In this document: in pieces, positions 1 to 64,000 of the stretch | Layout: every line of letters starts with the position of its first letter | Numbering within the stretch: position 1 is the first letter of the stretch | Assembly: GCA_029858565.1 (NCBI GenBank) | Contig: JAOUEV010000004.1 | Location: forward strand, 67,157 to 131,156 | Direction: 5' to 3' | From: Nitrospirota bacterium | GTDB lineage: Bacteria; Nitrospirota; UBA9217 | DNA: 64,000 bases | The notes under the pieces: generated by a model | The model's database searches: none | What the model saw: only the letters and a program-made list of their open reading frames with translations | What the model was told of the DNA's origin: nothing | Made by a program: the position numbers and the translations under genes

Positions 1-1
1 T

Positions 2-334
2 GGCGGACTCTTCTTTCGTACGAGCTGGCAGGGGGTCTGGAACGAGGACAAGTACGGATATCCGCACAGTCTGGCCTTCTCCCTCTTGCAGCCATTGGAC
101 AGAAACCGCGCTGTATCGTACGAATGGGTGAACAGTTTTCAGACATGGCCGACAAAGGAACTGGACGAGGTTCTCTTCGTTTTCCGGTATCGACAGCGGA
201 TCTGGCGGGACTGGCTCTATCTGGAGATCGCGCCGCAGGAACGGTATCCCCGTGACAGGAGCTTCCATGAGACGCCGGGGATCATGTTCAAACTGGAGAT
301 GATCGTCGGCGATTACCGGTCCTTTATTTTCTAG
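2..334 (+). CDS. Hypothetical protein, 3' end only (possible outer-membrane beta-strand-rich protein)
   Basis: Frame 2 is open from the window edge (GGLFFRTSWQGVWNEDKYGYP...) into ORF 86..334. Alternating hydrophobic pattern (FRYRQRIWRDWLYLEIAP). Confidence 0.6.
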   Translation, partial: GGLFFRTSWQGVWNEDKYGYPHSLAFSLLQPLDRNRAVSYEWVNSFQTWPTKELDEVLFVFRYRQRIWRDWLYLEIAPQERYPRDRSFHETPGIMFKLEMIVGDYRSFIF

Positions 335-349
335 CCATCCTGACCGCGA

Positions 350-1630
350 TCAAAGGGTGATGACGCGGTCGCGGCCCTGCTGCTTTGCCTGGTACAGGGC
401 GTCGTCGGCGCGGATCAGCAGGGAGTTCATCTTGCCGTCGTGTTCTCCCAGGGAGGTGACTCCCGCGCTGATGGTCATCTTGACCTTGTGCGCATGGTTC
501 GCGATTGTTCGTCCCTTGATACGGTCCCGGATGCGCTCGGCAAGGGCTGCTGCGTCGTCAAGCGAGGATCCGGGCGACGCTATGAGGAACTCCTCTCCGC
601 CGATCCTTCCCAACAGGTCATAGGCCCGAAGGCTCTTCTCCATTTCCTGCGCAACTGCTTTCAGCACTTGGTCGCCGAACACGTGGCCGTAGTTGTCGTT
701 CACCCGCTTGAAATGGTCGATATCGAGGATCATCACCGACAGGGGAGTGCCCGCCCGCACCGCGCGCTGGTATTCCTTTTCCAGCTGTTCCATGATGAAA
801 CGCCGGTTCCTGAGACCGGTCAGCTCATCGGTGACCGCGAGCAGCTTGAGGCGTCGCTGCACTTCATCGAGTTTCACGAAGAGCTTCCAGGTCAGAAAGT
901 ACAGGATCGCCAGGAGCAGGCCGACGGCTATCAGAAAATCCATGACCTTTTGCGTTGCGTTCCTGCGCATCTGCTGCAGCAGGTCTGACGCGGGGATCAT
1001 GATGCTCACGGCGCCGCGGATGTCGCCTTCTTTGTAGCCCTGCTTCGCATGGCATTGCAGACAGGGCTTTTCCACCTTCAGGGGATGGATGAACCGGAAG
1101 AGCGGGTCCGGCCTGTCACGGTCGATCGCCCAATGGCTAGACGAGCCTCGTTCGAATTGGAGCAGAGCGTCGTATTCAAAAGCATCGGGTTTATTGTCCG
1201 GATTCAGCGGTTTCATGCTGATCATGTGGAACCGGACCAGGTCTCCACTCGAAGTGATCTCAGATATCTCCCGCGTCATGATCGCAGGATTCTTGAGCGT
1301 CAGGACCCGTCCGTCGGACGTGCGGATGTCAGGTTCGTTCCCTGCGTCCCGGAGATGGGGGGTGGGCCGGTCGACCGGTTTTTTTACCACGTATACGCCG
1401 CCATAGGCCGCGTTCCAGTGGCGGGCGATGATAATGAGATTGGCAAAGGATTCGGCCTCGTGGCGCATGGTCTGGACAAGCAGGTGGTTGACGGTACGGT
1501 AGCGGTTGAAGGAGATGAACGCGAGGACGAGGATCACAGCAAAACTGATGCTGATAAAGAATACCCGGGCATCCTTGTAGGATCGGAACAGCTTAGGCCA
1601 TGTTGATAAAGGCATAGGTCTTCCGGTCAT
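350..1630 (-). CDS. Diguanylate cyclase with periplasmic c-heme (DUF3365/Tll0287-like) sensor domain
   Basis: Two TM segments flank a periplasmic domain with CLQCH. C-terminal DIDHFK..ND.YGH..GD, RAYD I-site and GGEEF active site. Confidence 0.9.
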   Translation of the reverse strand: MTGRPMPLSTWPKLFRSYKDARVFFISISFAVILVLAFISFNRYRTVNHLLVQTMRHEAESFANLIIIARHWNAAYGGVYVVKKPVDRPTPHLRDAGNEPDIRTSDGRVLTLKNPAIMTREISEITSSGDLVRFHMISMKPLNPDNKPDAFEYDALLQFERGSSSHWAIDRDRPDPLFRFIHPLKVEKPCLQCHAKQGYKEGDIRGAVSIMIPASDLLQQMRRNATQKVMDFLIAVGLLLAILYFLTWKLFVKLDEVQRRLKLLAVTDELTGLRNRRFIMEQLEKEYQRAVRAGTPLSVMILDIDHFKRVNDNYGHVFGDQVLKAVAQEMEKSLRAYDLLGRIGGEEFLIASPGSSLDDAAALAERIRDRIKGRTIANHAHKVKMTISAGVTSLGEHDGKMNSLLIRADDALYQAKQQGRDRVITL

Positions 1631-1727
1631 CGCCTCCGGTCATAAGTGAGATCGGCCGGGGAGGGCTCAGGGGCTGTTCAGCACAACGGATAAAGCGCCT
1701 GCCCGCCTTCATATCAATTGTAGCACA

Positions 1728-2360
1728 TTATTCTTTGGTGTCGGAGCGGCCGGCAAGAAGGCGGACGCCGGCGAGAAAGTGGTCGCGGTCACCTTCGTCG
1801 TGCAGGGCAAGGACCTCCCGCCGCAGGTCGAGGAAACGGGAGTGCCCCTGGCGTCGGGTTTCATCGATGCTGGACCAATCCCGCTTTTCCCGGAAGAGCG
1901 CAGCGGCATCCCGTATTCCCGAGAAGAGCAGCCTTCGGTATCCTTCCTGGAGGCCGGTGTAGAGGGCCAGTGCGCCGGCGTCCCTTGAATTGACGATGTA
2001 GGTCAGGGGGCCGCTGTCCGATGTATCGGCAATGAGGTCCTGAACTGCGCGCAGGAAGTGTTCCGCGCCCCGGTCGTCAACTTTGGCAATGATATCCTTC
2101 CAGGTCAGCATGGACTCGCGCGATTCAGCCAGTTCATGCCTCAGCGTCTGAGTTTTCAACTCGGGCCAGCGCGCCTCCTTGGCGGAGATCCAGAGACTGA
2201 TATCGCCGCGGCGTACCGGCGACCAGGGATCAAGACCCTGCTCGGCACGATAGAGGTCACGGTATCGCATCAGCAGCCCGCAGATGGAGAAATATCCCCA
2301 AAAATGAGCGTCGGAAATATCGCAGTTGTTCTTTACATCCTGAAGAAAGGTGACTTCCAT
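1728..2360 (-). CDS. Sfum_1244-family-like protein of unknown function (short form)
   Basis: N-terminal motif NCDISDA..WGYFSICGLLMRYRDLYR.E.GL.PW plus later RAVQDLIAD. Family recognised from memory only. Confidence 0.6.
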   Translation of the reverse strand: MEVTFLQDVKNNCDISDAHFWGYFSICGLLMRYRDLYRAEQGLDPWSPVRRGDISLWISAKEARWPELKTQTLRHELAESRESMLTWKDIIAKVDDRGAEHFLRAVQDLIADTSDSGPLTYIVNSRDAGALALYTGLQEGYRRLLFSGIRDAAALFREKRDWSSIDETRRQGHSRFLDLRREVLALHDEGDRDHFLAGVRLLAGRSDTKE

Positions 2361-2541
2361 TGATTTGGGTCGGGGATGAGCTTGTATCAGGCAGTTGTAT
2401 TATTCCCCAAGAATGAGAAAAAGTAAACTGGAATCACTGCAGACCTGAATAGGTAGGCCTGAAGGATGGATCAGCGGGGCGTAGCCTGTGAATATGGAAG
2501 TTCTGAGGTTGAATGATCCGGGCCCGGATTAGGCAACTGGT

Positions 2542-2574
2542 AAAAAAAGAGGACAGCCAGTCGGCTGTCCTCTT
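2542..2574 (-). terminator. Rho-independent terminator of norCB
   Basis: Stem AGAGGACAGCC/GGCTGTCCTCT with an A7 run on + (U-tract on the - strand), just downstream of the norB stop. Confidence 0.85.
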
Positions 2575-2601
2575 GGAGTTCATGCGCTGTTGCCGCACCG
2601 G

Positions 2602-3975
2602 CTATGTTTTCTGCAATCCCTGGTCTTTGCCGAGCCGGAAGTAGTCATACACGAAGATCAGCGTGCCGACCAGGAAACCGACTCCGAATATGGCGCGGAT
2701 GATCCAGAACCAGAGGTTGTAGTTCGCCTTGACCGCCACGTAGTCGAGGCCCATAAGGCGCTCCATGTAGACCTGGACCATGCCCGCGCCGGTGATGGTG
2801 AGCACGATGAATACCATGGAAATGGTCATCCACCAGAAGGCCTGGTAGGCCCGTGAAGTTTTGAATTCCTTCACGCCGCGCATCGACGGCAGGGTCACGT
2901 AGATCATGGCCATGATCAGCAGCACATAGGCGCCGTAGAAGGCCAGGTGGCCGTGGGCCGTGGTGATCTGCGTGCCGTGGGTCCACTGGTTCACCTGCGG
3001 CAGCGTGTGGATCACGCCCCAGAGGCCCGCTCCCACGAAATTGAAGATGGCGTGGGCCACGGTGTAGAAGAGACCGACCTTGTTCGTCACATTGCGCGCC
3101 TCTCTGGTGGTCCGGAAAGCGTCCCACACCATGAGGAGCAGCGGCACCGGTTCGAGGGAACTGAAGAAGCCGCCCACCCACCACCAGTACTTGGGCGTGC
3201 CGATGAAGTAGTAATGATGGCCCGTGCCGAGTATGCCGGTGAAGAGCACCAGGCCGACTTCGATGTACATCCATTTTTCGAGCACTTCACGCTTCGCGCC
3301 GATGGTCTTCATCAGCATGAAGGCGAGCAGCGCGCCGGCGATCACTTCCCAGGAGCCTTCCACCCAGAGGTGGATCACCCACCACCACCAGAACTGGTCC
3401 TTCACCATGTTCTTGGAGTAGAACATGCCGGGAAGATACATGAGCGCCAGGAACACGAGGCCCGTAAGCAGCACCCCCTGAATGGCCGTCCATTTTTTTG
3501 TCTTCAGCATGGTCATGAACATGTTGAAGAGGAAGAGCAGGACCGAGACCACGATCAGCACGTCGGCCCAGCGGGGCGCTTCAATGTACTCGCGGCCTTC
3601 GTTCAGCACCAGGGTGCCGAGAACGGAAATGTTCGCCTGGGGGAAGATGCCCATCACAATGTAGCCGACCACCACGGCGGTCACGGCCACGACGGTCGCC
3701 CAGAACTGGAACAGGGCAATGGGATAGTTCCAGAGCTCGGTCTCCGATTCCTCGGGCACCACGTAATAGGTGGCTCCCATGAGTCCGGCGAGCAGCCAGA
3801 CCACCAGGGCGTTGATATGGAGCGTCCGGATGGTTGCGAAGCTCAGAATGGCTATGTCGGGTTTGAGGAACTGGATCGCGGCGACAAGGCCCACCAGCAC
3901 CTGCACCGCGAACAGGATGATCGCGAAGGTATAGAAATATTGCGCTATCTTTTGACTTTGATACTTTATGGTCAT
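2602..3975 (-). CDS. norB: Cytochrome c-dependent nitric oxide reductase large subunit (heme-copper oxidase superfamily)
   Basis: Polytopic membrane protein with LHIN, HLWVEGSWE, GTGHHYY, SSLEP, HGHLAFYGAY and GREYIE motifs. Adjacent to a NorC-like gene. Confidence 0.93.
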   Translation of the reverse strand: MTIKYQSQKIAQYFYTFAIILFAVQVLVGLVAAIQFLKPDIAILSFATIRTLHINALVVWLLAGLMGATYYVVPEESETELWNYPIALFQFWATVVAVTAVVVGYIVMGIFPQANISVLGTLVLNEGREYIEAPRWADVLIVVSVLLFLFNMFMTMLKTKKWTAIQGVLLTGLVFLALMYLPGMFYSKNMVKDQFWWWWVIHLWVEGSWEVIAGALLAFMLMKTIGAKREVLEKWMYIEVGLVLFTGILGTGHHYYFIGTPKYWWWVGGFFSSLEPVPLLLMVWDAFRTTREARNVTNKVGLFYTVAHAIFNFVGAGLWGVIHTLPQVNQWTHGTQITTAHGHLAFYGAYVLLIMAMIYVTLPSMRGVKEFKTSRAYQAFWWMTISMVFIVLTITGAGMVQVYMERLMGLDYVAVKANYNLWFWIIRAIFGVGFLVGTLIFVYDYFRLGKDQGLQKT

Positions 3976-3987
3976 GGCATCGCCTCC

Positions 3988-4665
3988 TTATTTTAACGAA
4001 ACGAGATATGCCGCCAGTTCCTTCAGGTCACTGTCTGACAGCGAGGGATAGGGGGGCATTGCGGAACCGGGCACGAGGGAATTCGGGTCTTTCAGGTGTT
4101 TCATATGCCATTCCGCATCCTTGCCGGCTGCGCCGACTTTCGTAAGGTCGGGGCCCGATGTGCCACCGATGCCGTTGATGCTGTGGCAGTTCGAGCAGCC
4201 CTGGGATTGGTAGACCTGCTGGCCCCGTGTCTGCTGCGCTCCGCCGACGCCGGCTGCCTGGGCCAGGATCGGTTTCGGCGGCCAGCCGTTCGTGTCGATC
4301 TTGGAGATCCAGGTCAGGAACGCGATCATGTCATCGGCTTCCTTGCTGCTCAGCCCGAGCTTCGGCATGGTGGCGTTCTTGTTCGTGGATTTGGGGTCCA
4401 TCAGGAACTTCTTGAGATAGCCGGCCGGCTTCTTTTCGACCACCTTGGTCATGTCCGGGGCGAAGTAGGATCCGTTCCCCAGGATGGTATGGCACCCGAT
4501 GCAGTCGTACTTGTGCCAGACCTGCTTGCCGTCGTCAACTTCTTTCGTGACCTCCGGGGCCCGTCCATCGATCTGCTTCATCGTATCGAACGTGAGGCCC
4601 AGGAAGATCACGAAGAAGAAGAGACTGCCGAAAATAAAGAGATTCCGTGCTGCTTTGTTGCTCAT
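3988..4665 (-). CDS. norC: Nitric oxide reductase small subunit with an extra C-terminal cytochrome c domain
   Basis: Start reassigned to MSNKAARN (AGGAGGAGG RBS upstream). N-terminal TM anchor, CIGCHT..GNGSYFAPD, then a second heme motif CSNCH...MP. Confidence 0.88.
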   Translation of the reverse strand: MSNKAARNLFIFGSLFFFVIFLGLTFDTMKQIDGRAPEVTKEVDDGKQVWHKYDCIGCHTILGNGSYFAPDMTKVVEKKPAGYLKKFLMDPKSTNKNATMPKLGLSSKEADDMIAFLTWISKIDTNGWPPKPILAQAAGVGGAQQTRGQQVYQSQGCSNCHSINGIGGTSGPDLTKVGAAGKDAEWHMKHLKDPNSLVPGSAMPPYPSLSDSDLKELAAYLVSLK

Positions 4666-4744
4666 AAACGCCTCCTCCTGTGTCGTGAGATTTTCTTCCC
4701 TGTTAACAACGTGGTCGCACAATAGGGCAAAGTGTGCTCGTTTT

Positions 4745-4762
4745 GTATGATTTATGTCATAC
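4745..4762. promoter_or_regulatory. Putative CRP/FNR-family (DNR/HcpR-type) operator upstream of norC
   Basis: Perfect inverted repeat GTATGA-N6-TCATAC (TGA-N6-TCA core) about 80 bp upstream of the norC start. Confidence 0.6.
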
Positions 4763-4973
4763 CTGTTGAAATTAAACGTGAATGTTCATGGCTGGCATTT
4801 AAGATGTAATATAGCAGAAATGTCCGTGCGTTTCCGATCATGACCAGGTAATCTTTCCTCGATTACCCGTGCCCGTGAAAAGGACGGCGCCAGCCTTGGT
4901 GCTCATTGAGCGTAGTGGTGCTGCGAGTGCCGGGCAGAGGGATCGCCGGGAACGCGGAAACAAGAGTTTTTCC

Positions 4974-5003
4974 TTGACTCACCGTCTGCCAAAAACGTAT
5001 TAT
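4974..5003 (+). promoter_or_regulatory. Putative sigma70 promoter of the ccsA-hem operon
   Basis: TTGACT-N18-TATTAT, 60 bp upstream of the ccsA start. Confidence 0.5.
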
Positions 5004-5063
5004 TTACGCTCGCACTTCACCAGGCCGCTCGTTCAACCTTGCGTCCAGCGGAGCTAAGTCCTT

Positions 5064-5876
5064 ATGAACATACTGTTTTTCTACGCCTCCATCGCGGTCT
5101 ATGTTCTCGCGGCAGCCGGGTATGTTGCTCATTTCCTTAAGCCCGATCGCAAGGGACTGGCCGGTCTCTCCCTTTTCACGTCTTTTGTCGGGTTCAGTCT
5201 CCATTTCATTTATTTCGCTGTGCGCTGGTCCGAATCAGGAAGGATCCCGGTCACCAATTTTTTCGAGGCCATCAACGCGCTGGGTCTTGGCATCATGATG
5301 GTTTTCGTCATCATGGAGCTGCGCTATAAGGTCCCGGCGCTCGGATCGTTCATGCTGCCGCTGGTCATTATACTCATGCTGCCTGCCATGCTCGTGTCGG
5401 GACGGATCGAGGACCTGAAGCCCATCCTGAAAAGCGGGTGGCTTGGCGTCCATACCAGTCTTGCCGTGCTCGGGGACGCAGCGTTCGCTTTTGCCTGCAT
5501 TGTCTCTATCATGTATCTCATCCAGGAGCGTCAGCTCAAGAGCAAACATCTTGGCGCGATCTTTCACCGTATGCCGTCTCTGGACATCATGGATACGATC
5601 AGCTATAAGGCCCTGACCCTGGGCTGGCCTTTGTACACGCTGGGGATGATCACCGGCTCCATATGGGCGAACAGCGCCTGGGGGACCTACTGGAGCTGGG
5701 ACGTGAAGGAGACCTGGTCGCTCATTGTCTGGCTTATCTATCTCGTACTGCTGCACCTCCGAACCCTGGGGTGGCGGGGACGAAAGATGGCCTATCTTTC
5801 CCTTGCGGGCTTCCTGTTCGTCATGATCAGTTTTTTTGTTGTCAGCCGCATGGGAGTGGGGAAGCACAGCTTTTAA
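5064..5876 (+). CDS. ccsA: Cytochrome c biogenesis protein CcsA/ResC (HemX-like), system II
   Basis: Membrane protein with WWD motif WANSAWGTYWSWDVKETW and conserved His residues. Directly upstream of hemA. Confidence 0.88.
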   Translation: MNILFFYASIAVYVLAAAGYVAHFLKPDRKGLAGLSLFTSFVGFSLHFIYFAVRWSESGRIPVTNFFEAINALGLGIMMVFVIMELRYKVPALGSFMLPLVIILMLPAMLVSGRIEDLKPILKSGWLGVHTSLAVLGDAAFAFACIVSIMYLIQERQLKSKHLGAIFHRMPSLDIMDTISYKALTLGWPLYTLGMITGSIWANSAWGTYWSWDVKETWSLIVWLIYLVLLHLRTLGWRGRKMAYLSLAGFLFVMISFFVVSRMGVGKHSF

Positions 5877-5885
5877 GGTGAAGGT

Positions 5886-7220
5886 ATGAGCATCGTCGTC
5901 GTAGGCTTAAGCCATAAAACAGCGCCGGTCGAGGTCCGGGAGAAGCTTTCGTTTCCCGAGGCAACGGTCGCAGACGCGCTCAAGAAGCTCATGACCTATG
6001 AAGGGATCAGGGAGTGCCTTATTCTGTCGACCTGCAACCGCGTGGAGATCTATACGGTGGTCGAGGAGAGCGTTAAAGGCACCGAATCGATCAAGCAATT
6101 CATATCCGAATACCACAACCTGTCACGCGAAGCTTTGGAAAAGTCCCTCTACATCTACCCGGAGTCCCAGGGCGTCCGGCATACCTTCCGCGTTGCATCG
6201 AGTCTTGATTCCCTGGTGGTGGGCGAACCGCAGATCCTCGGCCAGCTCAAGGATGCCTTCGACTTCGCGTTGAAGGCGAAAACGACCAGCACGGTCATGA
6301 ACAAGCTGCTCAAGAAGGCGATCCAGGTGGCCAAGCGCGTTCGCACAGAGACCCGGCTCGCAGAGGGCGCGGTGAACATCAGCTTTGCCGCGGTGGAACT
6401 GGCGCGGAAGATCTTCGGCACCCTGGACGAGAAGACCGTCATGCTCCTGGGAGCGGGCGAAATGGCCGAGCTCGCGGCGCGGCACCTGCTGAACAACGGC
6501 GTCAAGACCATCATGGTCGCGAACCGCACCTTTGAACGGGCGGTGGAACTGGCAAACGAGTTCAAGGGCAGCGCCGTGCGCTTCGAGGATTTTCCCGCAG
6601 AGCTGGTGATGGCCGATATCCTGATCTGCTCCACCGGCGCCCCCAACTATGTAGTGAAGCCAGAGATGGTCCATAAGGTCATGAAGGAGCGGCGCCACAA
6701 GCCGATATTCATGATCGACATTTCGGTGCCGCGGAACATCGATCCTGCGACGGACAAGGAAGACAATGTCTACCTCTACAATGTCGATGATCTGCAGGGC
6801 GTGGTCGAGACGAACGTGCAGGGACGCCAGCAGGAAGCGGAAAAGGCCGAGGACATCGTACGGCAGGAAGTGGAGACCTATCTTCAGTGGGAACGCTCCC
6901 TGGACGCCGTGCCGACCATCGTGGACCTGCGCGAGAAGATCGAGGATATGCGCAAGCGCGAGCTCGACAAGACCTTGTGTCAGATGAACGGCATTTCCGA
7001 AGACCAGCGCCGGGCCATGGACATCATGTCCCAGGCTATCGTGAACAAGATCCTGCACGCGCCGCTGGTGGTGCTCAAACAGGCGGCGGCGAATCCCGAG
7101 GGCGGCGATGTGATCAGCATCGCCCGCAAGATATTCAACCTGGACCGGGAACTGAAGAAGCCTTCTCATGTGCATGAGAAGGGTTTTGGCAGCGGAACAA
7201 CAGTTGAAGAGAAAAAATAG
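5886..7220 (+). CDS. hemA: Glutamyl-tRNA reductase
   Basis: GLSHKTAPVEVRE, STCNRVE, SLDSLVVGEPQILGQ, GAGEM. Confidence 0.97.
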   Translation: MSIVVVGLSHKTAPVEVREKLSFPEATVADALKKLMTYEGIRECLILSTCNRVEIYTVVEESVKGTESIKQFISEYHNLSREALEKSLYIYPESQGVRHTFRVASSLDSLVVGEPQILGQLKDAFDFALKAKTTSTVMNKLLKKAIQVAKRVRTETRLAEGAVNISFAAVELARKIFGTLDEKTVMLLGAGEMAELAARHLLNNGVKTIMVANRTFERAVELANEFKGSAVRFEDFPAELVMADILICSTGAPNYVVKPEMVHKVMKERRHKPIFMIDISVPRNIDPATDKEDNVYLYNVDDLQGVVETNVQGRQQEAEKAEDIVRQEVETYLQWERSLDAVPTIVDLREKIEDMRKRELDKTLCQMNGISEDQRRAMDIMSQAIVNKILHAPLVVLKQAAANPEGGDVISIARKIFNLDRELKKPSHVHEKGFGSGTTVEEKK

Positions 7221-7239
7221 TTTGCCACGGATCTACCAA

Positions 7240-7310
7240 TTGCGGATTGCGGATTGCGGATTGCGGATTCTAAGGTGGGCTTTCCCCCTTACCCCTTACG
7301 CCTTACGCCT
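7240..7310. repeat. Heptamer tandem repeats between hemA and hemC
   Basis: (TTGCGGA)x4 exact at 7240-7267, then C(C/G)CCTTA x3 plus a partial copy at 7285-7310. Confidence 0.9.
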
Positions 7311-7336
7311 CTCGCTGATATCGTAAGGAGCTTTCA

Positions 7337-8299
7337 TTGAGAAAAGAGATCAGGATAGGAACGCGCGCGAGCGCGCTGGCATTATGGCAGGCGGAATGGG
7401 TCAAGTCCGAGCTCGAGAAGAAGTATCCCGGGCTGATGGTCTCGCTTACCAAGATCAAGACCACGGGAGACAAGATACTCGACGTGCCGCTCTCCAAGGT
7501 CGGCGGTAAAGGCCTTTTTGTGAAGGAGATCGAGGAGGCCATGCTCCGGCAGGAGATCGACATCGCCGTGCACAGCATGAAGGACGTTCCCACATTCTTT
7601 CCCGACGGCCTGCACCTTTCGTGCATCACCGAGCGCGAGGACGCGCGCGATGCGCTTTTGTCGCGCAATAAAGTTGCGTTCAAGGACCTGCCGAAGGGCG
7701 CCAGGATCGGGACCAGCAGTCTTCGCCGGCAATCCCAGCTCATGAACATCCGGCCTGATTTCGTGATCGAACAGCTTCGCGGCAATGTGGACACGAGGCT
7801 GCGGAAGCTGAAGGAAGGACAGTACGACGCCATCATCCTTGCGGCCGCGGGCGTGCGGCGGCTCGGACTCGCGGACAACGTGACCGAGTATATCGATCCC
7901 GAGATCAGCCTGCCGGCCATCGGCCAGGGCGCCCTCGGCATCGAGTGCCGGGTGGACGACCGCGAACTGAACGACATGATCTCGTTCTTCAACCATTCGG
8001 ACACCCGGGTCTGCGTGACCGGCGAACGGGCACTTCTCCGTCGTCTGGAAGGCGGCTGCCAGGTGCCGATCGCCTGCTACGGCCGCATCAAGAACAACAA
8101 CCTCTCGCTCGAAGGACTTGTGGCGAGCGTGGATGGAAAGCGGATCATCAAGGAGACCATCGAAGGCGCGCAGGCTGATGCGGAAAAGCTCGGCGTGACT
8201 CTGGCCGAGAACCTGCTGAAGCGGGGGGCTGATGTGATCCTGCGCGAGGTCTACGGACAGAACCCTGATTATAGCGGCGATAAACTGCTGGAAGGATGA
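7337..8299 (+). CDS. hemC: Hydroxymethylbilane synthase (porphobilinogen deaminase)
   Basis: IGTRAS.LALWQ, GKGLFVKEIE, AVHSMKDVP, GTSSLRR, LEGGCQVP. TTG start with AAGGAG RBS. Confidence 0.97.
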   Translation: MRKEIRIGTRASALALWQAEWVKSELEKKYPGLMVSLTKIKTTGDKILDVPLSKVGGKGLFVKEIEEAMLRQEIDIAVHSMKDVPTFFPDGLHLSCITEREDARDALLSRNKVAFKDLPKGARIGTSSLRRQSQLMNIRPDFVIEQLRGNVDTRLRKLKEGQYDAIILAAAGVRRLGLADNVTEYIDPEISLPAIGQGALGIECRVDDRELNDMISFFNHSDTRVCVTGERALLRRLEGGCQVPIACYGRIKNNNLSLEGLVASVDGKRIIKETIEGAQADAEKLGVTLAENLLKRGADVILREVYGQNPDYSGDKLLEG

Positions 8300-8305
8300 A
8301 TTTGC

Positions 8306-8478
8306 ACCACGGAGGCACGGAGACACGGAGAAAGCATTGAATGCTGCATGACGCTGAATTTCTCTGAATCGAACGATTGACGGTCGGTTAGACTAAGTTC
8401 ATCATTCATATTCTGTCATTCATCTGCACTGAATCAATTCCTGTCTTGTTTTCCTCAGTGTCTCCGTGACTCCGTGGT
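8306..8478. repeat. Intergenic inverted-repeat element with octamer-periodic arms
   Basis: Left arm ACCACGGAGGCACGGAGACACGGAG (8306-8330) matches the reverse complement of right arm 8454-8478 at 23/25 positions. Confidence 0.9.
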
Positions 8479-8489
8479 AAAAGAATACT

Positions 8490-10022
8490 ATGACTACGTC
8501 CATCGGAAAAGTTTTCCTTATCGGCGCAGGCCCCGGCGATCCGGGGCTAATAACGGTCAAGGGCCTCGAATGCGTGCAAAAGGCCGACGTGGTGATCTAC
8601 GACTACCTTGCCAACGAGCGGCTGCTGGAACACCGGCGGAAAGATTCCGAGCTGATCTATGTGGGCAAGCAGGGCGGCAGGCACACGCTTCCCCAGGAAG
8701 AGATCAACAGCCTGATCGTGAAAAAGGCAAAGGAAGGGAAAATCGTTGCACGGCTCAAAGGCGGCGATCCCTTCATTTTCGGCAGGGGCGGGGAAGAGGC
8801 TGAAGAGTGCGTTGACAACGGGGTTCCCTTTGAGGTCGTCCCCGGGGTCACCGCAGCCACATCAGTTCCGACCTATGCGGGCATCCCGCTTACCCACCGG
8901 GACCATACGGCAAGTGTTGCCTTCGTGACCGGCCACGAGGACCCGACCAAGCCCGAGTCCAAGCTGCACTGGGACAAACTGGCCACGGGCATCGGGACCC
9001 TGGTCTTTTTCATGGGCATGAAGAACCTCCAGAGCATCGTGAATAACCTGGTCACGAACGGACGGAGCGCTGCGACGCCGGTTGCTGCGATCCAGTGGGG
9101 TACGAGAACTGACCAGCGGGTTGTTCGCGGCACGCTTGCGGATATCGTTGAAAAGGTGAAGGTTGAAAAACTTGGCCCGCCGGCCATTGTGATAGTCGGC
9201 GAAGTGGTCAACTTGCGCGATAAACTGAACTGGTACGAGAATAAACCCTTCTTCGGGAAACGCATCGTGGTAACTCGCTCGCGCGACCAGGCGAGCATCT
9301 TCGCCGAGAAGCTCATCGACCTTGGCGCCACGCCGATCGAGTTCCCGAGCATCGAAGTAGTGCCGCCGTCGAACTGGCACGAGCTTGATAGCGCGCTCGA
9401 AAATCTTGCCTCCTATCAATGGATCATTTTCACCAGTGCGAATGCGGTGCGCTTCTTTTTCCAGCGGCTGCGCGAGCAGGGCATGGATATCCGCAGCCTG
9501 AACGGTTTGAAGATCTGTGCCGTAGGCCCGAAGACAGCTGAAGCTTTGGAAGCGTTCAGTCTCAAGGCAGACCTTATCCCCGAGGAGTTCAAGGCAGAGG
9601 GCGTGGTCAAGGCGCTGGGAGAGACGCCGGTCAGCGGTGTCCGATTTTTAATACCTCGCGCCAAGGTTGCCCGTGAGATCATCCCGGACAAATTGCGAGA
9701 AAAGGGCGCTGATGTAACAGTTGTCACCGCCTATGAGAACGTGCGGCCCTCCACGGACGTGGACCGCGTACGGAAGCTGTTCCAGGACGGCAAGATCGCC
9801 GCGGTCACCTTTACCAGCTCTTCAACGGTCAACAATTTTGTTGAAATGCTGGGGAAATCAGAGTATAAACCCCTTATGAAGGGTGTAATGGTTGCCTGCA
9901 TCGGTCCGGTGACCGCGAAAACAGCCGAGGAATACGGCATGAAGGTGGATGTGATGCCAAAAGACTACACCATACCGGCCCTCGTGGACGCGATGGCGGA
10001 GTATTTTAAGGAGAAATTATGA
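8490..10022 (+). CDS. cobA: Uroporphyrinogen-III C-methyltransferase / uroporphyrinogen-III synthase fusion (CobA-HemD)
   Basis: N-terminal GAGPGDPGLIT, RLKGGDPFIFGRGGEE. C-terminal HemD motifs FTSANAV, FTSSSTV, CIGPVT. Confidence 0.95.
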   Translation: MTTSIGKVFLIGAGPGDPGLITVKGLECVQKADVVIYDYLANERLLEHRRKDSELIYVGKQGGRHTLPQEEINSLIVKKAKEGKIVARLKGGDPFIFGRGGEEAEECVDNGVPFEVVPGVTAATSVPTYAGIPLTHRDHTASVAFVTGHEDPTKPESKLHWDKLATGIGTLVFFMGMKNLQSIVNNLVTNGRSAATPVAAIQWGTRTDQRVVRGTLADIVEKVKVEKLGPPAIVIVGEVVNLRDKLNWYENKPFFGKRIVVTRSRDQASIFAEKLIDLGATPIEFPSIEVVPPSNWHELDSALENLASYQWIIFTSANAVRFFFQRLREQGMDIRSLNGLKICAVGPKTAEALEAFSLKADLIPEEFKAEGVVKALGETPVSGVRFLIPRAKVAREIIPDKLREKGADVTVVTAYENVRPSTDVDRVRKLFQDGKIAAVTFTSSSTVNNFVEMLGKSEYKPLMKGVMVACIGPVTAKTAEEYGMKVDVMPKDYTIPALVDAMAEYFKEKL

Positions 10023-10417
10023 TTACCATTTCTGATGTGGCAGCAGGAAAGATCAAAGAGATCATGAAGGCCGAGGGCATGCCGCAGGCAGGTCTGCGGA
10101 TATTCTCCGGCGGCGGCGGATGCGGATGCAGCGGCCCGCAGTATGAGATCGCCATTGACGATAAGGCAGGACAGGGCGACACGGTGGTCGAGAACCAGGG
10201 AGCCAAGCTCTACGTGGACTCGGAAACGGCAACTGCGCTGGCAGAGGCAGAGCTCAGCTTCATCAGCGACGAGCGCGGCGAAGGATTCGTGATCAACTTC
10301 CCGAAGGGCGCTCCCCAGGCGGGCGGATGCAACTGCGGTCCGGATACGGCCTCGGGCGGAGGGAGCTGCGGCAGCGGCGGCGGTTCCAAAGGCGGCGGCT
10401 GCGGGTGCGGATGCTAG
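10019..10417 (+). CDS. HesB/IscA-family (A-type) Fe-S carrier-like protein with Gly/Cys-rich tail
   Basis: ITISD.AA..IK, GGCGCSGPQY, LYVD, GFVI, and tail ...CNC...SC...GCGCGC. Confidence 0.8.
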   Translation: MITISDVAAGKIKEIMKAEGMPQAGLRIFSGGGGCGCSGPQYEIAIDDKAGQGDTVVENQGAKLYVDSETATALAEAELSFISDERGEGFVINFPKGAPQAGGCNCGPDTASGGGSCGSGGGSKGGGCGCGC

Positions 10418-10470
10418 CTTAAATTTTGAATTGGGAATGCGGATTTCGAATCAGACGAATAACAATTAGG

Positions 10471-10584
10471 AAAGCAAGGATGTTTTCGCGCAGAGGCGCA
10501 GAGCTCGCAGAGAAAAGCAACGTCGTGATATTCTTTTTGCTTTCCTTTGCGCATTCGCGGGTTTTGCGAGAGATGCCTTGCTTT
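10471..10584. repeat. Intergenic imperfect inverted-repeat element with CGCAGAG-periodic arms
   Basis: Outer AAAGCAAGG/CCTTGCTTT, inner repeated CGCAGAG units versus TTTGCG/TTCGCG units. Confidence 0.75.
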
Positions 10585-10612
10585 TTTATGTAAGTAGTTT
10601 TAGGAGATAACC

Positions 10613-11587
10613 ATGTACGAACCTCTCTACCGTCCCCGCAGGCTCAGGTCCAGCGAAACCGTCAGACGCATGGTGCGCGAAACCACACTGTCGCCGGACA
10701 ACTTCATCTATCCGCTCTTTGTGACCCACGGCAGGAATGTGAAGAAAGAGATCAGCTCCATGCCGGGAAACTATCAGCAGTCGGTGGACAACCTGGTCAA
10801 GGACTGTGAGGAGACCTTCAGACTCGGCATCCCGGCAGTCATCCTTTTCGGCATTCCCGAGCATAAGGACGAGGTCGGAAGCGAGGCCTATTCGGATGAA
10901 GGGATCGTGCAGCATGCCATCAAGGCTATCAAACACAAGATGCCGGACCTCGTGGTGATCACGGACGTCTGCTTGTGCGAATATACCAGTCACGGACACT
11001 GCGGGATCATCAAACACGGCGTGGTGCAGAACGACGAAACACTCGATCTTCTGGCGCGTGAGGCGGTCTCTCACGCCAAAGCAGGCGCGGACATGGTGGC
11101 GCCGTCGGATATGATGGATGGCCGCGTCGGGGCGATCCGCGAAGCCCTGGACCAGACGGGTTTTTCGCAGACCCCGATCATGGCATATGCAGCCAAGTAT
11201 GCATCAGGATTCTATGGGCCTTTCCGCGAGGCAGCCGAGTCGACACCGCAGTTCGGCGACCGAAGGTCCTACCAGATGGACCCGCCGAACAGACGCGAGG
11301 CGATACGCGAGGTGACCCTGGACATCGAGGAAGGCGCCGATATCGTCATGGTCAAGCCCGCGCTCTCCTATCTCGACATCATCCGCGAGGTCAAGGATAA
11401 TTTCAATCTGCCGGTCGCGGCCTACAACGTGAGCGGAGAATACTCCATGGTCAAGGCCGGAGCCAAACTCGGCTGGATCGACGGTGATCGCGTGATGATG
11501 GAGATCCTCATGTCCATCAGGAGGGCAGGAGCTGACATGATCCTTACATACCACGCAAAGGAAGCGGCGAGGCTGATTAACGGTTAG
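10613..11587 (+). CDS. hemB: Porphobilinogen synthase (ALA dehydratase)
   Basis: RPRRLR, Zn site [35 protein letters not shown]. Confidence 0.97.
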
Positions 11588-11668
11588 CCTGATGCACCGA
11601 AATTAAGATGCTCGGCAGTGCTGATGTGCGCTGATCAAATGGAACCAGAAAACGATACAAACGCTGCC

Positions 11669-11704
11669 AATGCCCGGAAGAACTTGCCGGGCATTTCGTT
11701 TTTC
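11669..11704 (+). terminator. Probable terminator after hemB
   Basis: Stem AATGCCCGG/CCGGGCATT followed by TCGTTTTT. Confidence 0.7.
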
Positions 11705-11859
11705 TGCGCCTGATGCAGAATGCTGCACTATCTGTCGTATGTAATACAATAGTGCCTTCTAGGAACTTCTTCCTATTGTTTTCCCCGCAGAATCGGTTAT
11801 TCTTGTGAGCAAAGATTGTTGACGAATGTAGTCAACGGATATGCAGCGTATTAACTTCA

Positions 11860-11969
11860 GGTTGCGATCCGAAGCAGGTGCGGGATTGGTGATGTCTTCG
11901 GACTACTCTCGCCCGTAAGCGATAGAGCGGGAGATGAATAGGACGTTACACGGCTGGCCTATGCCAACC
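11860..11969 (+). ncRNA. Candidate structured cis-regulatory leader RNA (four-way junction), family unrecognised
   Basis: Hand-found helices GGTTG/CAACC closing TCCGAAG/CTTCGGA, CTCTCGC/GCGGGAG and ATAGG/CCTAT. Ends about 14 nt before the RBS of the cytochrome gene. Confidence 0.35.
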
Positions 11970-11997
11970 GAAATCTCAGTGAAAGGAGGAATGCCAT

Positions 11998-13812
11998 ATG
12001 TTCACGTATGTTGGCGGACGTACTGTGGAAAAGGGAACCTACTGGAATCTGTCCAGCGGAGATCGGATCGATGTGAACGGTTCTGCGGTCCTGGCCGGGT
12101 CATCGGAAGAGCGGTATGTAAAGCTTCCGAAGGCAGGGGTCGTGATCGCAGGGCCGCTTGCAGGCCTGCTGTTCTCTGTTGTGGCGCCGTTCCTGTTCCT
12201 GGTCATCATGCTGGCGCTTTTGCCGCGCACGGTCCATGCTTCGGGCTCTCTGCTGAACGAGGAAGCGCAGACCTGTCTCAGCTGTCATGGGACGCCGGGC
12301 ATGACCATGACCTTCGGCGATAAATCGACGGTCTCGTTGCATGTCGATGAGCAGCACTTCAAGAGTTCCGTTCACAGCACCATGGGCTGCACCGGTTGCC
12401 ATTCCGATGTGTCCATGGACACCCATCCCGCGGCGAAATACGCGACGAAGCAGCAGTTTCTGCTGCATCTCGCGAGCGCCTGCAGGACCTGCCATGCAGA
12501 TGAACAGGTGATGGCCAATCCGCTTCATAAGCGGGCCATTACCCGGGCCAACGCGCCCCCCTGTTCAGATTGCCATGGTTCCCATTCCATCAGGAACGTA
12601 CCCACCCAGAAAGAGAAGTTCAGCTCCACGCAGTATTGCCTTACCTGTCATTCTCACGAACTCAGCAAAACGATCAACGGGGAATCGATCTCCCTGACCA
12701 TCGACGAAGGTGGCCTCAGGAGTTCGGTCCACAAGAACCACGGCTGTTCTGACTGTCACACAAAGTATTCCATGGACAGTCATCCGCAGCCGTCGTTCGA
12801 AAGCATCCGGGAGCTTTCCATTGCCGCTTCGGACGCCTGTATGAGGTGTCATTTCGACAAGGCGACACAGCACAAGGGAAGTATCCACGCCAGATTGCTG
12901 TCCGACGGCAACCGCAAGGCACCGGTATGCGCAGACTGCCACGGTTCGCACAAGGTCGGCCCCAAGGCCCTGGCGGACACCATGGGCGGCGTGCCCTGCA
13001 AGAAGTGCCATCAGGACATATTTGCAGCCTACCAGGGGAGCGTGCACGGTTTGGCGAAAAGCAACGGTCAAAGCGGACATGCGCCGCTCTGCTCGAGCTG
13101 CCATTATGCCCATGACGTAAAGCCAGCCATGGCTTCCCGGTCGCCGAAGGATGTATGTATGGGGTGTCATCCCGACATCGCCACAGCCCATCAGAAGTGG
13201 CTTCCGAACACCGAGGCCCATTTTGACGCTGTCGCCTGCACGGCATGCCATGTTCCCGGCGACTACAAACGGAGCATCTACCTGCGTCTCACTGACGGGT
13301 CCTCGGGAATGCTGCTGAGCGATACGGTCGTTCGGAAGATCCTTGAGACCGGACAAAAGGTGAAGGATATAACACCTGAAAAACTCTGGTCGCTCTATCA
13401 GAACCTGAACAAAGGTCAGTCTGTCAAAATGAGCGGCATGGTCAGCTTGAAGGACCACCGGCAGGCGCATTATCTCGCACCCAAGGAAAAGGCGGTCCGT
13501 CAGTGCGAATGGTGCCATTCGGCGAACGCAGAATTCTTTAAATCAGTGTCCATGACCGTGGCCAAGTCCGATGGAAGAGAGTCCAGTATTGACGTGGATT
13601 CCGCGTCACTGGGCTCTGTCTACGCCATGGTGCCACTGAATCAGTTCTACGTTCTGGGCGGTACGAGAATCCGCGCCATGGACTATCTCGGCGCAGCAAT
13701 GGTCCTGGGCGGTCTCGCGGTTCCTATCGGACACGGTACGCTCAGACTTTTGACCGCACGGCTGCGCAGGTCACGACAGCAGCAAGGAAAGGGAGGGCGG
13801 GGCCATGCATAA
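11998..13812 (+). CDS. Membrane-anchored multiheme cytochrome c (13 CxxCH), Cbc-type quinol oxidoreductase subunit
   Basis: 13 CxxCH motifs counted, N-terminal hydrophobic segment, C-terminal TM helix with His (PIGHG). Strong RBS AAAGGAGG. Overlaps the cytochrome b gene. Confidence 0.9.
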   Translation: MFTYVGGRTVEKGTYWNLSSGDRIDVNGSAVLAGSSEERYVKLPKAGVVIAGPLAGLLFSVVAPFLFLVIMLALLPRTVHASGSLLNEEAQTCLSCHGTPGMTMTFGDKSTVSLHVDEQHFKSSVHSTMGCTGCHSDVSMDTHPAAKYATKQQFLLHLASACRTCHADEQVMANPLHKRAITRANAPPCSDCHGSHSIRNVPTQKEKFSSTQYCLTCHSHELSKTINGESISLTIDEGGLRSSVHKNHGCSDCHTKYSMDSHPQPSFESIRELSIAASDACMRCHFDKATQHKGSIHARLLSDGNRKAPVCADCHGSHKVGPKALADTMGGVPCKKCHQDIFAAYQGSVHGLAKSNGQSGHAPLCSSCHYAHDVKPAMASRSPKDVCMGCHPDIATAHQKWLPNTEAHFDAVACTACHVPGDYKRSIYLRLTDGSSGMLLSDTVVRKILETGQKVKDITPEKLWSLYQNLNKGQSVKMSGMVSLKDHRQAHYLAPKEKAVRQCEWCHSANAEFFKSVSMTVAKSDGRESSIDVDSASLGSVYAMVPLNQFYVLGGTRIRAMDYLGAAMVLGGLAVPIGHGTLRLLTARLRRSRQQQGKGGRGHA

Positions 13813-14434
13813 GACCTATCTCCATCCGATGCCGGTGAGATTGTGGCACTGGAACAATGCATTCTGCTTTCTCGTGCTGATCGTAACGGGCGCGCAGATC
13901 AGGTACCGCGACGCGCTGGACCTGATGTCATTCAAGAACGCGGTGGATGTCCATAATTTCTTCGGGTTCCTGTTGATAGCGAACTTCATGCTCTGGGCGC
14001 TGTATTACATGATCTCCCGTAAGCTGAAGATCTACATTCCGGACCCGAACCTGAAGAATTTCGTTCTCGGATCCTTGAAGCAGGCCCGGTATTACGGCTA
14101 CGGGATCTTTGTAGGCGAGCCGAACCCGCATCACGCTACCCCTGACAATAAGTTCAATCCCATGCAGCAGGTGGCGTATTTCAATATAATGCTCCTTTTG
14201 CTGCCGCTCCAGATCGTCTCCGGACTGTTGATGTGGGACATCAAACGATTCGCAGCAATGATCAGCATCGTGGGAGGAATAAAAGTGGTCGACTCTCTTC
14301 ATGTGTTCCTGACCCTGTTCTTTACATCATTCCTGTTCGTGCATGTGTACCTGGCGACACTAGGACACACACCGCTCGAACACATCAAGGCGATGTTCAC
14401 GGGATACGAGGAAGAGAGCGAAGTCGCGCACTGA
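13805..14434 (+). CDS. Di-heme cytochrome b subunit (cytochrome b/b6 / Ni-Fe hydrogenase b-type family)
   Basis: VRLWHW, DVHNFFG, KFNPMQQ, SLHVF, FVHVYL, HIKAMFTG. Four TM helices. Confidence 0.9.
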   Translation: MHKTYLHPMPVRLWHWNNAFCFLVLIVTGAQIRYRDALDLMSFKNAVDVHNFFGFLLIANFMLWALYYMISRKLKIYIPDPNLKNFVLGSLKQARYYGYGIFVGEPNPHHATPDNKFNPMQQVAYFNIMLLLLPLQIVSGLLMWDIKRFAAMISIVGGIKVVDSLHVFLTLFFTSFLFVHVYLATLGHTPLEHIKAMFTGYEEESEVAH

Positions 14435-14453
14435 CGGCGAAATGTTGTCGGCC

Positions 14454-14487
14454 AGGGGGAACGGGCGAAGGCCCTTCCCCCTTTTTT
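14454..14487 (+). terminator. Rho-independent terminator of the cytochrome c/b operon
   Basis: GGGGGAA-C-GGGC GAAG GCCC-TTCCCCC followed by T6. Confidence 0.85.
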
Positions 14488-14556
14488 AATTGGAGCTGTG
14501 GCGGTTGGGGATGCCTGGAATTGAACTGATTTGAATCGAGGGGATAACACGAGAAA

Positions 14557-14677
14557 GGCAAATGCGTCTCGCGCAAAGCTGCAAAAACGCCAGGGAAATC
14601 CTAATAGCAAGTGATAAAAGAGATGATTTGTTCTTTCTTTGCGGCTTGGCGGCTTTGCGCGAGAAAAGGTATTTGCC
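14557..14677. repeat. Intergenic inverted-repeat element with CGCAAAG-periodic arms
   Basis: TCTCGCGCAAAGC (14567-14579) is the exact reverse complement of 14652-14664. Outer GGCAAAT/ATTTGCC. Confidence 0.85.
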
Positions 14678-14680
14678 CTG

Positions 14681-16357
14681 TCAGTTTTGATTTAAAACAG
14701 GTTGATCTGCTTCGGACGATCCTTCCGGCCAGAGCTGCTGCTCGATCGCTTCAAGGAGCGGTCCGAGAGTTGCGGGATCGATGGCAGAACAGAGGACGCT
14801 GTTGAACCGTGACGCGATGGCCCGCGCCCAGAGGGCGTTCACCTGGTCTACCTTGTTGAATACCACAAGGCAAGCAATGTGGTCCAGCCCGATCTCGTTC
14901 AGGATCTTGTTCACCGATTCCATCTGCTGCTCGAAACGGGGATTCCCGATATCCACGACATGAAGGATCAGGTCTGCGTCCTGCATCTCATCGAGCGTTG
15001 CGCGAAAGGCGCCGAGGAGGTCCGGCGGAAGGTCCCGGATGAATCCCACGGTGTCCGTGATGACCACTTCTCGCTCACGCGGGAATCTGAGCCGGCGCGT
15101 AGCGGTATCGAGCGTCGCGAACAGCAGGTTCTCGGCCTTAACCTCGGACCTGGTGAGATTGTTAAACAGCGTTGATTTCCCCGCATTGGTGTATCCCGCG
15201 ATGGACACGATGGGAATATGGCTCCGGACACGCCGTTCCCGACGCTGCTGGCGGGCTTTTCCGAGACCTTCAAGCTGTTTTTCCAATCGCCGGATCTTGT
15301 CCCGTGCTCTGCGCATGTCGATCTCGAGCCTGGTCTCGCCAGGACCTCTGCCGCCGATGCCTCCGGTCAGGCGTGAGAGGGCGGTTGAGCGTTCGGAAAG
15401 CCTGGGAAGCCGGTACTTAAGCTGAGCAAGCTCTACCTGGACCTTCCCATCCCCGCTGTGCGCCCTTCGTGCGAAGATATCGAGGATCAGTTGGGTGCGG
15501 TCGATGACCCGGAGCTCGGTAATATCGCCGATGGCTTTTACCTGGGCCGGAGAAAGGTCCTGGTCGAACACGATGAGGTCCGCACCGAGCTGTTGGGAGT
15601 GGATGATCATGTCCTTGAGCTTTCCTGCGCCCATGAGGTAGCGAGGGTTGATGTCATGAGGGCGCTGGATCACCGCGTCCAGGACGGTAATCCCGTCGGA
15701 ACGGGCAAGCTCCTTAAGTTCTTCGACTGATTCTTCCTGCTCATGACGCGGTTTTTTTGATACACTCACCAGGATGGCGCGGTCCCTGCCGCCAACCTTT
15801 ACCGCGGCCTGAGCTCGCTCCATCTGGCGTTCCATGTCCGCAATAAACACCGAAGCATCAAGATCCAGCATGTGGACCGGGCATGAAGGGAGCACTTCGT
15901 AAAGTTTTTCCTCGGGATTGGGGGGCAGGAGATAGGCAAGCGAAATATTGCCGGGAAGGCCGTCTTTGCGGGCGACAATGGACGCAATAAGGTCAAGCCG
16001 AAGCAGTGCGAGGTCCGTCAGGTCCTCCTGATTCAGCGGGTGATCGGTAAGATGGGTATGGACAAAACGCACACCGCGCAAGCGTTTATGGCCCAGGCGG
16101 TAATTCGAGAGGTCAGGAATAAGAATACTCCGGTCCGAACCGACCAGAACTGAGCGCACCGCTCCGGAACGATCGATAATGAGTCCGACCTGCCTTCCCG
16201 TCTGAACTGACGCCTCGGTCAGCGCCCGGGCTGCTTCAAGGGTTATTACCTGGGAGGGTGGGGTTTTCCTTCGGTACAGACGCTCAAGTAAACGCAGATC
16301 AGCGGGTTTGAGCCCGGCTATGTTTCCATGGATCGACGAGATGGAAATATCCTCCAA
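14681..16357 (-). CDS. hflX: Ribosome-splitting GTPase HflX (long form)
   Basis: GIGGRGPGET, GYTNAGKST, LFATLD, DTVGFI, NKVD. Confidence 0.95.
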   Translation of the reverse strand: MEDISISSIHGNIAGLKPADLRLLERLYRRKTPPSQVITLEAARALTEASVQTGRQVGLIIDRSGAVRSVLVGSDRSILIPDLSNYRLGHKRLRGVRFVHTHLTDHPLNQEDLTDLALLRLDLIASIVARKDGLPGNISLAYLLPPNPEEKLYEVLPSCPVHMLDLDASVFIADMERQMERAQAAVKVGGRDRAILVSVSKKPRHEQEESVEELKELARSDGITVLDAVIQRPHDINPRYLMGAGKLKDMIIHSQQLGADLIVFDQDLSPAQVKAIGDITELRVIDRTQLILDIFARRAHSGDGKVQVELAQLKYRLPRLSERSTALSRLTGGIGGRGPGETRLEIDMRRARDKIRRLEKQLEGLGKARQQRRERRVRSHIPIVSIAGYTNAGKSTLFNNLTRSEVKAENLLFATLDTATRRLRFPREREVVITDTVGFIRDLPPDLLGAFRATLDEMQDADLILHVVDIGNPRFEQQMESVNKILNEIGLDHIACLVVFNKVDQVNALWARAIASRFNSVLCSAIDPATLGPLLEAIEQQLWPEGSSEADQPVLNQN

Positions 16358-16443
16358 AAGTACGATAAAAAGCCCGATTACCGTGGTGGTCTGTTTATTT
16401 CGACGGGCTGCGGCGGCATGGAAATGTCGTAGAGGAGATGTTC

Positions 16444-16965
16444 TTACTCAAGGTAGACAATATCGTGCACCCGGGCGTGATCATCCACTTTGATCCCGAC
16501 ACATTGACCCGCAACAGCCTCGTCAACATGACCGTGTTCATACTCCATGGAGGACAATGTCTGGGTGAAGTCAGTGGTATGGCCCTTGATCCGCACGCGG
16601 TCGCCGGTCTTGAGCTTTGCTCTGTTGATCTGGATCACGGCGACGCCCAGATCGCTGTAATAGTGGGTCACCACGCCGATAGCCTGCTCCTGGCTGGCCG
16701 GTTCTTCAACAGGAGGGGCCTCGACGGTCGGTGGACCCGGTTCAACCAGGGGCAGTTCTTTCTTGATGCTTTTCGAAGAGGGTCTTTTCGCTGCAATGAC
16801 AGCCGAACGTTTTTTCCTGGTCTTTTTGGGAGTCTTTTCTTTAGCGGTCTTTTTGACCGTGATCTTCTTCTTGAGTTTATTCTTAGCAGCCTTTTTTTTG
16901 CCGGAAGTTGGGCGGGAAGTCGTTGATCCTGCGGACTTGCGATTCTGTTTACCGGTCGCTGGCAT
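16444..16965 (-). CDS. Translation-factor-like beta-barrel protein with Lys-rich N-terminal tail
   Basis: C-terminal IGVVTHYY...VAVI...LKTGD.VRIKGHTTDFTQ...SM..EH...GIKV..HAR.HD.VY. N-terminal half rich in K/A/T. Confidence 0.75.
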   Translation of the reverse strand: MPATGKQNRKSAGSTTSRPTSGKKKAAKNKLKKKITVKKTAKEKTPKKTRKKRSAVIAAKRPSSKSIKKELPLVEPGPPTVEAPPVEEPASQEQAIGVVTHYYSDLGVAVIQINRAKLKTGDRVRIKGHTTDFTQTLSSMEYEHGHVDEAVAGQCVGIKVDDHARVHDIVYLE

Positions 16966-17142
16966 GAGAAACCCTCCCTGGATTATTTACAAGGCGATAG
17001 GAGCCTTAGCTGCTCTTTGGCCCCTGATTGCTACTTCTATAAAAATATTAGCACAGAAACGCCAAATTGCAACGAATAATAAATCTCTCAGGGGCACCTT
17101 GTCGTCGGCAATTTATCGTGACGGGAATCGTTGTCAGGTTCG

Positions 17143-17697
17143 TCACTGATTGAGGTATCGGTATAGTTCGATCTCGGTGCGAGCGGCCTCCATATTTCCT
17201 GCCTCCTGATAGATCCGGCCGAGGTATTGATGCACATCAGGCTCGCGAGGGTCAATGTCTTTTGCTTTGAGCAGGTAACTGAGGGCTTTCTGCCTGTCAT
17301 GCAGGACGTTGTAGTACAGGATACCGGCATTATAGTACGGCGCCGGGTCATCGGGCTGGAAGCGGATTGCCCGCTCGTAGGCGCTGATAGCCTCGGGAAT
17401 TCGGTTCAAACGCTCGAGCGCGATTCCCAGGTTGATATAGACCGTCGGCTGGTAGGCATTCAGAGCAAGTGAATGTGCAAAGGTCCTATAGGCCCCTTCG
17501 CTGTTGCCGATAGCCAGCAGATGGAGTCCCAGCTCATTGTAGCCTCGCGCTTTCCGGGTTTTTGCAAGCGAATCGGCCCAGATGGTCCCATCATCGCGCC
17601 AGAGCGCATTGCGTTCGATGGTTACGGTCAGGAGTGCTCCCAGAAGTATCGCCAGAACACCGTACTTCATGTGGTGTTGTAACATGTTTGCCTTCAA
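17143..17697 (-). CDS. Tetratricopeptide repeat protein with N-terminal TM segment
   Basis: TPR patterns (YINLGIAL...AISAYERAI..P). RN..W.D..TIW motif. Confidence 0.8.
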   Translation of the reverse strand: MKANMLQHHMKYGVLAILLGALLTVTIERNALWRDDGTIWADSLAKTRKARGYNELGLHLLAIGNSEGAYRTFAHSLALNAYQPTVYINLGIALERLNRIPEAISAYERAIRFQPDDPAPYYNAGILYYNVLHDRQKALSYLLKAKDIDPREPDVHQYLGRIYQEAGNMEAARTEIELYRYLNQ

Positions 17698-17817
17698 AGC
17701 ACAAGGTTCACCGGGAAAGATCCGTATTTTTTTTTACAGCACATATGCATCAAAGCGCCTTTCAGGTTGACGACCGTCCATCGATGTATTATATTTGGCA
17801 TGCGCAGTATGCGGACC

Positions 17818-18846
17818 ATGGAAAGAATACTTATCATCAAATTATCAGCGATCGGCGATGTTGTCCAGACCCTGCCGGCACTTGAAGCTATTAAACGCGC
17901 CCTACCTGACAGCAGGATCGACTGGGTCGTTGAGGAGGCTGCCGCAGGTATTCTGGAGGGGCATCCGCTCATCGACCGGTTGCTCGTTTCCCGTAGAAAG
18001 ACCTGGTTTCGATTGCTGAAAAGGCCCAATACCTTTCTTCAGGGGAGCAGGGAGTTAAAGAACTTCATCTCCGAGCTGAAAAAGGTCCGCTATGATATGG
18101 CGATCGATTTTCAGGGGCTTTTAAAGAGCGGTATTGTCATGGGTCTTGCGCGGGCGGACCGCAAGATCGGTTATGCCGGGTCACGGGAGTTCTCCTCGCT
18201 GTTCCTGAATGAACGGCTTCCTGCCTATGACATCGAACGGCATGCTTTGGAACGGTATCTGGACATCGCGCGGTACCTGGGTGCGGTTGATCCGTCATCG
18301 GTATGCGTGCTTCCTATCGATCTTGAAAAGAAACTGATACGGGAACGGCTCTCGATCGCTGTGAGTAAGAATGAGCGCATCGTAGTGCTTAACCCCATGG
18401 CTCGCTGGCAAACCAAACTCTGGCCGGAGGAAAAGTTCTCCCAACTCGCCGATCGCCTGATCAGCGAGCGGAGAGCGGCAGTCATCTTTACCGGCAGTAC
18501 GAATGACCGGGAAGTGATCGACAGGATCATGGGGATGATGAAGCGAAGGGCGCTTAACTGGGCAGGGGATACGACGCTCAAGGAACTGGCCGCGCTGGCG
18601 TCCATCGCGGACCTGTTCATAACAACCGACACCGGCCCCATGCATCTTGCGGCTGCTGCTGGGGGGAGAGTGCTGGCGCTGTTCGGGCCAACAGCGCCAT
18701 GGAGAACAGGTCCCTTTGGCAGCGGCCATAAGGTCGTGCGGAAGGGACTGGACTGTTCACCCTGCTATCAGAGGTCGTGCAGGATCGATGGCCGGTGCAT
18801 GACCTCTTTATCGGTCGATGACGTGATGGATCATTTGCCGTTCTGA
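17818..18846 (+). CDS. Glycosyltransferase family 9, LPS heptosyltransferase (WaaC/WaaF type)
   Basis: ILIIKLSAIGDVV, DFQGLLKS, KLWP, DTGPMHLAAA, LFGPT. Confidence 0.9.
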   Translation: MERILIIKLSAIGDVVQTLPALEAIKRALPDSRIDWVVEEAAAGILEGHPLIDRLLVSRRKTWFRLLKRPNTFLQGSRELKNFISELKKVRYDMAIDFQGLLKSGIVMGLARADRKIGYAGSREFSSLFLNERLPAYDIERHALERYLDIARYLGAVDPSSVCVLPIDLEKKLIRERLSIAVSKNERIVVLNPMARWQTKLWPEEKFSQLADRLISERRAAVIFTGSTNDREVIDRIMGMMKRRALNWAGDTTLKELAALASIADLFITTDTGPMHLAAAAGGRVLALFGPTAPWRTGPFGSGHKVVRKGLDCSPCYQRSCRIDGRCMTSLSVDDVMDHLPF

Positions 18847-19289
18847 GCGATGTGGGTCTCGACGGTCTTTTGTACGTGAAGGATGATCTGGTCCAGCGGC
18901 AGACGCCGGTCATCGAGAGCCCAATAATAGAACTCGTCAAGCGATGAAAATCGGCCGAAAGCGGCATGGCGGGAGAGCAGTGAGCTCCGGGCCGCTTCAT
19001 CAGTGATGATGCCGGCCATTACGAGCTGTTCGAGAAGTGCAGGGAATGCCTGTATCCAGGTGGAGTAGGATCGGCGATGTTCCTGGGCAATTTTATTCTT
19101 TAGCAGATTGAGGACAAGTCGGTAGAGCAGATCCTGGTCCTTGATCGCCCGCTCAGGATCGATGAGTATGGAATACATGCCGATGGCTTGCACGATCTCT
19201 GCATACCTGCCATTCTCAAAATGACTATTAATGTAGGTCTTTACCGTCTCCAGCCTGTCTATTTCCGATACCATTACAAGCTCTGGCAT
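18831..19289 (-). CDS. Hypothetical protein
   Basis: ORF with AGGAGG RBS before MPELV. No recognised motif. Confidence 0.6.
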   Translation of the reverse strand: MPELVMVSEIDRLETVKTYINSHFENGRYAEIVQAIGMYSILIDPERAIKDQDLLYRLVLNLLKNKIAQEHRRSYSTWIQAFPALLEQLVMAGIITDEAARSSLLSRHAAFGRFSSLDEFYYWALDDRRLPLDQIILHVQKTVETHIAQNGK

Positions 19290-19542
19290 GGAACAACCTC
19301 CTTGTTGCTGATGAAATGGCCTTCCCCCGCAGGAATGGTATCGCAATTACATCGTTGACGCAAGTCATTTTTCATTATTATGGCAGGAATGGCACCAACT
19401 TAAGCACAGGTTGACCGTTTTTTTGTTGTGACCATCCTGTCCCGAACTTATTGCAATTTTCCCGAAGCATTGCCTGGGGAAGCATGACCGGAAGAATGAT
19501 CTGAAAGTTCCTGGTATGATCTTCCTGGCGCATAAATTCTCC

Positions 19543-19571
19543 TTGACTTTGAGACAGTTATCTTCTATAGT
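19543..19571 (+). promoter_or_regulatory. sigma70 promoter of ihfA-merR-tRNA
   Basis: TTGACT-N17-TATAGT, 22 bp upstream of the ihfA ATG. Confidence 0.7.
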
Positions 19572-19593
19572 ATGGCTCGTTCGGGAGGTGTTT

Positions 19594-19917
19594 ATGACCA
19601 AGGCGGACATCATCTCAGAAGTTTTTGACAAGGTCGGACTGCCAAAGCAGGACGCTGAGGAGCTTGTCGAGATGATCCTGGACACGATCAAGTTGACCCT
19701 GAAAGAAGGGGAGACCGTCAAACTTTCCGGATTCGGCAATTTCGTTGTTCGCCAGAAGCGGTCACGAAAAGGCAGGAATCCCAAGACCGGCCAGGAGATC
19801 GAGATCACGCCAAGAAGCGTGGTGAGTTTCCGGCCGAGCATGATCTTCAAGGACCATGTCATTGAGACGGACTCGGCGACAGATGGAGCCGTCCCTGCCG
19901 GACAGCCAGCGGAGTAA
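19594..19917 (+). CDS. ihfA: Integration host factor subunit alpha
   Basis: MTKADI, VKLSGFGNF, R.GRNPKTG.EI.I, V.FRPS. GGAGG RBS. Confidence 0.92.
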   Translation: MTKADIISEVFDKVGLPKQDAEELVEMILDTIKLTLKEGETVKLSGFGNFVVRQKRSRKGRNPKTGQEIEITPRSVVSFRPSMIFKDHVIETDSATDGAVPAGQPAE

Positions 19918-20212
19918 GCTCTTCTACCGAATCGGCGAGGTTAGCAGGATCAGCGGCCTTGAACCGTACGTGTTACGGTTCTGGGAAAAGGAATTCCCCC
20001 ATCTCCGTCCCGGCAAGCGCGAGTCGGGTCAGCGTTTGTATACTCAAAAAGACCTGGACAATATCCTTCAGGTGAAGGAACTGTTGTATCAGCAGGGATA
20101 TACTATCCCGGGTGCGAAAAAGAAACTCAGGGGCAGGTCAGGCAAAGACGTTGACGATGTTCTCGATCGGATCTCCCGGGAGATCCGGGAATTGATCGAT
20201 ATTCTCTCCTGA
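19883..20212 (+). CDS. MerR-family transcriptional regulator (ihfA-linked type)
   Basis: [10 protein letters not shown]...[21 protein letters not shown]...LLY.QGYTI.GAKK. Confidence 0.9.
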
Positions 20213-20226
20213 AAAAAATAATAAAT

Positions 20227-20303
20227 CGGGGCGTGGCGCAGCCTGGTAGCGTACTCGCTTGGGGTGCGAGTGGTCGGCCGTTCAAATCGGCTCGCCCCGA
20301 CCA
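20227..20303 (+). tRNA. tRNA-Pro (anticodon GGG)
   Basis: Acceptor stem CGGGGCG/CGCCCCG, anticodon arm CTCGC-TTGGGGT-GCGAG, T-loop TTCAAAT, encoded CCA. Confidence 0.97.
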
Positions 20304-20311
20304 TTCATAAC

Positions 20312-20347
20312 AGCCATAATCAGCATCAACTGATTATGGCTTTTTTT
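20312..20347 (+). terminator. Rho-independent terminator after tRNA-Pro
   Basis: Stem AGCCATAATCAG/CTGATTATGGCT followed by a T-run. Confidence 0.88.
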
Positions 20348-20397
20348 GTTATAATTCGGCACATAAGTTAGAGGGTATTTTTCACGGCCCTTTCCGA

Positions 20398-20427
20398 TTG
20401 ACTCGTTCAGGCTAAAAGAGTTATAAC
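20398..20427 (+). promoter_or_regulatory. Putative sigma70 promoter at the start of the EPS island
   Basis: TTGACT-N18-TATAAC. Confidence 0.45.
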
Positions 20428-20506
20428 TACCTGTGAATATTAATAAAAACACTCTCGGGCTATTCTTGCAGGCTATTCTTGCTTCATATGTAAAATTGAG
20501 GATGTC

Positions 20507-21046
20507 TTGGTACCTCGTGACTATAATTGGACAAAGACGGTCGTTTTAACCGGTATCGTCGTTTTCACAGCATTCTTTTTTTTAGGCGAGACGCCATCAG
20601 CTCAGGAGCAAAAAGAGAAAAAGCCGCGCTTTGAACTGACGAGCACGACGCTGCGCGATGGTAAAGCAAAACTTGAATGGCTTCTTCAGCAGGATGGCAA
20701 GCCATTTTCACTCTCCTGGTATAAAACGGCGGAATATGTTGCAAGTCTCAACAAGGACCGCCACGTCGGCTTTCGTGACTGGCGGATGCCTACGAGAGAG
20801 GAACTGCTTTCGCTTATCGATTATGCGAAAGGTGAAGGATTCGATGGAAGCGCGGGGCGGGAGATGTTCGTGGTATTGCAAAAAATAGGACTTGCACATG
20901 TGCAGGACGAACACCTGTGGTCAGCTACCGACGATATGTACAATGACCGCTTTGCCTGGGCTGTTGATATGAAGACCGGTGTTCCGGAACGGATCGAAAA
21001 ACACCTGTATGAGAACGTCATTGTTGTACGAAAGATGAAAAAATGA
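20507..21046 (+). CDS. DUF1566 (Lcl C-terminal) domain secreted protein
   Basis: Signal-like N-terminus. LEW, SW..A..Y...LN, GFRDWRMPTREEL.SL, WS.T, AWAVD..TG. Confidence 0.8.
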   Translation: MVPRDYNWTKTVVLTGIVVFTAFFFLGETPSAQEQKEKKPRFELTSTTLRDGKAKLEWLLQQDGKPFSLSWYKTAEYVASLNKDRHVGFRDWRMPTREELLSLIDYAKGEGFDGSAGREMFVVLQKIGLAHVQDEHLWSATDDMYNDRFAWAVDMKTGVPERIEKHLYENVIVVRKMKK

Positions 21047-21118
21047 TGCCCTCGGATACAGTGCGTGCACTATACTTATATGCTCAGTGCAGTGGCAGTT
21101 AGCAGGAAGGGGTGTGAG

Positions 21119-22357
21119 ATGCGCAGCTCTATAACAGACCGAATAGCGAGATCTTTGTTAGATAGCATCCTTCAGGCGGTGCTGCTTTCATTCATAGTTG
21201 CTTCGGCGTCGGGAACAGCGCAGGCCAATACGGTTTTCGCTGGCAATATCAAGCTGATCGAAGGTGTCACTGAGAGCGAATATGTGAAGATCATTCGGCC
21301 TGGATTCACGAAGATACTCGCAGGCAAGCCTGGCGATGCGATTTTCGAAGGCGATACGATCAAGACCGATAAGGGAGTAAAGGTCCAGATCGAGCTGTCC
21401 GATCAGACCATTATTTCGATAGCGCCGAACGGAAACCTGCAGATCGCCGGGTACATGGCTGAGCGGCCGGTTGCGCGCCGAAATACCGTGTTCAAGGTCA
21501 TGAAAGGGACCATGCGATTCATTATTTCCAAGCTCTTCAAGTCGGACGGGAGCGGGGAGCGGTCATGGAAGGATTCGGCCGTGACGATCGAGACCCTGAA
21601 CGCTGTTGCAGGTGTCCGGGGGACGGACTTTTTCACGGTCATTGGAGAGGCGGATGTGGAATTCTCCGTTATTGATGGAGTCGTCGGTGTCAGAAGCGCC
21701 CGACCGGGTGGCAACGGTGAAGTATTGGTAGGTGCGAACCAGATGTCTATAACAAAAATGGGAGGGAAGCCGGGAAGACCGGAAGCGCTTAGTGCAGGGA
21801 GACGCGAGTTACTTCTCCGGATGACGACGCTTGACAAGGCGATGTCGCTCATGAATGATAAACTCGACAAAGCGTTGACAAAGAAAAAGAAGTATGACAA
21901 GAATGCCATTAAGCGGGATCTCGCCGCGGGAAAACCACTCTCAACGGTCATTGATAATGCCGTTGCATCGGGAATGCCGATCGGGGAGGTCATATGCGCC
22001 ACGATCGACGCCGGCGTAAATCCCGGGATCGTTGTCTATACCTGTATCCAGGAGGGATATTCAGCGAGCAAGGTTGTTGAAACCGCGATCACCTGCGGAG
22101 TAGCTCCCAATGTGGTCTTTATATCCGCGGTCTCCGCTGGCGCGGACCAGCAAGCTGTAATCACCGGTGCAGAGGGAGCAGGCATGCCACCAGCCACGAT
22201 CGCGGGGACCCTTACGAATGCAACAGTGATGGATCTTGTGACGATAAGCACGATCGTGGCGGCGATTCCCGTGACGCCGTCTACGGTGTTGCCGCCTGTG
22301 GTCGTCCCGATCGGAGGCGGAGGCGGCACTCCCTCGGCAAGCCCTTATGTACCTTGA
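21119..22357 (+). CDS. FecR-domain secreted protein with 14-aa helical repeats and a Gly-rich ...ASPYVP C-terminus
   Basis: Signal peptide (AQA). GD.I..GDTIKT and T.NAVAGVRGTDF FecR motifs. Gly every 14 aa from 21929 to 22181. Confidence 0.8.
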   Translation: MRSSITDRIARSLLDSILQAVLLSFIVASASGTAQANTVFAGNIKLIEGVTESEYVKIIRPGFTKILAGKPGDAIFEGDTIKTDKGVKVQIELSDQTIISIAPNGNLQIAGYMAERPVARRNTVFKVMKGTMRFIISKLFKSDGSGERSWKDSAVTIETLNAVAGVRGTDFFTVIGEADVEFSVIDGVVGVRSARPGGNGEVLVGANQMSITKMGGKPGRPEALSAGRRELLLRMTTLDKAMSLMNDKLDKALTKKKKYDKNAIKRDLAAGKPLSTVIDNAVASGMPIGEVICATIDAGVNPGIVVYTCIQEGYSASKVVETAITCGVAPNVVFISAVSAGADQQAVITGAEGAGMPPATIAGTLTNATVMDLVTISTIVAAIPVTPSTVLPPVVVPIGGGGGTPSASPYVP

Positions 22358-22434
22358 ACCATCAAGTGATGATCTTCCCGTAGTCAAAACAAAAAAGGTG
22401 ATATTTAAACGCGTTGGTCGCGATAAATATAAAC

Positions 22435-23604
22435 ATGTCTCTGCTAAATTCTCTTATATACATACTTTGTTGTGTATTCGCGATCTCGCTGGCTCCACAG
22501 TTTGCAGGTAGCGCCCAAGCGCTTACCATTGGGAAATCCGAGATTCACCCATTCGTTTCCGTGAAAGAGGTCTTTACGGACAATGTGTTCACGACATCGA
22601 CGAACGAGAAACGGGACAATCTCACCTATTACACCCCGGGTATCAGCCTATCCTATCCATTCAGCGTGCATCGGTTCAATGCGAACTACAGCGCGATACT
22701 TACGCGGTATGATACTTATAAAGCGGAAAAGACCAATGATCAACGGGCGCGGGGTGTTCTTGACCTGAAGTTCGGAAGTCGTTTCAGTCTGTCCTTGTCA
22801 GATGTGTTCGTCAAGGACCATGAACCTCGAAGTTCATCAACCACGGGCTACATTGAGCGCTACCGGAATAACAGCGGTACGGCGTCCCTGATCTATCAAC
22901 TCGTTGACCGATCGAAGGTTCAGATCGATTATTCAAAGATCTCCTGGAAGTTCCGAGACTCGACCTTTCGCGACCGGAAGGAAGACCTGGTTGCGGGATA
23001 TCTTTATTATCGCTTTCTTCCCAAGACCTCCTTTTTCATTGAGTACGACACCAAAAAGGTGGATTTCAGCGAGGCTACTACCCTCTATGACAATACGACG
23101 ACAAGTGGTATAATCGGTCTTACTTGGGAAATCAACAGCCAGTCAAAGGGTACAATCAAGGGAGGCCGCACGGATAAGAAATTCAATGATCCGACAGTAA
23201 AGGACCACGATACATGGACTTCGTCGATCGACATAAGTCATGAATTCACGAAATATACGTCGATCATGATCATAGGTCAGCGCATCATCAACGAATCCAA
23301 CCGGATCGGTGCCCGTTTCTCGATTGTCACCGGGGGCTATGGCGAGGTGGTTCATCGCTTTGGACATCATTTGTCAGCGCTGATTCATGGGTCCCGGGGA
23401 ACGGATGTCTATCCTGATATCTTCACTCCGGAGATGGTTGCGCGGAATGACAGCAACGCCAGCGGAGGCCTTGGGCTGAAATACCTTGTTCGTGACTGGA
23501 TCGAGCTGTCAGGGGATTATACTGTCCGCTCACGGGATTCCAATTTCGGCGCGGCTAATTTCCGTGAGCACCAATACAGTGTGATGCTGTCTGCGACGTT
23601 GTAG
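22435..23604 (+). CDS. Outer-membrane beta-barrel protein of EPS-export clusters
   Basis: Signal peptide, HPF......DNVF start, amphipathic strands, terminal ..R.RDSN....F..H...L..TL. Located upstream of wza. Confidence 0.8.
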   Translation: MSLLNSLIYILCCVFAISLAPQFAGSAQALTIGKSEIHPFVSVKEVFTDNVFTTSTNEKRDNLTYYTPGISLSYPFSVHRFNANYSAILTRYDTYKAEKTNDQRARGVLDLKFGSRFSLSLSDVFVKDHEPRSSSTTGYIERYRNNSGTASLIYQLVDRSKVQIDYSKISWKFRDSTFRDRKEDLVAGYLYYRFLPKTSFFIEYDTKKVDFSEATTLYDNTTTSGIIGLTWEINSQSKGTIKGGRTDKKFNDPTVKDHDTWTSSIDISHEFTKYTSIMIIGQRIINESNRIGARFSIVTGGYGEVVHRFGHHLSALIHGSRGTDVYPDIFTPEMVARNDSNASGGLGLKYLVRDWIELSGDYTVRSRDSNFGAANFREHQYSVMLSATL

Positions 23605-23708
23605 ATCGTATGCTGCCGGGCTCGGAGAGGGCAGTCTCTCAGGCGGAGGGGAAAAGATGCCGCCTTGGTGGTTTCCTCAGGGCCGTTCAGCGATGCCAAC
23701 GAGTGAAC

Positions 23709-24359
23709 ATGTACAGGTATATTCTGCCGCATATTATCATTTGCTATTTCCTGATGCCGGTTGCCGATGTCGCCTGGAGTTGCGAGGAAAGTTCCTGCGC
23801 GGGAACGATAACGAGATTGAGGGGAAGTGTTGTTGTTTTGAGACCTGGTAATGGTGAACAGGGGATGGCGCGCGAAGGGACCTGTATATGTGTAAGTGAC
23901 AAGATTGTTGCCGGTCAGACAGGACGTGCCCAATTGACGCTCAATGACGGAGCATTTCTCGAGCTAGGCAACTCCACGACGGTACGGATCAACCAGTATT
24001 TCTTCGATGCGCAAAAAAGGACCAGAACTGTCAGGGGCAGGGTGCTCACGGGATCTGTCCGTGTCGTGCTCTTTGAAGAGATCGATTCTGGATCTCTGTT
24101 CTATCTTGAAACAGAGCATGCGGCACTGATGGCAGCCCGGACCGCGGATTTTGTGGTGGATGTTACGGCAGACGAAACGACGGTGACTGTGCTGAGAGGA
24201 TCGGCACAGATCAAGAACGCACTTGCGTATGTGATCGGAAGTGAGCGCGCCGGGAAGAACACCCGGGTCGTAGTGAGAAGGAAGGAATCGCCCCATTCCC
24301 CTGCTGCCTTGTCCGCAGAGGAACGGCGCACACTTTTGAAAAAGTATACGACGTATTAG
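23709..24359 (+). CDS. FecR-domain protein
   Basis: G.I..L.GSV.V, D.I..G..GRAQL.L.DG..L.LG..T, ET.HA....RT.DF.V.V. Confidence 0.75.
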   Translation: MYRYILPHIIICYFLMPVADVAWSCEESSCAGTITRLRGSVVVLRPGNGEQGMAREGTCICVSDKIVAGQTGRAQLTLNDGAFLELGNSTTVRINQYFFDAQKRTRTVRGRVLTGSVRVVLFEEIDSGSLFYLETEHAALMAARTADFVVDVTADETTVTVLRGSAQIKNALAYVIGSERAGKNTRVVVRRKESPHSPAALSAEERRTLLKKYTTY

Positions 24360-24392
24360 CAGTATTATCACTGCAGGGTGGAACTGATCATT

Positions 24393-25193
24393 ATGCGATA
24401 CTTACTAACGATCTGCCTGCTTTTCCTCGCCGGAGGACAGGCGATTGCACAACAGGAATATGTTGTAGGCGAAGGCGACCTGCTCCGTATCATCGTCTAT
24501 GACAATCAGGATCTGACGACGGAAGCACGAGTCGGAGGGGACGGGAGGATCACCTTTCCCCTGTTGGGCGAAGTGACCGTGAGCGGTCTTGCGGTAATGG
24601 CCGCAGAAAAGGCTATAGCGGACCGTCTGTCGGAAGGTTATATCATCCATCCGCAGGTCTCTATCTTTGTGGTCGAATATAAGAGCAAGAAGGTGACCAT
24701 GTTAGGCGAGGTGGGGAAGCCGGGCATTGTTGTTCTCCGGGGGGCGTCAACACTCATGGAGGTTATTTCCGACGCAGGAGGCATTACCACCAGTGCCGGC
24801 GAGGCGATCATCATCCAAAGAAAGAATTCACAGCCAGTCGCTGACAAGCGCAACCAGGATGATATCAAGATTCTTATAGACATCAGGAAGCTTTTTGAAG
24901 AGGGAGATCCGGCTGCGAACGTTCCTGTCCTGAATGGCGACTCCGTCTATGTCCCGCGTGCGGCATTCGTCTATGTGAACGGAGAAGTCAAGAATCCGGG
25001 CGCGTACAAGATCACGAAGGGGTTGACAGTACTTAAAGCCATTACTCTTGCCGGCGGATTCACACCAAAAGCGAGCGAACGACGGACCCGGATCATCCGG
25101 AAAGGTACCAGCGGGGAGACCTCGACGCGAGCTAAGATGAACGATCTGATCCTGCCTGATGATATTATTCTAGTGCCGGAAAGTTATTTCTAG
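24393..25193 (+). CDS. wza: Polysaccharide export protein (OPX/Wza family, SLBB domains)
   Basis: Y.VG.GD.L.I.VY...DL, DGRITFPLLGEV, GEV.KPG, GEVKNPG.Y, AGGFT, D.I.VPES.F. Confidence 0.88.
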   Translation: MRYLLTICLLFLAGGQAIAQQEYVVGEGDLLRIIVYDNQDLTTEARVGGDGRITFPLLGEVTVSGLAVMAAEKAIADRLSEGYIIHPQVSIFVVEYKSKKVTMLGEVGKPGIVVLRGASTLMEVISDAGGITTSAGEAIIIQRKNSQPVADKRNQDDIKILIDIRKLFEEGDPAANVPVLNGDSVYVPRAAFVYVNGEVKNPGAYKITKGLTVLKAITLAGGFTPKASERRTRIIRKGTSGETSTRAKMNDLILPDDIILVPESYF

Positions 25194-25228
25194 CCGGCAA
25201 GGTTGCAATTCAGGAGAGGTGGGGCATC

Positions 25229-27462
25229 ATGCAAACGCAGGAACAGGAAGTTCATCTGCTCGATTACTGGAGGGTGCTGGTCAAGCGACGCCAGATCGCA
25301 TTGACGTTCTTTGCTATCCTAGTGGGGCTCGTGGCGCTGTATTCGATCATCGCAACGCCGATCTACCGGGGCACTACCCAGATCCTTCTAGAGCTGGAGA
25401 AAAATCCCGTTATGACATTTACCGAGGGCGGCGGGGCCTTCATCCAGATGCGGGAGTCCTCTGAGTTCTATAAGACACAGATCGAGATACTCGGAAGCCG
25501 CTCCTTCGGTGACCGTGTGGTACGGAAGCTCCAACTGGACAAGAACCCCTATTTCCTTGCACGCAAGGAAAAGATCGCTGGAGGCATCCTAGAATGGATT
25601 GCAAAGCATGCTAGGTCCTTTTTCTCCGGAAGGGAAAAGCGCAGAATCCTATTCAACTGGCAAGTGTCCGTGAAGAAGCCGATGCGTCGATCACCACCGA
25701 CATCCTGAAAAATATGGAGGTTGAGATCGGCAAGGGAAGCAACATTCTGAAGATCTCATATTCGTCCGAGAACCCCACCGTCGCCGCGGCCATGGCAAAC
25801 GGCATCGCGAACAGTTATATCGAGCATTCTCTGGACATTCGGGTAAAGCCGTTCCGGGATGCGGTGGAATGGCTGTCTGCGCGCATGGTCGAATCACGCG
25901 CCAAAGTGGAGGATTCAGAAAGGATCGTTCAGGGATACAAAGAGGTGAAAGGGATCGTTTCGTTTGAGGGCAAAGAGAATGTAATTACCCAGAAACTTCA
26001 GGAACTCGTGACCCAGCTGGTGCAAACGGAAAGTAAGAGGCAGGAGTCCGAGGTCCGCTATCAGCAGATAGAATCTGTGATCGAAAAACCGGAACTGCTG
26101 GCCACAGTGCCGGATATCATGAACAACATCGTGATACAGGGACTGCGGAACGAGGAACTCACGATGCACAAGAGGATCTCCGAGCTGTCAGACAAATACG
26201 GTCCCAAGCATCCCCAGATGATCAAGGCGAGGACGGAGCTGGAAGCGATCCGGCGCAATCTGTTGTCCGAGGCCCGCAAAATGCTGAAAGCCGCTCGTGC
26301 GGACCTCGATATCGCACGGGGGCGGGAACGTTCCCTGCGAAAGGCCATCGACGACCAGAAAAGGGAAGTGCTCGATCTCAGCAGGAAGGCGATCGAGTAT
26401 GAGGTCATCGCGGGCGAAGCCGTGAGCAACAGGCAGTTCTATGAACTTCTGCTCAAAAAGCTCCAGGAAGCGTCGCTTTCCAGCGGTATCATCGCGACCA
26501 ACGTGCAGGTCGTTGACGGCGCAACGGTTCCTGATGCACCTGCATCCCCTCGAAAGTTATTGAATATCCTGATAGCCTCTGTGTTCGGTCTGTTCGGCGG
26601 TGTTTTTATGGCGTTCTTTGTAGAGTATCTCGACGACAGCATCAAAACGCCCGATGACATCGAGAGCGTTCTTTCGGTGCCTTTCCTCGGCTATGTTCCC
26701 GCAACGACCCAGGAGGAAGGGCCGATCTACATGTTCTCGGGACCCCGCGCCGCGATCGCGGAGTCCTACCGGACAATCCGTACCAGCATTATGTTGTCGT
26801 CCACTTTGGAAAAACCGCTGCAGGTCCTTCTGGTGACCAGTTCCACGCCGAACGAAGGTAAAACCACTACAGCAGCGAACCTGGCGGTCGCCATGGCCCA
26901 GATGGGCGAGCGGGTGCTGTTGATCGACACGGACATGCGGCGGCATAACCTGCACAAAGTGTATGGGATTGACAACCTGATCGGCATCAGCGATCTGATC
27001 ATCGATCACGCAAACCTGGATATGGCGTGCCGTACGCTTTCGCATATTCCGAACTTCAGCGTCATTACAGGCGGGACGCTCACGCCGAACCCGTCGGAAC
27101 TACTCGGTTCGAACAGTATGAAGGAGGCTGTTGCGATGCTCCGGGCGCGCTATGACCGCATCATCCTGGACTCGCCACCCGTGATGGCGTTCTCCGACTC
27201 CCTGGTCCTGTCGCGTCTTGCCGACGGCGTCATTTTCGTCGTATGGGGAGGCGTGACATCGCGGGGGCATATCCAAAAGTCGCTCAATGCGATCGCGGGT
27301 GTCGGCACCCGCCTGCTGGGAATCGTGCTGAACAATGTGAAGATAACGGCCAAGGCCTATTCCTATTACCATCCCTATTACAACTACTACTATTACGGCG
27401 AGCACCGCGAGGGTGAGGACAAGGGCAAGAGCAAGAAACGGTCGGTCTTCCGGAAAGGATGA
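25229..27462 (+). pseudogene. wzc: Polysaccharide co-polymerase / BY-kinase Wzc, split by a one-base frameshift (real lesion or assembly error)
   Basis: ORF 25229-25708 is the Wzz-like N-terminus. ORF 25714-27462 has the coiled coil, TM, Walker A TSSTPNEGKTT, DTDMRR, DSPP and a Tyr cluster. The downstream frame is open back to 25615. Confidence 0.85.
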
Positions 27463-28241
27463 TCGACCTGCACTGTCATATCCTTCCGGGCATTGACGAC
27501 GGTCCGGCGACGATGGGCGAATCGCTGGATATGTGCCGGATCGCTTACGAGGATGGCATCCGGACGATCGTCGCGACGCCTCACTTCATGCGGGGGGAGC
27601 AGGAGTATCTTCCGTCGCGGGTCAGGGCGGAGTTCGAGGCCCTGGTGACGGAAGTGTGTAGGCAGGGGATCGGGATCGATCTCCTGCTGGGGGCTGACGT
27701 CGCGGTCACGCCGGAAACGCCGCTCTATCTGCGGCAGGTCCCGCAGCTGACACTGAACGGCACGGGCAGGTATTTCCTTGCCGAACTCCCCCATGAAGCC
27801 GTTCCTCTGAACTGGGACCGGTTCCTGCTTGCCATGGCACAGCAGGGGATGGTTCCGATCCTGACGCACCCTGAGCGGCATCGATGGTTCCTGAAGCGTC
27901 CTGACGCTTTATACGATTTTGTCGGCGGCGGAGGCCTGGTCCAGGTGACAGCGATGAGCCTTACCGGAGAGAACGGGGAAGAGGTGCGCCGATTCTGCTG
28001 CTCCCTGCTGCAACGGGCCCTGGCACATGTGATCGCGACGGATGCCCATGCGCCGGCAGGCCGAGCCCCGCTCCTTGCAAAGGCGGTGGATGCTGCCGCA
28101 CGGGTGATCGGCGCGGAAGAAGCGTATCGCATGGCATCGGAGACGCCCCGAAGGATCCTGCGGGGGGAGATGCTGGACCTGGCGGGGCCGAGGAGAGTGC
28201 AGGAAAGGGTTCCATGGTACAGGAGACTGCTCGGCGCGTGA
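27459..28241 (+). CDS. PHP-family tyrosine-protein phosphatase (CpsB/CapC)
   Basis: MIDLHCHILPGIDDG, ATPH, THPER, ATDAH. Confidence 0.92.
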   Translation: MIDLHCHILPGIDDGPATMGESLDMCRIAYEDGIRTIVATPHFMRGEQEYLPSRVRAEFEALVTEVCRQGIGIDLLLGADVAVTPETPLYLRQVPQLTLNGTGRYFLAELPHEAVPLNWDRFLLAMAQQGMVPILTHPERHRWFLKRPDALYDFVGGGGLVQVTAMSLTGENGEEVRRFCCSLLQRALAHVIATDAHAPAGRAPLLAKAVDAAARVIGAEEAYRMASETPRRILRGEMLDLAGPRRVQERVPWYRRLLGA

Positions 28242-29671
28242 GTGAGAAGGACGGCCGGACCGGGTATGACCGGATCATCGAAGGCGGGGTGCAGGTCCTC
28301 GTCGTGGCAACGCCATTGGCCTTCGGCACGGTCCATGACTGGTCGTCGTCGGTCATGGAGATCATTGTATTCATAGTCTTCGGCGCATGGTCCGTGAAGT
28401 CGGGACTACGGTTCGGTGCGGGAATGTCGTGGCCGCTGCTGGCGCTCCTTACCGCTGGACTGACCCTTCCGCTTCTCCAGATCGTCCCGCTTCCCGCCGG
28501 GATCGTCCGGCTGGTCTCGCCGTCCCTCGTAGACCTGTATACGCAGGTTGGCGCGCCGGGGCAGGAGGGGTGGATGCCGCTTAGCATGAATACCCGCGCC
28601 ACGATCGAGGAATGGTTCCGGATCACGGCGTACGTCCTGATCTTCATCGTTGTCGCCAGTCATTATACGACGACTGGGCAGGTGAAGAAGCTCTGCAGGA
28701 CGATCGTGGCGGTTGGAGCGTTCCTCACGGTCTTCGCGGCACTGCAATTCGCAACCTGGAACGGCAAGCTGTACTGGGTCTTCCCGGTCCGGGAGGAGCT
28801 TGCAGCGGCCGGGCACCGGTTCTGGGGGCCGTACATTAACCGGAACCACTTTGCAGGCTATCTGGCGATGGTCGTGCCGATAGCGTATGCACTGTTTCTC
28901 CATAGGATCGCCGTGAAGCAGCAGGCTTCGTCGCGACAGTCACAGGGCTTTACGCAGCAGCTGCTGATACTTACCTCCAGCGTTTCGCTGACCGTGATGG
29001 GGCTGTCATCGATCGCGATGATCGCGGCCATATTCGGGAGCTTCTCCCGGGGAGGCATCGTCGCTTTTACCGCTGGTACGGCATGCTTTTCCTTGATGGT
29101 CCTGTCGCGCCGATCGACGCGGAGTGTGGCAGGAGCGTTCGCGCCGATTGCTGCGATTCTCCTGGTCAGCATCATGGCCCTCCTGTGGCCCCGCGTGGAG
29201 CACCGATTCGAAGCGATCACGGACGTGGAGAGGATAAAACGTTTCGATATCTGGAAGGACGCCGGCGGCATACTGTATGATTTCCCGATCCTCGGGACCG
29301 GCTTGGGAACGTTCCGGTTCGCCTATCCCCGTTACCAGACGGAGAACACGGCGCTGCAGTTCGATCATGCGGAAAATGACTATCTGGAACTCGCCACGGA
29401 GCTCGGGAGCGCGGGTGTTCTGCTAGCGCTGGGAACAGCAGCCGCGTATCTGGGGGCGGTGTATCCGGCATGGAGACAGCGGAAGAACAGGTTCGTCCTG
29501 CTTCTGACAGCTGGTGGGATCGCTTCCTGCTGTGCTCTGGCTGTCCACGGCGCAGTGGACTTCAATTTCCGGATCCCGGCGAACGCTCTTCTCTTCAGTA
29601 TCATCGCCGGTATCACGATAGCGACCGCCAGGAACGTGCGCAGCGCGAAAAGGCGTGATCATGCGGTCTGA
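28238..29671 (+). CDS. O-antigen ligase / Wzy_C family membrane protein
   Basis: GPYINRNHFAGYL, SFSRGG, R..IW, P.LGTGLGTF, HAENDYLE, H..VDFNF.IPAN. Confidence 0.88.
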   Translation: MSEKDGRTGYDRIIEGGVQVLVVATPLAFGTVHDWSSSVMEIIVFIVFGAWSVKSGLRFGAGMSWPLLALLTAGLTLPLLQIVPLPAGIVRLVSPSLVDLYTQVGAPGQEGWMPLSMNTRATIEEWFRITAYVLIFIVVASHYTTTGQVKKLCRTIVAVGAFLTVFAALQFATWNGKLYWVFPVREELAAAGHRFWGPYINRNHFAGYLAMVVPIAYALFLHRIAVKQQASSRQSQGFTQQLLILTSSVSLTVMGLSSIAMIAAIFGSFSRGGIVAFTAGTACFSLMVLSRRSTRSVAGAFAPIAAILLVSIMALLWPRVEHRFEAITDVERIKRFDIWKDAGGILYDFPILGTGLGTFRFAYPRYQTENTALQFDHAENDYLELATELGSAGVLLALGTAAAYLGAVYPAWRQRKNRFVLLLTAGGIASCCALAVHGAVDFNFRIPANALLFSIIAGITIATARNVRSAKRRDHAV

Positions 29672-30506
29672 CAAGAACAGCGCAGCAGGGAAAGGCCACC
29701 GACTGCTCTTCCTTGCCGGTGTCCTGTGCATTATCGCCTCTCTCTGCGTTTTCCCTGTCCGTGTGCTGGTGGGCGCTCTCTTTTTTGCGAATGCCCAGGC
29801 CCTGATGCAGACCGGCGCCGGAACGCTCGCGGATAGTCCGACCAGTGAAGGTCCTTTCGCGGGAGATCCCGTGGAGATCCAACGGCAGTTGGAGAGCGCT
29901 TTAGCGGCGGACCCCGGGCAGGCGCGGTATTCCAAGGCGCTGGCGGACCTACACTTCAAGCTCGGTAAATGGTCGGAGGTCATGGCCGTGGTCTCCGGCT
30001 CCGAGGTCATACACGGTTTCGACGCGACGAAGCACTACGCAAAAGTACAGGAACATCTGCGCCATGCCATTGAGCTGGAACCGTTCAATGCGGGGCATTA
30101 TCTGGCGTTCGGCATGCTGCAGCTTCAGAACGGAGAAACGGCGGCAGCACAGCACTTCGCAACAGCAAATGCCCTGCGGCCGGTGGACGTTGTGCAGCGG
30201 TACATTATTGCAAGAGGATACCTTCTCGCCCACTTGAATGATCACGCTCTTGCTGAAGCGCGTGCCATGGCATCGAATGATGACAGCTATCGCCTTCCGG
30301 AAGGGGCCGTACGCAGGGACTTTGCAAAGACAGCGGCCGATGAAACTGAGTCGTCCGTGAAGAACAGTTATCTCTATAGGGCGCTCGAGATCGCCTGGCG
30401 CGCGTCAGACAGGGACCGGATGGTAGTGCGAAGCATCGTCCCGCTGAACGATGAGGCGCTGGAGGTTGCCGACCGCTTCTTCGAGGATAAGGGGCTGGAT
30501 GAGTAG
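29655..30506 (+). CDS. Hypothetical TPR-like protein with N-terminal TM segment
   Basis: Helical AL..DP / AI.LEP repeats. Overlaps the ligase gene. Confidence 0.6.
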
Positions 30507-31194
30507 GCAACGGATTGGGAGAGAAGTCTTGAACGAAACGCCAGGGAAAGGCACCAATACGGTCTGGCATCATGCCACGGTCCAGCGCAAGAACCGCGAA
30601 CAGCTGAACGGCCACCGCAGCGTGGCATTGTGGTTCACCGGCCTGTCCGGCGCCGGCAAGTCCACGCTGGCCCACGCCGTGGAAGAGCGGCTGCATGCGC
30701 TCTGGTGCCGGACCTACGTCTTTGACGGCGATAACGTCCGGCAGGGCCTGTGTTCGGATTTGGGCTTCACGAAGGACGACCGCAGCGAGAACATCCGAAG
30801 AATCGGGGAAATGGCCAGACTGTTCGTGGATGCAGGCATCATCGTCATGGCCGCGTTCATTTCCCCTTTCCGCGCGGACCGGGTGCGTGTCCGGGGCAGC
30901 ATCGGGAATGACGACTTCATCGAGATCTACTGCAAGTGTCCGGTCGAAATATGCGAGCAGCGCGACATCAAGGGACACTACCGGCGCGCCCGGAGCGGCG
31001 AGATCAAGGAGTTCACGGGCATCTCGTCGCCCTACGAAGAGCCGGTGGCGCCGGAACTGGTGCTGGAGACGGGAACGCGGTCCCTGGAGGAATGCGTGGA
31101 TGCTGTCATGGCCTATCTGGTCAGCCGGGGAATCGTCACCAGGGCATTCCCGGAGGACGTCCGGCGCAACGGGGAACAGGAGGATGCGGGATGA
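30499..31194 (+). CDS. cysC: Adenylyl-sulfate (APS) kinase
   Basis: [49 protein letters not shown]. Confidence 0.95.
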
Positions 31195-32405
31195 GCAAGG
31201 GGAAGGTGGTGATCCTGGGAGGGGACGGGTTTTGCGGCTGGCCGACATCGCTCTACCTGTCCCACCATGGGTACGACGTGACGATCGTCGACAATCTCAG
31301 CAGGCGGAACATCGACAACGAGCTCGAGGCGTATTCGCTCACGCCGATCCAGCCCATGGGGACGCGGCTCGCGGTCTGGACGGAGCGGACGGGCAGAACG
31401 ATCTCCTTTGTGAACATCAACGTGGCGGAGAACTACCATCGCCTCCTGACGCTGCTCATGGAATTGCAGCCCGTAGCCGTGGTGCATTTTGCGGAGCAGC
31501 GCGCAGCGCCCTACTCCATGAAGAGCGCCTACCACAAACGGTATACGGTCAATAATAATATCAACGCCACCCATAATCTGCTCTGCGCCATAGTGGAGTC
31601 CGGCCTCGATACCCATGTGGTGCACCTAGGGACTATGGGGGTCTATGGGTATGGCACAGCGGGAATGGAGATCCCCGAGGGATACCTGAAGGTTCTTGTC
31701 CGGGCCGAGGGGCTCGAGAAGGAACTGGAGATCCTTTATCCAGCAAACCCCGGCAGCATCTATCACATGACCAAGACGCAAGACGCGCTGCTGTTCTATT
31801 ACTACAACAAGAACGACGGCTTGCGGATCACGGACCTGCACCAAGGGATCGTCTGGGGGACCAACACGGACGAGACGCTTCTAGACGAGCGGCTGATCAA
31901 CCGCTTCGATTACGACGGTGATTACGGGACCGTCCTGAACAGGTTCCTGATGCAGGCGGCGATCGGCCACCCCCTGACCGTACACGGAATGGGGGGGCAG
32001 ACCAGGGCCTTCATCCATATCCGGGACACGGTGAAGTGTATCAAACTTGCCATCGAGAACCCTCCGGCGAAGTTCGAGCGGGTGCAGATATTCAACCAGG
32101 CAACGGAGACCCACACGGTGCAGGTCCTGGCGGAAAAGATCGCGGCCAAGACGGGGGCGAGGATCGTGCAGCTCGCCAATCCTCGTATCGAGGCTCCGGA
32201 GAACGACCTGCGGGTGTCCAACAAGAAGTTCCTGAATCTGGGGTTGAACCCGGTAACGCTCAATGACGGCCTGCTCGACGAGGTCATGCAGATTGCGTTC
32301 AAGTACAAGGACCGCTGCGACCGGTCGAAGATCCTGTGTACGTCGAAGTGGCGGGCGGATATCGATCTGGAGAACATCGTCAGTATCGACCAGAACGATA
32401 GGTGA
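31191..32405 (+). CDS. sqdB: UDP-sulfoquinovose synthase (SqdB/SQD1, extended SDR)
   Basis: [70 protein letters not shown]. Confidence 0.92.
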
Positions 32406-32496
32406 GCGAAGGTCTGGTCGCGCCGACATCGCGAGAGAATATTCCCTTGAGGCTGATGGCCCAACGTGGTCCGGCTTCGTATGCTGAGGTTGAAGA

Positions 32497-32970
32497 ATGA
32501 TGCAAGTGGTCAGGTTGTTGTTCCGATTGAGATTGCGTATTCATAGGATATTCTGGAGGATGCGTCTCGCAAGCCTTGGAAAAGGATCCACGATCTATCC
32601 GTATGTGGTTATCCACGGGGCGCAACATGTCGAGATCGGCAGCCGTGTCTCAATCGCGGAATTCGTGCATGTCTGGGGAGGTGGAAAAGTAATCATTGGC
32701 GATAATTCGATCATTGCTTCTCATGCTGCGATTACTTCAGTTACCCATGACATCAAGGCCTCCGTCTTGTATCGTGATACGGTCAAGAAGATGCCGGTGA
32801 AGATAGGGAAAAATGTATGGATAGGATCAGGGGCGGTCATCATGCCGGGAGTGAACATCGGCGACAATTCGGTCGTGGGCGCTGGAGCTGTTGTGGACAG
32901 AGATGTTGAGCCAAGCACGGTTGTTGTCGGCATCCCGGCTAGATTGTTGAGGAAGATTGCTGATGCATAG
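32497..32970 (+). CDS. Hexapeptide-repeat O-acyltransferase
   Basis: Left-handed beta-helix repeats: PVKIGKNVWIGSGAVIMPGV.IG...VVGAGAVV..DV.....VGIPAR. Confidence 0.9.
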   Translation: MMQVVRLLFRLRLRIHRIFWRMRLASLGKGSTIYPYVVIHGAQHVEIGSRVSIAEFVHVWGGGKVIIGDNSIIASHAAITSVTHDIKASVLYRDTVKKMPVKIGKNVWIGSGAVIMPGVNIGDNSVVGAGAVVDRDVEPSTVVVGIPARLLRKIADA

Positions 32971-33895
32971 GGCAGTTGGTATGGTGGCTTGTCCTTCGTG
33001 CGGACAGAGGACTGCAGAAAGAATAGGGGCTATTTATAGTACTGCTGGTCAGAAAGACGCTGGTGGTAAATCGATCGACGACGAAGCCGCATTATGGCGT
33101 TGTCGGGAATGTTTTTTATTGTTTCGGCATCCGGCTCTGCCACAGGAAGAGTTGAACAGCTTCTATGTAACGGGGTCTCGGCCGGGATGGAGCTATCAGC
33201 CAGCTTTGCGCACAGATTGGCAGACCGCAAAACATCTTATCCATTCTGTTCTGGGTCGGGGAACGGTCGTGGACATCGGTTGTTTTGACGGAACCTTTTT
33301 AGCACAACTCGGGTCATCGTATGAGAAATACGGCGTCGAACCGAATGAAAAAGCGCGATCGGCAGCCCGGGAGAAGGGGATCCATATCCTTGCCCGTGAT
33401 GTTGAAGAGTTCTGCTCGTTGGGGAGACAATACGATATTATTGTGGCTTTCGATGTTGTCGAACACTTTGCCGATCCCCTTGGCCTGCTTGTGAAGCTCG
33501 AACGATCCCTTGCCCCTCGGGGCTTGATCATCCTGTCTTCTGGAAATGCAGACGCTCTGCCCTGGAGATTGATGAAAGGTCGTTATTGGTATTGCTCGTT
33601 GCCGGACCACGTCTCGTTTATCAGTCCTCCGTGGGTTCGGCAGGCAGCTCGCAAATCAAATCTAACGGTCATTAGCATGACACGGATCAGCCATGCAATC
33701 ACGCGTTTTAGGTATCTGCAGGTTGTTGCGGGATTCATGATGAGCGCGATCTACCTGATATCTCCCCATCTGATACGCATGCTGAGAAAGATCAAAAAGG
33801 CCGTCACCGCTGGCCGCATTGCGATGGATGAGTTCGCTCCGCCGGTCTGGAGAGGAGTAAAGGATCATCTGCTAGTTGTTTGCGAGAAAAAGTGA
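32963..33895 (+). CDS. Class I SAM-dependent methyltransferase with N-terminal Zn ribbon
   Basis: CPSC...CREC, VVDIGCFDG, YGVEP, FDVVEH..DP, PDHVSF. Confidence 0.85.
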   Translation: MHRAVGMVACPSCGQRTAERIGAIYSTAGQKDAGGKSIDDEAALWRCRECFLLFRHPALPQEELNSFYVTGSRPGWSYQPALRTDWQTAKHLIHSVLGRGTVVDIGCFDGTFLAQLGSSYEKYGVEPNEKARSAAREKGIHILARDVEEFCSLGRQYDIIVAFDVVEHFADPLGLLVKLERSLAPRGLIILSSGNADALPWRLMKGRYWYCSLPDHVSFISPPWVRQAARKSNLTVISMTRISHAITRFRYLQVVAGFMMSAIYLISPHLIRMLRKIKKAVTAGRIAMDEFAPPVWRGVKDHLLVVCEKK

Positions 33896-34062
33896 GGAGG
33901 GTGTGACGGCTCGAAGTTGACTCGTGCTGTGGTGGCGGCTATGCTGCGCGTGAAGGGCTAATCGATTATCGCGGTTTTCGATGCGGATCTCCGGTCCTGA
34001 AGGACGCCATCGTATAATCTAGCGTATAATTCGGCATGTTTCTAGAAAGGTGAGAGTTTGTT

Positions 34063-35592
34063 GTGGAAGACAAGCAGGCTGTGACCCAAAATGCTTTCTA
34101 TGCAGTGCTGCAGGTCGTGCTGTCGGGCGTCATGCTCTTCCTTTTTTATCGATATCTGTATTCGGTAATCGGTATTGAACAGGTCGGGATCTGGTCGCTG
34201 ATCCTGGCGATGACGTCACTTTCGAGTATCGCCAACCTGGGTTTTGGTGGAAGTCTTGTGAAGTATGTTGCTCAGTATCACGCCAGGGGAGATCAGGATG
34301 CGATCAATGATGTTGTGGCGACAGCCGTTATCACCGTAGGCATCGCGGTGGCAACGGTTTTAATCCTGGCATACCCGTTCGCTGAAGCTCTGGTCGGAAT
34401 GGTTGTTCAACGACAGTATGCGGAAAGAGCGGCTTCGCTGCTGCCCTACGCTATCGTATCTTTGTGGATCGGATCTCTCGGAAACATGTATGCTGCGGTA
34501 CTGGAGGGCTATCATCTGGCTTATCTGAAGAGTGTGATATTTTTGGCGGGGCAGGCACTGAACCTTCTTTTGAGCATGCTGATGGTGTCACACCATGGTC
34601 TCTTCGGGCTTGCGTATGCACAGATCATACAAGCAGCATTCGTGGTTGCTGCAACCATGATCGTTCTCAAAACAAAGGTGCCGAGCATGAGGGTCGTTCC
34701 TGGTATGTGGAAAAAAGAACGCTATCGGGAGATGAAGAATTATGGTTTTAACGTGCAGGTGAATTCTGTTGCGATCATGCTGTATGATCCGATCACGAAG
34801 GCGCTCCTGTCGAAATATGGTGATATTTCGATCGTTGGCTTCTTTGAGATGGCGAATAGGACAGTTCTCCTGTTCCGAGCCGTGCTGGTCAACGCCAACC
34901 GGGTCTTGGTGCCGACGATCTCACGCGCGATGGAAAGCGTCAACGTCCCCCTGAATAAAATTTATAGTCTGTCCTATGAATTGATCTTGTATCTATCGGT
35001 GCCGATATTTGCCGGCCTTATTGCTTTCGCGCCCTCTGTCGCCCATCTGTGGACCGGAGCATATAATGACCGGCTTTCAAGCATGATCATGATCCTCTCT
35101 CTGGGATGGTTCGTGAATATTCTTGCCGGTCCCGCATATTTTATGAATATGGGAACGGGAGATCTGTCGATGAACACGATTAGCCATGTGGTCATTGGAC
35201 TCGGGAATCTCCTGTTGGGACTTGCGGCCGGAGTGCTCCTCGGCGGACAATACATAGTGTGGACGTGGACATTGTCGCTCGGCGCAGGAAGCCTGATGAT
35301 CCCGATCAGCTATCAGCGAAAGAACAGCCTCCCTCTATCGTCACTGCTGCCAGCTACGAGCAGGATGCTCGCACTTTCCTGTACAGTCGGTGCCGTATTG
35401 TCGTTGCTGGTATATCATGGATATCATGAAAGCCTGCCGTTCTTCCAGTTGCTGGCAGGAACGGTTCTTGTGTATTGCGCGATCATCTTTCCTTCTCTTT
35501 GGAAGCATCCTGCGCGCAGCAGGCTTTTTGAGATGACGGGTCACTTGCGTGGCTTGAGTGCAGGCAAAGATCAAAATCATGAAGATGCGTAA
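34063..35592 (+). CDS. wzx: Wzx-type oligosaccharide flippase
   Basis: About 12-14 TM segments, G.EQ.G.W.L, A.LGFG..L.KYVA. EPS cluster context. Confidence 0.82.
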   Translation: MEDKQAVTQNAFYAVLQVVLSGVMLFLFYRYLYSVIGIEQVGIWSLILAMTSLSSIANLGFGGSLVKYVAQYHARGDQDAINDVVATAVITVGIAVATVLILAYPFAEALVGMVVQRQYAERAASLLPYAIVSLWIGSLGNMYAAVLEGYHLAYLKSVIFLAGQALNLLLSMLMVSHHGLFGLAYAQIIQAAFVVAATMIVLKTKVPSMRVVPGMWKKERYREMKNYGFNVQVNSVAIMLYDPITKALLSKYGDISIVGFFEMANRTVLLFRAVLVNANRVLVPTISRAMESVNVPLNKIYSLSYELILYLSVPIFAGLIAFAPSVAHLWTGAYNDRLSSMIMILSLGWFVNILAGPAYFMNMGTGDLSMNTISHVVIGLGNLLLGLAAGVLLGGQYIVWTWTLSLGAGSLMIPISYQRKNSLPLSSLLPATSRMLALSCTVGAVLSLLVYHGYHESLPFFQLLAGTVLVYCAIIFPSLWKHPARSRLFEMTGHLRGLSAGKDQNHEDA

Positions 35593-36280
35593 GCTGCTTA
35601 AAAACATCACGCATTCCTTTGGCATCGATGTGCGCAGGCATGCCGGGAACAAATATGTCTGGCTTCAATCGCAGAACATCAGGACCGTGCTCGATATCGG
35701 TGCAAACGAGGGACAGTTTGCCCTCGAGCTTCGTCAGTATTTGCCTGATGCGGCCATCCATTCATTTGAGCCGGTTCGAGATGCATTCTGTCTCTTGGAA
35801 AAGAATCTGAAAGGTAAGCGAGGTCATTTTCTCTACAATTACGCACTGGGAGAGGCGGCTGAGGCCATCCCCATCCGGAGGAACACATTTTCGCCTGCCA
35901 GCTCGTTCTTGAGGTCAAGCGAGCTGTCGAAAGCTGCTTACCCTTTCCTCGAAGAGATCGCAAAGGAAGTCGTAGATGTCAGAAAACTTGATGATGTCTA
36001 TCCGTTGCTTTATCAAGATCGCGAGCTTATGATAAAAATGGATGTCCAAGGGTACGAGGATAGGGTCGTTCGAGGAGGCCATAGCGTTTTTCAACAGGCG
36101 AAGATCGTCATTTCTGAGGTCTGCTATCAACCACTCTATGAGGGGCAGCCCCTGTTCGCTGATCTGTATGAGCTGTTCCTGGGGATGGGGTACCACTACT
36201 GCGGAAATATCGAGATGACCCAACATAGAAGAACGGGAATGCCTCTCTTTGCCGATGCGGTTTTTATGAGGGGAGATTAG
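35579..36280 (+). CDS. FkbM-family methyltransferase
   Basis: VLDIGANEGQF, HSFEP, KMDVQGYE, Y.GQPLF. Confidence 0.9.
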   Translation: MKMRKLLKNITHSFGIDVRRHAGNKYVWLQSQNIRTVLDIGANEGQFALELRQYLPDAAIHSFEPVRDAFCLLEKNLKGKRGHFLYNYALGEAAEAIPIRRNTFSPASSFLRSSELSKAAYPFLEEIAKEVVDVRKLDDVYPLLYQDRELMIKMDVQGYEDRVVRGGHSVFQQAKIVISEVCYQPLYEGQPLFADLYELFLGMGYHYCGNIEMTQHRRTGMPLFADAVFMRGD

Positions 36281-36281
36281 T

Positions 36282-37586
36282 ATGCGGGCATCGCTGTATC
36301 CCCCCCTCCTGCTGATATCGTTGAGTTATCTTGTCCCTCGCCTGTCTCACGTAGGCGGCGCTATCCCTATGATTATCCAGGCTGGTATCGTGTTGGTAGT
36401 GTTCTATTATTCGCTCGTGACGCTATTTCTTCGGTCTTCCCGCTACGCACCGCGGACCGGCAAAGGGCTGTATCGTAGCCAAGTCAAGTATATCGTATTG
36501 TTTACCGTTTTTGTAGTCCTGAGCATTATCGCCATGCTGAAGGGTCTTGAACGCGAATACGGTCTGCGGTATGTCATTGGAGACACGTACAAGTTCCTGA
36601 TACCGCCAGTTTGCATTTATTATTTTTACCTTGTAATACGAAAAAGCGCGGAATACGAGGATATCTTGTATGCTTATTATTGGCTCGCAGTGGTCATGCA
36701 GGTGCTCATGCTTGTGCCGTATATGGCAGGAATTCTGAAAACAAATGACAGGATATTTTCTGTCAATAATTTGCCCCTTGTGCTGATGCTGGGTTACTTT
36801 TTCAGGGAACGGAGCAGGCGTGTTCGTCCTGCACAATGGCTGATGCTGTTCACCATTCCTGTATATATCTATTTCACCCAGTCGCTTTCACTGTTTGTAT
36901 CTCTCAGCGTGGTGCCTCTCTTGACGATTGTGCTCTACCGATATAGTGGGAGGCGGCTGGCCCTCTTTCTTGTGGGCATTCTAATTTTTTCATGCACGAT
37001 GATATATGTTATGCTCTATCGGGGCGATTTCATCGGAGAGATTCTCCCGAGAAAGTATGCGGATTATTACCTCTCAGGAAAGTTCGTGGGATTGCAGAAC
37101 GCGGCGTCAACAGAGGCGAAACTGGAGATGATCGCCGGAAGCAGGTTTGCTGAACCGAAAGGGATTGTCGGGGAAATATCGGATGGTAAGCTGATGACCA
37201 TGCTTGTCGGTGCGGGGATGGGAAGTACGTTTACCTCGACATCGGTGACCGGGCTGAAGAGGACATGGACAGGCGAGGATCACTTCGTGCATGCTGGGGT
37301 GACGGAATCTCTGCTGCGGACGGGAGTGCTGGGAGCGGTTCTTTACGTGCTCATTTCCCTCCTCTTTGTAGGGGTAGGACTGCAGATGCGTAGATATAAT
37401 ATCATCGCGGCGTTGAGCGCTTCAAAAGTGTTGACGGATTTCCTGTTCATGATCGTGACGACATGGCTGGGGAATGAATTTATGGTATTCTTCCTTGTAG
37501 CTTACTTGCTCAGTTTGAGCAGGGAACAGTGGGAGGTCCGGCGCGCTGAAGATGTTTTGCAGCCGACGGTTGGTATGGCCATATGA
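36282..37586 (+). CDS. Putative Wzy polysaccharide polymerase
   Basis: Divergent polytopic membrane protein with late periplasmic loop G.GMG...H....E.LLRTG.LG. Cluster context. Confidence 0.6.
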   Translation: MRASLYPPLLLISLSYLVPRLSHVGGAIPMIIQAGIVLVVFYYSLVTLFLRSSRYAPRTGKGLYRSQVKYIVLFTVFVVLSIIAMLKGLEREYGLRYVIGDTYKFLIPPVCIYYFYLVIRKSAEYEDILYAYYWLAVVMQVLMLVPYMAGILKTNDRIFSVNNLPLVLMLGYFFRERSRRVRPAQWLMLFTIPVYIYFTQSLSLFVSLSVVPLLTIVLYRYSGRRLALFLVGILIFSCTMIYVMLYRGDFIGEILPRKYADYYLSGKFVGLQNAASTEAKLEMIAGSRFAEPKGIVGEISDGKLMTMLVGAGMGSTFTSTSVTGLKRTWTGEDHFVHAGVTESLLRTGVLGAVLYVLISLLFVGVGLQMRRYNIIAALSASKVLTDFLFMIVTTWLGNEFMVFFLVAYLLSLSREQWEVRRAEDVLQPTVGMAI

Positions 37587-38386
37587 TGCCGGCGAGGCTT
37601 AAAGTGAGTGTCATTACGGTCTGCCTCAATGCCGTACGAGAGCTCCCGGAGACCTTGCGAAGCGTCAGGGAACAGACATATCCCCTCATGGAATCGATCG
37701 TCATTGACGGAGGGTCAGAGGACGGAACGCTCGAGTATCTTCAGTCGCTAAATCCGCAGCCGGACGTCCTGATATCAGAGCCTGATCACGGGATCTACGA
37801 TGCCATGAATAAGGGCATCGTTGCTGCGACAGGCGACTACATCATATTCATGAATGCCGGTGACTCCTTCCGGCATCCTTCGGTGCTGAAGGACGTGTTT
37901 GGCGACGAGTTTGTGGTCTCTCAGAGGCCGAAAATCATTTCCGGACGGGTGCAGTTCTCTTTGAAGGGGGAGCTGCTGGACTTGCATCGCCCTCGAACAG
38001 TAGGGCAGGAAGGACCGGGATTGCCCCATCAGGCAACGTTCATGGCTGCTGATCTGCTGAAGAACAACCGATTTGACACGCATTACCGATTCGCAGGGGA
38101 TTACGAGCTCTGGCGCAGGTTAAAGAAGCAAGGGCTGTTCTTGGTCCATTATATTGACCGGACCGTTTCCGTTTTTTCACTTGGAGGAGTTTCGACATCT
38201 GCGAAGAACGATCCTATGCGCTATCTGGAGCGGGCTTTCGTGGATTCCCGGTATGCCGGCAGGTTCTCGCTATGGCAGATGATCGTGTTGGCCGGCAAGA
38301 CGGTGATACGGCGCATGCTGTACACGATGATGCCTCATAGGTTATATCATATCCTCCTTCGAAAGAGCTGGATATTCCGGTCATGA
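37583..38386 (+). CDS. Glycosyltransferase family 2 (WcaE-like)
   Basis: VSVITV..N, IDGGSEDGT, SEPD.GIYDAMNKGI, FMNAGD, PHQATF. Confidence 0.92.
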   Translation: MMPARLKVSVITVCLNAVRELPETLRSVREQTYPLMESIVIDGGSEDGTLEYLQSLNPQPDVLISEPDHGIYDAMNKGIVAATGDYIIFMNAGDSFRHPSVLKDVFGDEFVVSQRPKIISGRVQFSLKGELLDLHRPRTVGQEGPGLPHQATFMAADLLKNNRFDTHYRFAGDYELWRRLKKQGLFLVHYIDRTVSVFSLGGVSTSAKNDPMRYLERAFVDSRYAGRFSLWQMIVLAGKTVIRRMLYTMMPHRLYHILLRKSWIFRS

Positions 38387-39288
38387 GCGTTCAGGAGGGC
38401 GGGATCAGATTGCGGCAGGAAGACCGGCAAACTCATGGGGGCGGATGGCGCAGGATATTCGCATTCATTCTGATTAAACTGACTGTTGTTATTCTTTGTT
38501 CGAACGGCCTGGCCATCGCAAAGCCGGGGAGCAATGACCGCCTCGTCCTGATGTGGCAGGTCCAGAACACCGTCTCCGACGAGGAGCTGGTGGTCCTGAA
38601 GCGTAAGGGCGTCAATCTCGTGCAGTCCTTTCCGCTGATAACCTGGCGAGACGCCGAGATCCGGTCCTATCTCGACCGGATGCATAAGTTCGGATTTGGC
38701 GTCGTCATGACGGTTGTGTCCATGTCCGAAAAAGGGCCGTCGGGTTGGTCCATCAGGGAATCAGCACTGGTGGGCTTCATCCGGAAATGGCGGACCCATC
38801 CTGCCGTGTTCGCATGGCATACTTTTGATGAGCCGAGCAATCGGGGCGTGGCCGAAGTGCCGAAAGAGCTCCAGGAGCGCGTTTATGGACTGGTGAAGTC
38901 TATCGATCCAGACCATCCGGTCATGATCTCGTGGAACGGTACCTCTTTCTGGCACTACCGGTTCTTTTCAGAGCAGGCGTTCGATGTGCTGGATCTGCAC
39001 GCTCATATCACTGATACGGTCGGACGCCGGCAGGCGGCGCTGATAAACGAGTTCCGCAAACGGAGAGCCAGGGATTACCCAGTCATTGTGACGATAGCGA
39101 CGGTCTATCGTCCCGGGAACAAGCCGCTTCCGGAAGATGCCGTCATTCAGCAATATCGCTACTTCTTCGGTGAGAACGTTGTGACACGGAACATCGGCTT
39201 TTACGGCTGGGACCTGTCGAGGAATATCGGTATCCGCAAGGACACGAGTCTCCTGTCGCAGTTTCTGGACCTGGAGCTGACAAAGTAG
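38383..39288 (+). CDS. Putative secreted glycoside hydrolase-like TIM-barrel protein
   Basis: Hydrophobic N-terminal signal. HPAVFAW..FDEP, K.IDP.HPV and D.L..H motifs typical of clan GH-A. Confidence 0.6.
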   Translation: MSVQEGGIRLRQEDRQTHGGGWRRIFAFILIKLTVVILCSNGLAIAKPGSNDRLVLMWQVQNTVSDEELVVLKRKGVNLVQSFPLITWRDAEIRSYLDRMHKFGFGVVMTVVSMSEKGPSGWSIRESALVGFIRKWRTHPAVFAWHTFDEPSNRGVAEVPKELQERVYGLVKSIDPDHPVMISWNGTSFWHYRFFSEQAFDVLDLHAHITDTVGRRQAALINEFRKRRARDYPVIVTIATVYRPGNKPLPEDAVIQQYRYFFGENVVTRNIGFYGWDLSRNIGIRKDTSLLSQFLDLELTK

Positions 39289-39339
39289 GGAACAATCGGA
39301 TGCTTTTCCCGGCAAGGAACCGGGAAGGGGGGCGGAGAA

Positions 39340-40173
39340 ATGCTTCCGGATTTTATCTGTGTCGGGCCCGGCAGAGCGGGTACGTCGTGGCTGTATGAGA
39401 TCCTGCGCGAACATCCGGGGATCTGCATGGCAAGGAACATCAAAGAAACGCAGTATTTCGACCGGCACTTTGCTAAGGGTGTCGGATGGTACGGTGAGTT
39501 CTTTCAAGATTGTCCGGGGGCCGCGGTCAAGGGCGAGATATCGAACCGCTATGTGTTCGATCCGCGTGTCGCGGAACGCATTTCCTCGCTTCTGCCCCAG
39601 TGCAAGATCATCATTTGTTTCCGCAATCCCTATGAGAGGATCCAGTCTGTCTACTCGTTCAAGATCCGGGAGGGGGTGCTTACCTGCGGGTTCCTTGAAG
39701 CGATACAGCGAGACCCCCGGTTGATTGAGGAGAATCGCTACTTCACGGTTGTGGAGCCCTATTATCGCCTCTTTGGCAGGGACCACATCTTCCCGTTGTT
39801 CTTCGAGGATATCTCCGGGAGACCTGAACAGTTATGCCGGAACCTCTTCACGTTCCTGGGCGTGGACGCGACCGCCCAGCCTCCGAGCATGCGCGAGAAG
39901 ATCAACCGCGCTATTATCCCGCGTTTGCCGGGGATCGCGCCGCTGACAAAGGGCACGGCGAGAGTGCTCCGGACCATGGGCATGCATCGGATGCTTACCT
40001 GGGCGAAACGCTCGGAGTGGCTGAAGCAGCTTCTCTTCAAGGAGCATGGATATCATGAGGAGAACCTTCTGACACAGGAAGCGAGAGCGCTCATCGATCC
40101 GGTGGTGGGACCTGAGATCGACCGGCTGCAGGTGCTGATAGACAAGGATCTGTCTCACTGGAAGCGTTCTTGA
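39340..40173 (+). CDS. PAPS-dependent sulfotransferase
   Basis: 5'-PSB motif LPDFI.VGP.RAGTSWLY..L..HP, KE..YF, GE.S..Y, and 3'-PB motif RNP.ER..S.Y. Confidence 0.9.
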   Translation: MLPDFICVGPGRAGTSWLYEILREHPGICMARNIKETQYFDRHFAKGVGWYGEFFQDCPGAAVKGEISNRYVFDPRVAERISSLLPQCKIIICFRNPYERIQSVYSFKIREGVLTCGFLEAIQRDPRLIEENRYFTVVEPYYRLFGRDHIFPLFFEDISGRPEQLCRNLFTFLGVDATAQPPSMREKINRAIIPRLPGIAPLTKGTARVLRTMGMHRMLTWAKRSEWLKQLLFKEHGYHEENLLTQEARALIDPVVGPEIDRLQVLIDKDLSHWKRS

Positions 40174-40180
40174 ACAACCT

Positions 40181-41380
40181 TTGGACCATTCTATGCATAT
40201 GCTCTCGTTGACAGCGGTATACGTTGTTTTTACAGCTCTCGCGCTCATCTTATACACGTGGCTCGGTTACCCGATCCTCCTGAAAGTGCTGTTGACCTTC
40301 AGGAAGAAGACAACATCCGGCAAGGGCAGTGAGCAAAGAGGCGGCGCATTTCCTTCGGTCACGGTGATACTGCCAGTGTATAATGCGTCCAGCAGGATCG
40401 AGGCAAAGCTGAGGAACACTCTGTTGCTCGACTACCCTGCGGATAAGCTTGATGTGATCGTGGTCTCCGACGGGTCGTGTGATGATACGGAAGATAAGAT
40501 GCGGGCTCTGACCAGCGATTTCGTGCGGCTGGTCGTGCTCAACAGGAATCAAGGGAAGAGCAGCGCCCAGAACCGGGCTGTCCGGGAGGCACGGGGAGAG
40601 CTGGTCCTGTTCACGGACGTTGATTCTGAGTTGGACCGGGAGTATCTGCAACGCATTGTCCCGGCGTTCGCAGACACCCAGGTGGCAGGTGCTGGAGGCA
40701 TGGCAGTCCTGCGGGTGGACGGAGGCCATGTTTCCAGGTCGCTGGGAGCCTATTTACGATTGGAGCATTTCCTGCGCTGTGCTGAATCCGAGCTTGGCAT
40801 GCTCCATACACTGCCGGGATGGGGATTTGTCGTCAGAAAGAGCGAGTTCGTTCCGCTTGCTTCCGATACCGGCGACGATATGATCATCCCGCTCGATCTG
40901 GCCGTGCGGAAAAAAAGGTGTGTTCTTGTGCCGGAAGCGGTTGTCGCCGATGCAATGCCGTCGAGCATCCGCGGTGAGTTCCGCGCTCGCCGGAGGATCA
41001 CGCTGCGAAACCTGACCGGCATCATGCGCCGTCGGATGCTCTTGAATCCTTTTGCCTTCCCGAGGATGGCGTTCGCACTCTGGTCGCATAAGATATTGCG
41101 CTGGCTTACTCCGGTCTTCTTGATCCTGCTGCTCCTGAGCACGGCATTGTGGGAGATTTCTGCGGGTGATCCTCTTGCGGCGGTTTTGCTTGCTGGTCAA
41201 CTTGTTTTCTATGCAGCGGGCGGCCTTGGTATCCTGCTTGCGCTGAAAGACATCCGTGTTCCGGTCATCGGTTTCTTAGCATCGTTCCTCCTGTTCAATA
41301 TTGGATTCCTTTCAGGGTTGATAAGCTATCTGAAAGGGGAAAGGGTATTTTCCTACACGAACCATGGCGACACGGTTTAG
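40181..41380 (+). CDS. Glycosyltransferase family 2 with TM segments
   Basis: P.V.VI.PVYN, LDYP, VSDGS.D.T, GKS.AQN, FTDVD, DD, R.RRRI, SHKILRW. Confidence 0.9.
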   Translation: MDHSMHMLSLTAVYVVFTALALILYTWLGYPILLKVLLTFRKKTTSGKGSEQRGGAFPSVTVILPVYNASSRIEAKLRNTLLLDYPADKLDVIVVSDGSCDDTEDKMRALTSDFVRLVVLNRNQGKSSAQNRAVREARGELVLFTDVDSELDREYLQRIVPAFADTQVAGAGGMAVLRVDGGHVSRSLGAYLRLEHFLRCAESELGMLHTLPGWGFVVRKSEFVPLASDTGDDMIIPLDLAVRKKRCVLVPEAVVADAMPSSIRGEFRARRRITLRNLTGIMRRRMLLNPFAFPRMAFALWSHKILRWLTPVFLILLLLSTALWEISAGDPLAAVLLAGQLVFYAAGGLGILLALKDIRVPVIGFLASFLLFNIGFLSGLISYLKGERVFSYTNHGDTV

Positions 41381-42740
41381 CAGCTACAGCAGAGCATTTC
41401 TGTCTCTGGGGGACGCGGCGATCATCCTCCTCTCAGCCTATGTCGCGTTCGCGCTGAGGTGGTGGACCTACGTGGACGTCATGGAGTACCGCGCCGGCGC
41501 GACCATCCTCTTCGTTCTCATTTACGGCATCAGCTTCGCCATTCTGGACATACATAATTATACTGAATCGTTTCGGTCGACCGCCTACCTGACGCATTTC
41601 ATCATTACGGTGCTGATGGCTACGGGGGTGGTGACGGTGCTGTTCTACGTTATGCCCCTCTGGAAGTTCGGGAGAGGGGTGCTGTTGATCAACATGGCAG
41701 TCGTCACCATCCTGGTCTATTCCTGGCGCCTGCTTTTCGAGGTCCTCTTCAAGTTCGCGCGGAAACCCCTGCGCATGATCGTTATCGGCTCCGGATTCTC
41801 GGGTAAGCATATCTACGACATCCTGCGGAAACATCCGGATGCCTTCACGGTCATCGGGTTTCTCGATGATGATCCCGGGCGTTCCGGGACCGGGATCGGA
41901 GAGCACCGAGTCCTGGGAGGAAGCGGCATGCTCATGGACCTGACTGAGCGGCGGGCGATGGACGCTGTGGTCATTGCGATCACCGGCAACAAGACACCCC
42001 GGTTGCTCACTGCCCTCGTCGACGCGAAAATGAAAGGCGTCGAGGTCTATGATATGCCGGACCTCTACGAGGAGATCACCGGCAAGCTGCCGGCCGATCA
42101 TATCGGCGACGCCTGGATGGCCTACGCGCGGTTCAAGGGGGTCAGGAGGAACCTCTACACCCTCCATCTCAAGCGCATCATGGACATCCTGCAGTCCGTG
42201 CTGGGACTCATCCTGTCCCTGCCGATCGCCATCATCGCGGCGATCGCGATCAAGCTCGATTCCCGCGGTCCGGTCCTCTACCAGCAGGCGAGAATGGGTA
42301 AGAACGAGTGTATTTTCACGTTGTGCAAGTTCCGCTCGATGCGGTCCGATGCCGAAGACGGCGCCGCCGTCTGGGCCTCGCCCGACGATCCCCGGATCAC
42401 GAGAGTGGGAATGTTCCTCCGCAAGACCCGGATCGATGAGATCCCCCAGATGTGGAACGTCCTCAAGGGAGAAATGAGCTTCATCGGACCCCGGCCGGAA
42501 CGACCCGAGTTCATCGCGCAGCTCAAGAAGGAAGTGCCGTTCTATTCTTTCCGGCACGCGGTCCAGCCGGGCATCACCGGCTGGGCGCAGGTCAACTACC
42601 GCTACGGCGCTTCGAAGGAAGACGCGCTGGAAAAGCTGCACTACGACCTTTACTATATCAAGAACCTCAGTTTCACTCTCGACATGCACGTGCTGCTCAA
42701 GACGATCCGTGTCGTCCTGTTCGGAAAAGGGGCACGGTAA
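41364..42740 (+). CDS. Priming undecaprenyl-phosphate glycosylphosphotransferase (WcaJ/WbaP family, PEP-CTERM-cluster-like)
   Basis: KR..DI, KFRSM..DAE, D.R.TRVG.FLRKTRIDE.PQ.WNVL.GEMSF.GPRPERP, PGITGWAQV. Confidence 0.93.
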   Translation: MATRFSSYSRAFLSLGDAAIILLSAYVAFALRWWTYVDVMEYRAGATILFVLIYGISFAILDIHNYTESFRSTAYLTHFIITVLMATGVVTVLFYVMPLWKFGRGVLLINMAVVTILVYSWRLLFEVLFKFARKPLRMIVIGSGFSGKHIYDILRKHPDAFTVIGFLDDDPGRSGTGIGEHRVLGGSGMLMDLTERRAMDAVVIAITGNKTPRLLTALVDAKMKGVEVYDMPDLYEEITGKLPADHIGDAWMAYARFKGVRRNLYTLHLKRIMDILQSVLGLILSLPIAIIAAIAIKLDSRGPVLYQQARMGKNECIFTLCKFRSMRSDAEDGAAVWASPDDPRITRVGMFLRKTRIDEIPQMWNVLKGEMSFIGPRPERPEFIAQLKKEVPFYSFRHAVQPGITGWAQVNYRYGASKEDALEKLHYDLYYIKNLSFTLDMHVLLKTIRVVLFGKGAR

Positions 42741-42802
42741 GCCTCGGGGAATGGAATGAGCGCGCTCGAGATACCGTGAGGCGATGAAAGGCTGATGAAA
42801 CC

Positions 42803-43579
42803 ATGATCCTTATCACCAATGACGACGGGGTATACTCGCCCGGCATTCAAATTCTGGCAAAACGGCTGAAGGAGCTTGATCAGGTCGTGATCGTGGCGCC
42901 GGACCGGGAGCGGAGCGCCGCGGGACATTCCATGACGCTCCACCGCCCGTTGCTCATTGAAGAACTGAAGGAGGATGTTTATAGCGTCAACGGCACACCC
43001 ACTGACTGTGTGAACATCGCGGTCAAGGGACTGCTTAAGGAAGTGCCGAAGCTTGTCGTGTCGGGGATCAATAAGGGACCGAATCTGGGTGATGATGTGA
43101 CCTACTCGGGGACCGTGGCAGGAGCAATTGAAGCCCGCATACTGGGTATCCCGTCCTTCGCGATCTCGCTTTCAGCAAGGTCAAATTTCCTTTTTTCCAC
43201 GGCTGCGGATGTTGCGGTGCGGATCGCGCGAATGATACGGGAAGAGGGGATGAACAGCGGAACGCTCCTGAACGTGAATGTGCCGAACGTCGAACTTTCG
43301 GGGATACGAGGCACGACGATCACCCGGCTGGGAAAGCGGATCTATCATCAAATGACCGTGGAGCGTGTCGATCCCCGGGGCAAGAAATATTACTGGATAG
43401 GCGGCGGCGAACCTGAATGGGAGTGCGAAGAAGGGACGGACTTTGACGCGGTCGGAAAAAATATCGTCTCGATAACTCCCCTTCATCTTGATCTGACCGA
43501 CTATGCTTCTTTTGACCAGCTCAAAGTCGCAGAGCGCCTTGAATATCAGCCGACGACGCCTCATGAGGGTCAGAGGTGA
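42803..43579 (+). CDS. surE: 5'/3'-nucleotidase SurE
   Basis: ILITNDDG, APD.ERS, GTPTDCV, SGINKG.NLG.D..YSGTV. Confidence 0.96.
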   Translation: MILITNDDGVYSPGIQILAKRLKELDQVVIVAPDRERSAAGHSMTLHRPLLIEELKEDVYSVNGTPTDCVNIAVKGLLKEVPKLVVSGINKGPNLGDDVTYSGTVAGAIEARILGIPSFAISLSARSNFLFSTAADVAVRIARMIREEGMNSGTLLNVNVPNVELSGIRGTTITRLGKRIYHQMTVERVDPRGKKYYWIGGGEPEWECEEGTDFDAVGKNIVSITPLHLDLTDYASFDQLKVAERLEYQPTTPHEGQR

Positions 43580-44220
43580 TCGACTTTGATAAAGAACGCC
43601 GCCTGATGGTCGAGGAACAGCTGATCCCCCGGGGGATCAGGAATCCGCGCGTCCTTGATGCCATGCGCAAGGTCCAGCGCCACGAGTTCATGCCAGAGGC
43701 GCTTAGACTCCAGGCTTACGGCGATCATGCCATGCCGATCGGCGAAGGCCAGACCATATCCCAGCCCTATATAGTGGCGCTGATGACCGAACTCCTGGGA
43801 CTCAAAGGTCCTGAACGGGTGCTGGAGATCGGCACCGGATCAGGCTACCAGGCCGCGGTGCTTGCCGAGCTCTGCCAGAAGGTCTACACGGTCGAACGGG
43901 TCAAGACGCTGGCAGACAAGGCGCGGCAGAACCTGGACCGGCTCGGATACCGCAATGTGGCCATGAAGGTATTCGACGGCACTTATGGCTGGAAGGATAT
44001 GGCGCCTTTTGACGCGATCATTGTTACTGCCGCGTCGCCGTCGGTGCCCCAGCCACTGGTGGAGCAATTGAAAGAGGGTGGGGTCCTTGTTGTGCCCGTG
44101 GGAGAGCGGATGTCGCAAGAGCTGCTGAGTATCGTCAAAACCTCCACCGGCATAAGAACGGAGCGGAGCATCCCCTGTGTGTTCGTGCCACTGATCGGGA
44201 ACCACGGGTGGAAGGAATGA
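43576..44220 (+). CDS. pcm: Protein-L-isoaspartate O-methyltransferase
   Basis: GQTISQPY, VLEIGTGSGYQAA, APFDAIIVTAA, FVPLIG. Confidence 0.96.
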   Translation: MIDFDKERRLMVEEQLIPRGIRNPRVLDAMRKVQRHEFMPEALRLQAYGDHAMPIGEGQTISQPYIVALMTELLGLKGPERVLEIGTGSGYQAAVLAELCQKVYTVERVKTLADKARQNLDRLGYRNVAMKVFDGTYGWKDMAPFDAIIVTAASPSVPQPLVEQLKEGGVLVVPVGERMSQELLSIVKTSTGIRTERSIPCVFVPLIGNHGWKE

Positions 44221-44293
44221 CGGTATGTTCCGCCCCCCCTGTGGAAATGAACAGTCCTGTGCGAGGATAACAGAAAGAACACGTCCTTTTTCC

Positions 44294-45163
44294 ATGAATA
44301 ATGCTCTCTCCATAGATCTGGAAGACTGGTTCTGTGTCTATAATATGAGCCGGTTCATCGACAGGAGCAGCTGGGACAGCTGTGAACTGCGTGTTAGACG
44401 GAATACAGAGCGACTGCTGGCGTTGCTTGAACGGCGCCGGGTGAAGGCGACCTTCTTTGTCCTCGGCTGGATCGCCGAACGGGTGCCGGATTTGATCTCG
44501 AGCATTGAACAGCAAGGGCACGAGATCGCAACGCACGGCTATTCCCATGAGCTGATCACGAACATGACGCCAGCTGCATTCGAATCGGACCTCAAGAGGG
44601 CCCTTGAGGTCACGCGGCAATGTGTCAGGCAGCATATTCACGGCTTCCGGGCGCCATCGTTCAGTATCACACAAAGGACGAAATGGGCATTGCCTATCCT
44701 GGAACAGAACGGGATCACCTATGATTCATCAATTTACCCTATCGGTTTCCATCCCGACTATGGGATCGGTGACAGCCCACTTGGAATCTATGCGCATAGC
44801 CCTTCGTTGGTCGAAGTTCCCCTCAGTTGTGCAGAGGTCCTGGGCAGGAGGATACCCTGTAGCGGCGGCGGATACTTTCGCCTGCTCCCATACGCGGCAA
44901 CGAAGTTCCTGATGCGGTTGTGCAACAAACAGGGCAGGCCGGTGATCTTTTACCTCCATCCCTGGGAAATAGACCCCGATCAACCACGGGTCAACCTGAC
45001 AGCATCGAAACGTCTGCGTCATTATCTTAATCTGCACAGAACGATGGATCGCCTCGAGCGTCTTTTGCGAGACCTTCCGTTTACTACAATAAGGGAGATC
45101 CTTCATGAACAAAGAGCTGCAGGAACAGAAGGAGTTCTGGGACCGGGAACTGGATCAGTTTGA
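44294..45163 (+). CDS. Polysaccharide deacetylase (DUF3473 / XrtA-associated type)
   Basis: SIDLEDWF, ATFFVLGW.AE, GHEIA.HGY.H, GFRAPSFS, GGGYFRL.PY, FYLHPWE.D..QP. Confidence 0.92.
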   Translation: MNNALSIDLEDWFCVYNMSRFIDRSSWDSCELRVRRNTERLLALLERRRVKATFFVLGWIAERVPDLISSIEQQGHEIATHGYSHELITNMTPAAFESDLKRALEVTRQCVRQHIHGFRAPSFSITQRTKWALPILEQNGITYDSSIYPIGFHPDYGIGDSPLGIYAHSPSLVEVPLSCAEVLGRRIPCSGGGYFRLLPYAATKFLMRLCNKQGRPVIFYLHPWEIDPDQPRVNLTASKRLRHYLNLHRTMDRLERLLRDLPFTTIREILHEQRAAGTEGVLGPGTGSV

Positions 45164-45770
45164 CGCGATTTACACCGCCAGGAAGAGCCCGCTCAGCGCT
45201 TATCTGGACAGGGTCTTCAGATGGGATATGTTCGCACGCTATGAGTACACTTTTACTAATGCCGCCCCGATCCCTGGAAAGACAGTACTCGATGTAGGAT
45301 GCGGTACTGGCCGTTATTCGCTCGAATTTGCCCGGAGAGGTTCAGCAAGGGTCGTCGGTCTGGATGTGTCCGAGGAAATGATCCGGGCATGCCGTGACCG
45401 GACAGCGCAGGCTGGCCTGGATGGGCAGTGCGAGTTTGTGCAAACCGATTTGCTCGCATTCAGAACAAATGAGATGTTCGATGTGAGCATAGGGATCGGA
45501 TTATTCGATTATGTCAAAGACGCCCGGCCTGTGTTGCAGAAGATGAAGGAGCGCACAAAGGACCGCACGATTGCAAGCTTTCCGCGCACCGGTACATGGC
45601 GCGCGCTGGTGCGAAAAGTGCGATTGGCCCTGAAGGGTTGCCCGGTTTATTTCTATTCCGCGGACCGAATAGGGTTGCTTCTGACGGAAGCCGGATACCG
45701 GTCGTACCATATCTCGAAGATCGGTCAGCTCTACTGCGTTACCGCTTTTGTTGAAGAAGGAAATCGCTGA
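45105..45770 (+). CDS. Class I SAM-dependent methyltransferase
   Basis: VLDVGCGTG, VVGLD.SEEM, FD....GLFDY. Confidence 0.88.
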   Translation: MNKELQEQKEFWDRELDQFDAIYTARKSPLSAYLDRVFRWDMFARYEYTFTNAAPIPGKTVLDVGCGTGRYSLEFARRGSARVVGLDVSEEMIRACRDRTAQAGLDGQCEFVQTDLLAFRTNEMFDVSIGIGLFDYVKDARPVLQKMKERTKDRTIASFPRTGTWRALVRKVRLALKGCPVYFYSADRIGLLLTEAGYRSYHISKIGQLYCVTAFVEEGNR

Positions 45771-45877
45771 AGACGGAATGAGAACGGGAGTGCTGAACGA
45801 CCCGGTTGAGGCGGCAGATGGAGATGACACTAATAGATACAGGGATTCTCCGTTCCTCCTGACGCGGATATCCAGGA

Positions 45878-46515
45878 TCAAATTGCAAACAACACATACA
45901 TAGCCCCCAAACCCCCATCACACTGCCGGGCGCTCACGAAGGCGGTCACCTGACGGCGATATTTGCCGAGCATCGCCTGATAACTGCGCTTTTTAAGACC
46001 GGCCCGTTGACCGAGCGGAGACCCCGTCCGTGGATGATCTTGACGCACTTCCAGCCACGGGTAAAGGCGTCCGCGATGAATCCATCAATTTCCTCATCAA
46101 CGCAAGCGGCTGTTGATCCATGCAGATCAAGCATCGCCTGGACCGAGAATCGCCCGCTGTGCAACTCTTCTGTTACTCCTGCTCTCGCATCGGGATTCGT
46201 CCATTCCACGTATTCCTGGGTTTCCGACAGATTGATCGGCGCTTGTCCAGCAGCTATCTGACCGAGGATCGAAAGAGCGGCCTCGTCGTCGCCTGGAGAA
46301 TGCCGTAAGGGAGCCTGCTGTTGAATGCCGGCGCGGCAAAGGAGAAGACGAAATGCCGGGATCTCCTGTACACCGTTCATTGCCGTCCTGAATAGTTCTT
46401 CCTCAGATGGCGGGTTTGGAGGTGATGGAAGCGGTACAGGCTGAGAATCCTGTTGCTCTATCTGTCTCTTCAACCGGTTAAAAGGCCGGTGATGGAACTC
46501 CTTTTTGCTGCTCAT
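45878..46515 (-). pseudogene. Smr/MutS-family endonuclease domain protein, frameshifted near the C-terminus
   Basis: LDLHG and IIHGRG..S..GPVLK motifs. The conserved tail TAFVSARQCDGGLGAMYVL lies in a shifted frame (shift near 45972) and ends at 45878. Confidence 0.85.
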
Positions 46516-46541
46516 TGTCACGGCTCCGGGCGGATTGATCG

Positions 46542-46879
46542 CTATTCATCCTTGCCGCAGCACTTGATCACGGTTGTGTCGCTCACTTCGATAAGGCCCT
46601 TGTGCAGGAGCGGCGTGATCTCAAGAAGTATCGCGTCGATATTTATCTCCTGTCCACGACCTCGATCTTGACCGGCAGGGAGGTCGAGAGTTCCAGGATC
46701 TTGGCAGTATGGAACACCCGCTCACTTCCATACCCCTCAACTCCGCGAAAAACGCTGGCTCCGGAGATCTTTCGTTTGAAGAAGATGTCCAGAAGGACCT
46801 CGTAGGCTGGTTTGCCCTGGATCCTGTAGGATTCATCAAGGTAAATAGAAAGTTTTTTTGCTGGTCCTGGTTTGATCAT
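46542..46879 (-). pseudogene. DUF190 (PII-like, crcB-associated) protein, frameshifted
   Basis: GASVFRG.EGYG....HTAKILELS..LPV.IEVVD, then premature TAA. The continuation EINIDAILLEITPLLHKGLIEVSD...* is in the shifted frame (shift near 46650). Confidence 0.85.
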
Positions 46880-46916
46880 ATGCGGTCTCCTTAACGAACC
46901 TGACAGCAAGGGGAGT

Positions 46917-47288
46917 TCAGATGCTTTTCGCCAGCATCTCTCCCAGTTTCAGCGCCACAAACCCTATCACAACACTCATGATGATGTTGGTCATGGCGAA
47001 GAGCCACTGCCCATCCTTGAGCAATGCGCCGGTCTCGTATTCAAAGGTGGAGAAGGTGGTATAAGCGCCCAGGAATCCGACCACCAGCAGCATTCGCCAC
47101 TGCGGGATCACTATGAACCGTTCTGTCAGGAGCGGCATAAGAAGGCCGATCAGAAAACTGCCGCTTACGTTGATGATAAAAGTTCCTAGAGGGAAAGTCC
47201 TCCCCCAGCGCTGGCCGATCCAGAGTCCCAGAGCGTAGCGTACGACAGCGCCGGCAAAGCCGCCTATCCCAACAATAAGATAGTTCAT
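46917..47288 (-). CDS. crcB: Fluoride efflux channel CrcB/Fluc
   Basis: GG..GA..RY, FP.GT..IN..GSF.IG, GFLGAYTTFSTF.YET. Confidence 0.96.
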   Translation of the reverse strand: MNYLIVGIGGFAGAVVRYALGLWIGQRWGRTFPLGTFIINVSGSFLIGLLMPLLTERFIVIPQWRMLLVVGFLGAYTTFSTFEYETGALLKDGQWLFAMTNIIMSVVIGFVALKLGEMLAKSI

Positions 47289-47449
47289 TATCGAGAATAC
47301 CTCATGAAACCAATTTAACAGATATTAAGGCCCTGCGCAAGAAGCGGCATCAGCCGATGTTATCCTGACCTGGAAAAAACGGTGCGTTATGAACATAAAT
47401 AATGTATAATGCGAACGTGAATACAAGCCTTGTCCAAGAAGGAGATACC

Positions 47450-47677
47450 ATGACAAAAGAGCAGGTAGCAGAGGCGATCCAGCAGGTGAGACCGGCGCTC
47501 CAGCGGGACGGCGGTGATATTGAACTGGTGAGCGTGGAAACCGACGGTACGGTAAAAGTACGGCTCAAAGGGGCCTGCGGTTCATGCCCCATGTCCACAA
47601 TGACGCTTAAGATGGGCGTTGAAAAGTTCCTCAAGCAGCAGCTGCCCGAGGTCAAAGAGGTCGTGCAGGTAGCGTAA
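47450..47677 (+). CDS. NifU C-terminal (Nfu) domain Fe-S carrier
   Basis: [36 protein letters not shown]. Confidence 0.92.
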
Positions 47678-47717
47678 GTGGCAGAGTGCCTGTCCCTGTC
47701 GTGCAACAATTAAATCA

Positions 47718-47748
47718 GCAGGCCCAGGTTAGTCCTGGGCCTGTCTTT
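47718..47748 (+). terminator. Probable terminator after nfu
   Basis: Stem CAGGCCCAGG/CCTGGGCCTG followed by a T-rich tract. Confidence 0.7.
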
Positions 47749-47812
47749 ATTATGTTTTTCGCGCTTTTTCCCTGATCATGCCGATCAAGCTAGGGATGTT
47801 CTGAAAAATCGC

Positions 47813-47841
47813 TTGACACCTTTCGTTACTTTTGTTATAAC
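47813..47841 (+). promoter_or_regulatory. sigma70 promoter of the rnf operon
   Basis: TTGACA-N17-TATAAC with extended -10 TG. Confidence 0.75.
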
Positions 47842-47914
47842 CTTGGCGGCCTTTAGCAGAAGTTGCCAAACCGCAGTTTTAGTTCCCCATACCACATATC
47901 GAGGTGCGGATAGC

Positions 47915-49249
47915 ATGGAAGCGACCACTGTCAATGCCAGCGCCACGTTCGAGGGAGGGGTCCATCCCTCCGGCAACAAGGAATTATCAGCGCACAAGCC
48001 CACCGTTCCTGCAGCGATCCCCAAACGAGCAGTCATTCCCCTGAGTCAGCATATCGGAGCACCCTGTAAACCCCTAGCGGTCATCGGCCAGGAAGTCAAG
48101 AAGGGCGAAAAGATCGGAGAGACCGGCGGATTCGTGTCCGCGCCGGTGCATGCCTCGATATCGGGCAAAGTCACGGCCATAGGCGCGTTCCCGCACTCTA
48201 TGGGATCAGACCTGCCGGCAATTGTCATCGAAAGCGACGGCAAGGATGAGTGGGTGGCCGGGCTCAAGGAAACGGTTGACTACAACGTGCTGAGCCCCGA
48301 TGAACTCAAGAAGATGGTGTCCGACGCCGGCATCGTCGGCATGGGAGGCGCGACGTTCCCGACCCACGTGAAGCTGTCGCCGCCCAAGGAAAAGCCGATC
48401 GATGTGGTGATCCTGAACGGCGCGGAATGCGAACCCTATCTTACCTCCGACCACCGGCTTATGGTGGAGAAGCCCAAAGAGATCGTGGAAGGCCTGCGGA
48501 TCCTGATGCGGATCCTGGGCGTGAAAAAGGGGCATATCGGGATCGAGGCGAACAAGCCCGATGCGATCGAGGCGCTGAAAAAGACCGTCGCCGGCGCGTC
48601 GGACATTGAGGTCTGGCCGGTAAAGGTCAAGTATCCCCAGGGCGCTGAAAAGATGCTGATCAAGGCCATTGCCAACCGGACCGTGCCGGCCGGCGGCCTG
48701 CCCATGGATTGCGGTGTCGTGGTCCAGAACGTGGGAACCGCGGCTGCGATCTATGATGCCGTGCGCTTCGGCCGTCCGCTGATCGAGCGGTATGTGACGG
48801 TCACGGGCAGGGGCGTGAAGGAACCGAAGAACTTTCTGGCCCGGATCGGCACTCCGTTCTCGCAGTTGATCGAGGAAGCGGGCGGGCTGACCGAGGACGC
48901 CGCGAAAGTGATCGCCGGCGGTCCCATGATGGGGATGAGCCAGTTCTCTCTGGACGTTCCCGTGATCAAGGGCACCTCGGGGATCCTGGTATTGCCGCAG
49001 GCGGAAGTAAGCACCAAATCCTATGGTCCTTGCATCCGGTGCGCGCGATGCATCGATGCCTGTCCCATGATGCTCCAGCCGTCGCTCCTCGGCCTGTTCA
49101 TCGAGAAAGGCCACTACGAGGACGCAAAGGACTATAACCTTATGGATTGCTTCGAGTGCGGTTCCTGCACCTTTGTCTGCCCGGCGAACCGTCCCATGGT
49201 GCAGTGGGTGAAACGGGCAAAACGGGAACTGGCCAAGAAGAAGAATTAG
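47915..49249 (+). CDS. rnfC: Rnf complex subunit C
   Basis: F.GGVHP, QHIGAP, GMGGATFPTHVK, NGAECEPYLT.D, KYPQGAEK, two [4Fe-4S] motifs. Confidence 0.96.
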   Translation: MEATTVNASATFEGGVHPSGNKELSAHKPTVPAAIPKRAVIPLSQHIGAPCKPLAVIGQEVKKGEKIGETGGFVSAPVHASISGKVTAIGAFPHSMGSDLPAIVIESDGKDEWVAGLKETVDYNVLSPDELKKMVSDAGIVGMGGATFPTHVKLSPPKEKPIDVVILNGAECEPYLTSDHRLMVEKPKEIVEGLRILMRILGVKKGHIGIEANKPDAIEALKKTVAGASDIEVWPVKVKYPQGAEKMLIKAIANRTVPAGGLPMDCGVVVQNVGTAAAIYDAVRFGRPLIERYVTVTGRGVKEPKNFLARIGTPFSQLIEEAGGLTEDAAKVIAGGPMMGMSQFSLDVPVIKGTSGILVLPQAEVSTKSYGPCIRCARCIDACPMMLQPSLLGLFIEKGHYEDAKDYNLMDCFECGSCTFVCPANRPMVQWVKRAKRELAKKKN

Positions 49250-49315
49250 TCGCAGGGGCAGGTTTTAAACCTGCCTTTGTGCTGTACGGATCATAAAACC
49301 TTACGAGGTACCTAC

Positions 49316-50338
49316 ATGGAAGCAACTCCCAAGGAACAGACGAAAGAGCAACCGAAACTGATCGTTTCGATCGGACCCCATGTCCGCACGGACGAAAGCA
49401 CGGCCAAGATCATGTGGACCGTGAATGGAGCGCTGCTCCCTGCCGCGCTCATGTCGATCTACTACTTCGGCCTGCCCGCGGTCATGGTTCTCGCGGTATG
49501 CATATTCACCGCGATGATCACGGAAGCGGCCATACAGAAGATGCTCAAGAAAGAGATCGCCGTGGCAGACGGCAGTGCGTTCCTGACAGGCCTCCTGATC
49601 GCCATGAACTGTCCGGCGAACATTCCGCTCCATATCCCGGCCATCGGCACCTTTGTGGCGATCGGGATCACCAAACAGCTCTTTGGCGGCCTGGGCTACA
49701 ATGTATTCAATCCGGCGCTCATCGGCCGCGCACTTATCCTGATCAGCTTCCCCAAGGCCATGACCACATTCACCCACCCGGTCGCCAATATCATGGCTTT
49801 TGACGCGAAGACCATGGCCACGCCGCTTACGGTGCTCAAAGAGGACGGTGTTGCAAAGCTCCTGGAACTGTATCCGAATATCTATCAGAACCTTCTGCTG
49901 GGGAACCGTGCCGGATCTCTTGGCGAAACAGCCACCATCGCGCTTTTGCTCGGCGCAGCGTTCCTGATGATCAAACGCTACATAACCTGGCATATCCCGA
50001 TCCCCTTTATCCTCACAGTTGCCGCCGCGACCTGGATGTTCGGCGGTAAGGAAGGACTTTTCACCGGCGACGCGCTGTTCCATGTCATGGCAGGCGGCCT
50101 GGTCCTCGGCGCATTCTACATGGCCACGGATTATGTCACCGGGCCGTCGGTCAGAAGCGCGCAGATCGTGTTCGGCATTGCCTGCGGCATTCTGACGGTC
50201 CTGATCAGGCTCAAGGGCGGGTACCCCGAGGGCGTGATGTTCGCTATCCTGATCATGAACTGCTTCGCTCCGCTCCTTGACCGGGGCATGCGGAGCAAGG
50301 TCTTCGGCAAGGCCGAGGCCAAGGGGGTGAAGAAATGA
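49316..50338 (+). CDS. rnfD: Rnf complex subunit D
   Basis: KQLFGGLG.N.FNPA, ATPL (FMN-Thr), GSLGET, MATDYVT, GGYPEGV.FAIL.MN. Confidence 0.96.
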   Translation: MEATPKEQTKEQPKLIVSIGPHVRTDESTAKIMWTVNGALLPAALMSIYYFGLPAVMVLAVCIFTAMITEAAIQKMLKKEIAVADGSAFLTGLLIAMNCPANIPLHIPAIGTFVAIGITKQLFGGLGYNVFNPALIGRALILISFPKAMTTFTHPVANIMAFDAKTMATPLTVLKEDGVAKLLELYPNIYQNLLLGNRAGSLGETATIALLLGAAFLMIKRYITWHIPIPFILTVAAATWMFGGKEGLFTGDALFHVMAGGLVLGAFYMATDYVTGPSVRSAQIVFGIACGILTVLIRLKGGYPEGVMFAILIMNCFAPLLDRGMRSKVFGKAEAKGVKK

Positions 50339-50961
50339 AGGAAACGATCAAAGTTACCCTCAGCCTGGTCGTTATCTTTATCGCAGCCGGTCTGATCATG
50401 GGCGGCACCTATATGAAAACATCGCCCGTAAGATATATTGCGGAGCAGAAAGAGAAAAAGGAAGCGCTCCAGAAACTTGCGCCGGAAGCCGACGAAAGCA
50501 GCTTTGCCAAGGAAAAACGCAAGGATTGGGACCTTCACGGGAAAAAGCATGAGTACTACGAGGCCAAGAAAGGCGACGCCATTGTTGCCTATATTGCCGA
50601 GACAGCTGGAAAGGGGTATTCAAGCCATATCCAGATGCTCGTTTCCGTTGACGGTTCATTGAACATAAAGGACGTGAACATCCTGCACCACGGCGAAACC
50701 CCGGGTCTCGGTGACCAGGTCGAGGACCGCAAGCTTTTCCTCGATCAATTCATCGGGAAGGGACTGTCCCAGCTGGTGCTGATCAAGGGCGAGACCAAGG
50801 AAAATATCCAGGCCATCACCGGCGCGACCATCTCGAGCCGGGCGGTCACGAACGGCGTCAGGGACGCCGTGCAGATGCTGGTGGACACATACGGTTCAGG
50901 AGTGAAATCCGCGGCAGCGGGGGACAAGCCCGCCCACGAGGTGAAGCATGAGCACAGATAG
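50335..50961 (+). CDS. rnfG: Rnf complex subunit G
   Basis: TM anchor, GY...I, H.ETPGLG, AITGATISSRAV (FMN-Thr). Confidence 0.95.
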   Translation: MKETIKVTLSLVVIFIAAGLIMGGTYMKTSPVRYIAEQKEKKEALQKLAPEADESSFAKEKRKDWDLHGKKHEYYEAKKGDAIVAYIAETAGKGYSSHIQMLVSVDGSLNIKDVNILHHGETPGLGDQVEDRKLFLDQFIGKGLSQLVLIKGETKENIQAITGATISSRAVTNGVRDAVQMLVDTYGSGVKSAAAGDKPAHEVKHEHR

Positions 50962-51580
50962 CGTAAACTACGGGCAGATCTTCAAGAACGGCGTTTTCGG
51001 CGAGAACCCGGTGTTCCGGCTGGCGTTGTCACTCTGTCCCGCCGTGGCGGTCACGAGCGGCGTGAAGAACGGCACGCTCATGGGCGTTGCGGTGCTGTTC
51101 GTGATGGTCATGGTGAACGCGACCGTGTCCCTTATCCGGAACTTCATTAATCCCAAAGTACGCATTCCTTCCTACATGTTCATCATCGCCACCTGGGTTA
51201 CGGTCACGGACCTGGTGATGGCGGCCTACGCACGGGACGTGTATAAGCAGATGGGCCTCTACATCATGCTGATCGTGGCCTTCGCGATCGTGCTGTCGCG
51301 GGCTGAGGTCTTCGCCATGAAGAACAAGCTCATCCCGTCGATGGTCGACGGAGCGGCAATGGGCCTGGGATTCCTTCTGGCCCTGGCGCTGATCGGCGTG
51401 TTCCGCGAGTTCCTGGGCAAAGGCGCGCTCTGGGGCGTGCAGATCCTGTCGGTGAAGCCGTTGCCGATCATGATCCTGCCCGCGGGCGGATTTTTCGCCA
51501 TGGGGCTCATCATGGGATTCCTGAACTGGATCGACCGGAAGTATTTCGGCGGCACCGGCGCGAGCAGCGGGGGACATTAA
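50948..51580 (+). CDS. rnfE: Rnf complex subunit E
   Basis: ENPVF...L.LCPA.AVT, VRIP, RE.LG.G, ILP.GGF. Confidence 0.93.
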   Translation: MSTDSVNYGQIFKNGVFGENPVFRLALSLCPAVAVTSGVKNGTLMGVAVLFVMVMVNATVSLIRNFINPKVRIPSYMFIIATWVTVTDLVMAAYARDVYKQMGLYIMLIVAFAIVLSRAEVFAMKNKLIPSMVDGAAMGLGFLLALALIGVFREFLGKGALWGVQILSVKPLPIMILPAGGFFAMGLIMGFLNWIDRKYFGGTGASSGGH

Positions 51581-51598
51581 TTAATTTCGGAGGTTCCT

Positions 51599-52186
51599 AT
51601 GTGGCAGGACGTACTGACGATCTTTATCGCATCTGCGCTGATCAATAACTTCGTGTTCGCCCGCTATCTCGGGCTGTGCATCTTCTTCGGCGTCACCAAG
51701 AAGATGGAAACCGCGATCGGCATGAGCTTCACCTTTACGGGAGTGATGCTGATCGGAGCGGCTCTGAACTGGTTCATCTATAAATATGTCATGATGCCGC
51801 TCCATATCGGCTTCCTGAAGATCGTGATCTTCATCGGTGTGATCGCCGCATTCGTGCAGGCCGCTGACACGATCATGAAAAAAGTGACCCCGGCGCTCTA
51901 CTATAAGCTCGGTATCTATCTGGCGCTGATCACGACGAACTGCATCATCCTCGCGGTGCCGCTCCTGAACGCAGAGGAATACGCGGACAGCCTGTTCAAG
52001 AGCATGGCACTGGCGCTCGGCTCGGGCCTGGGATTCAGCCTTGCGCTTATCATCATGGCGAGCATCCGGGAAAAACTGGAGCTGGCCGATGTGCCGAGGT
52101 CGTTCCAGGGTCTGCCGATCTCGTTCGTCCTGACCGGGTTGATCGCGCTGGCGTTCCTGGGATTCTCGGGGATGATTACGTTATAA
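51599..52186 (+). CDS. rnfA: Rnf complex subunit A
   Basis: NNFV...YLGLC.FFGV, LGIYL.LITTNC, REKL..ADVP..F.G.PI, AF.GFSG. Confidence 0.95.
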   Translation: MWQDVLTIFIASALINNFVFARYLGLCIFFGVTKKMETAIGMSFTFTGVMLIGAALNWFIYKYVMMPLHIGFLKIVIFIGVIAAFVQAADTIMKKVTPALYYKLGIYLALITTNCIILAVPLLNAEEYADSLFKSMALALGSGLGFSLALIIMASIREKLELADVPRSFQGLPISFVLTGLIALAFLGFSGMITL

Positions 52187-52191
52187 AATCG

Positions 52192-52269
52192 GGATTAGAG
52201 GATGAAGGATTGAAGGATTAGGCAAAGCGCTTGCCTTTTAATCCTCCTGATCCTTTTTCAAACTAATCC
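52192..52269. repeat. Intergenic element with GGAT(T)-periodic left arm and (A)ATCC-periodic right arm, inside the rnf operon
   Basis: GGATTAGA GGATGAA GGATTGAA GGATTA, a central GGCAA/TTGCC hairpin, then TAATCC/GATCC/TAATCC. Confidence 0.7.
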
Positions 52270-52287
52270 TCCTTCAGAGGTAAACCT

Positions 52288-53448
52288 ATGCTTGAGCAGA
52301 TCACACAGGTGTTTTTCACCGCATTCCAGCACGTTGCGAGCGTATTCCTGAACAGGATTGTTCCGATGATTGGCGTGGGCGGGTCCGTCGAGACCCTGGA
52401 GACGGTGCCCCCGAGCATCATCGGGTACGGTCTCGTGGTCCTCGCGGGTCTGGGAGTCGTTTTCGGTATTGCGCTTGCCATCGTTGCATCGAAGTTCATG
52501 GTCAAGATGGACCCGAAGGTAGAGCAGGTGCGTGAGACCTTGCCGGGCGCCAATTGCGGCGCCTGCGGGTTTGCCGGATGCATGGGCTACGCAGAGGCGG
52601 TGGTGGGCAATCCTGATGTGGCTTCGAACCTTTGTGCTCCGGGAAAGGGCGCCGTCGCTGAGAAGATCGCGCAAATAACCGGCAAGGCGGCAGCGAAGGT
52701 GGATCCTAAGATCGCTCGGGTCTTTTGCCAGGGCGGCAAGAGCAAAAGCCAGAAAAAGTTCATTTACACCGGGGTAATGGACTGCACGGCTGCCGTATTG
52801 GCGGCGGGCGGGGACAAATCCTGCGAGTTCGGCTGTCTCGGATACGCCACCTGTATGCGCGCATGTCCCTTTGATGCGATCACCATGAGCGATGACAGCC
52901 TGCCGGTGATCAATCCAGAGAAGTGTACCGCCTGCGGCAAGTGCGTTGCAGCCTGTCCGAAGCAGGTGATCGAACTCGCGAAAATGTCCAAGCCCGTGGT
53001 GGTCAGCTGTCACAGCAGGGACAAAGGCATCGATGTAAAGAAGAAGTGCCAGGTGGGCTGTATCGCATGCGGCATGTGCGTCCGTACCTGCCCGGTTGAT
53101 GCGATCAAGGTCGACAATAATCTTGCGCGCATTGACCATGAGAAGTGCATCTCCTGCGGTCTTTGCGTCAAGAAGTGCCCAACGAACGCGATCCATGACC
53201 ATTTCGCGCCGCGGCTTAAAGCGTCCATCCAGGCGGATAAATGCGCAGGCATCGACGTGTGCGCCAAGGTCTGCCCGGTGAACGCCATCTCCGGCGAAAT
53301 AAAGGCGGTCCACAGGGTTGACCAGTCGAAATGCATCGGCTGCGGAATGTGTGAAGCCCGATGCCCCAAGAAGGCCATCATCATGGTTTCGGGCGGCGGG
53401 GCGCATGGCGCAGAAGCTGCAAAGGAAAAGGCCGCGGCAGCCGTTTAG
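52288..53448 (+). CDS. rnfB: Rnf complex subunit B, extended polyferredoxin form
   Basis: TM helix, LPGANCGACGFAGC, then several CxxCxxCxxxCP ferredoxin motifs. Confidence 0.94.
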   Translation: MLEQITQVFFTAFQHVASVFLNRIVPMIGVGGSVETLETVPPSIIGYGLVVLAGLGVVFGIALAIVASKFMVKMDPKVEQVRETLPGANCGACGFAGCMGYAEAVVGNPDVASNLCAPGKGAVAEKIAQITGKAAAKVDPKIARVFCQGGKSKSQKKFIYTGVMDCTAAVLAAGGDKSCEFGCLGYATCMRACPFDAITMSDDSLPVINPEKCTACGKCVAACPKQVIELAKMSKPVVVSCHSRDKGIDVKKKCQVGCIACGMCVRTCPVDAIKVDNNLARIDHEKCISCGLCVKKCPTNAIHDHFAPRLKASIQADKCAGIDVCAKVCPVNAISGEIKAVHRVDQSKCIGCGMCEARCPKKAIIMVSGGGAHGAEAAKEKAAAAV

Positions 53449-53473
53449 CGGACCGATCACGCGATCATTTCAG

Positions 53474-53503
53474 AAAAAGGGATACGCCAACGTATCCCTT
53501 TTT
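53474..53503 (+). terminator. Rho-independent (potentially bidirectional) terminator after rnfB
   Basis: AAAAAGGGATACG-CCAA-CGTATCCCTTTTT. Confidence 0.9.
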
Positions 53504-53667
53504 CATTTTCCGTGCATCCGTAAATACATTCGGGACCCGTCGCGGGAACATGATTTTGTGAAGCCTTTTTCCCTTGACAAACCTGCATACTTGGGCTAAA
53601 TACAAATCACTTTTTATGATCGACGATGCAATGTGTTTCTTGCACGTATCCTGTTTGGAGGTGTTCC

Positions 53668-54057
53668 ATGAATCCAGATGATATCAAATACCATCGAGAG
53701 CATGCGTGGGTCCGCGTGGAGGGAAAACGCGCGACCATCGGCATTACCGACCATGCACAGCAACAGCTCGGTGATATCGTGTACGTTGACCTTCCTGAAC
53801 TGGAAACGGAAGTGGACGCCGATTCCGAGTTGTCCGAGATCGAGTCTACCAAGGCGACCTCGCCGGTGATCTGTCCGGTTTCTGGTTCGGTTGTCGAGAT
53901 CAACGAGGATCTGGCTGATTCTCCCGAGATCATGAACGAAGACCCTTACGGCAATGGATGGCTGGCGATCATCGAGATGAACGATCCGAGCGAGGTCGGG
54001 GACCTGATGACCCGCGACGAATACGAGAAATTCCTGAAGGAAGAAGAAGAGAAGTAA
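53668..54057 (+). CDS. gcvH: Glycine cleavage system H protein (lipoyl carrier)
   Basis: Y..EH.W, IGITD.AQ..LGDIVYV.LP, IESTKA (lipoyl-Lys), N.DPYG.GWL. Confidence 0.93.
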   Translation: MNPDDIKYHREHAWVRVEGKRATIGITDHAQQQLGDIVYVDLPELETEVDADSELSEIESTKATSPVICPVSGSVVEINEDLADSPEIMNEDPYGNGWLAIIEMNDPSEVGDLMTRDEYEKFLKEEEEK

Positions 54058-54061
54058 AAAA

Positions 54062-55456
54062 ATGAGGCTTACGATCATCGGCGCCGGTCCGGGAGGGTAT
54101 GTCGCGGCTCTCCGCGCCGCGCACCTGGGAGCGCAGGTCACGGTCCTCGAAAGGGATGAAGTCGGAGGGACCTGTCTGAACTGGGGCTGTATTCCTACCA
54201 AAACCCTCATCGCCTCGGTCGAGGCGTTCGAGCGTGTCAAGCATGCTGGAGATTTCGGCATCGATATTTCCGGCACCGTAACCTATAATCTGGAAAAGAT
54301 CAGGGACCGCAAGAACAAGGTCGTCGCAACCCAGGTAAAGGGCATAAAAGCGCTGTTCAAGAGCGCCGGCGTGGACCTGATACCGTCACGGGCGGAGCTG
54401 CTGTCGAAAGATGTCGTTCGCGCCGTATTACCGGACGGCACAACACGCGATATTATGTCCGACCGTGTCATTATCGCCACAGGGTCAAGGCCTGCGGGAC
54501 TCCCTGATCTTAATGCGGACGGGGACGTTGTCATGACGAGCGACGATGCCCTGAAACTTGCGAAAGTGCCCCGAAGCATACTGATCATCGGCGCCGGCGT
54601 CATCGGGTGCGAGTTCGCTTTTATCTACAGGTCTCTGGGCGCTGACGTGACCGTTGTGGAAACGGCTTCCCGGCCGCTCACGACCGAGGACGAGGATATC
54701 TCGGCGATCATCGAACGGGAGATGAAAAAAACGAAGATCAAGCTCCTCACCGGGGTGAGCTTTCAGAGCATGACAAAGACCGCTGAGGGAGTTGCCAAGG
54801 TCCGCCTTTCCGATGATCGCGAGATCCCTACGGATACTATCCTTTTGTCCATTGGCAGAAAACTGAACAGCGGGAACCTGGGGCTTGACCTGCTCGGCAT
54901 TGCAACGGGAAAACGCGGCGAGATCGTGGTCAACGACCGGATGGAAACGACTGTAAAAGGAATATTCGCAATTGGAGACGTGACCGGCGGTACGATGCTT
55001 GCTCACGTCGCATCCCATCAAGGCCTGGCTGCTGCTGAGAATGCATTGGGCGGGCACACCATCATGGATCCATCGATCATTCCCGCGGGGATATTCACGT
55101 CTCCGGAGATCGGCAGTGTCGGCCTCCGGGAGCATCAGGCACGGGAACGGAAGGTCGGGATCAAGGTCGGCCGGTTTCCTTATCGTGGATTGGGCAAGGC
55201 GCATGCCATGGGCGAGATTGCGGGATTCGTCAAGATCATCGCTGAGGCTGGGACAGATAAGGTGCTTGGTGTGCATATTTGCGGGTCCCATGCCACGGAC
55301 CTGGTGCACGAAGGCGCGCTTGCGATCCGAACGGGTACGACAGCGAGTGAGCTCGGACATATGATACACGCCCACCCGACACTGGCCGAAGGCATTATGG
55401 AAGCTGCAAATGATGTTCATGGAGAGGCTATCCATGTGCAGCGAGAAAGCCGCTGA
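54062..55456 (+). CDS. lpdA: Dihydrolipoyl dehydrogenase
   Basis: GAGPGGYVAA, GGTCLNWGCIPTK, GAGVIGCE, HAHPTLAE. Confidence 0.95.
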   Translation: MRLTIIGAGPGGYVAALRAAHLGAQVTVLERDEVGGTCLNWGCIPTKTLIASVEAFERVKHAGDFGIDISGTVTYNLEKIRDRKNKVVATQVKGIKALFKSAGVDLIPSRAELLSKDVVRAVLPDGTTRDIMSDRVIIATGSRPAGLPDLNADGDVVMTSDDALKLAKVPRSILIIGAGVIGCEFAFIYRSLGADVTVVETASRPLTTEDEDISAIIEREMKKTKIKLLTGVSFQSMTKTAEGVAKVRLSDDREIPTDTILLSIGRKLNSGNLGLDLLGIATGKRGEIVVNDRMETTVKGIFAIGDVTGGTMLAHVASHQGLAAAENALGGHTIMDPSIIPAGIFTSPEIGSVGLREHQARERKVGIKVGRFPYRGLGKAHAMGEIAGFVKIIAEAGTDKVLGVHICGSHATDLVHEGALAIRTGTTASELGHMIHAHPTLAEGIMEAANDVHGEAIHVQRESR

Positions 55457-55547
55457 TCCGTTTTGTGTGTCAAATAAAGAATTTAAGCGTCATGCATGAA
55501 AATATGCTATTCTTGTGATGCAGGAAGATGCAAAAGAGCGTTTCCCC

Positions 55548-55573
55548 GGGAATATTCCCTGTGAATATTCCCT
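55548..55573. promoter_or_regulatory. Tandem palindromic motif upstream of the adenylate cyclase (putative operator)
   Basis: Perfect palindrome GGGAATATTCCC at 55548-55559. GAATATTCCCT recurs 13 bp later. Confidence 0.4.
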
Positions 55574-55651
55574 TTACGTTTCAAGGGTTTTCTGCTAGAC
55601 TACGAAAAGATCAAGCGAAATATAATTTATTTGTTTTCCTTCGAATCCCCT

Positions 55652-57598
55652 ATGAAAAACAAGATCATCATCGCCAGTGTCATAGCGCTTGTTGTTTCCG
55701 CGTTCACGATCATTGCATATCAATCCGGTCTGTTCGACCGGGCAGAGGACCTTGTCTACGACGCCAAGGTGAAGATGTTCCGGTCCCAGGCAGTACCGCC
55801 CAGGAACATCAAGGTGGTTCTGGTTGACGATGCCTCGATCAGCGCCATGGAAAAGACCGCGGGCAGGTGGCCGTGGCCGCGCGCTATATGGAGCGATCTG
55901 CTCGACTTCCTGACGACCTACGGCGGCGCTAAGACCGTGCTGTTCGATATCCTGTTCACGGAGCGGCAGGATGAGGCAAATGACGGAGCCTTGGTGGACG
56001 CTACCACAGCATCGGGCAACGTGGTCCACAGCATGATCGTGAAACATGAAAAACCGGACAAGGACCAGAAGTACAACCTCCAGCTGAACAAGCCCCTTCC
56101 CGCCGAATTCGTGTCAAAGTTCGCCGTCAGGAATGTCCAGGGATCCTTGAACATCAAAAGCGCGGAGCGCAACAACGATTTCACACTGCCGATAGATAAG
56201 CTTCACGCAGCCGCCAGCCGAATGGCTGTTGTCGAGTTCACCCCGGATGCGGATGGGACCCTTCGCAGGACGATCCCGCTCCGTGAATACCAGGGTTCCT
56301 ATTTCCCCGTGCTCGGGCTGGCGCCATTTGTCGACGAGAACTCGAAGGTCGTGATCGGCACGAAGGCGATCCAGATCAATGACCGGATCATGCCGATCGA
56401 TCGGGACGGCAATTTTCTGATCAATATGTACGGGATCGACAACGTAGAACCGATCTCTGTCGGAGGGATTTTCGCATCGCTCCAGAAGATCCGGGCAGGC
56501 GACATCGAAAATCTCGTTGTGAACCCCGAGGAGTTCCGCGACAGCATCGTGTTCGTGGGTGTTTCCGCGGTCGGCGGCGCGGACCTCAAGGCAACACCTC
56601 TTGCCACACGCACTCCGGGTGTGATCATGCACGTTTCTCTTGCGGGGAACTATCTGCAGCACGACTTCCTGATGCCCGCGGACCGCAGGCTTACCCTGCT
56701 GGCGGTGCTGATCGGCGTGTGCGCGGTCGTCGGGGTCGTGTTCTTCTCAAAACGATTCCTCATACGCGCTTCATTCCCGATCATGATCCTGCTTGCCTAT
56801 AGCGGCTATTCCTTTTACGCTTTTAAGCTTCATTGGCTGGTGGATACGATACCTTTCGCTTTTGCGTCGATCACCAGCGGATTCCTGTCTTTCGGGTATC
56901 TCACGTTCACGGAAGCTGTGGAAAAACGAAGGGTGTCCCAGGTCTTCACCCAGTACGTGTCCAAGGACGTACTGAACGAGGTCCTGCATAACTACAAGGA
57001 GTACCTCAAATCCAGCCAGGGCCAGAAGGTGGAGATCACGATCCTGTTCTCCGATATCCGCGGATTCACGACCATGTCCGAGAATGCTCCGCCGGAAAAG
57101 ATCGTGGAAATGCTGAATATCCATTTCACCCACATGGCGGACATCATTCTGAAGCATAACGGAACGCTCGATAAGTATATAGGCGACGCGATCATGGCGT
57201 TCTGGGGAGCGCCGCTTCCGGATAAGAACCATGCCGAGAACGCTGTCAAGGCCTCGATAGAGATGCTCGAAGAGCTCAAGATCGTGAACGCCGAGCTCAG
57301 GGAAAAAGGTCTGGACATGGATGTGAAGATCGGCGTCGGCTTGAACACCGGCGTGGTCACGATCGGCAACATTGGTTCCCAAAAGAAACTGAACTATACC
57401 ATTGTCGGCGACGCCGTGAACCTGGCGTCACGGCTCGAAAGCCTGACCAAGGAGCACAAGACCGGATTGCTCCTGTCGGAATATACCTATGAAATGGTAA
57501 AGGACAAGATTCCCTGCACGATGCTGGGGAATGTCAAAGTAAAAGGCAGGGAAAAGGCCGTGGACATCTATACGCCGGAAGTACTGAAAAAGCAGTAA
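55652..57598 (+). CDS. CHASE2-sensor class III adenylate cyclase
   Basis: CHASE2 motifs (VDD.S, WPWPR, FDILF.E, D.DG.LRR), three TM helices, and catalytic FSDIRGFT, DKYIGDAIMAFWGAP, NYT.VGDAVNLASRLE. Confidence 0.93.
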   Translation: MKNKIIIASVIALVVSAFTIIAYQSGLFDRAEDLVYDAKVKMFRSQAVPPRNIKVVLVDDASISAMEKTAGRWPWPRAIWSDLLDFLTTYGGAKTVLFDILFTERQDEANDGALVDATTASGNVVHSMIVKHEKPDKDQKYNLQLNKPLPAEFVSKFAVRNVQGSLNIKSAERNNDFTLPIDKLHAAASRMAVVEFTPDADGTLRRTIPLREYQGSYFPVLGLAPFVDENSKVVIGTKAIQINDRIMPIDRDGNFLINMYGIDNVEPISVGGIFASLQKIRAGDIENLVVNPEEFRDSIVFVGVSAVGGADLKATPLATRTPGVIMHVSLAGNYLQHDFLMPADRRLTLLAVLIGVCAVVGVVFFSKRFLIRASFPIMILLAYSGYSFYAFKLHWLVDTIPFAFASITSGFLSFGYLTFTEAVEKRRVSQVFTQYVSKDVLNEVLHNYKEYLKSSQGQKVEITILFSDIRGFTTMSENAPPEKIVEMLNIHFTHMADIILKHNGTLDKYIGDAIMAFWGAPLPDKNHAENAVKASIEMLEELKIVNAELREKGLDMDVKIGVGLNTGVVTIGNIGSQKKLNYTIVGDAVNLASRLESLTKEHKTGLLLSEYTYEMVKDKIPCTMLGNVKVKGREKAVDIYTPEVLKKQ

Positions 57599-57632
57599 GA
57601 GGGGATACCCGAAAAATACCCCATAACGGCAG

Positions 57633-57661
57633 TTTACATTTAGAAAAAGACGCGGGATAAT
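57633..57661 (+). promoter_or_regulatory. Putative sigma70 promoter for SH3-M48 genes
   Basis: TTTACA-N17-GATAAT. Confidence 0.5.
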
Positions 57662-57759
57662 AGTTTGCTGAAGTGGAAAAATCGTAGTTTCAGAATTGAT
57701 GGCGGTATCAGGCAAGTCGCAATAACATTCAAAACCGTATATTCGCAGGGAGGTGCGCC

Positions 57760-58239
57760 ATGAAGAAAATTATCGTATTTGCAATGATGCTTGTGCTCGT
57801 TGCCGTTACCGCGGCGATCGCCGAGGAAGTATATGTCCAGAGCGCCAAGGTAAAGGTCATGTGGGAACCGTCGTTCAAGGCCAAGGTCATGACCGAAGTG
57901 ACCAAGGGCCACAAGTTCACTGTCCTGGGAAAACAGGGGAGTTGGGTCAAAGTGAAGCATGGTTTTGAGACGGGATATGTCCCGGCACTCCTTGTTTCCA
58001 AGAATCCGCCGCTTGCGGTCGTGGGCCTGGTAAAGGCCGATGAATCGGAGATCAAGGACAGTGTCCGCCGTCGGGCGTCTACGTACACCAGCGCCGCAGC
58101 CGCGAGGGGCCTGACCTCGGAAAGCAGGAAACGGCTGAGCAAGGAAGAAAAGGCCGATTACACAGCACTTGACAAGATCGAGTCTTTTTCGGTGAGCAAT
58201 GAGGAGCTCGCAAAGTTCATGGAAGGGGGGTCAAAATGA
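57760..58239 (+). CDS. Secreted SH3-domain protein with AAARGL tail
   Basis: Signal peptide (AIA-EE). SH3b-like YV.......P......V.KG....V....G.WVKV.....GYV, then RRRAS...SAAAARGL. Confidence 0.75.
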   Translation: MKKIIVFAMMLVLVAVTAAIAEEVYVQSAKVKVMWEPSFKAKVMTEVTKGHKFTVLGKQGSWVKVKHGFETGYVPALLVSKNPPLAVVGLVKADESEIKDSVRRRASTYTSAAAARGLTSESRKRLSKEEKADYTALDKIESFSVSNEELAKFMEGGSK

Positions 58240-59096
58240 TCCTTTCTTCCGGGATTACAAAGGCGCTTGCCGGCATAGCGCTGGTCCTGGTCTTGCCGTT
58301 GCTCGCCCAGGCCGTGGAAATGAAGGCCCGCGAACGGTGGCATTCCCAGGACATGGATGTTGTGGAGTCGGACATTGTGGCTGAAGTGAAGTTCGGCCGG
58401 GAGGTCGCGGCAAGGATCGTCGGCCGGTATGGTCTCTATGATGATGATCAGGTGAACCGGTATGTGAACCTGGTCGGCAGTTCCGTGGCCGTGAGCGCCA
58501 ACCGTCCGGAGCTCATATTCAGGTTCGCGGTTCTGGATACGCAGGAGATCAATGCCTATGCCGCGCCTGGTGGATATATATTCGTGACCAAAGGCGCTCT
58601 GGCGCAGATGCAGGATGAGGCTGAACTGGCCACGGTTTTGGCTCACGAGGTGGCGCACGTGGCAGGCCGCCATGTAGTGAAAGAATTGAACATCAAGGGC
58701 GCCGAAGGCGGCGCAGCAGGCGGAATGGCCCGGCTCGCCGGCGGCGCCACCGAAGCCGCGCGCGCGACCATGGGGCAGATCGTGGACAAGGCGGTCGATA
58801 TCCTGTTCAAGGACGGCTACAAGCGCGAGGACGAGATCCAGGCGGACAGGGATTCGATCCTGTATTCCACTGTGGCAAACTATGATGCCTCTGCGCTGAT
58901 CCGTTATTTCGAACGCTTGAATGCTGTAAAAGGAAAATCCACCGAGGTGCTCGACAAGACCCATCCGACCTATGATGCCCGTATTTCATGGCTCAAGGAT
59001 ACGATCAATGGAGAAGGCATCGATCCCTATAAGATGAAGAGCAATAAGGACCGTTTCCAGGAATCAGTGAAAACTGCGGAACTCATTAAGAAGTAA
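58236..59096 (+). CDS. M48-family (BepA-like) periplasmic zinc metallopeptidase
   Basis: Signal peptide, INAYAAPGGYIFVT.G, EAELA.VLAHEVAHV, Y.RE.E..AD, THP....RI. Confidence 0.9.
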   Translation: MILSSGITKALAGIALVLVLPLLAQAVEMKARERWHSQDMDVVESDIVAEVKFGREVAARIVGRYGLYDDDQVNRYVNLVGSSVAVSANRPELIFRFAVLDTQEINAYAAPGGYIFVTKGALAQMQDEAELATVLAHEVAHVAGRHVVKELNIKGAEGGAAGGMARLAGGATEAARATMGQIVDKAVDILFKDGYKREDEIQADRDSILYSTVANYDASALIRYFERLNAVKGKSTEVLDKTHPTYDARISWLKDTINGEGIDPYKMKSNKDRFQESVKTAELIKK

Positions 59097-59104
59097 ATGA
59101 CGAG

Positions 59105-59212
59105 AAGTAATAAGAGGTAAGTAGTAAGCGTGAAAAAACGGAACTAAGAAGCAAGCGGCAAGTGGTAAGCGACCTGCTAGAAAAGGATTGCTTAAACCTT
59201 ACGGCTTACTAC
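59105..59212. repeat. Degenerate heptamer-periodic intergenic element (GTAAG left / CTTA(C) right)
   Basis: AATAAGA GGTAAGT AGTAAGC ... GCAAGCG GCAAGTG GTAAGCG, then CTTAAAC CTTACGG CTTACTA. Confidence 0.65.
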
Positions 59213-59248
59213 TCTAGAGCTGATTATATTTTTCTCCGGGAGGTTCCC

Positions 59249-60496
59249 ATGATCCATCGTTTGAAGACGGCCGTCTTGTTGGGAGTCGCGGTTTTTACCG
59301 TATTTGTTGGTGCAGCATATGCAGACGAATACCATTATATTAACCAGATCGTAGGCGACCGTGCAGTGGGCATGGGCGGAGCCTATACCGCTGTGTCTGA
59401 TGACGTGGCCGGCCTGTTTTACAATCCGGCTGGTATAGCCTATTCAACAGGAGCGAACCTGTCGGGCAGTGTGAATGCCTATTCGAGCACCACAAAGAAG
59501 TACGACAATGTCCTGGCTGGAAAGGGTTGGGAACGCACCTCCACAGCACTCCTGCCGAACTTCTTCGGCATTGTTCAGCCGCTTGGTAATATTAAGTTCG
59601 GTTTTTCTTATGCGGTCCCTGATTCTGCCAGGGAAAATCAGGACCAGACCTTTGCTAACGTCCCGTCCCAAACTCCCGGCGTGGTGGTCAATAAGTATGT
59701 GATCAACTTCAATAACGAGGACAATACCTATAACTTCGGCCCCACCGTGGCAATGGACCTGAATAACGCCTCCTCGATCGGTCTGACGCTTTATTTCCAC
59801 CAGCGCTTCAACCAGCTGACGCTTAACCAATACTTGGAAAAGAACACCGCACCCGCGACCTACGAGTGGGATAATGTGTATTCGGAGTTGAGTGAGTGGG
59901 GATTCAAACCCGTGCTCGGCTATATGTGGACGCCGCTGGAGAAGTTATCCCTGGGATTGTCCCTGTCTAAGGTCATGGTGCAGCGATCGTTGGTAAGACA
60001 GCAAACAACAATGTGGGACAGTGGTACCGGAATAGTCACCAATACTACAATAGACTCGCATGAAAAACGGAAATATCCGGTCCAGGCGCGGCTTGGCGCA
60101 GCCTACTTCCTGTCGAACGCGCTGCTCATTTCTGGTGATGTTATCTACGATGCCAAGGTGACGGACGCTATCTTCGGGGATAAGGTCAAAACCATGAACG
60201 TAGCGCTCGGCACAGAATATTACTACGATAAGAACTGGGCTCTCCGCGGCGGATTCTATACGGATATGGCAAATTCCGCAGAAGTAGAGCTGGGGCGTCA
60301 GAACCAGGATGAACATCTGAATCTCTATGGCCTGACCGCGAGCGTCACGAATTTCTCACGGAATACATCGGTCACACTCGGCGGCGGGTATAGTTTTGGA
60401 CGCGGCAAGGCACAGGTCATCGCGAATAGTGATGATATCCAGACCGTACGCGCCCAGGGATTCACTGTGTATATCTCGTCGGCGTATATGTATTAA
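59249..60496 (+). CDS. FadL/TbuX-like outer-membrane beta-barrel transporter
   Basis: Signal peptide (AYA). G.RA.GMGGAYTAVSDD..G.FYNPAG.A hatch motif, ALRGGFYTD, terminal aromatic Y.Y. Confidence 0.85.
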   Translation: MIHRLKTAVLLGVAVFTVFVGAAYADEYHYINQIVGDRAVGMGGAYTAVSDDVAGLFYNPAGIAYSTGANLSGSVNAYSSTTKKYDNVLAGKGWERTSTALLPNFFGIVQPLGNIKFGFSYAVPDSARENQDQTFANVPSQTPGVVVNKYVINFNNEDNTYNFGPTVAMDLNNASSIGLTLYFHQRFNQLTLNQYLEKNTAPATYEWDNVYSELSEWGFKPVLGYMWTPLEKLSLGLSLSKVMVQRSLVRQQTTMWDSGTGIVTNTTIDSHEKRKYPVQARLGAAYFLSNALLISGDVIYDAKVTDAIFGDKVKTMNVALGTEYYYDKNWALRGGFYTDMANSAEVELGRQNQDEHLNLYGLTASVTNFSRNTSVTLGGGYSFGRGKAQVIANSDDIQTVRAQGFTVYISSAYMY

Positions 60497-60575
60497 GTAG
60501 CAGCAAGTAAGTAGTAAGCTATAAGCGATAAGTAAGAGTTGTAAACGCAAGCCTGCTTAGAGCTTTATAACTTAT
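60494..60575. repeat. Degenerate heptamer-periodic intergenic element (TAAG units)
   Basis: GTAAGTA GTAAGCT ATAAGCG ATAAGTA followed by CTTAG/CTTTA/CTTAT units. Confidence 0.55.
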
Positions 60576-60671
60576 TGCCATATTGCGATACCTGGGTAAT
60601 AGTCCCTTGACATCCTGAGCATAGTGATGCAAAAATTGACAAATAGCATACCAAGCAAGGAGGTATTGATC

Positions 60672-63600
60672 ATGAGTAAGCAGCGGTTTCTTATAGGTAT
60701 CACTTTGACAGCTGTTATTCTTTCCATGGCATTTGCCATGGCGGGATGCAGCGGCAAGGGCAGCAGCGGAGCGCCTGCGGGTCAGGTGGAGCAGGGTGCG
60801 ACCTTCAACATTAAGGGATCATCGCAACTTATCGCTCTGTCGAACACCGTGGCGCCGACTACAACGACCACAACGCAGGCGATCAAGAACAAGCTTGCAG
60901 CGACCTTCGGAGGAAAACCCGCGTTCCAGTATAAGGTTGTGAACCAGGGGCTTTCAAAAGAAGAGGTCATTGCCCGCGCAAAAGGTAAAAAAGCCCCGGC
61001 GGCGACTTCCTCCCAGGCAGCTTCAACAACACCGGTGGAATCGGGATCGAACCTGCTCCGGATCGATGAGAACGGGAACGCTGAACTGGCCATCCAGTCG
61101 GAATACATGATCAAGGTCATGTATTCGGTGACCGATCCCCAGGGCGAGTATGTTTACTTTGCCCTGGATACAGGCTTCCTGAAACCTGACGGTAACGACT
61201 ATACCCGGTTTATTGCAAAGTATAATTGTGCGTTCTATCGCGTGAGCACAGCTGATAATACCTCTTCTTGCGTGCAGGAAGGCGTATACATTCAGCCGAT
61301 TGACGATACCTATATGCAGCGCGTAAGCGGCAACCAGAAGCCGATTCAGTTCGATGCCGTGGGCAATATGTACTTTCCAGGTACGACCTTTACGCAGGTC
61401 TGCGACAATGACGGCATCTGCACCATGGCGGCAGCTGACTGGAAACCCCGCATCTATCGCATGAAAACGGATGACCTGTCGGTCACGGCGCTCACCCAGG
61501 ACAACCAGAAGATAAGCTATTACCTGGTGTTGCCCACCGGTGAAATTGCGTACCAGTCTATGAACATCCAGACCGGTGAAATCGCGCTATACCTCTGGAA
61601 GAAGACCGAGGGCGCAGCCAACGTGAACGGCACCACCACGAACCTTACCGGCAGCACCGTGGGCGTGGACTTCTTCACTGTGGATAACTACAACACGATC
61701 ATGTGGGGCGGTTGGAACGAGAGCGGCATGCGGTTTGCGCGGCCGGCCATGGGAACGAGTTTGATCGAGAAAGCTACCTTGAACACCAAGAACTTCTGGA
61801 ACGATCTTACGGACTATGCCTGTGATCCGACATATTATTCATATCAAGTTGCTTATGGTGGGGAAGGCGGTGCCTATCTTCCTGACTATATCGTCAGGAA
61901 CCTCAAGCAGCAGAATGCGCTGAAACCCTATCCTCCGAGGCGAATTGTTGTCGGTGACGACGGCCGTCTCTATGGTCTGTTCGAGGAGACGCTTGTCAAG
62001 AATACGAGGACCAAGGATGATTGGGGGAACGAGATCTGCAACTCACCGGACAAGATGGATTATTACACCTATCTGAAGATATTCCAGATCCTTCCCTATA
62101 GCCCGATCCCCAAGGCGAGGATCGAGTTCAAGAAGCTTTTTGCTGATCAGAGTTTCTCCTGGCAGCAGTGGATGGGGTCAACTCCATTTCAGGTATCCCA
62201 GGGGTTCCTGTTCTATAAGGACACCAAGGAGCGCATCGGCTTCGGCAACGTGGACGTGATCCAGATGGTGCGTCTCTCAGACGGGAAAACGACAACTCTG
62301 CTGAACTCCGACAACGATGTTTACCAGATATACAACTGGCGTCTGAAGGGCAACAAGGTCTATTTTGCAGCCCTTGATCTTTCCCAAACAGAGGTTGTGA
62401 CAGGAGAGATCAATACCACCCTCGTTGCCAGCGGCGCCCTGTCATCGGAGTATCTCAGCACCAAGCGTGCGGCATCGGCTGTAGGTGCCACCGGCAGGGT
62501 GCTGGACATCGAACCGATCGCAGCGGCTCCGAAGACCGAGAATTCCAATGCGCCTTATGTCAGGAAGTTCCATATTTCGCCGGATAACGTCTATTCAATG
62601 AGCATCGAGTTCAGCGAAGAGATGGACAAGGCAGCTGTTGAGAAGGCCTTCACGTTCAAGGATATGTCCGCAACGCCGCCGACGGATATTTCGACCATGA
62701 AAGTATGGATCAACAGCTTCCTGCACCTGATCCCGGACCTGAGCGTGAATGGAACCGGTCTTCCGAACGATGCTTTGCTCGATCTGAAGCAGACCGATCC
62801 GCTGAAGGTTGATACTCAGTACGATGTAACCTTGACCGCGTCTGCCCTTGATACGCAGACGCAGGCTTTGACGGACAACAGCGGCGCCAATAGCATGAAA
62901 AAGCTGTTCAGGACTAAGCCGCTCTTCGGGTTCTATGTTGCTGACGGCATCGGCAAGACAGCAGGGCCGCCACGCCACGCGGATTATGGATATCCTTTGC
63001 GGACAGACATGTACGATATGAATGTGTACAAAGCAGCAGCAGAATATGCATTGCCTGCTGAATTCCGCCTGCAGTTCAAGGCAAAGGATAATGAAGCCGG
63101 ATACATGACGATTCTTGTCCATGACAATACGTCCATATATGGCTCCAACTTGTTCAGTCTGCAGATAGGAAATGGTTGGGGAAATATAAACTATGGTTCC
63201 CCCAACTATTTCTATCAGTATTATCCGGGGTACGGGTGGTATAGCGATTACCGTTGGGCAAACGGCACCCTGCCTACCGGCGTCATGACTGGCAACTGGG
63301 TGCTATACCAGATGGATTTCATCGGGAGTACGGCATCGCTCCGCTATTCATTGGATGACGGAGCTTCGTGGCTACCTCTGATACAAGGGTGGCAGTACTA
63401 TGATGAAGTAACGTATATGTATCAGACTTACTCAACAGCTGATGTGCAGAAGCTTGTTTCTCGGGCCACGATGACGACCCATCTATTCCTCGGGATGAAT
63501 ATGGCGATGGATTTCGATGACATTGCCGTATGGGATGCGACAGGCGGTGTGATCGCGTCTGCACCATTGGTGAAAGTCGATTTTGCCGGAGATTATCTCC

Positions 63601-63803
63601 CCCATGGCGTGATAGCTTCGACGAACATCAAGATGCAAAGCAATATTGCGAATCCCTGGGCACCGCTCACCGGAGGGTTTACTTATAGAGGAGACGGAGC
63701 CATTATTGAGAATGAGCCTGAGTTCCTCGTACCTGCTAATACTTTTACGTATCTTGGTGAAAGTATGTCGTATCCCAGGCTGTATACTAATTTCTGGTGG
63801 TAA
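60672..63803 (+). CDS. Large (about 1040 aa) putative lipoprotein, beta-rich, with an Ig-like (Big_5-type) segment
   Basis: AAGGAGG RBS, lipobox-like FAMAGC followed by Ser/Gly/Thr linkers. Ig-like pattern AP.V....P.......IEFSE.MD...V..AF...PL...T.Y.VTL.. Confidence 0.75.
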   Translation: MSKQRFLIGITLTAVILSMAFAMAGCSGKGSSGAPAGQVEQGATFNIKGSSQLIALSNTVAPTTTTTTQAIKNKLAATFGGKPAFQYKVVNQGLSKEEVIARAKGKKAPAATSSQAASTTPVESGSNLLRIDENGNAELAIQSEYMIKVMYSVTDPQGEYVYFALDTGFLKPDGNDYTRFIAKYNCAFYRVSTADNTSSCVQEGVYIQPIDDTYMQRVSGNQKPIQFDAVGNMYFPGTTFTQVCDNDGICTMAAADWKPRIYRMKTDDLSVTALTQDNQKISYYLVLPTGEIAYQSMNIQTGEIALYLWKKTEGAANVNGTTTNLTGSTVGVDFFTVDNYNTIMWGGWNESGMRFARPAMGTSLIEKATLNTKNFWNDLTDYACDPTYYSYQVAYGGEGGAYLPDYIVRNLKQQNALKPYPPRRIVVGDDGRLYGLFEETLVKNTRTKDDWGNEICNSPDKMDYYTYLKIFQILPYSPIPKARIEFKKLFADQSFSWQQWMGSTPFQVSQGFLFYKDTKERIGFGNVDVIQMVRLSDGKTTTLLNSDNDVYQIYNWRLKGNKVYFAALDLSQTEVVTGEINTTLVASGALSSEYLSTKRAASAVGATGRVLDIEPIAAAPKTENSNAPYVRKFHISPDNVYSMSIEFSEEMDKAAVEKAFTFKDMSATPPTDISTMKVWINSFLHLIPDLSVNGTGLPNDALLDLKQTDPLKVDTQYDVTLTASALDTQTQALTDNSGANSMKKLFRTKPLFGFYVADGIGKTAGPPRHADYGYPLRTDMYDMNVYKAAAEYALPAEFRLQFKAKDNEAGYMTILVHDNTSIYGSNLFSLQIGNGWGNINYGSPNYFYQYYPGYGWYSDYRWANGTLPTGVMTGNWVLYQMDFIGSTASLRYSLDDGASWLPLIQGWQYYDEVTYMYQTYSTADVQKLVSRATMTTHLFLGMNMAMDFDDIAVWDATGGVIASAPLVKVDFAGDYLPHGVIASTNIKMQSNIANPWAPLTGGFTYRGDGAIIENEPEFLVPANTFTYLGESMSYPRLYTNFWW

Positions 63804-63842
63804 AGGACAGCAGTTCTCGTCATTGCTTAGTATGATTGTATT

Positions 63843-63872
63843 AAGGCGGCCTCTTCGGAGGCCGCTTTTTTT
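63843..63872 (+). terminator. Rho-independent terminator after the lipoprotein gene
   Basis: GCGGCCTC-TTCG-GAGGCCGC followed by T7. Confidence 0.93.
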
Positions 63873-63878
63873 ATTGTG

Positions 63879-64000
63879 GTGCGCCCAGCATGGGCGCACT
63901 CCTATGGGTGCAAGTCCCATCGTAAGTTGATCACGACGAACGAAGCGAAGCGCAACTGCATGAGGGCGACCGAGTGTGGGAAGGAAGCGCAGAGCGAAGT
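63879..64000 (+). mobile_element. 5' end of a group II intron, class C (IIC), truncated by the window edge
   Basis: Starts with GTGCG in the IIC-typical context GTGCGCCCAGCATGGGCGCA, followed by the ATGGG-TGCAAGT-CCCAT hairpin, 6 nt after a terminator U-tract. Confidence 0.85.

Follow-up and report, generated by a model that had tools for sequence, protein, structure and literature searches.

The sulfolipid pathways built on SqdB-SqdX (SQD1-SQD2; cyanobacteria and plants) and SqdB-SqdD/C (Rhodobacter, Sinorhizobium) share their first enzyme with the locus analysed here, and sulfite is described as the sulfur donor in the sulfolipid pathway (PMC13436972). Sulfoquinovose has also been reported in a protein-linked glycan, the Agl3-dependent N-glycan of Sulfolobus acidocaldarius (PMC9549778, PMC4388408), where, as we propose here, UDP-sulfoquinovose feeds a glycan assembled on a lipid carrier instead of a membrane lipid. 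The Agl3 system is archaeal, builds a dolichol-linked N-glycan on proteins and lacks a PAPS sulfotransferase. To our knowledge, its sulfoquinovosyl transferase has not been identified, and we know of no characterised sulfoquinovosyl transferase acting on any glycan. PAPS-type sulfotransferases embedded among polysaccharide genes, as in our locus, are reported from the synechan (xss) cluster of Synechocystis and the capsule clusters of Vibrio sp. KMM 8419 and Cobetia marina (PMC8205485, PMC11641403, PMC11766843); a text search of the three papers gave no occurrence of sqdB, and our locus differs from these clusters in adding a dedicated APS kinase.

The locus lies in a 64,000-nt stretch (the window) of the genome of a sulfate-respiring sediment bacterium of the Nitrospirota, which is 100% complete by marker genes and comprises 144 contigs. 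Unlike the sulfolipid pathways, its sqdB sits in a Wzx/Wzy polysaccharide operon, translationally coupled to cysC, in a non-phototrophic host with dissimilatory sulfur genes and neither an SqdX-like GT4 nor a GT8 enzyme. Compared with the Agl3 system, the locus is bacterial and its predicted route combines Wzx, Wzy and Wza-Wzc export with O-sulfation. The co-oriented run consists of 26 open reading frames between 20.5 and 45.8 kb of the window and encodes Wza, Wzc, Wzx and Wzy-like proteins together with a priming transferase, a pair each of GT2 enzymes and methyltransferases, one acetyltransferase and one sulfotransferase of carbohydrate type (Table 1). The preliminary description, confined to 30499..40173, had placed the sulfotransferase, acyltransferase and both methyltransferases in one co-oriented Wzx/Wzy cluster, where we found each of them; on the same strand just beyond that interval are Wza, Wzc, a CpsB phosphatase, a Wzy_C protein and the priming phosphotransferase. 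The overlap of cysC with sqdB that it had noted is a true ATGA junction, with the cysC stop TGA at 31192-31194 and the sqdB start ATG at 31191-31193, and an ATG at 30499 offers a possible cysC start that shares 8 nt with the end of the upstream TPR gene (stop codon 30504-30506).

Table 1. Features of the polysaccharide cluster, with window coordinates and supporting matches.
Feature	Coordinates	Strand	Evidence
Wza-type outer-membrane polysaccharide export protein	24378..25193	+	Poly_export 79 bits, SLBB 92 bits
Wzc-type chain-length regulator and tyrosine autokinase	25229..27462	+	Wzz 45, GNVR 47, AAA_31 52 bits
CpsB/CapC-type phosphotyrosine phosphatase	27459..28241	+	PF19567 176 bits
Wzy_C-family membrane protein (polymerase or ligase)	28214..29671	+	PF04932 72 bits; 41% identical homologue in syntenic locus L020
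TPR protein	29655..30506	+	TPR_19, TPR_17; homologue in L020
cysC, APS kinase (makes PAPS)	30499..31194	+	Pfam APS_kinase 212 bits
sqdB, putative UDP-sulfoquinovose synthase, 404 aa	31191..32405	+	328 bits to Arabidopsis SQD1
Hexapeptide-repeat O-acetyltransferase	32497..32970	+	Hexapep 70 bits; WcaF-/LacA-like under cut-offs
SAM methyltransferase (Methyltransf_23)	32957..33895	+	68.6 bits
Wzx flippase	34063..35592	+	Polysacc_synt 48.9 bits
FkbM-family methyltransferase	35558..36280	+	TIGR01444 78 bits (cut-off 38)
Multi-pass membrane protein, 434 aa, hydrophobic throughout	36282..37586	+	No family match
Soluble WcaE-like GT2	37583..38386	+	Glycos_transf_2 72.8 bits
Signal-anchored protein	38383..39288	+	No Pfam match; 50% identical homologue in L020
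PAPS-dependent carbohydrate sulfotransferase	39340..40173	+	Sulfotransfer_1 56.7 bits (cut-off 22), Sulfotransfer_3 45.7 bits
Membrane-embedded GT2	40181..41380	+	Glycos_transf_2 78 bits, Glyco_trans_2_3 45 bits
Priming polyprenyl-phosphate sugar-phosphate transferase	41364..42740	+	Bac_transf 230 bits; TIGR03013 444 bits (cut-off 393)
Polysaccharide deacetylase, XrtA-system type	44225..45163	+	TIGR03006 348 bits (cut-off 276)

The export genes include a Wza-type protein matching TIGR03028 EpsE at 202 bits, under the cut-off of 263, and a Wzc-type protein matching TIGR01007 at 178 bits (cut-off 108). The Wzc gene is split in the record into frames 25229-25708 and 25714-27462, overlapping around 25615-25708, and an independent contig of run X1, the likely source run, carries one extra G after 25631 that repairs the frame. 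Searches of Pfam and NCBIfam with the 434-aa membrane protein were empty even at E<=1, and it may be a Wzy polymerase or a GT-C-like transferase. The Atlas structure of the signal-anchored protein resembles clusters bearing GH42 and GH2_C (TM 0.63-0.72), suggesting, as a lead only, a probable TIM-barrel glycoside hydrolase of clan GH-A.

By its sequence, SqdB, present in a single copy in the genome, looks like a genuine UDP-sulfoquinovose synthase. It aligns with SQD1 (1QRR) at 328 bits over residues 5-388, where the Rossmann motif, TMG and YHMTK all line up, and its TMG...YxxxK matches the [ST]MG...Yx3K signature reported for SQD1 and Agl3 (PMC8987622). Its identity to 80 bacterial SqdBs (80 loci kept), among them cyanobacterial proteins, is 67-82%, and it falls in an 11-row clade (support 100*) alongside five SqdBs that adjoin SqdX-like genes; because it is interleaved with these SqdX-linked proteins, it is not a divergent paralogue. 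Sulfoquinovose synthesis would nonetheless be absent if this homologue were a UDP-glucose 5,6-dehydratase or used another substrate or nucleophile, leaving a polymer that is O-sulfated only. UDP-glucose-5,6-ene is reported to arise from SQD1 and Agl3 without sulfite (PMC8987622), NCBIfam NF041015 gives SqdB 332 bits, short of the cut-off of 575, and distant SqdB-like paralogues do exist in a different context (L018, L019). We consider such an activity very improbable: the branches leading to those paralogues measure 3.3-3.5 substitutions per site, whereas the window SqdB is nested, at 67-82% identity, among the SqdBs of sulfolipid producers; and a host with AprA and DsrAB has sulfite at the centre of its metabolism. 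NF041015 seems narrow, since only 1 of 14 control genomes passed its cut-off.

The host encodes Sat (302 bits), AprA (912 bits) and DsrA/B, and a PAPS_reduct search of the genome returned a single 23.6-bit match and no clear PAPS reductase; APS and sulfite therefore come from core metabolism, and the PAPS made by CysC is not a route to sulfite. CysC itself is well above the NCBIfam cut-offs (TIGR00455, 262 bits against 139; NF003013, 295 against 163). The sulfotransferase, whose closest solved structures are the bacterial sulfotransferase 3RNL and heparan sulfate 3-O and N-sulfotransferases, is the only genome match for both Sulfotransfer_1 and Sulfotransfer_3, in keeping with the earlier proposal that CysC supplies it with PAPS. 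The cluster contributes just the APS kinase required by its sulfotransferase, the remaining sulfur supply coming from the host. In contrasting hosts, an EPS-cluster sqdB is accompanied instead by a PAPS-reductase domain (L024, and L033 as a fusion).

The preliminary description saw no recognisable sulfolipid synthase in the window; we detected no GT4 or SqdX-like gene there, and the search was extended to the genome using four sqdB-adjacent lipid-type GT4 proteins (mutually 41-49% identical) as tblastn queries, together with their HMM. No SqdX-like gene was found in the genome: the best tblastn match reached at most 77 bits at 26-29% identity, and the HMM at most 94 bits, whereas 13 true neighbours score 449-668 bits. 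GT8 (SqdD-type) enzymes gave zero matches. A close SqdX-like gene is missing from all 10 sqdB-bearing genomes of the phylum; their highest match (126 bits, 33% identical) lies on another contig.

Among 401 sampled genomes of the phylum, 10 carry sqdB. All 10 further loci, from nine other genomes, hold GT2, GT4, PGT or Wzx genes, so this grouping of genes has not arisen by chance. Beyond the phylum, at least three glycan genes are present in 8 of 83 sqdB loci, a count obtained with home-made HMMs of limited sensitivity. A sulfotransferase accompanies sqdB in L020, L021, L030 and L033, and L024 gives a weaker match. Other phyla therefore also combine sqdB with genes of glycan assembly, and often with a sulfotransferase gene. 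The preliminary description had proposed this survey and the genome search, and both came out in favour of its interpretation, which we uphold, the polymer chemistry being a prediction.

Either GT2 enzyme could transfer sulfoquinovose, as first suggested, and comparison refines the choice: the membrane GT2 shows the stronger link to sqdB and is our best candidate, with the soluble GT2 second, both assignments being inferred because no glycan sulfoquinovosyl transferase has been characterised. The soluble enzyme has a 54% identical homologue immediately 3′ of sqdB in the Mariprofundus locus L030, where a 35% identical homologue of the FkbM methyltransferase lies immediately 5′, but its homologues at 31-42% identity are common without sqdB. 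Genes like the membrane GT2 occur in 107 of the 401 genomes, and its top four non-self matches (239-388 bits) all lie beside sqdB, whereas genomes without sqdB reach at most 201 bits; the carriers compared are kin and not independent. In a tree, a branch with 78% SH-aLRT support divides the six sqdB-linked copies from their 16 closest unlinked relatives. In the window, 7.8 kb separate the membrane GT2 from sqdB. The subfamily abuts or is near sqdB in L211, L213, L215, L208 and L020, and is absent from five of the nine other sqdB genomes of the phylum. The best solved match of the membrane GT2 is 6YV7, which we take to be a Pyrobaculum calidifontis mannosyltransferase with a minimal cellulose-synthase-like fold. 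The match is low (70 bits, residues 58-338 against chain residues 43-324), both proteins having a GT-A domain with flanking membrane helices; the donor of the membrane GT2 would presumably be UDP-sulfoquinovose, not GDP-mannose, and its sqdB-linked subfamily has so far been seen only in the window's phylum.

The membrane GT2 might instead be a new sulfolipid synthase, neither SqdX nor SqdD, that places sulfoquinovose on diacylglycerol or a similar membrane lipid, its pairing with sqdB merely riding in envelope-biogenesis clusters while the sulfotransferase still sulfates a polysaccharide. Its N-terminal helix and C-terminal helices around the GT-A domain and a marginal Glyco_transf_21 match (22 bits, cut-off 21.7) fit a membrane enzyme that could glycosylate a lipid, and the direct abutment of homologues to sqdB in L211, L213 and L215 resembles sqdB-sqdX pairs. 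All six linked copies, however, lie within co-oriented PGT or Wzx clusters (some also with Wzy), never alone; in the window, eight polysaccharide genes stand between it and sqdB; no gene of this type was found in the other sqdB loci of other phyla, the best match after L020 being 58 bits; and the 6YV7 enzyme presumably acts in N-glycan assembly, not on bulk lipids. A lipid product is accordingly unlikely, though the foremost of the alternatives. Placed after it, and improbable in our view, is a periplasmic route in which the membrane GT2 loads sulfoquinovose on undecaprenyl phosphate, as GtrB and ArnC do with their sugars, and the 434-aa protein transfers it outside the cytoplasm to finished polymer or proteins, which would place it in a side chain as a decoration, outside the backbone repeat. 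Weak matches to ArnC (about 31 bits), dolichol-phosphate mannose synthase (30 bits) and the GtrB-type sll0501 (21 bits) point this way, as does the presence of a polytopic protein without a family match, in which case the true polymerase could be the other membrane protein, that of the Wzy_C family; those matches are nevertheless weaker than that to 6YV7, no GtrA-like small flippase was seen, and the 434-aa protein has neither detectable GT-C similarity nor a homologue in other sqdB loci.

With sqdB, a PAPS-making kinase and the sole sulfotransferase in one operon, and no sulfolipid enzyme of SqdX or SqdD type, a slime polymer with sulfonate as well as sulfate groups is therefore probable. From what the genes are and how they are ordered, from the absence of any recognisable sulfolipid glycosyltransferase, from the host's sulfur genes and from the repeated occurrence of such clusters, we predict, with a probability of about 0.6, a Wzx/Wzy heteropolysaccharide exported through Wza-Wzc whose repeat unit contains sulfoquinovose (C-sulfonate), at least one O-sulfate ester, O-acetyl and O-methyl groups; the polymer composition, the sulfoquinovose acceptor and the transferase are all deduced from sequence. 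The dissimilatory pathway would provide APS (Sat) and sulfite (AprAB), SqdB would convert UDP-glucose plus sulfite into UDP-sulfoquinovose, and CysC, translationally coupled to SqdB, would convert APS to PAPS for the single sulfotransferase. The repeat unit would be begun on undecaprenyl phosphate by the priming transferase and receive sulfoquinovose from the membrane GT2 or, as second choice, the soluble GT2, in a linkage that would be beta since GT2 enzymes invert. Decorated by the acetyl-, methyl- and sulfotransferases, it would be flipped by Wzx, polymerised by a Wzy-like protein and exported by Wza/Wzc. Our literature search found no bacterial polysaccharide containing sulfoquinovose; if the prediction is true, a slime polymer bearing both sulfonate and sulfate would be a chemistry so far undescribed for bacteria.

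The co-oriented genes running along the plus strand from about 20.5 to 45.8 kb of the window form a polysaccharide cluster of the Wzx/Wzy type that also encodes SqdB and a sulfotransferase. The preliminary description had read this region as an exopolysaccharide cluster that joins O-sulfation (cysC, sulfotransferase) to UDP-sulfoquinovose synthesis (sqdB); every gene it named was recovered with Pfam and NCBIfam, and the ATGA at 31191-31194 is common to the cysC stop and the sqdB start. The genes found for Wzx/Wzy-type assembly and export encode the priming transferase, Wzx, Wza and Wzc. Candidates for the polymerase are the Wzy_C protein at 28214 (72 bits) and the polytopic protein without a family match at 36282; for the latter and for the exported protein at 38383, Pfam gave no useful match even at E ≤ 1. 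We observed that the housekeeping pair surE-pcm interrupts an otherwise polysaccharide-dedicated run, and that G+C is 0.50-0.53 over 32000-38000 (acetyltransferase to the soluble GT2) vs 0.56-0.62 on both flanks, which fits a swapped-in, serotype-like central region. A promoter and terminator scan of 28.0-46.5 kb gave counts not above those of shuffles (11 vs 10.6; 20 vs 14.3).

Genes of the cluster, identified with Pfam and NCBIfam
Gene or product	Position	Strand	Remark
Lcl_C-domain protein, two FecR-domain proteins, BBP2-type outer-membrane barrel (weakly EpsL-like)	20507-24359	+	start of cluster
Wza-type exporter	24378-25193	+	Poly_export 79 bits
Wzc-type co-polymerase / tyrosine kinase	25229-27462	+	GNVR with kinase domain
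CpsB phosphatase	27459-28241	+	
Wzy_C membrane protein	28214-29671	+	72 bits
TPR protein	29655-30506	+	
cysC, APS kinase	30499-31194	+	above equivalog cut-offs
sqdB	31191-32405	+	404 aa
Hexapeptide acetyltransferase	32497-32970	+	
Methyltransf_23 enzyme	32957-33895	+	
Wzx	34063-35592	+	Polysacc_synt 49 bits
FkbM methyltransferase	35558-36280	+	
Polytopic membrane protein without family match	36282-37586	+	
GT2a, soluble GT2	37583-38386	+	
Exported protein without family match	38383-39288	+	
Sulfotransferase	39340-40173	+	PF00685 56.7 bits vs cut-off 22
GT2b, membrane GT2	40181-41380	+	
Priming phosphotransferase	41364-42740	+	Bac_transf 230 bits
surE-pcm, housekeeping pair	42803-44220	+	between priming transferase and polysaccharide deacetylase
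Polysaccharide deacetylase	44225-45163	+	TIGR03006 348 bits vs cut-off 276
Further methyltransferase	45105-45770	+	

In this record the reading frame of Wzc is broken in two, with an overlap around 25615-25708. Among public sequencing runs, no RNA run was listed with 30499-40173, and the only DNA run listed probably comes from the source sample. A contig assembled independently from that run, the only public one with the region, carries an additional G after 25631, which closes the Wzc frame, and is otherwise identical to the window over 24000-42596; the split thus probably reflects misassembly rather than a pseudogene. We also considered assigning the cluster to a PEP-CTERM/XrtA system, as both the priming transferase (TIGR03013, 444 bits vs cut-off 393) and the deacetylase (TIGR03006) match families specific to such systems. 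This assignment was dropped because exosortase XrtA (TIGR03109) has no match in the genome, where the sole exosortase-family match is to PF09721 at 24.5 bits, below cut-off and on another contig.

SqdB aligns over residues 5-388 to residues 3-383 of the Arabidopsis SQD1 structure 1QRR (E 7.5e-97, 328 bits). Its NAD Rossmann motif and YHMTK line up with their SQD1 counterparts, and in this alignment it carries the [ST]MG...Yx3K catalytic signature tabulated for SQD1 and Agl3 in Table 1 of PMC8987622. The genome has a single sqdB, whose product is 67-82% identical to the 80 best among the at least 583 relatives recovered by a search of one genome per species, the cyanobacteria Moorena and Nodosilinea included. 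A quick maximum-likelihood tree (84 rows) places the protein as sister to the SqdB of a Nitrospirae MAG (support 98), and both fall within an 11-row clade (support 100) that also contains five Chloroflexota SqdBs adjoining a lipid-type GT4, so that in this tree SqdBs of glycan contexts appear interleaved with those of lipid contexts and form no separate enzyme subfamily. The NCBIfam equivalog NF041015 scores 332 bits, below its cut-off of 575; this model matches in 12 of 14 control genomes and seems narrow, since it exceeds its cut-off in only one of them. Elsewhere in the phylum, two loci (L018:10379-11542 and L019:5244-6395) encode SqdB-like proteins of 40-42% identity that belong to another family, given branches of 3.3-3.5 substitutions per site. 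Both genes directly follow a Polysacc_synt_2 (CapE/FnlA-like) dehydratase gene and have other glycan genes beyond, a UDP-GlcNAc 2-epimerase coming next in L018, and this family perhaps makes another modified sugar.

The absence of a recognisable sulfolipid synthase, which the preliminary description had noted for the window, extends to the whole genome (3.9 Mb, 144 contigs, 100% complete by markers), where a search for SqdX-type and SqdD-type enzymes found neither. NCBIfam has no SqdX model, and four GT4 proteins adjoining sqdB in a cyanobacterium, Pontibacillus, a Chloroflexota MAG and an uncultured bacterium served as stand-ins. These are 41-49% identical to one another and have GT4 domains whose best matches are glycolipid synthases, below cut-offs; we infer the name SqdX for the set from sqdB adjacency and this lipid-GT4 profile. 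With the four as queries, the best matches in the genome are 26-29% identical and score at most 77 bits, an SqdX-like HMM reaches at most 94 bits there vs 449-668 bits at 13 sqdB-adjacent genes elsewhere, and PF01501, for SqdD-type GT8 proteins, has no match.

Across the phylum, sqdB is rare and is found among glycan genes. Only one other genome among 41 close relatives has an orthologue (71% identical), located in a Wzm/Wzt-type cluster with GT2 genes on its flanks, and three same-genus genomes (86-97% complete) have none. An even sample of the phylum gave sqdB in 10 of 401 genomes, the present one counted, from seven families. At each of the 10 further loci from the phylum, sqdB is surrounded by GT2, GT4, PGT or Wzx genes, with no SqdX-like gene next to it; when the 10 sqdB genomes were searched with an SqdX-like protein, the best match scored 126 bits at 33% identity and lay on a different contig. 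One genome, G248, holds two sqdB copies on two contigs (L210 and L211), 78% and 70% identical to the copy in the window, which lie in different glycan clusters, only one of them with a linked GT2b-type neighbour.

Outside the phylum, 83 loci were surveyed within 9.5 kb using home-made HMMs, which are insensitive and make the last of the following classes uncertain: at least three glycan-assembly genes were found in 8 loci, an SqdX-like neighbour in 13, one or two glycosyltransferases in 22, and none recognised in 40. Pfam confirmed sqdB in polysaccharide clusters of a Deltaproteobacteria MAG, Mariprofundus, a Gallionellaceae MAG, a Gammaproteobacteria MAG and two Rhodanobacter strains. Both of these strains are cultured: in Rhodanobacter sp. 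DHG33 (L041) sqdB lies among GT2 genes, a UDP-galactopyranose mutase, an ABC exporter and a pilin gene, and in R. ginsengisoli KACC 11762 (L039) among GT2 genes, an acyltransferase and methyltransferases; neither locus shows an SqdX-like gene up to about 9.5 kb from sqdB. A different arrangement, in the common order GT2 - sqdB - SqdX-like GT4, is seen in L029, L052, L076 and L080, which come from one Deinococcaceae MAG and three uncultured bacteria placed beside Deinococcota rows in the SqdB tree.

The proposed association of sqdB with a sulfotransferase and glycan-assembly genes also recurs, as sqdB has a sulfotransferase in its vicinity in L020 (in two frames), L021, L030 and L033, and L024 shows a weaker match. 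L020 is the most similar cluster, from a Nitrospirae MAG; its sulfotransferase homologue is broken into two frames (14925-15751), and at 4200-9800, in the first 10 kb upstream of sqdB, are four PIN-domain genes and a gene for a 23S-rRNA-intervening-sequence protein.

For the sulfoquinovosyl transferase, which had been proposed to be one of the GT2 enzymes, sequence comparison suggests GT2b as first candidate and GT2a as second. A GT2a homologue (54% identical) lies directly downstream of sqdB in Mariprofundus (L030), with an FkbM gene upstream. GT2a homologues of 31-42% identity are common without sqdB, those of 31-37% occur in relatives lacking it, and sqdB was absent from all 80 metagenome loci that carry a GT2a-like gene (31-42% identical; 40 of these loci span at least 8 kb). 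A loose single-linkage cluster had suggested five loci in which sqdB neighbours a GT2a-like gene; when these were directly compared only the Mariprofundus protein was close, and for this reason and because homologues are common without sqdB, we dropped the GT2a family as a general partner.

GT2b has a GT-A domain between an N-terminal helix and C-terminal helices, with 6YV7 (70 bits) as its best solved match. Its homologues adjoin sqdB at one locus in each of three families (L211, L213 and L215) and lie about 5 kb off in L208 and L020. GT2b-like genes at E ≤ 1e-25 occur in 107 of 401 phylum genomes, where the four best non-self matches (239-388 bits) are all in sqdB genomes, beside sqdB, and the best match in a genome without sqdB reaches 201 bits. 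A 22-sequence tree places the six sqdB-linked copies, that of the window included, on one side of a branch with 78% SH-aLRT, in two subclades with support of 100 and 99, and 500 label shuffles never produced equal clustering; where one genome has both a linked copy and an unlinked paralogue, the two separate accordingly. The alignment speaks neither way on specificity: the residues of 15 columns are invariant among the six linked copies but seldom occur in the 16 unlinked ones, and none adds an obvious sulfonate-binding basic residue. The subfamily is not the sole solution, as it is absent from 5 of the 9 other sqdB genomes of the phylum. GT2 enzymes invert, and the product would therefore be a beta-sulfoquinovoside; sulfoquinovose is beta-linked in the Sulfolobus N-glycan and alpha-linked in sulfolipid.

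GT2b might instead glycosylate a lipid, as its membrane-embedded build and a marginal GT21-like match would allow, but all six linked copies lie within clusters that have PGT or Wzx genes, some of them also Wzy. It might also load sulfoquinovose onto undecaprenyl phosphate, with the polytopic protein encoded at 36282-37586 transferring the sugar periplasmically; against this route, the matches of GT2b to ArnC-, DPMS- and GtrB-type enzymes are weaker than that to 6YV7. A more basic objection is that SqdB might make no sulfoquinovose, to which the SQD1 alignment, the catalytic signature, the identity to relatives and the SqdB tree are strongly opposed.

The host encodes Sat (302 bits), AprA (912 bits, above cut-off) and DsrA/DsrB (564 bits), and APS and sulfite are therefore central metabolites. 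PAPS is no route to sulfite here, since the only match to the PAPS_reduct family (CysH, CysD) in the genome scores 23.6 bits. The sulfotransferase of the cluster is the only one in the genome by either Pfam family, and its PAPS could be supplied by cysC in the same operon together with Sat. Its closest solved structures are the bacterial sulfotransferase 3RNL (67.7 bits) and heparan sulfate 3-O and N-sulfotransferases (35-49 bits), and the stretches GPGRAGTSW, near the N-terminus, and RNPYERIQS align with 3RNL; these two stretches may be the 5'-PSB and 3'-PB loops that bind PAPS. Another APS-kinase-like gene, divergent from cysC (C56:39078-39521, L101:1432-2097; 125 bits vs the TIGR00455 cut-off of 139) adjoins rpoD on another contig, with no sulfotransferase nearby. 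In the mechanism we propose, host metabolism would provide APS and sulfite, the CysC of the cluster would add the missing activation step from APS to PAPS for O-sulfation, and SqdB would add C-sulfonation.

A related arrangement is seen in L033, a gammaproteobacterial EPS cluster with Wzc, Wzx and a sulfotransferase-like gene, where one 716-aa frame (7859-10009) consists of a PAPS-reductase domain (residues 46-219) and SqdB. L024 and several actinobacterial loci have a similar reductase upstream of sqdB, and in four of the actinobacterial ones, frames of 695-782 aa have a reductase-like HMM match starting 879-1158 nt before the SqdB match. The observation covers L033, L024, L057, L063, L086 and L087, with Pfam confirmation for L033 only, and suggests that sulfite is passed directly to SqdB. 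The metabolic logic would be that a cluster brings only the sulfur-activating step missing in its host, here an APS kinase and elsewhere a PAPS-reductase domain fused to SqdB.

Sulfoquinovose is usually regarded as a product of phototroph membrane lipids. A 2026 review of the aquatic sulfoquinovose cycle (PMC13436972) describes the SqdB-SqdX lipid route only and never uses the words polysaccharide or lipopolysaccharide. In the full-text literature searched, which covers few subscription journals, no bacterial polysaccharide was reported to contain sulfoquinovose; the related cases already known are the Sulfolobus N-glycan (PMC9549778; PMC4388408) and the sulfotransferase-bearing clusters for synechan and marine sulfated capsules.

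Every computational test run supports the initial interpretation, with the chemistry of the polymer standing as a prediction from sequence. We put at about 0.4 the probability of the joint reading, by which UDP-sulfoquinovose would be a regular donor for surface polysaccharides of non-phototrophic bacteria, the Nitrospirota GT2b subfamily would rank as the first beta-sulfoquinovosyl transferase for glycans, sediment bacteria that respire sulfate would channel respiratory APS and sulfite into a C-sulfonated and O-sulfated polymer, and their slime would be an unrecognised source of sulfoquinovose in anoxic sediments. GT2b offers a concrete enzyme subfamily as candidate for the missing glycan sulfoquinovosyl transferase. 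If sediment anaerobes do put sulfoquinovose in extracellular polymers, this abundant organosulfur sugar would have more sources, sulfoquinovosidases and sulfoglycolytic bacteria would have a wider range of substrates, and the polyanions of bacteria would extend to a sulfonate expected to resist sulfatases.
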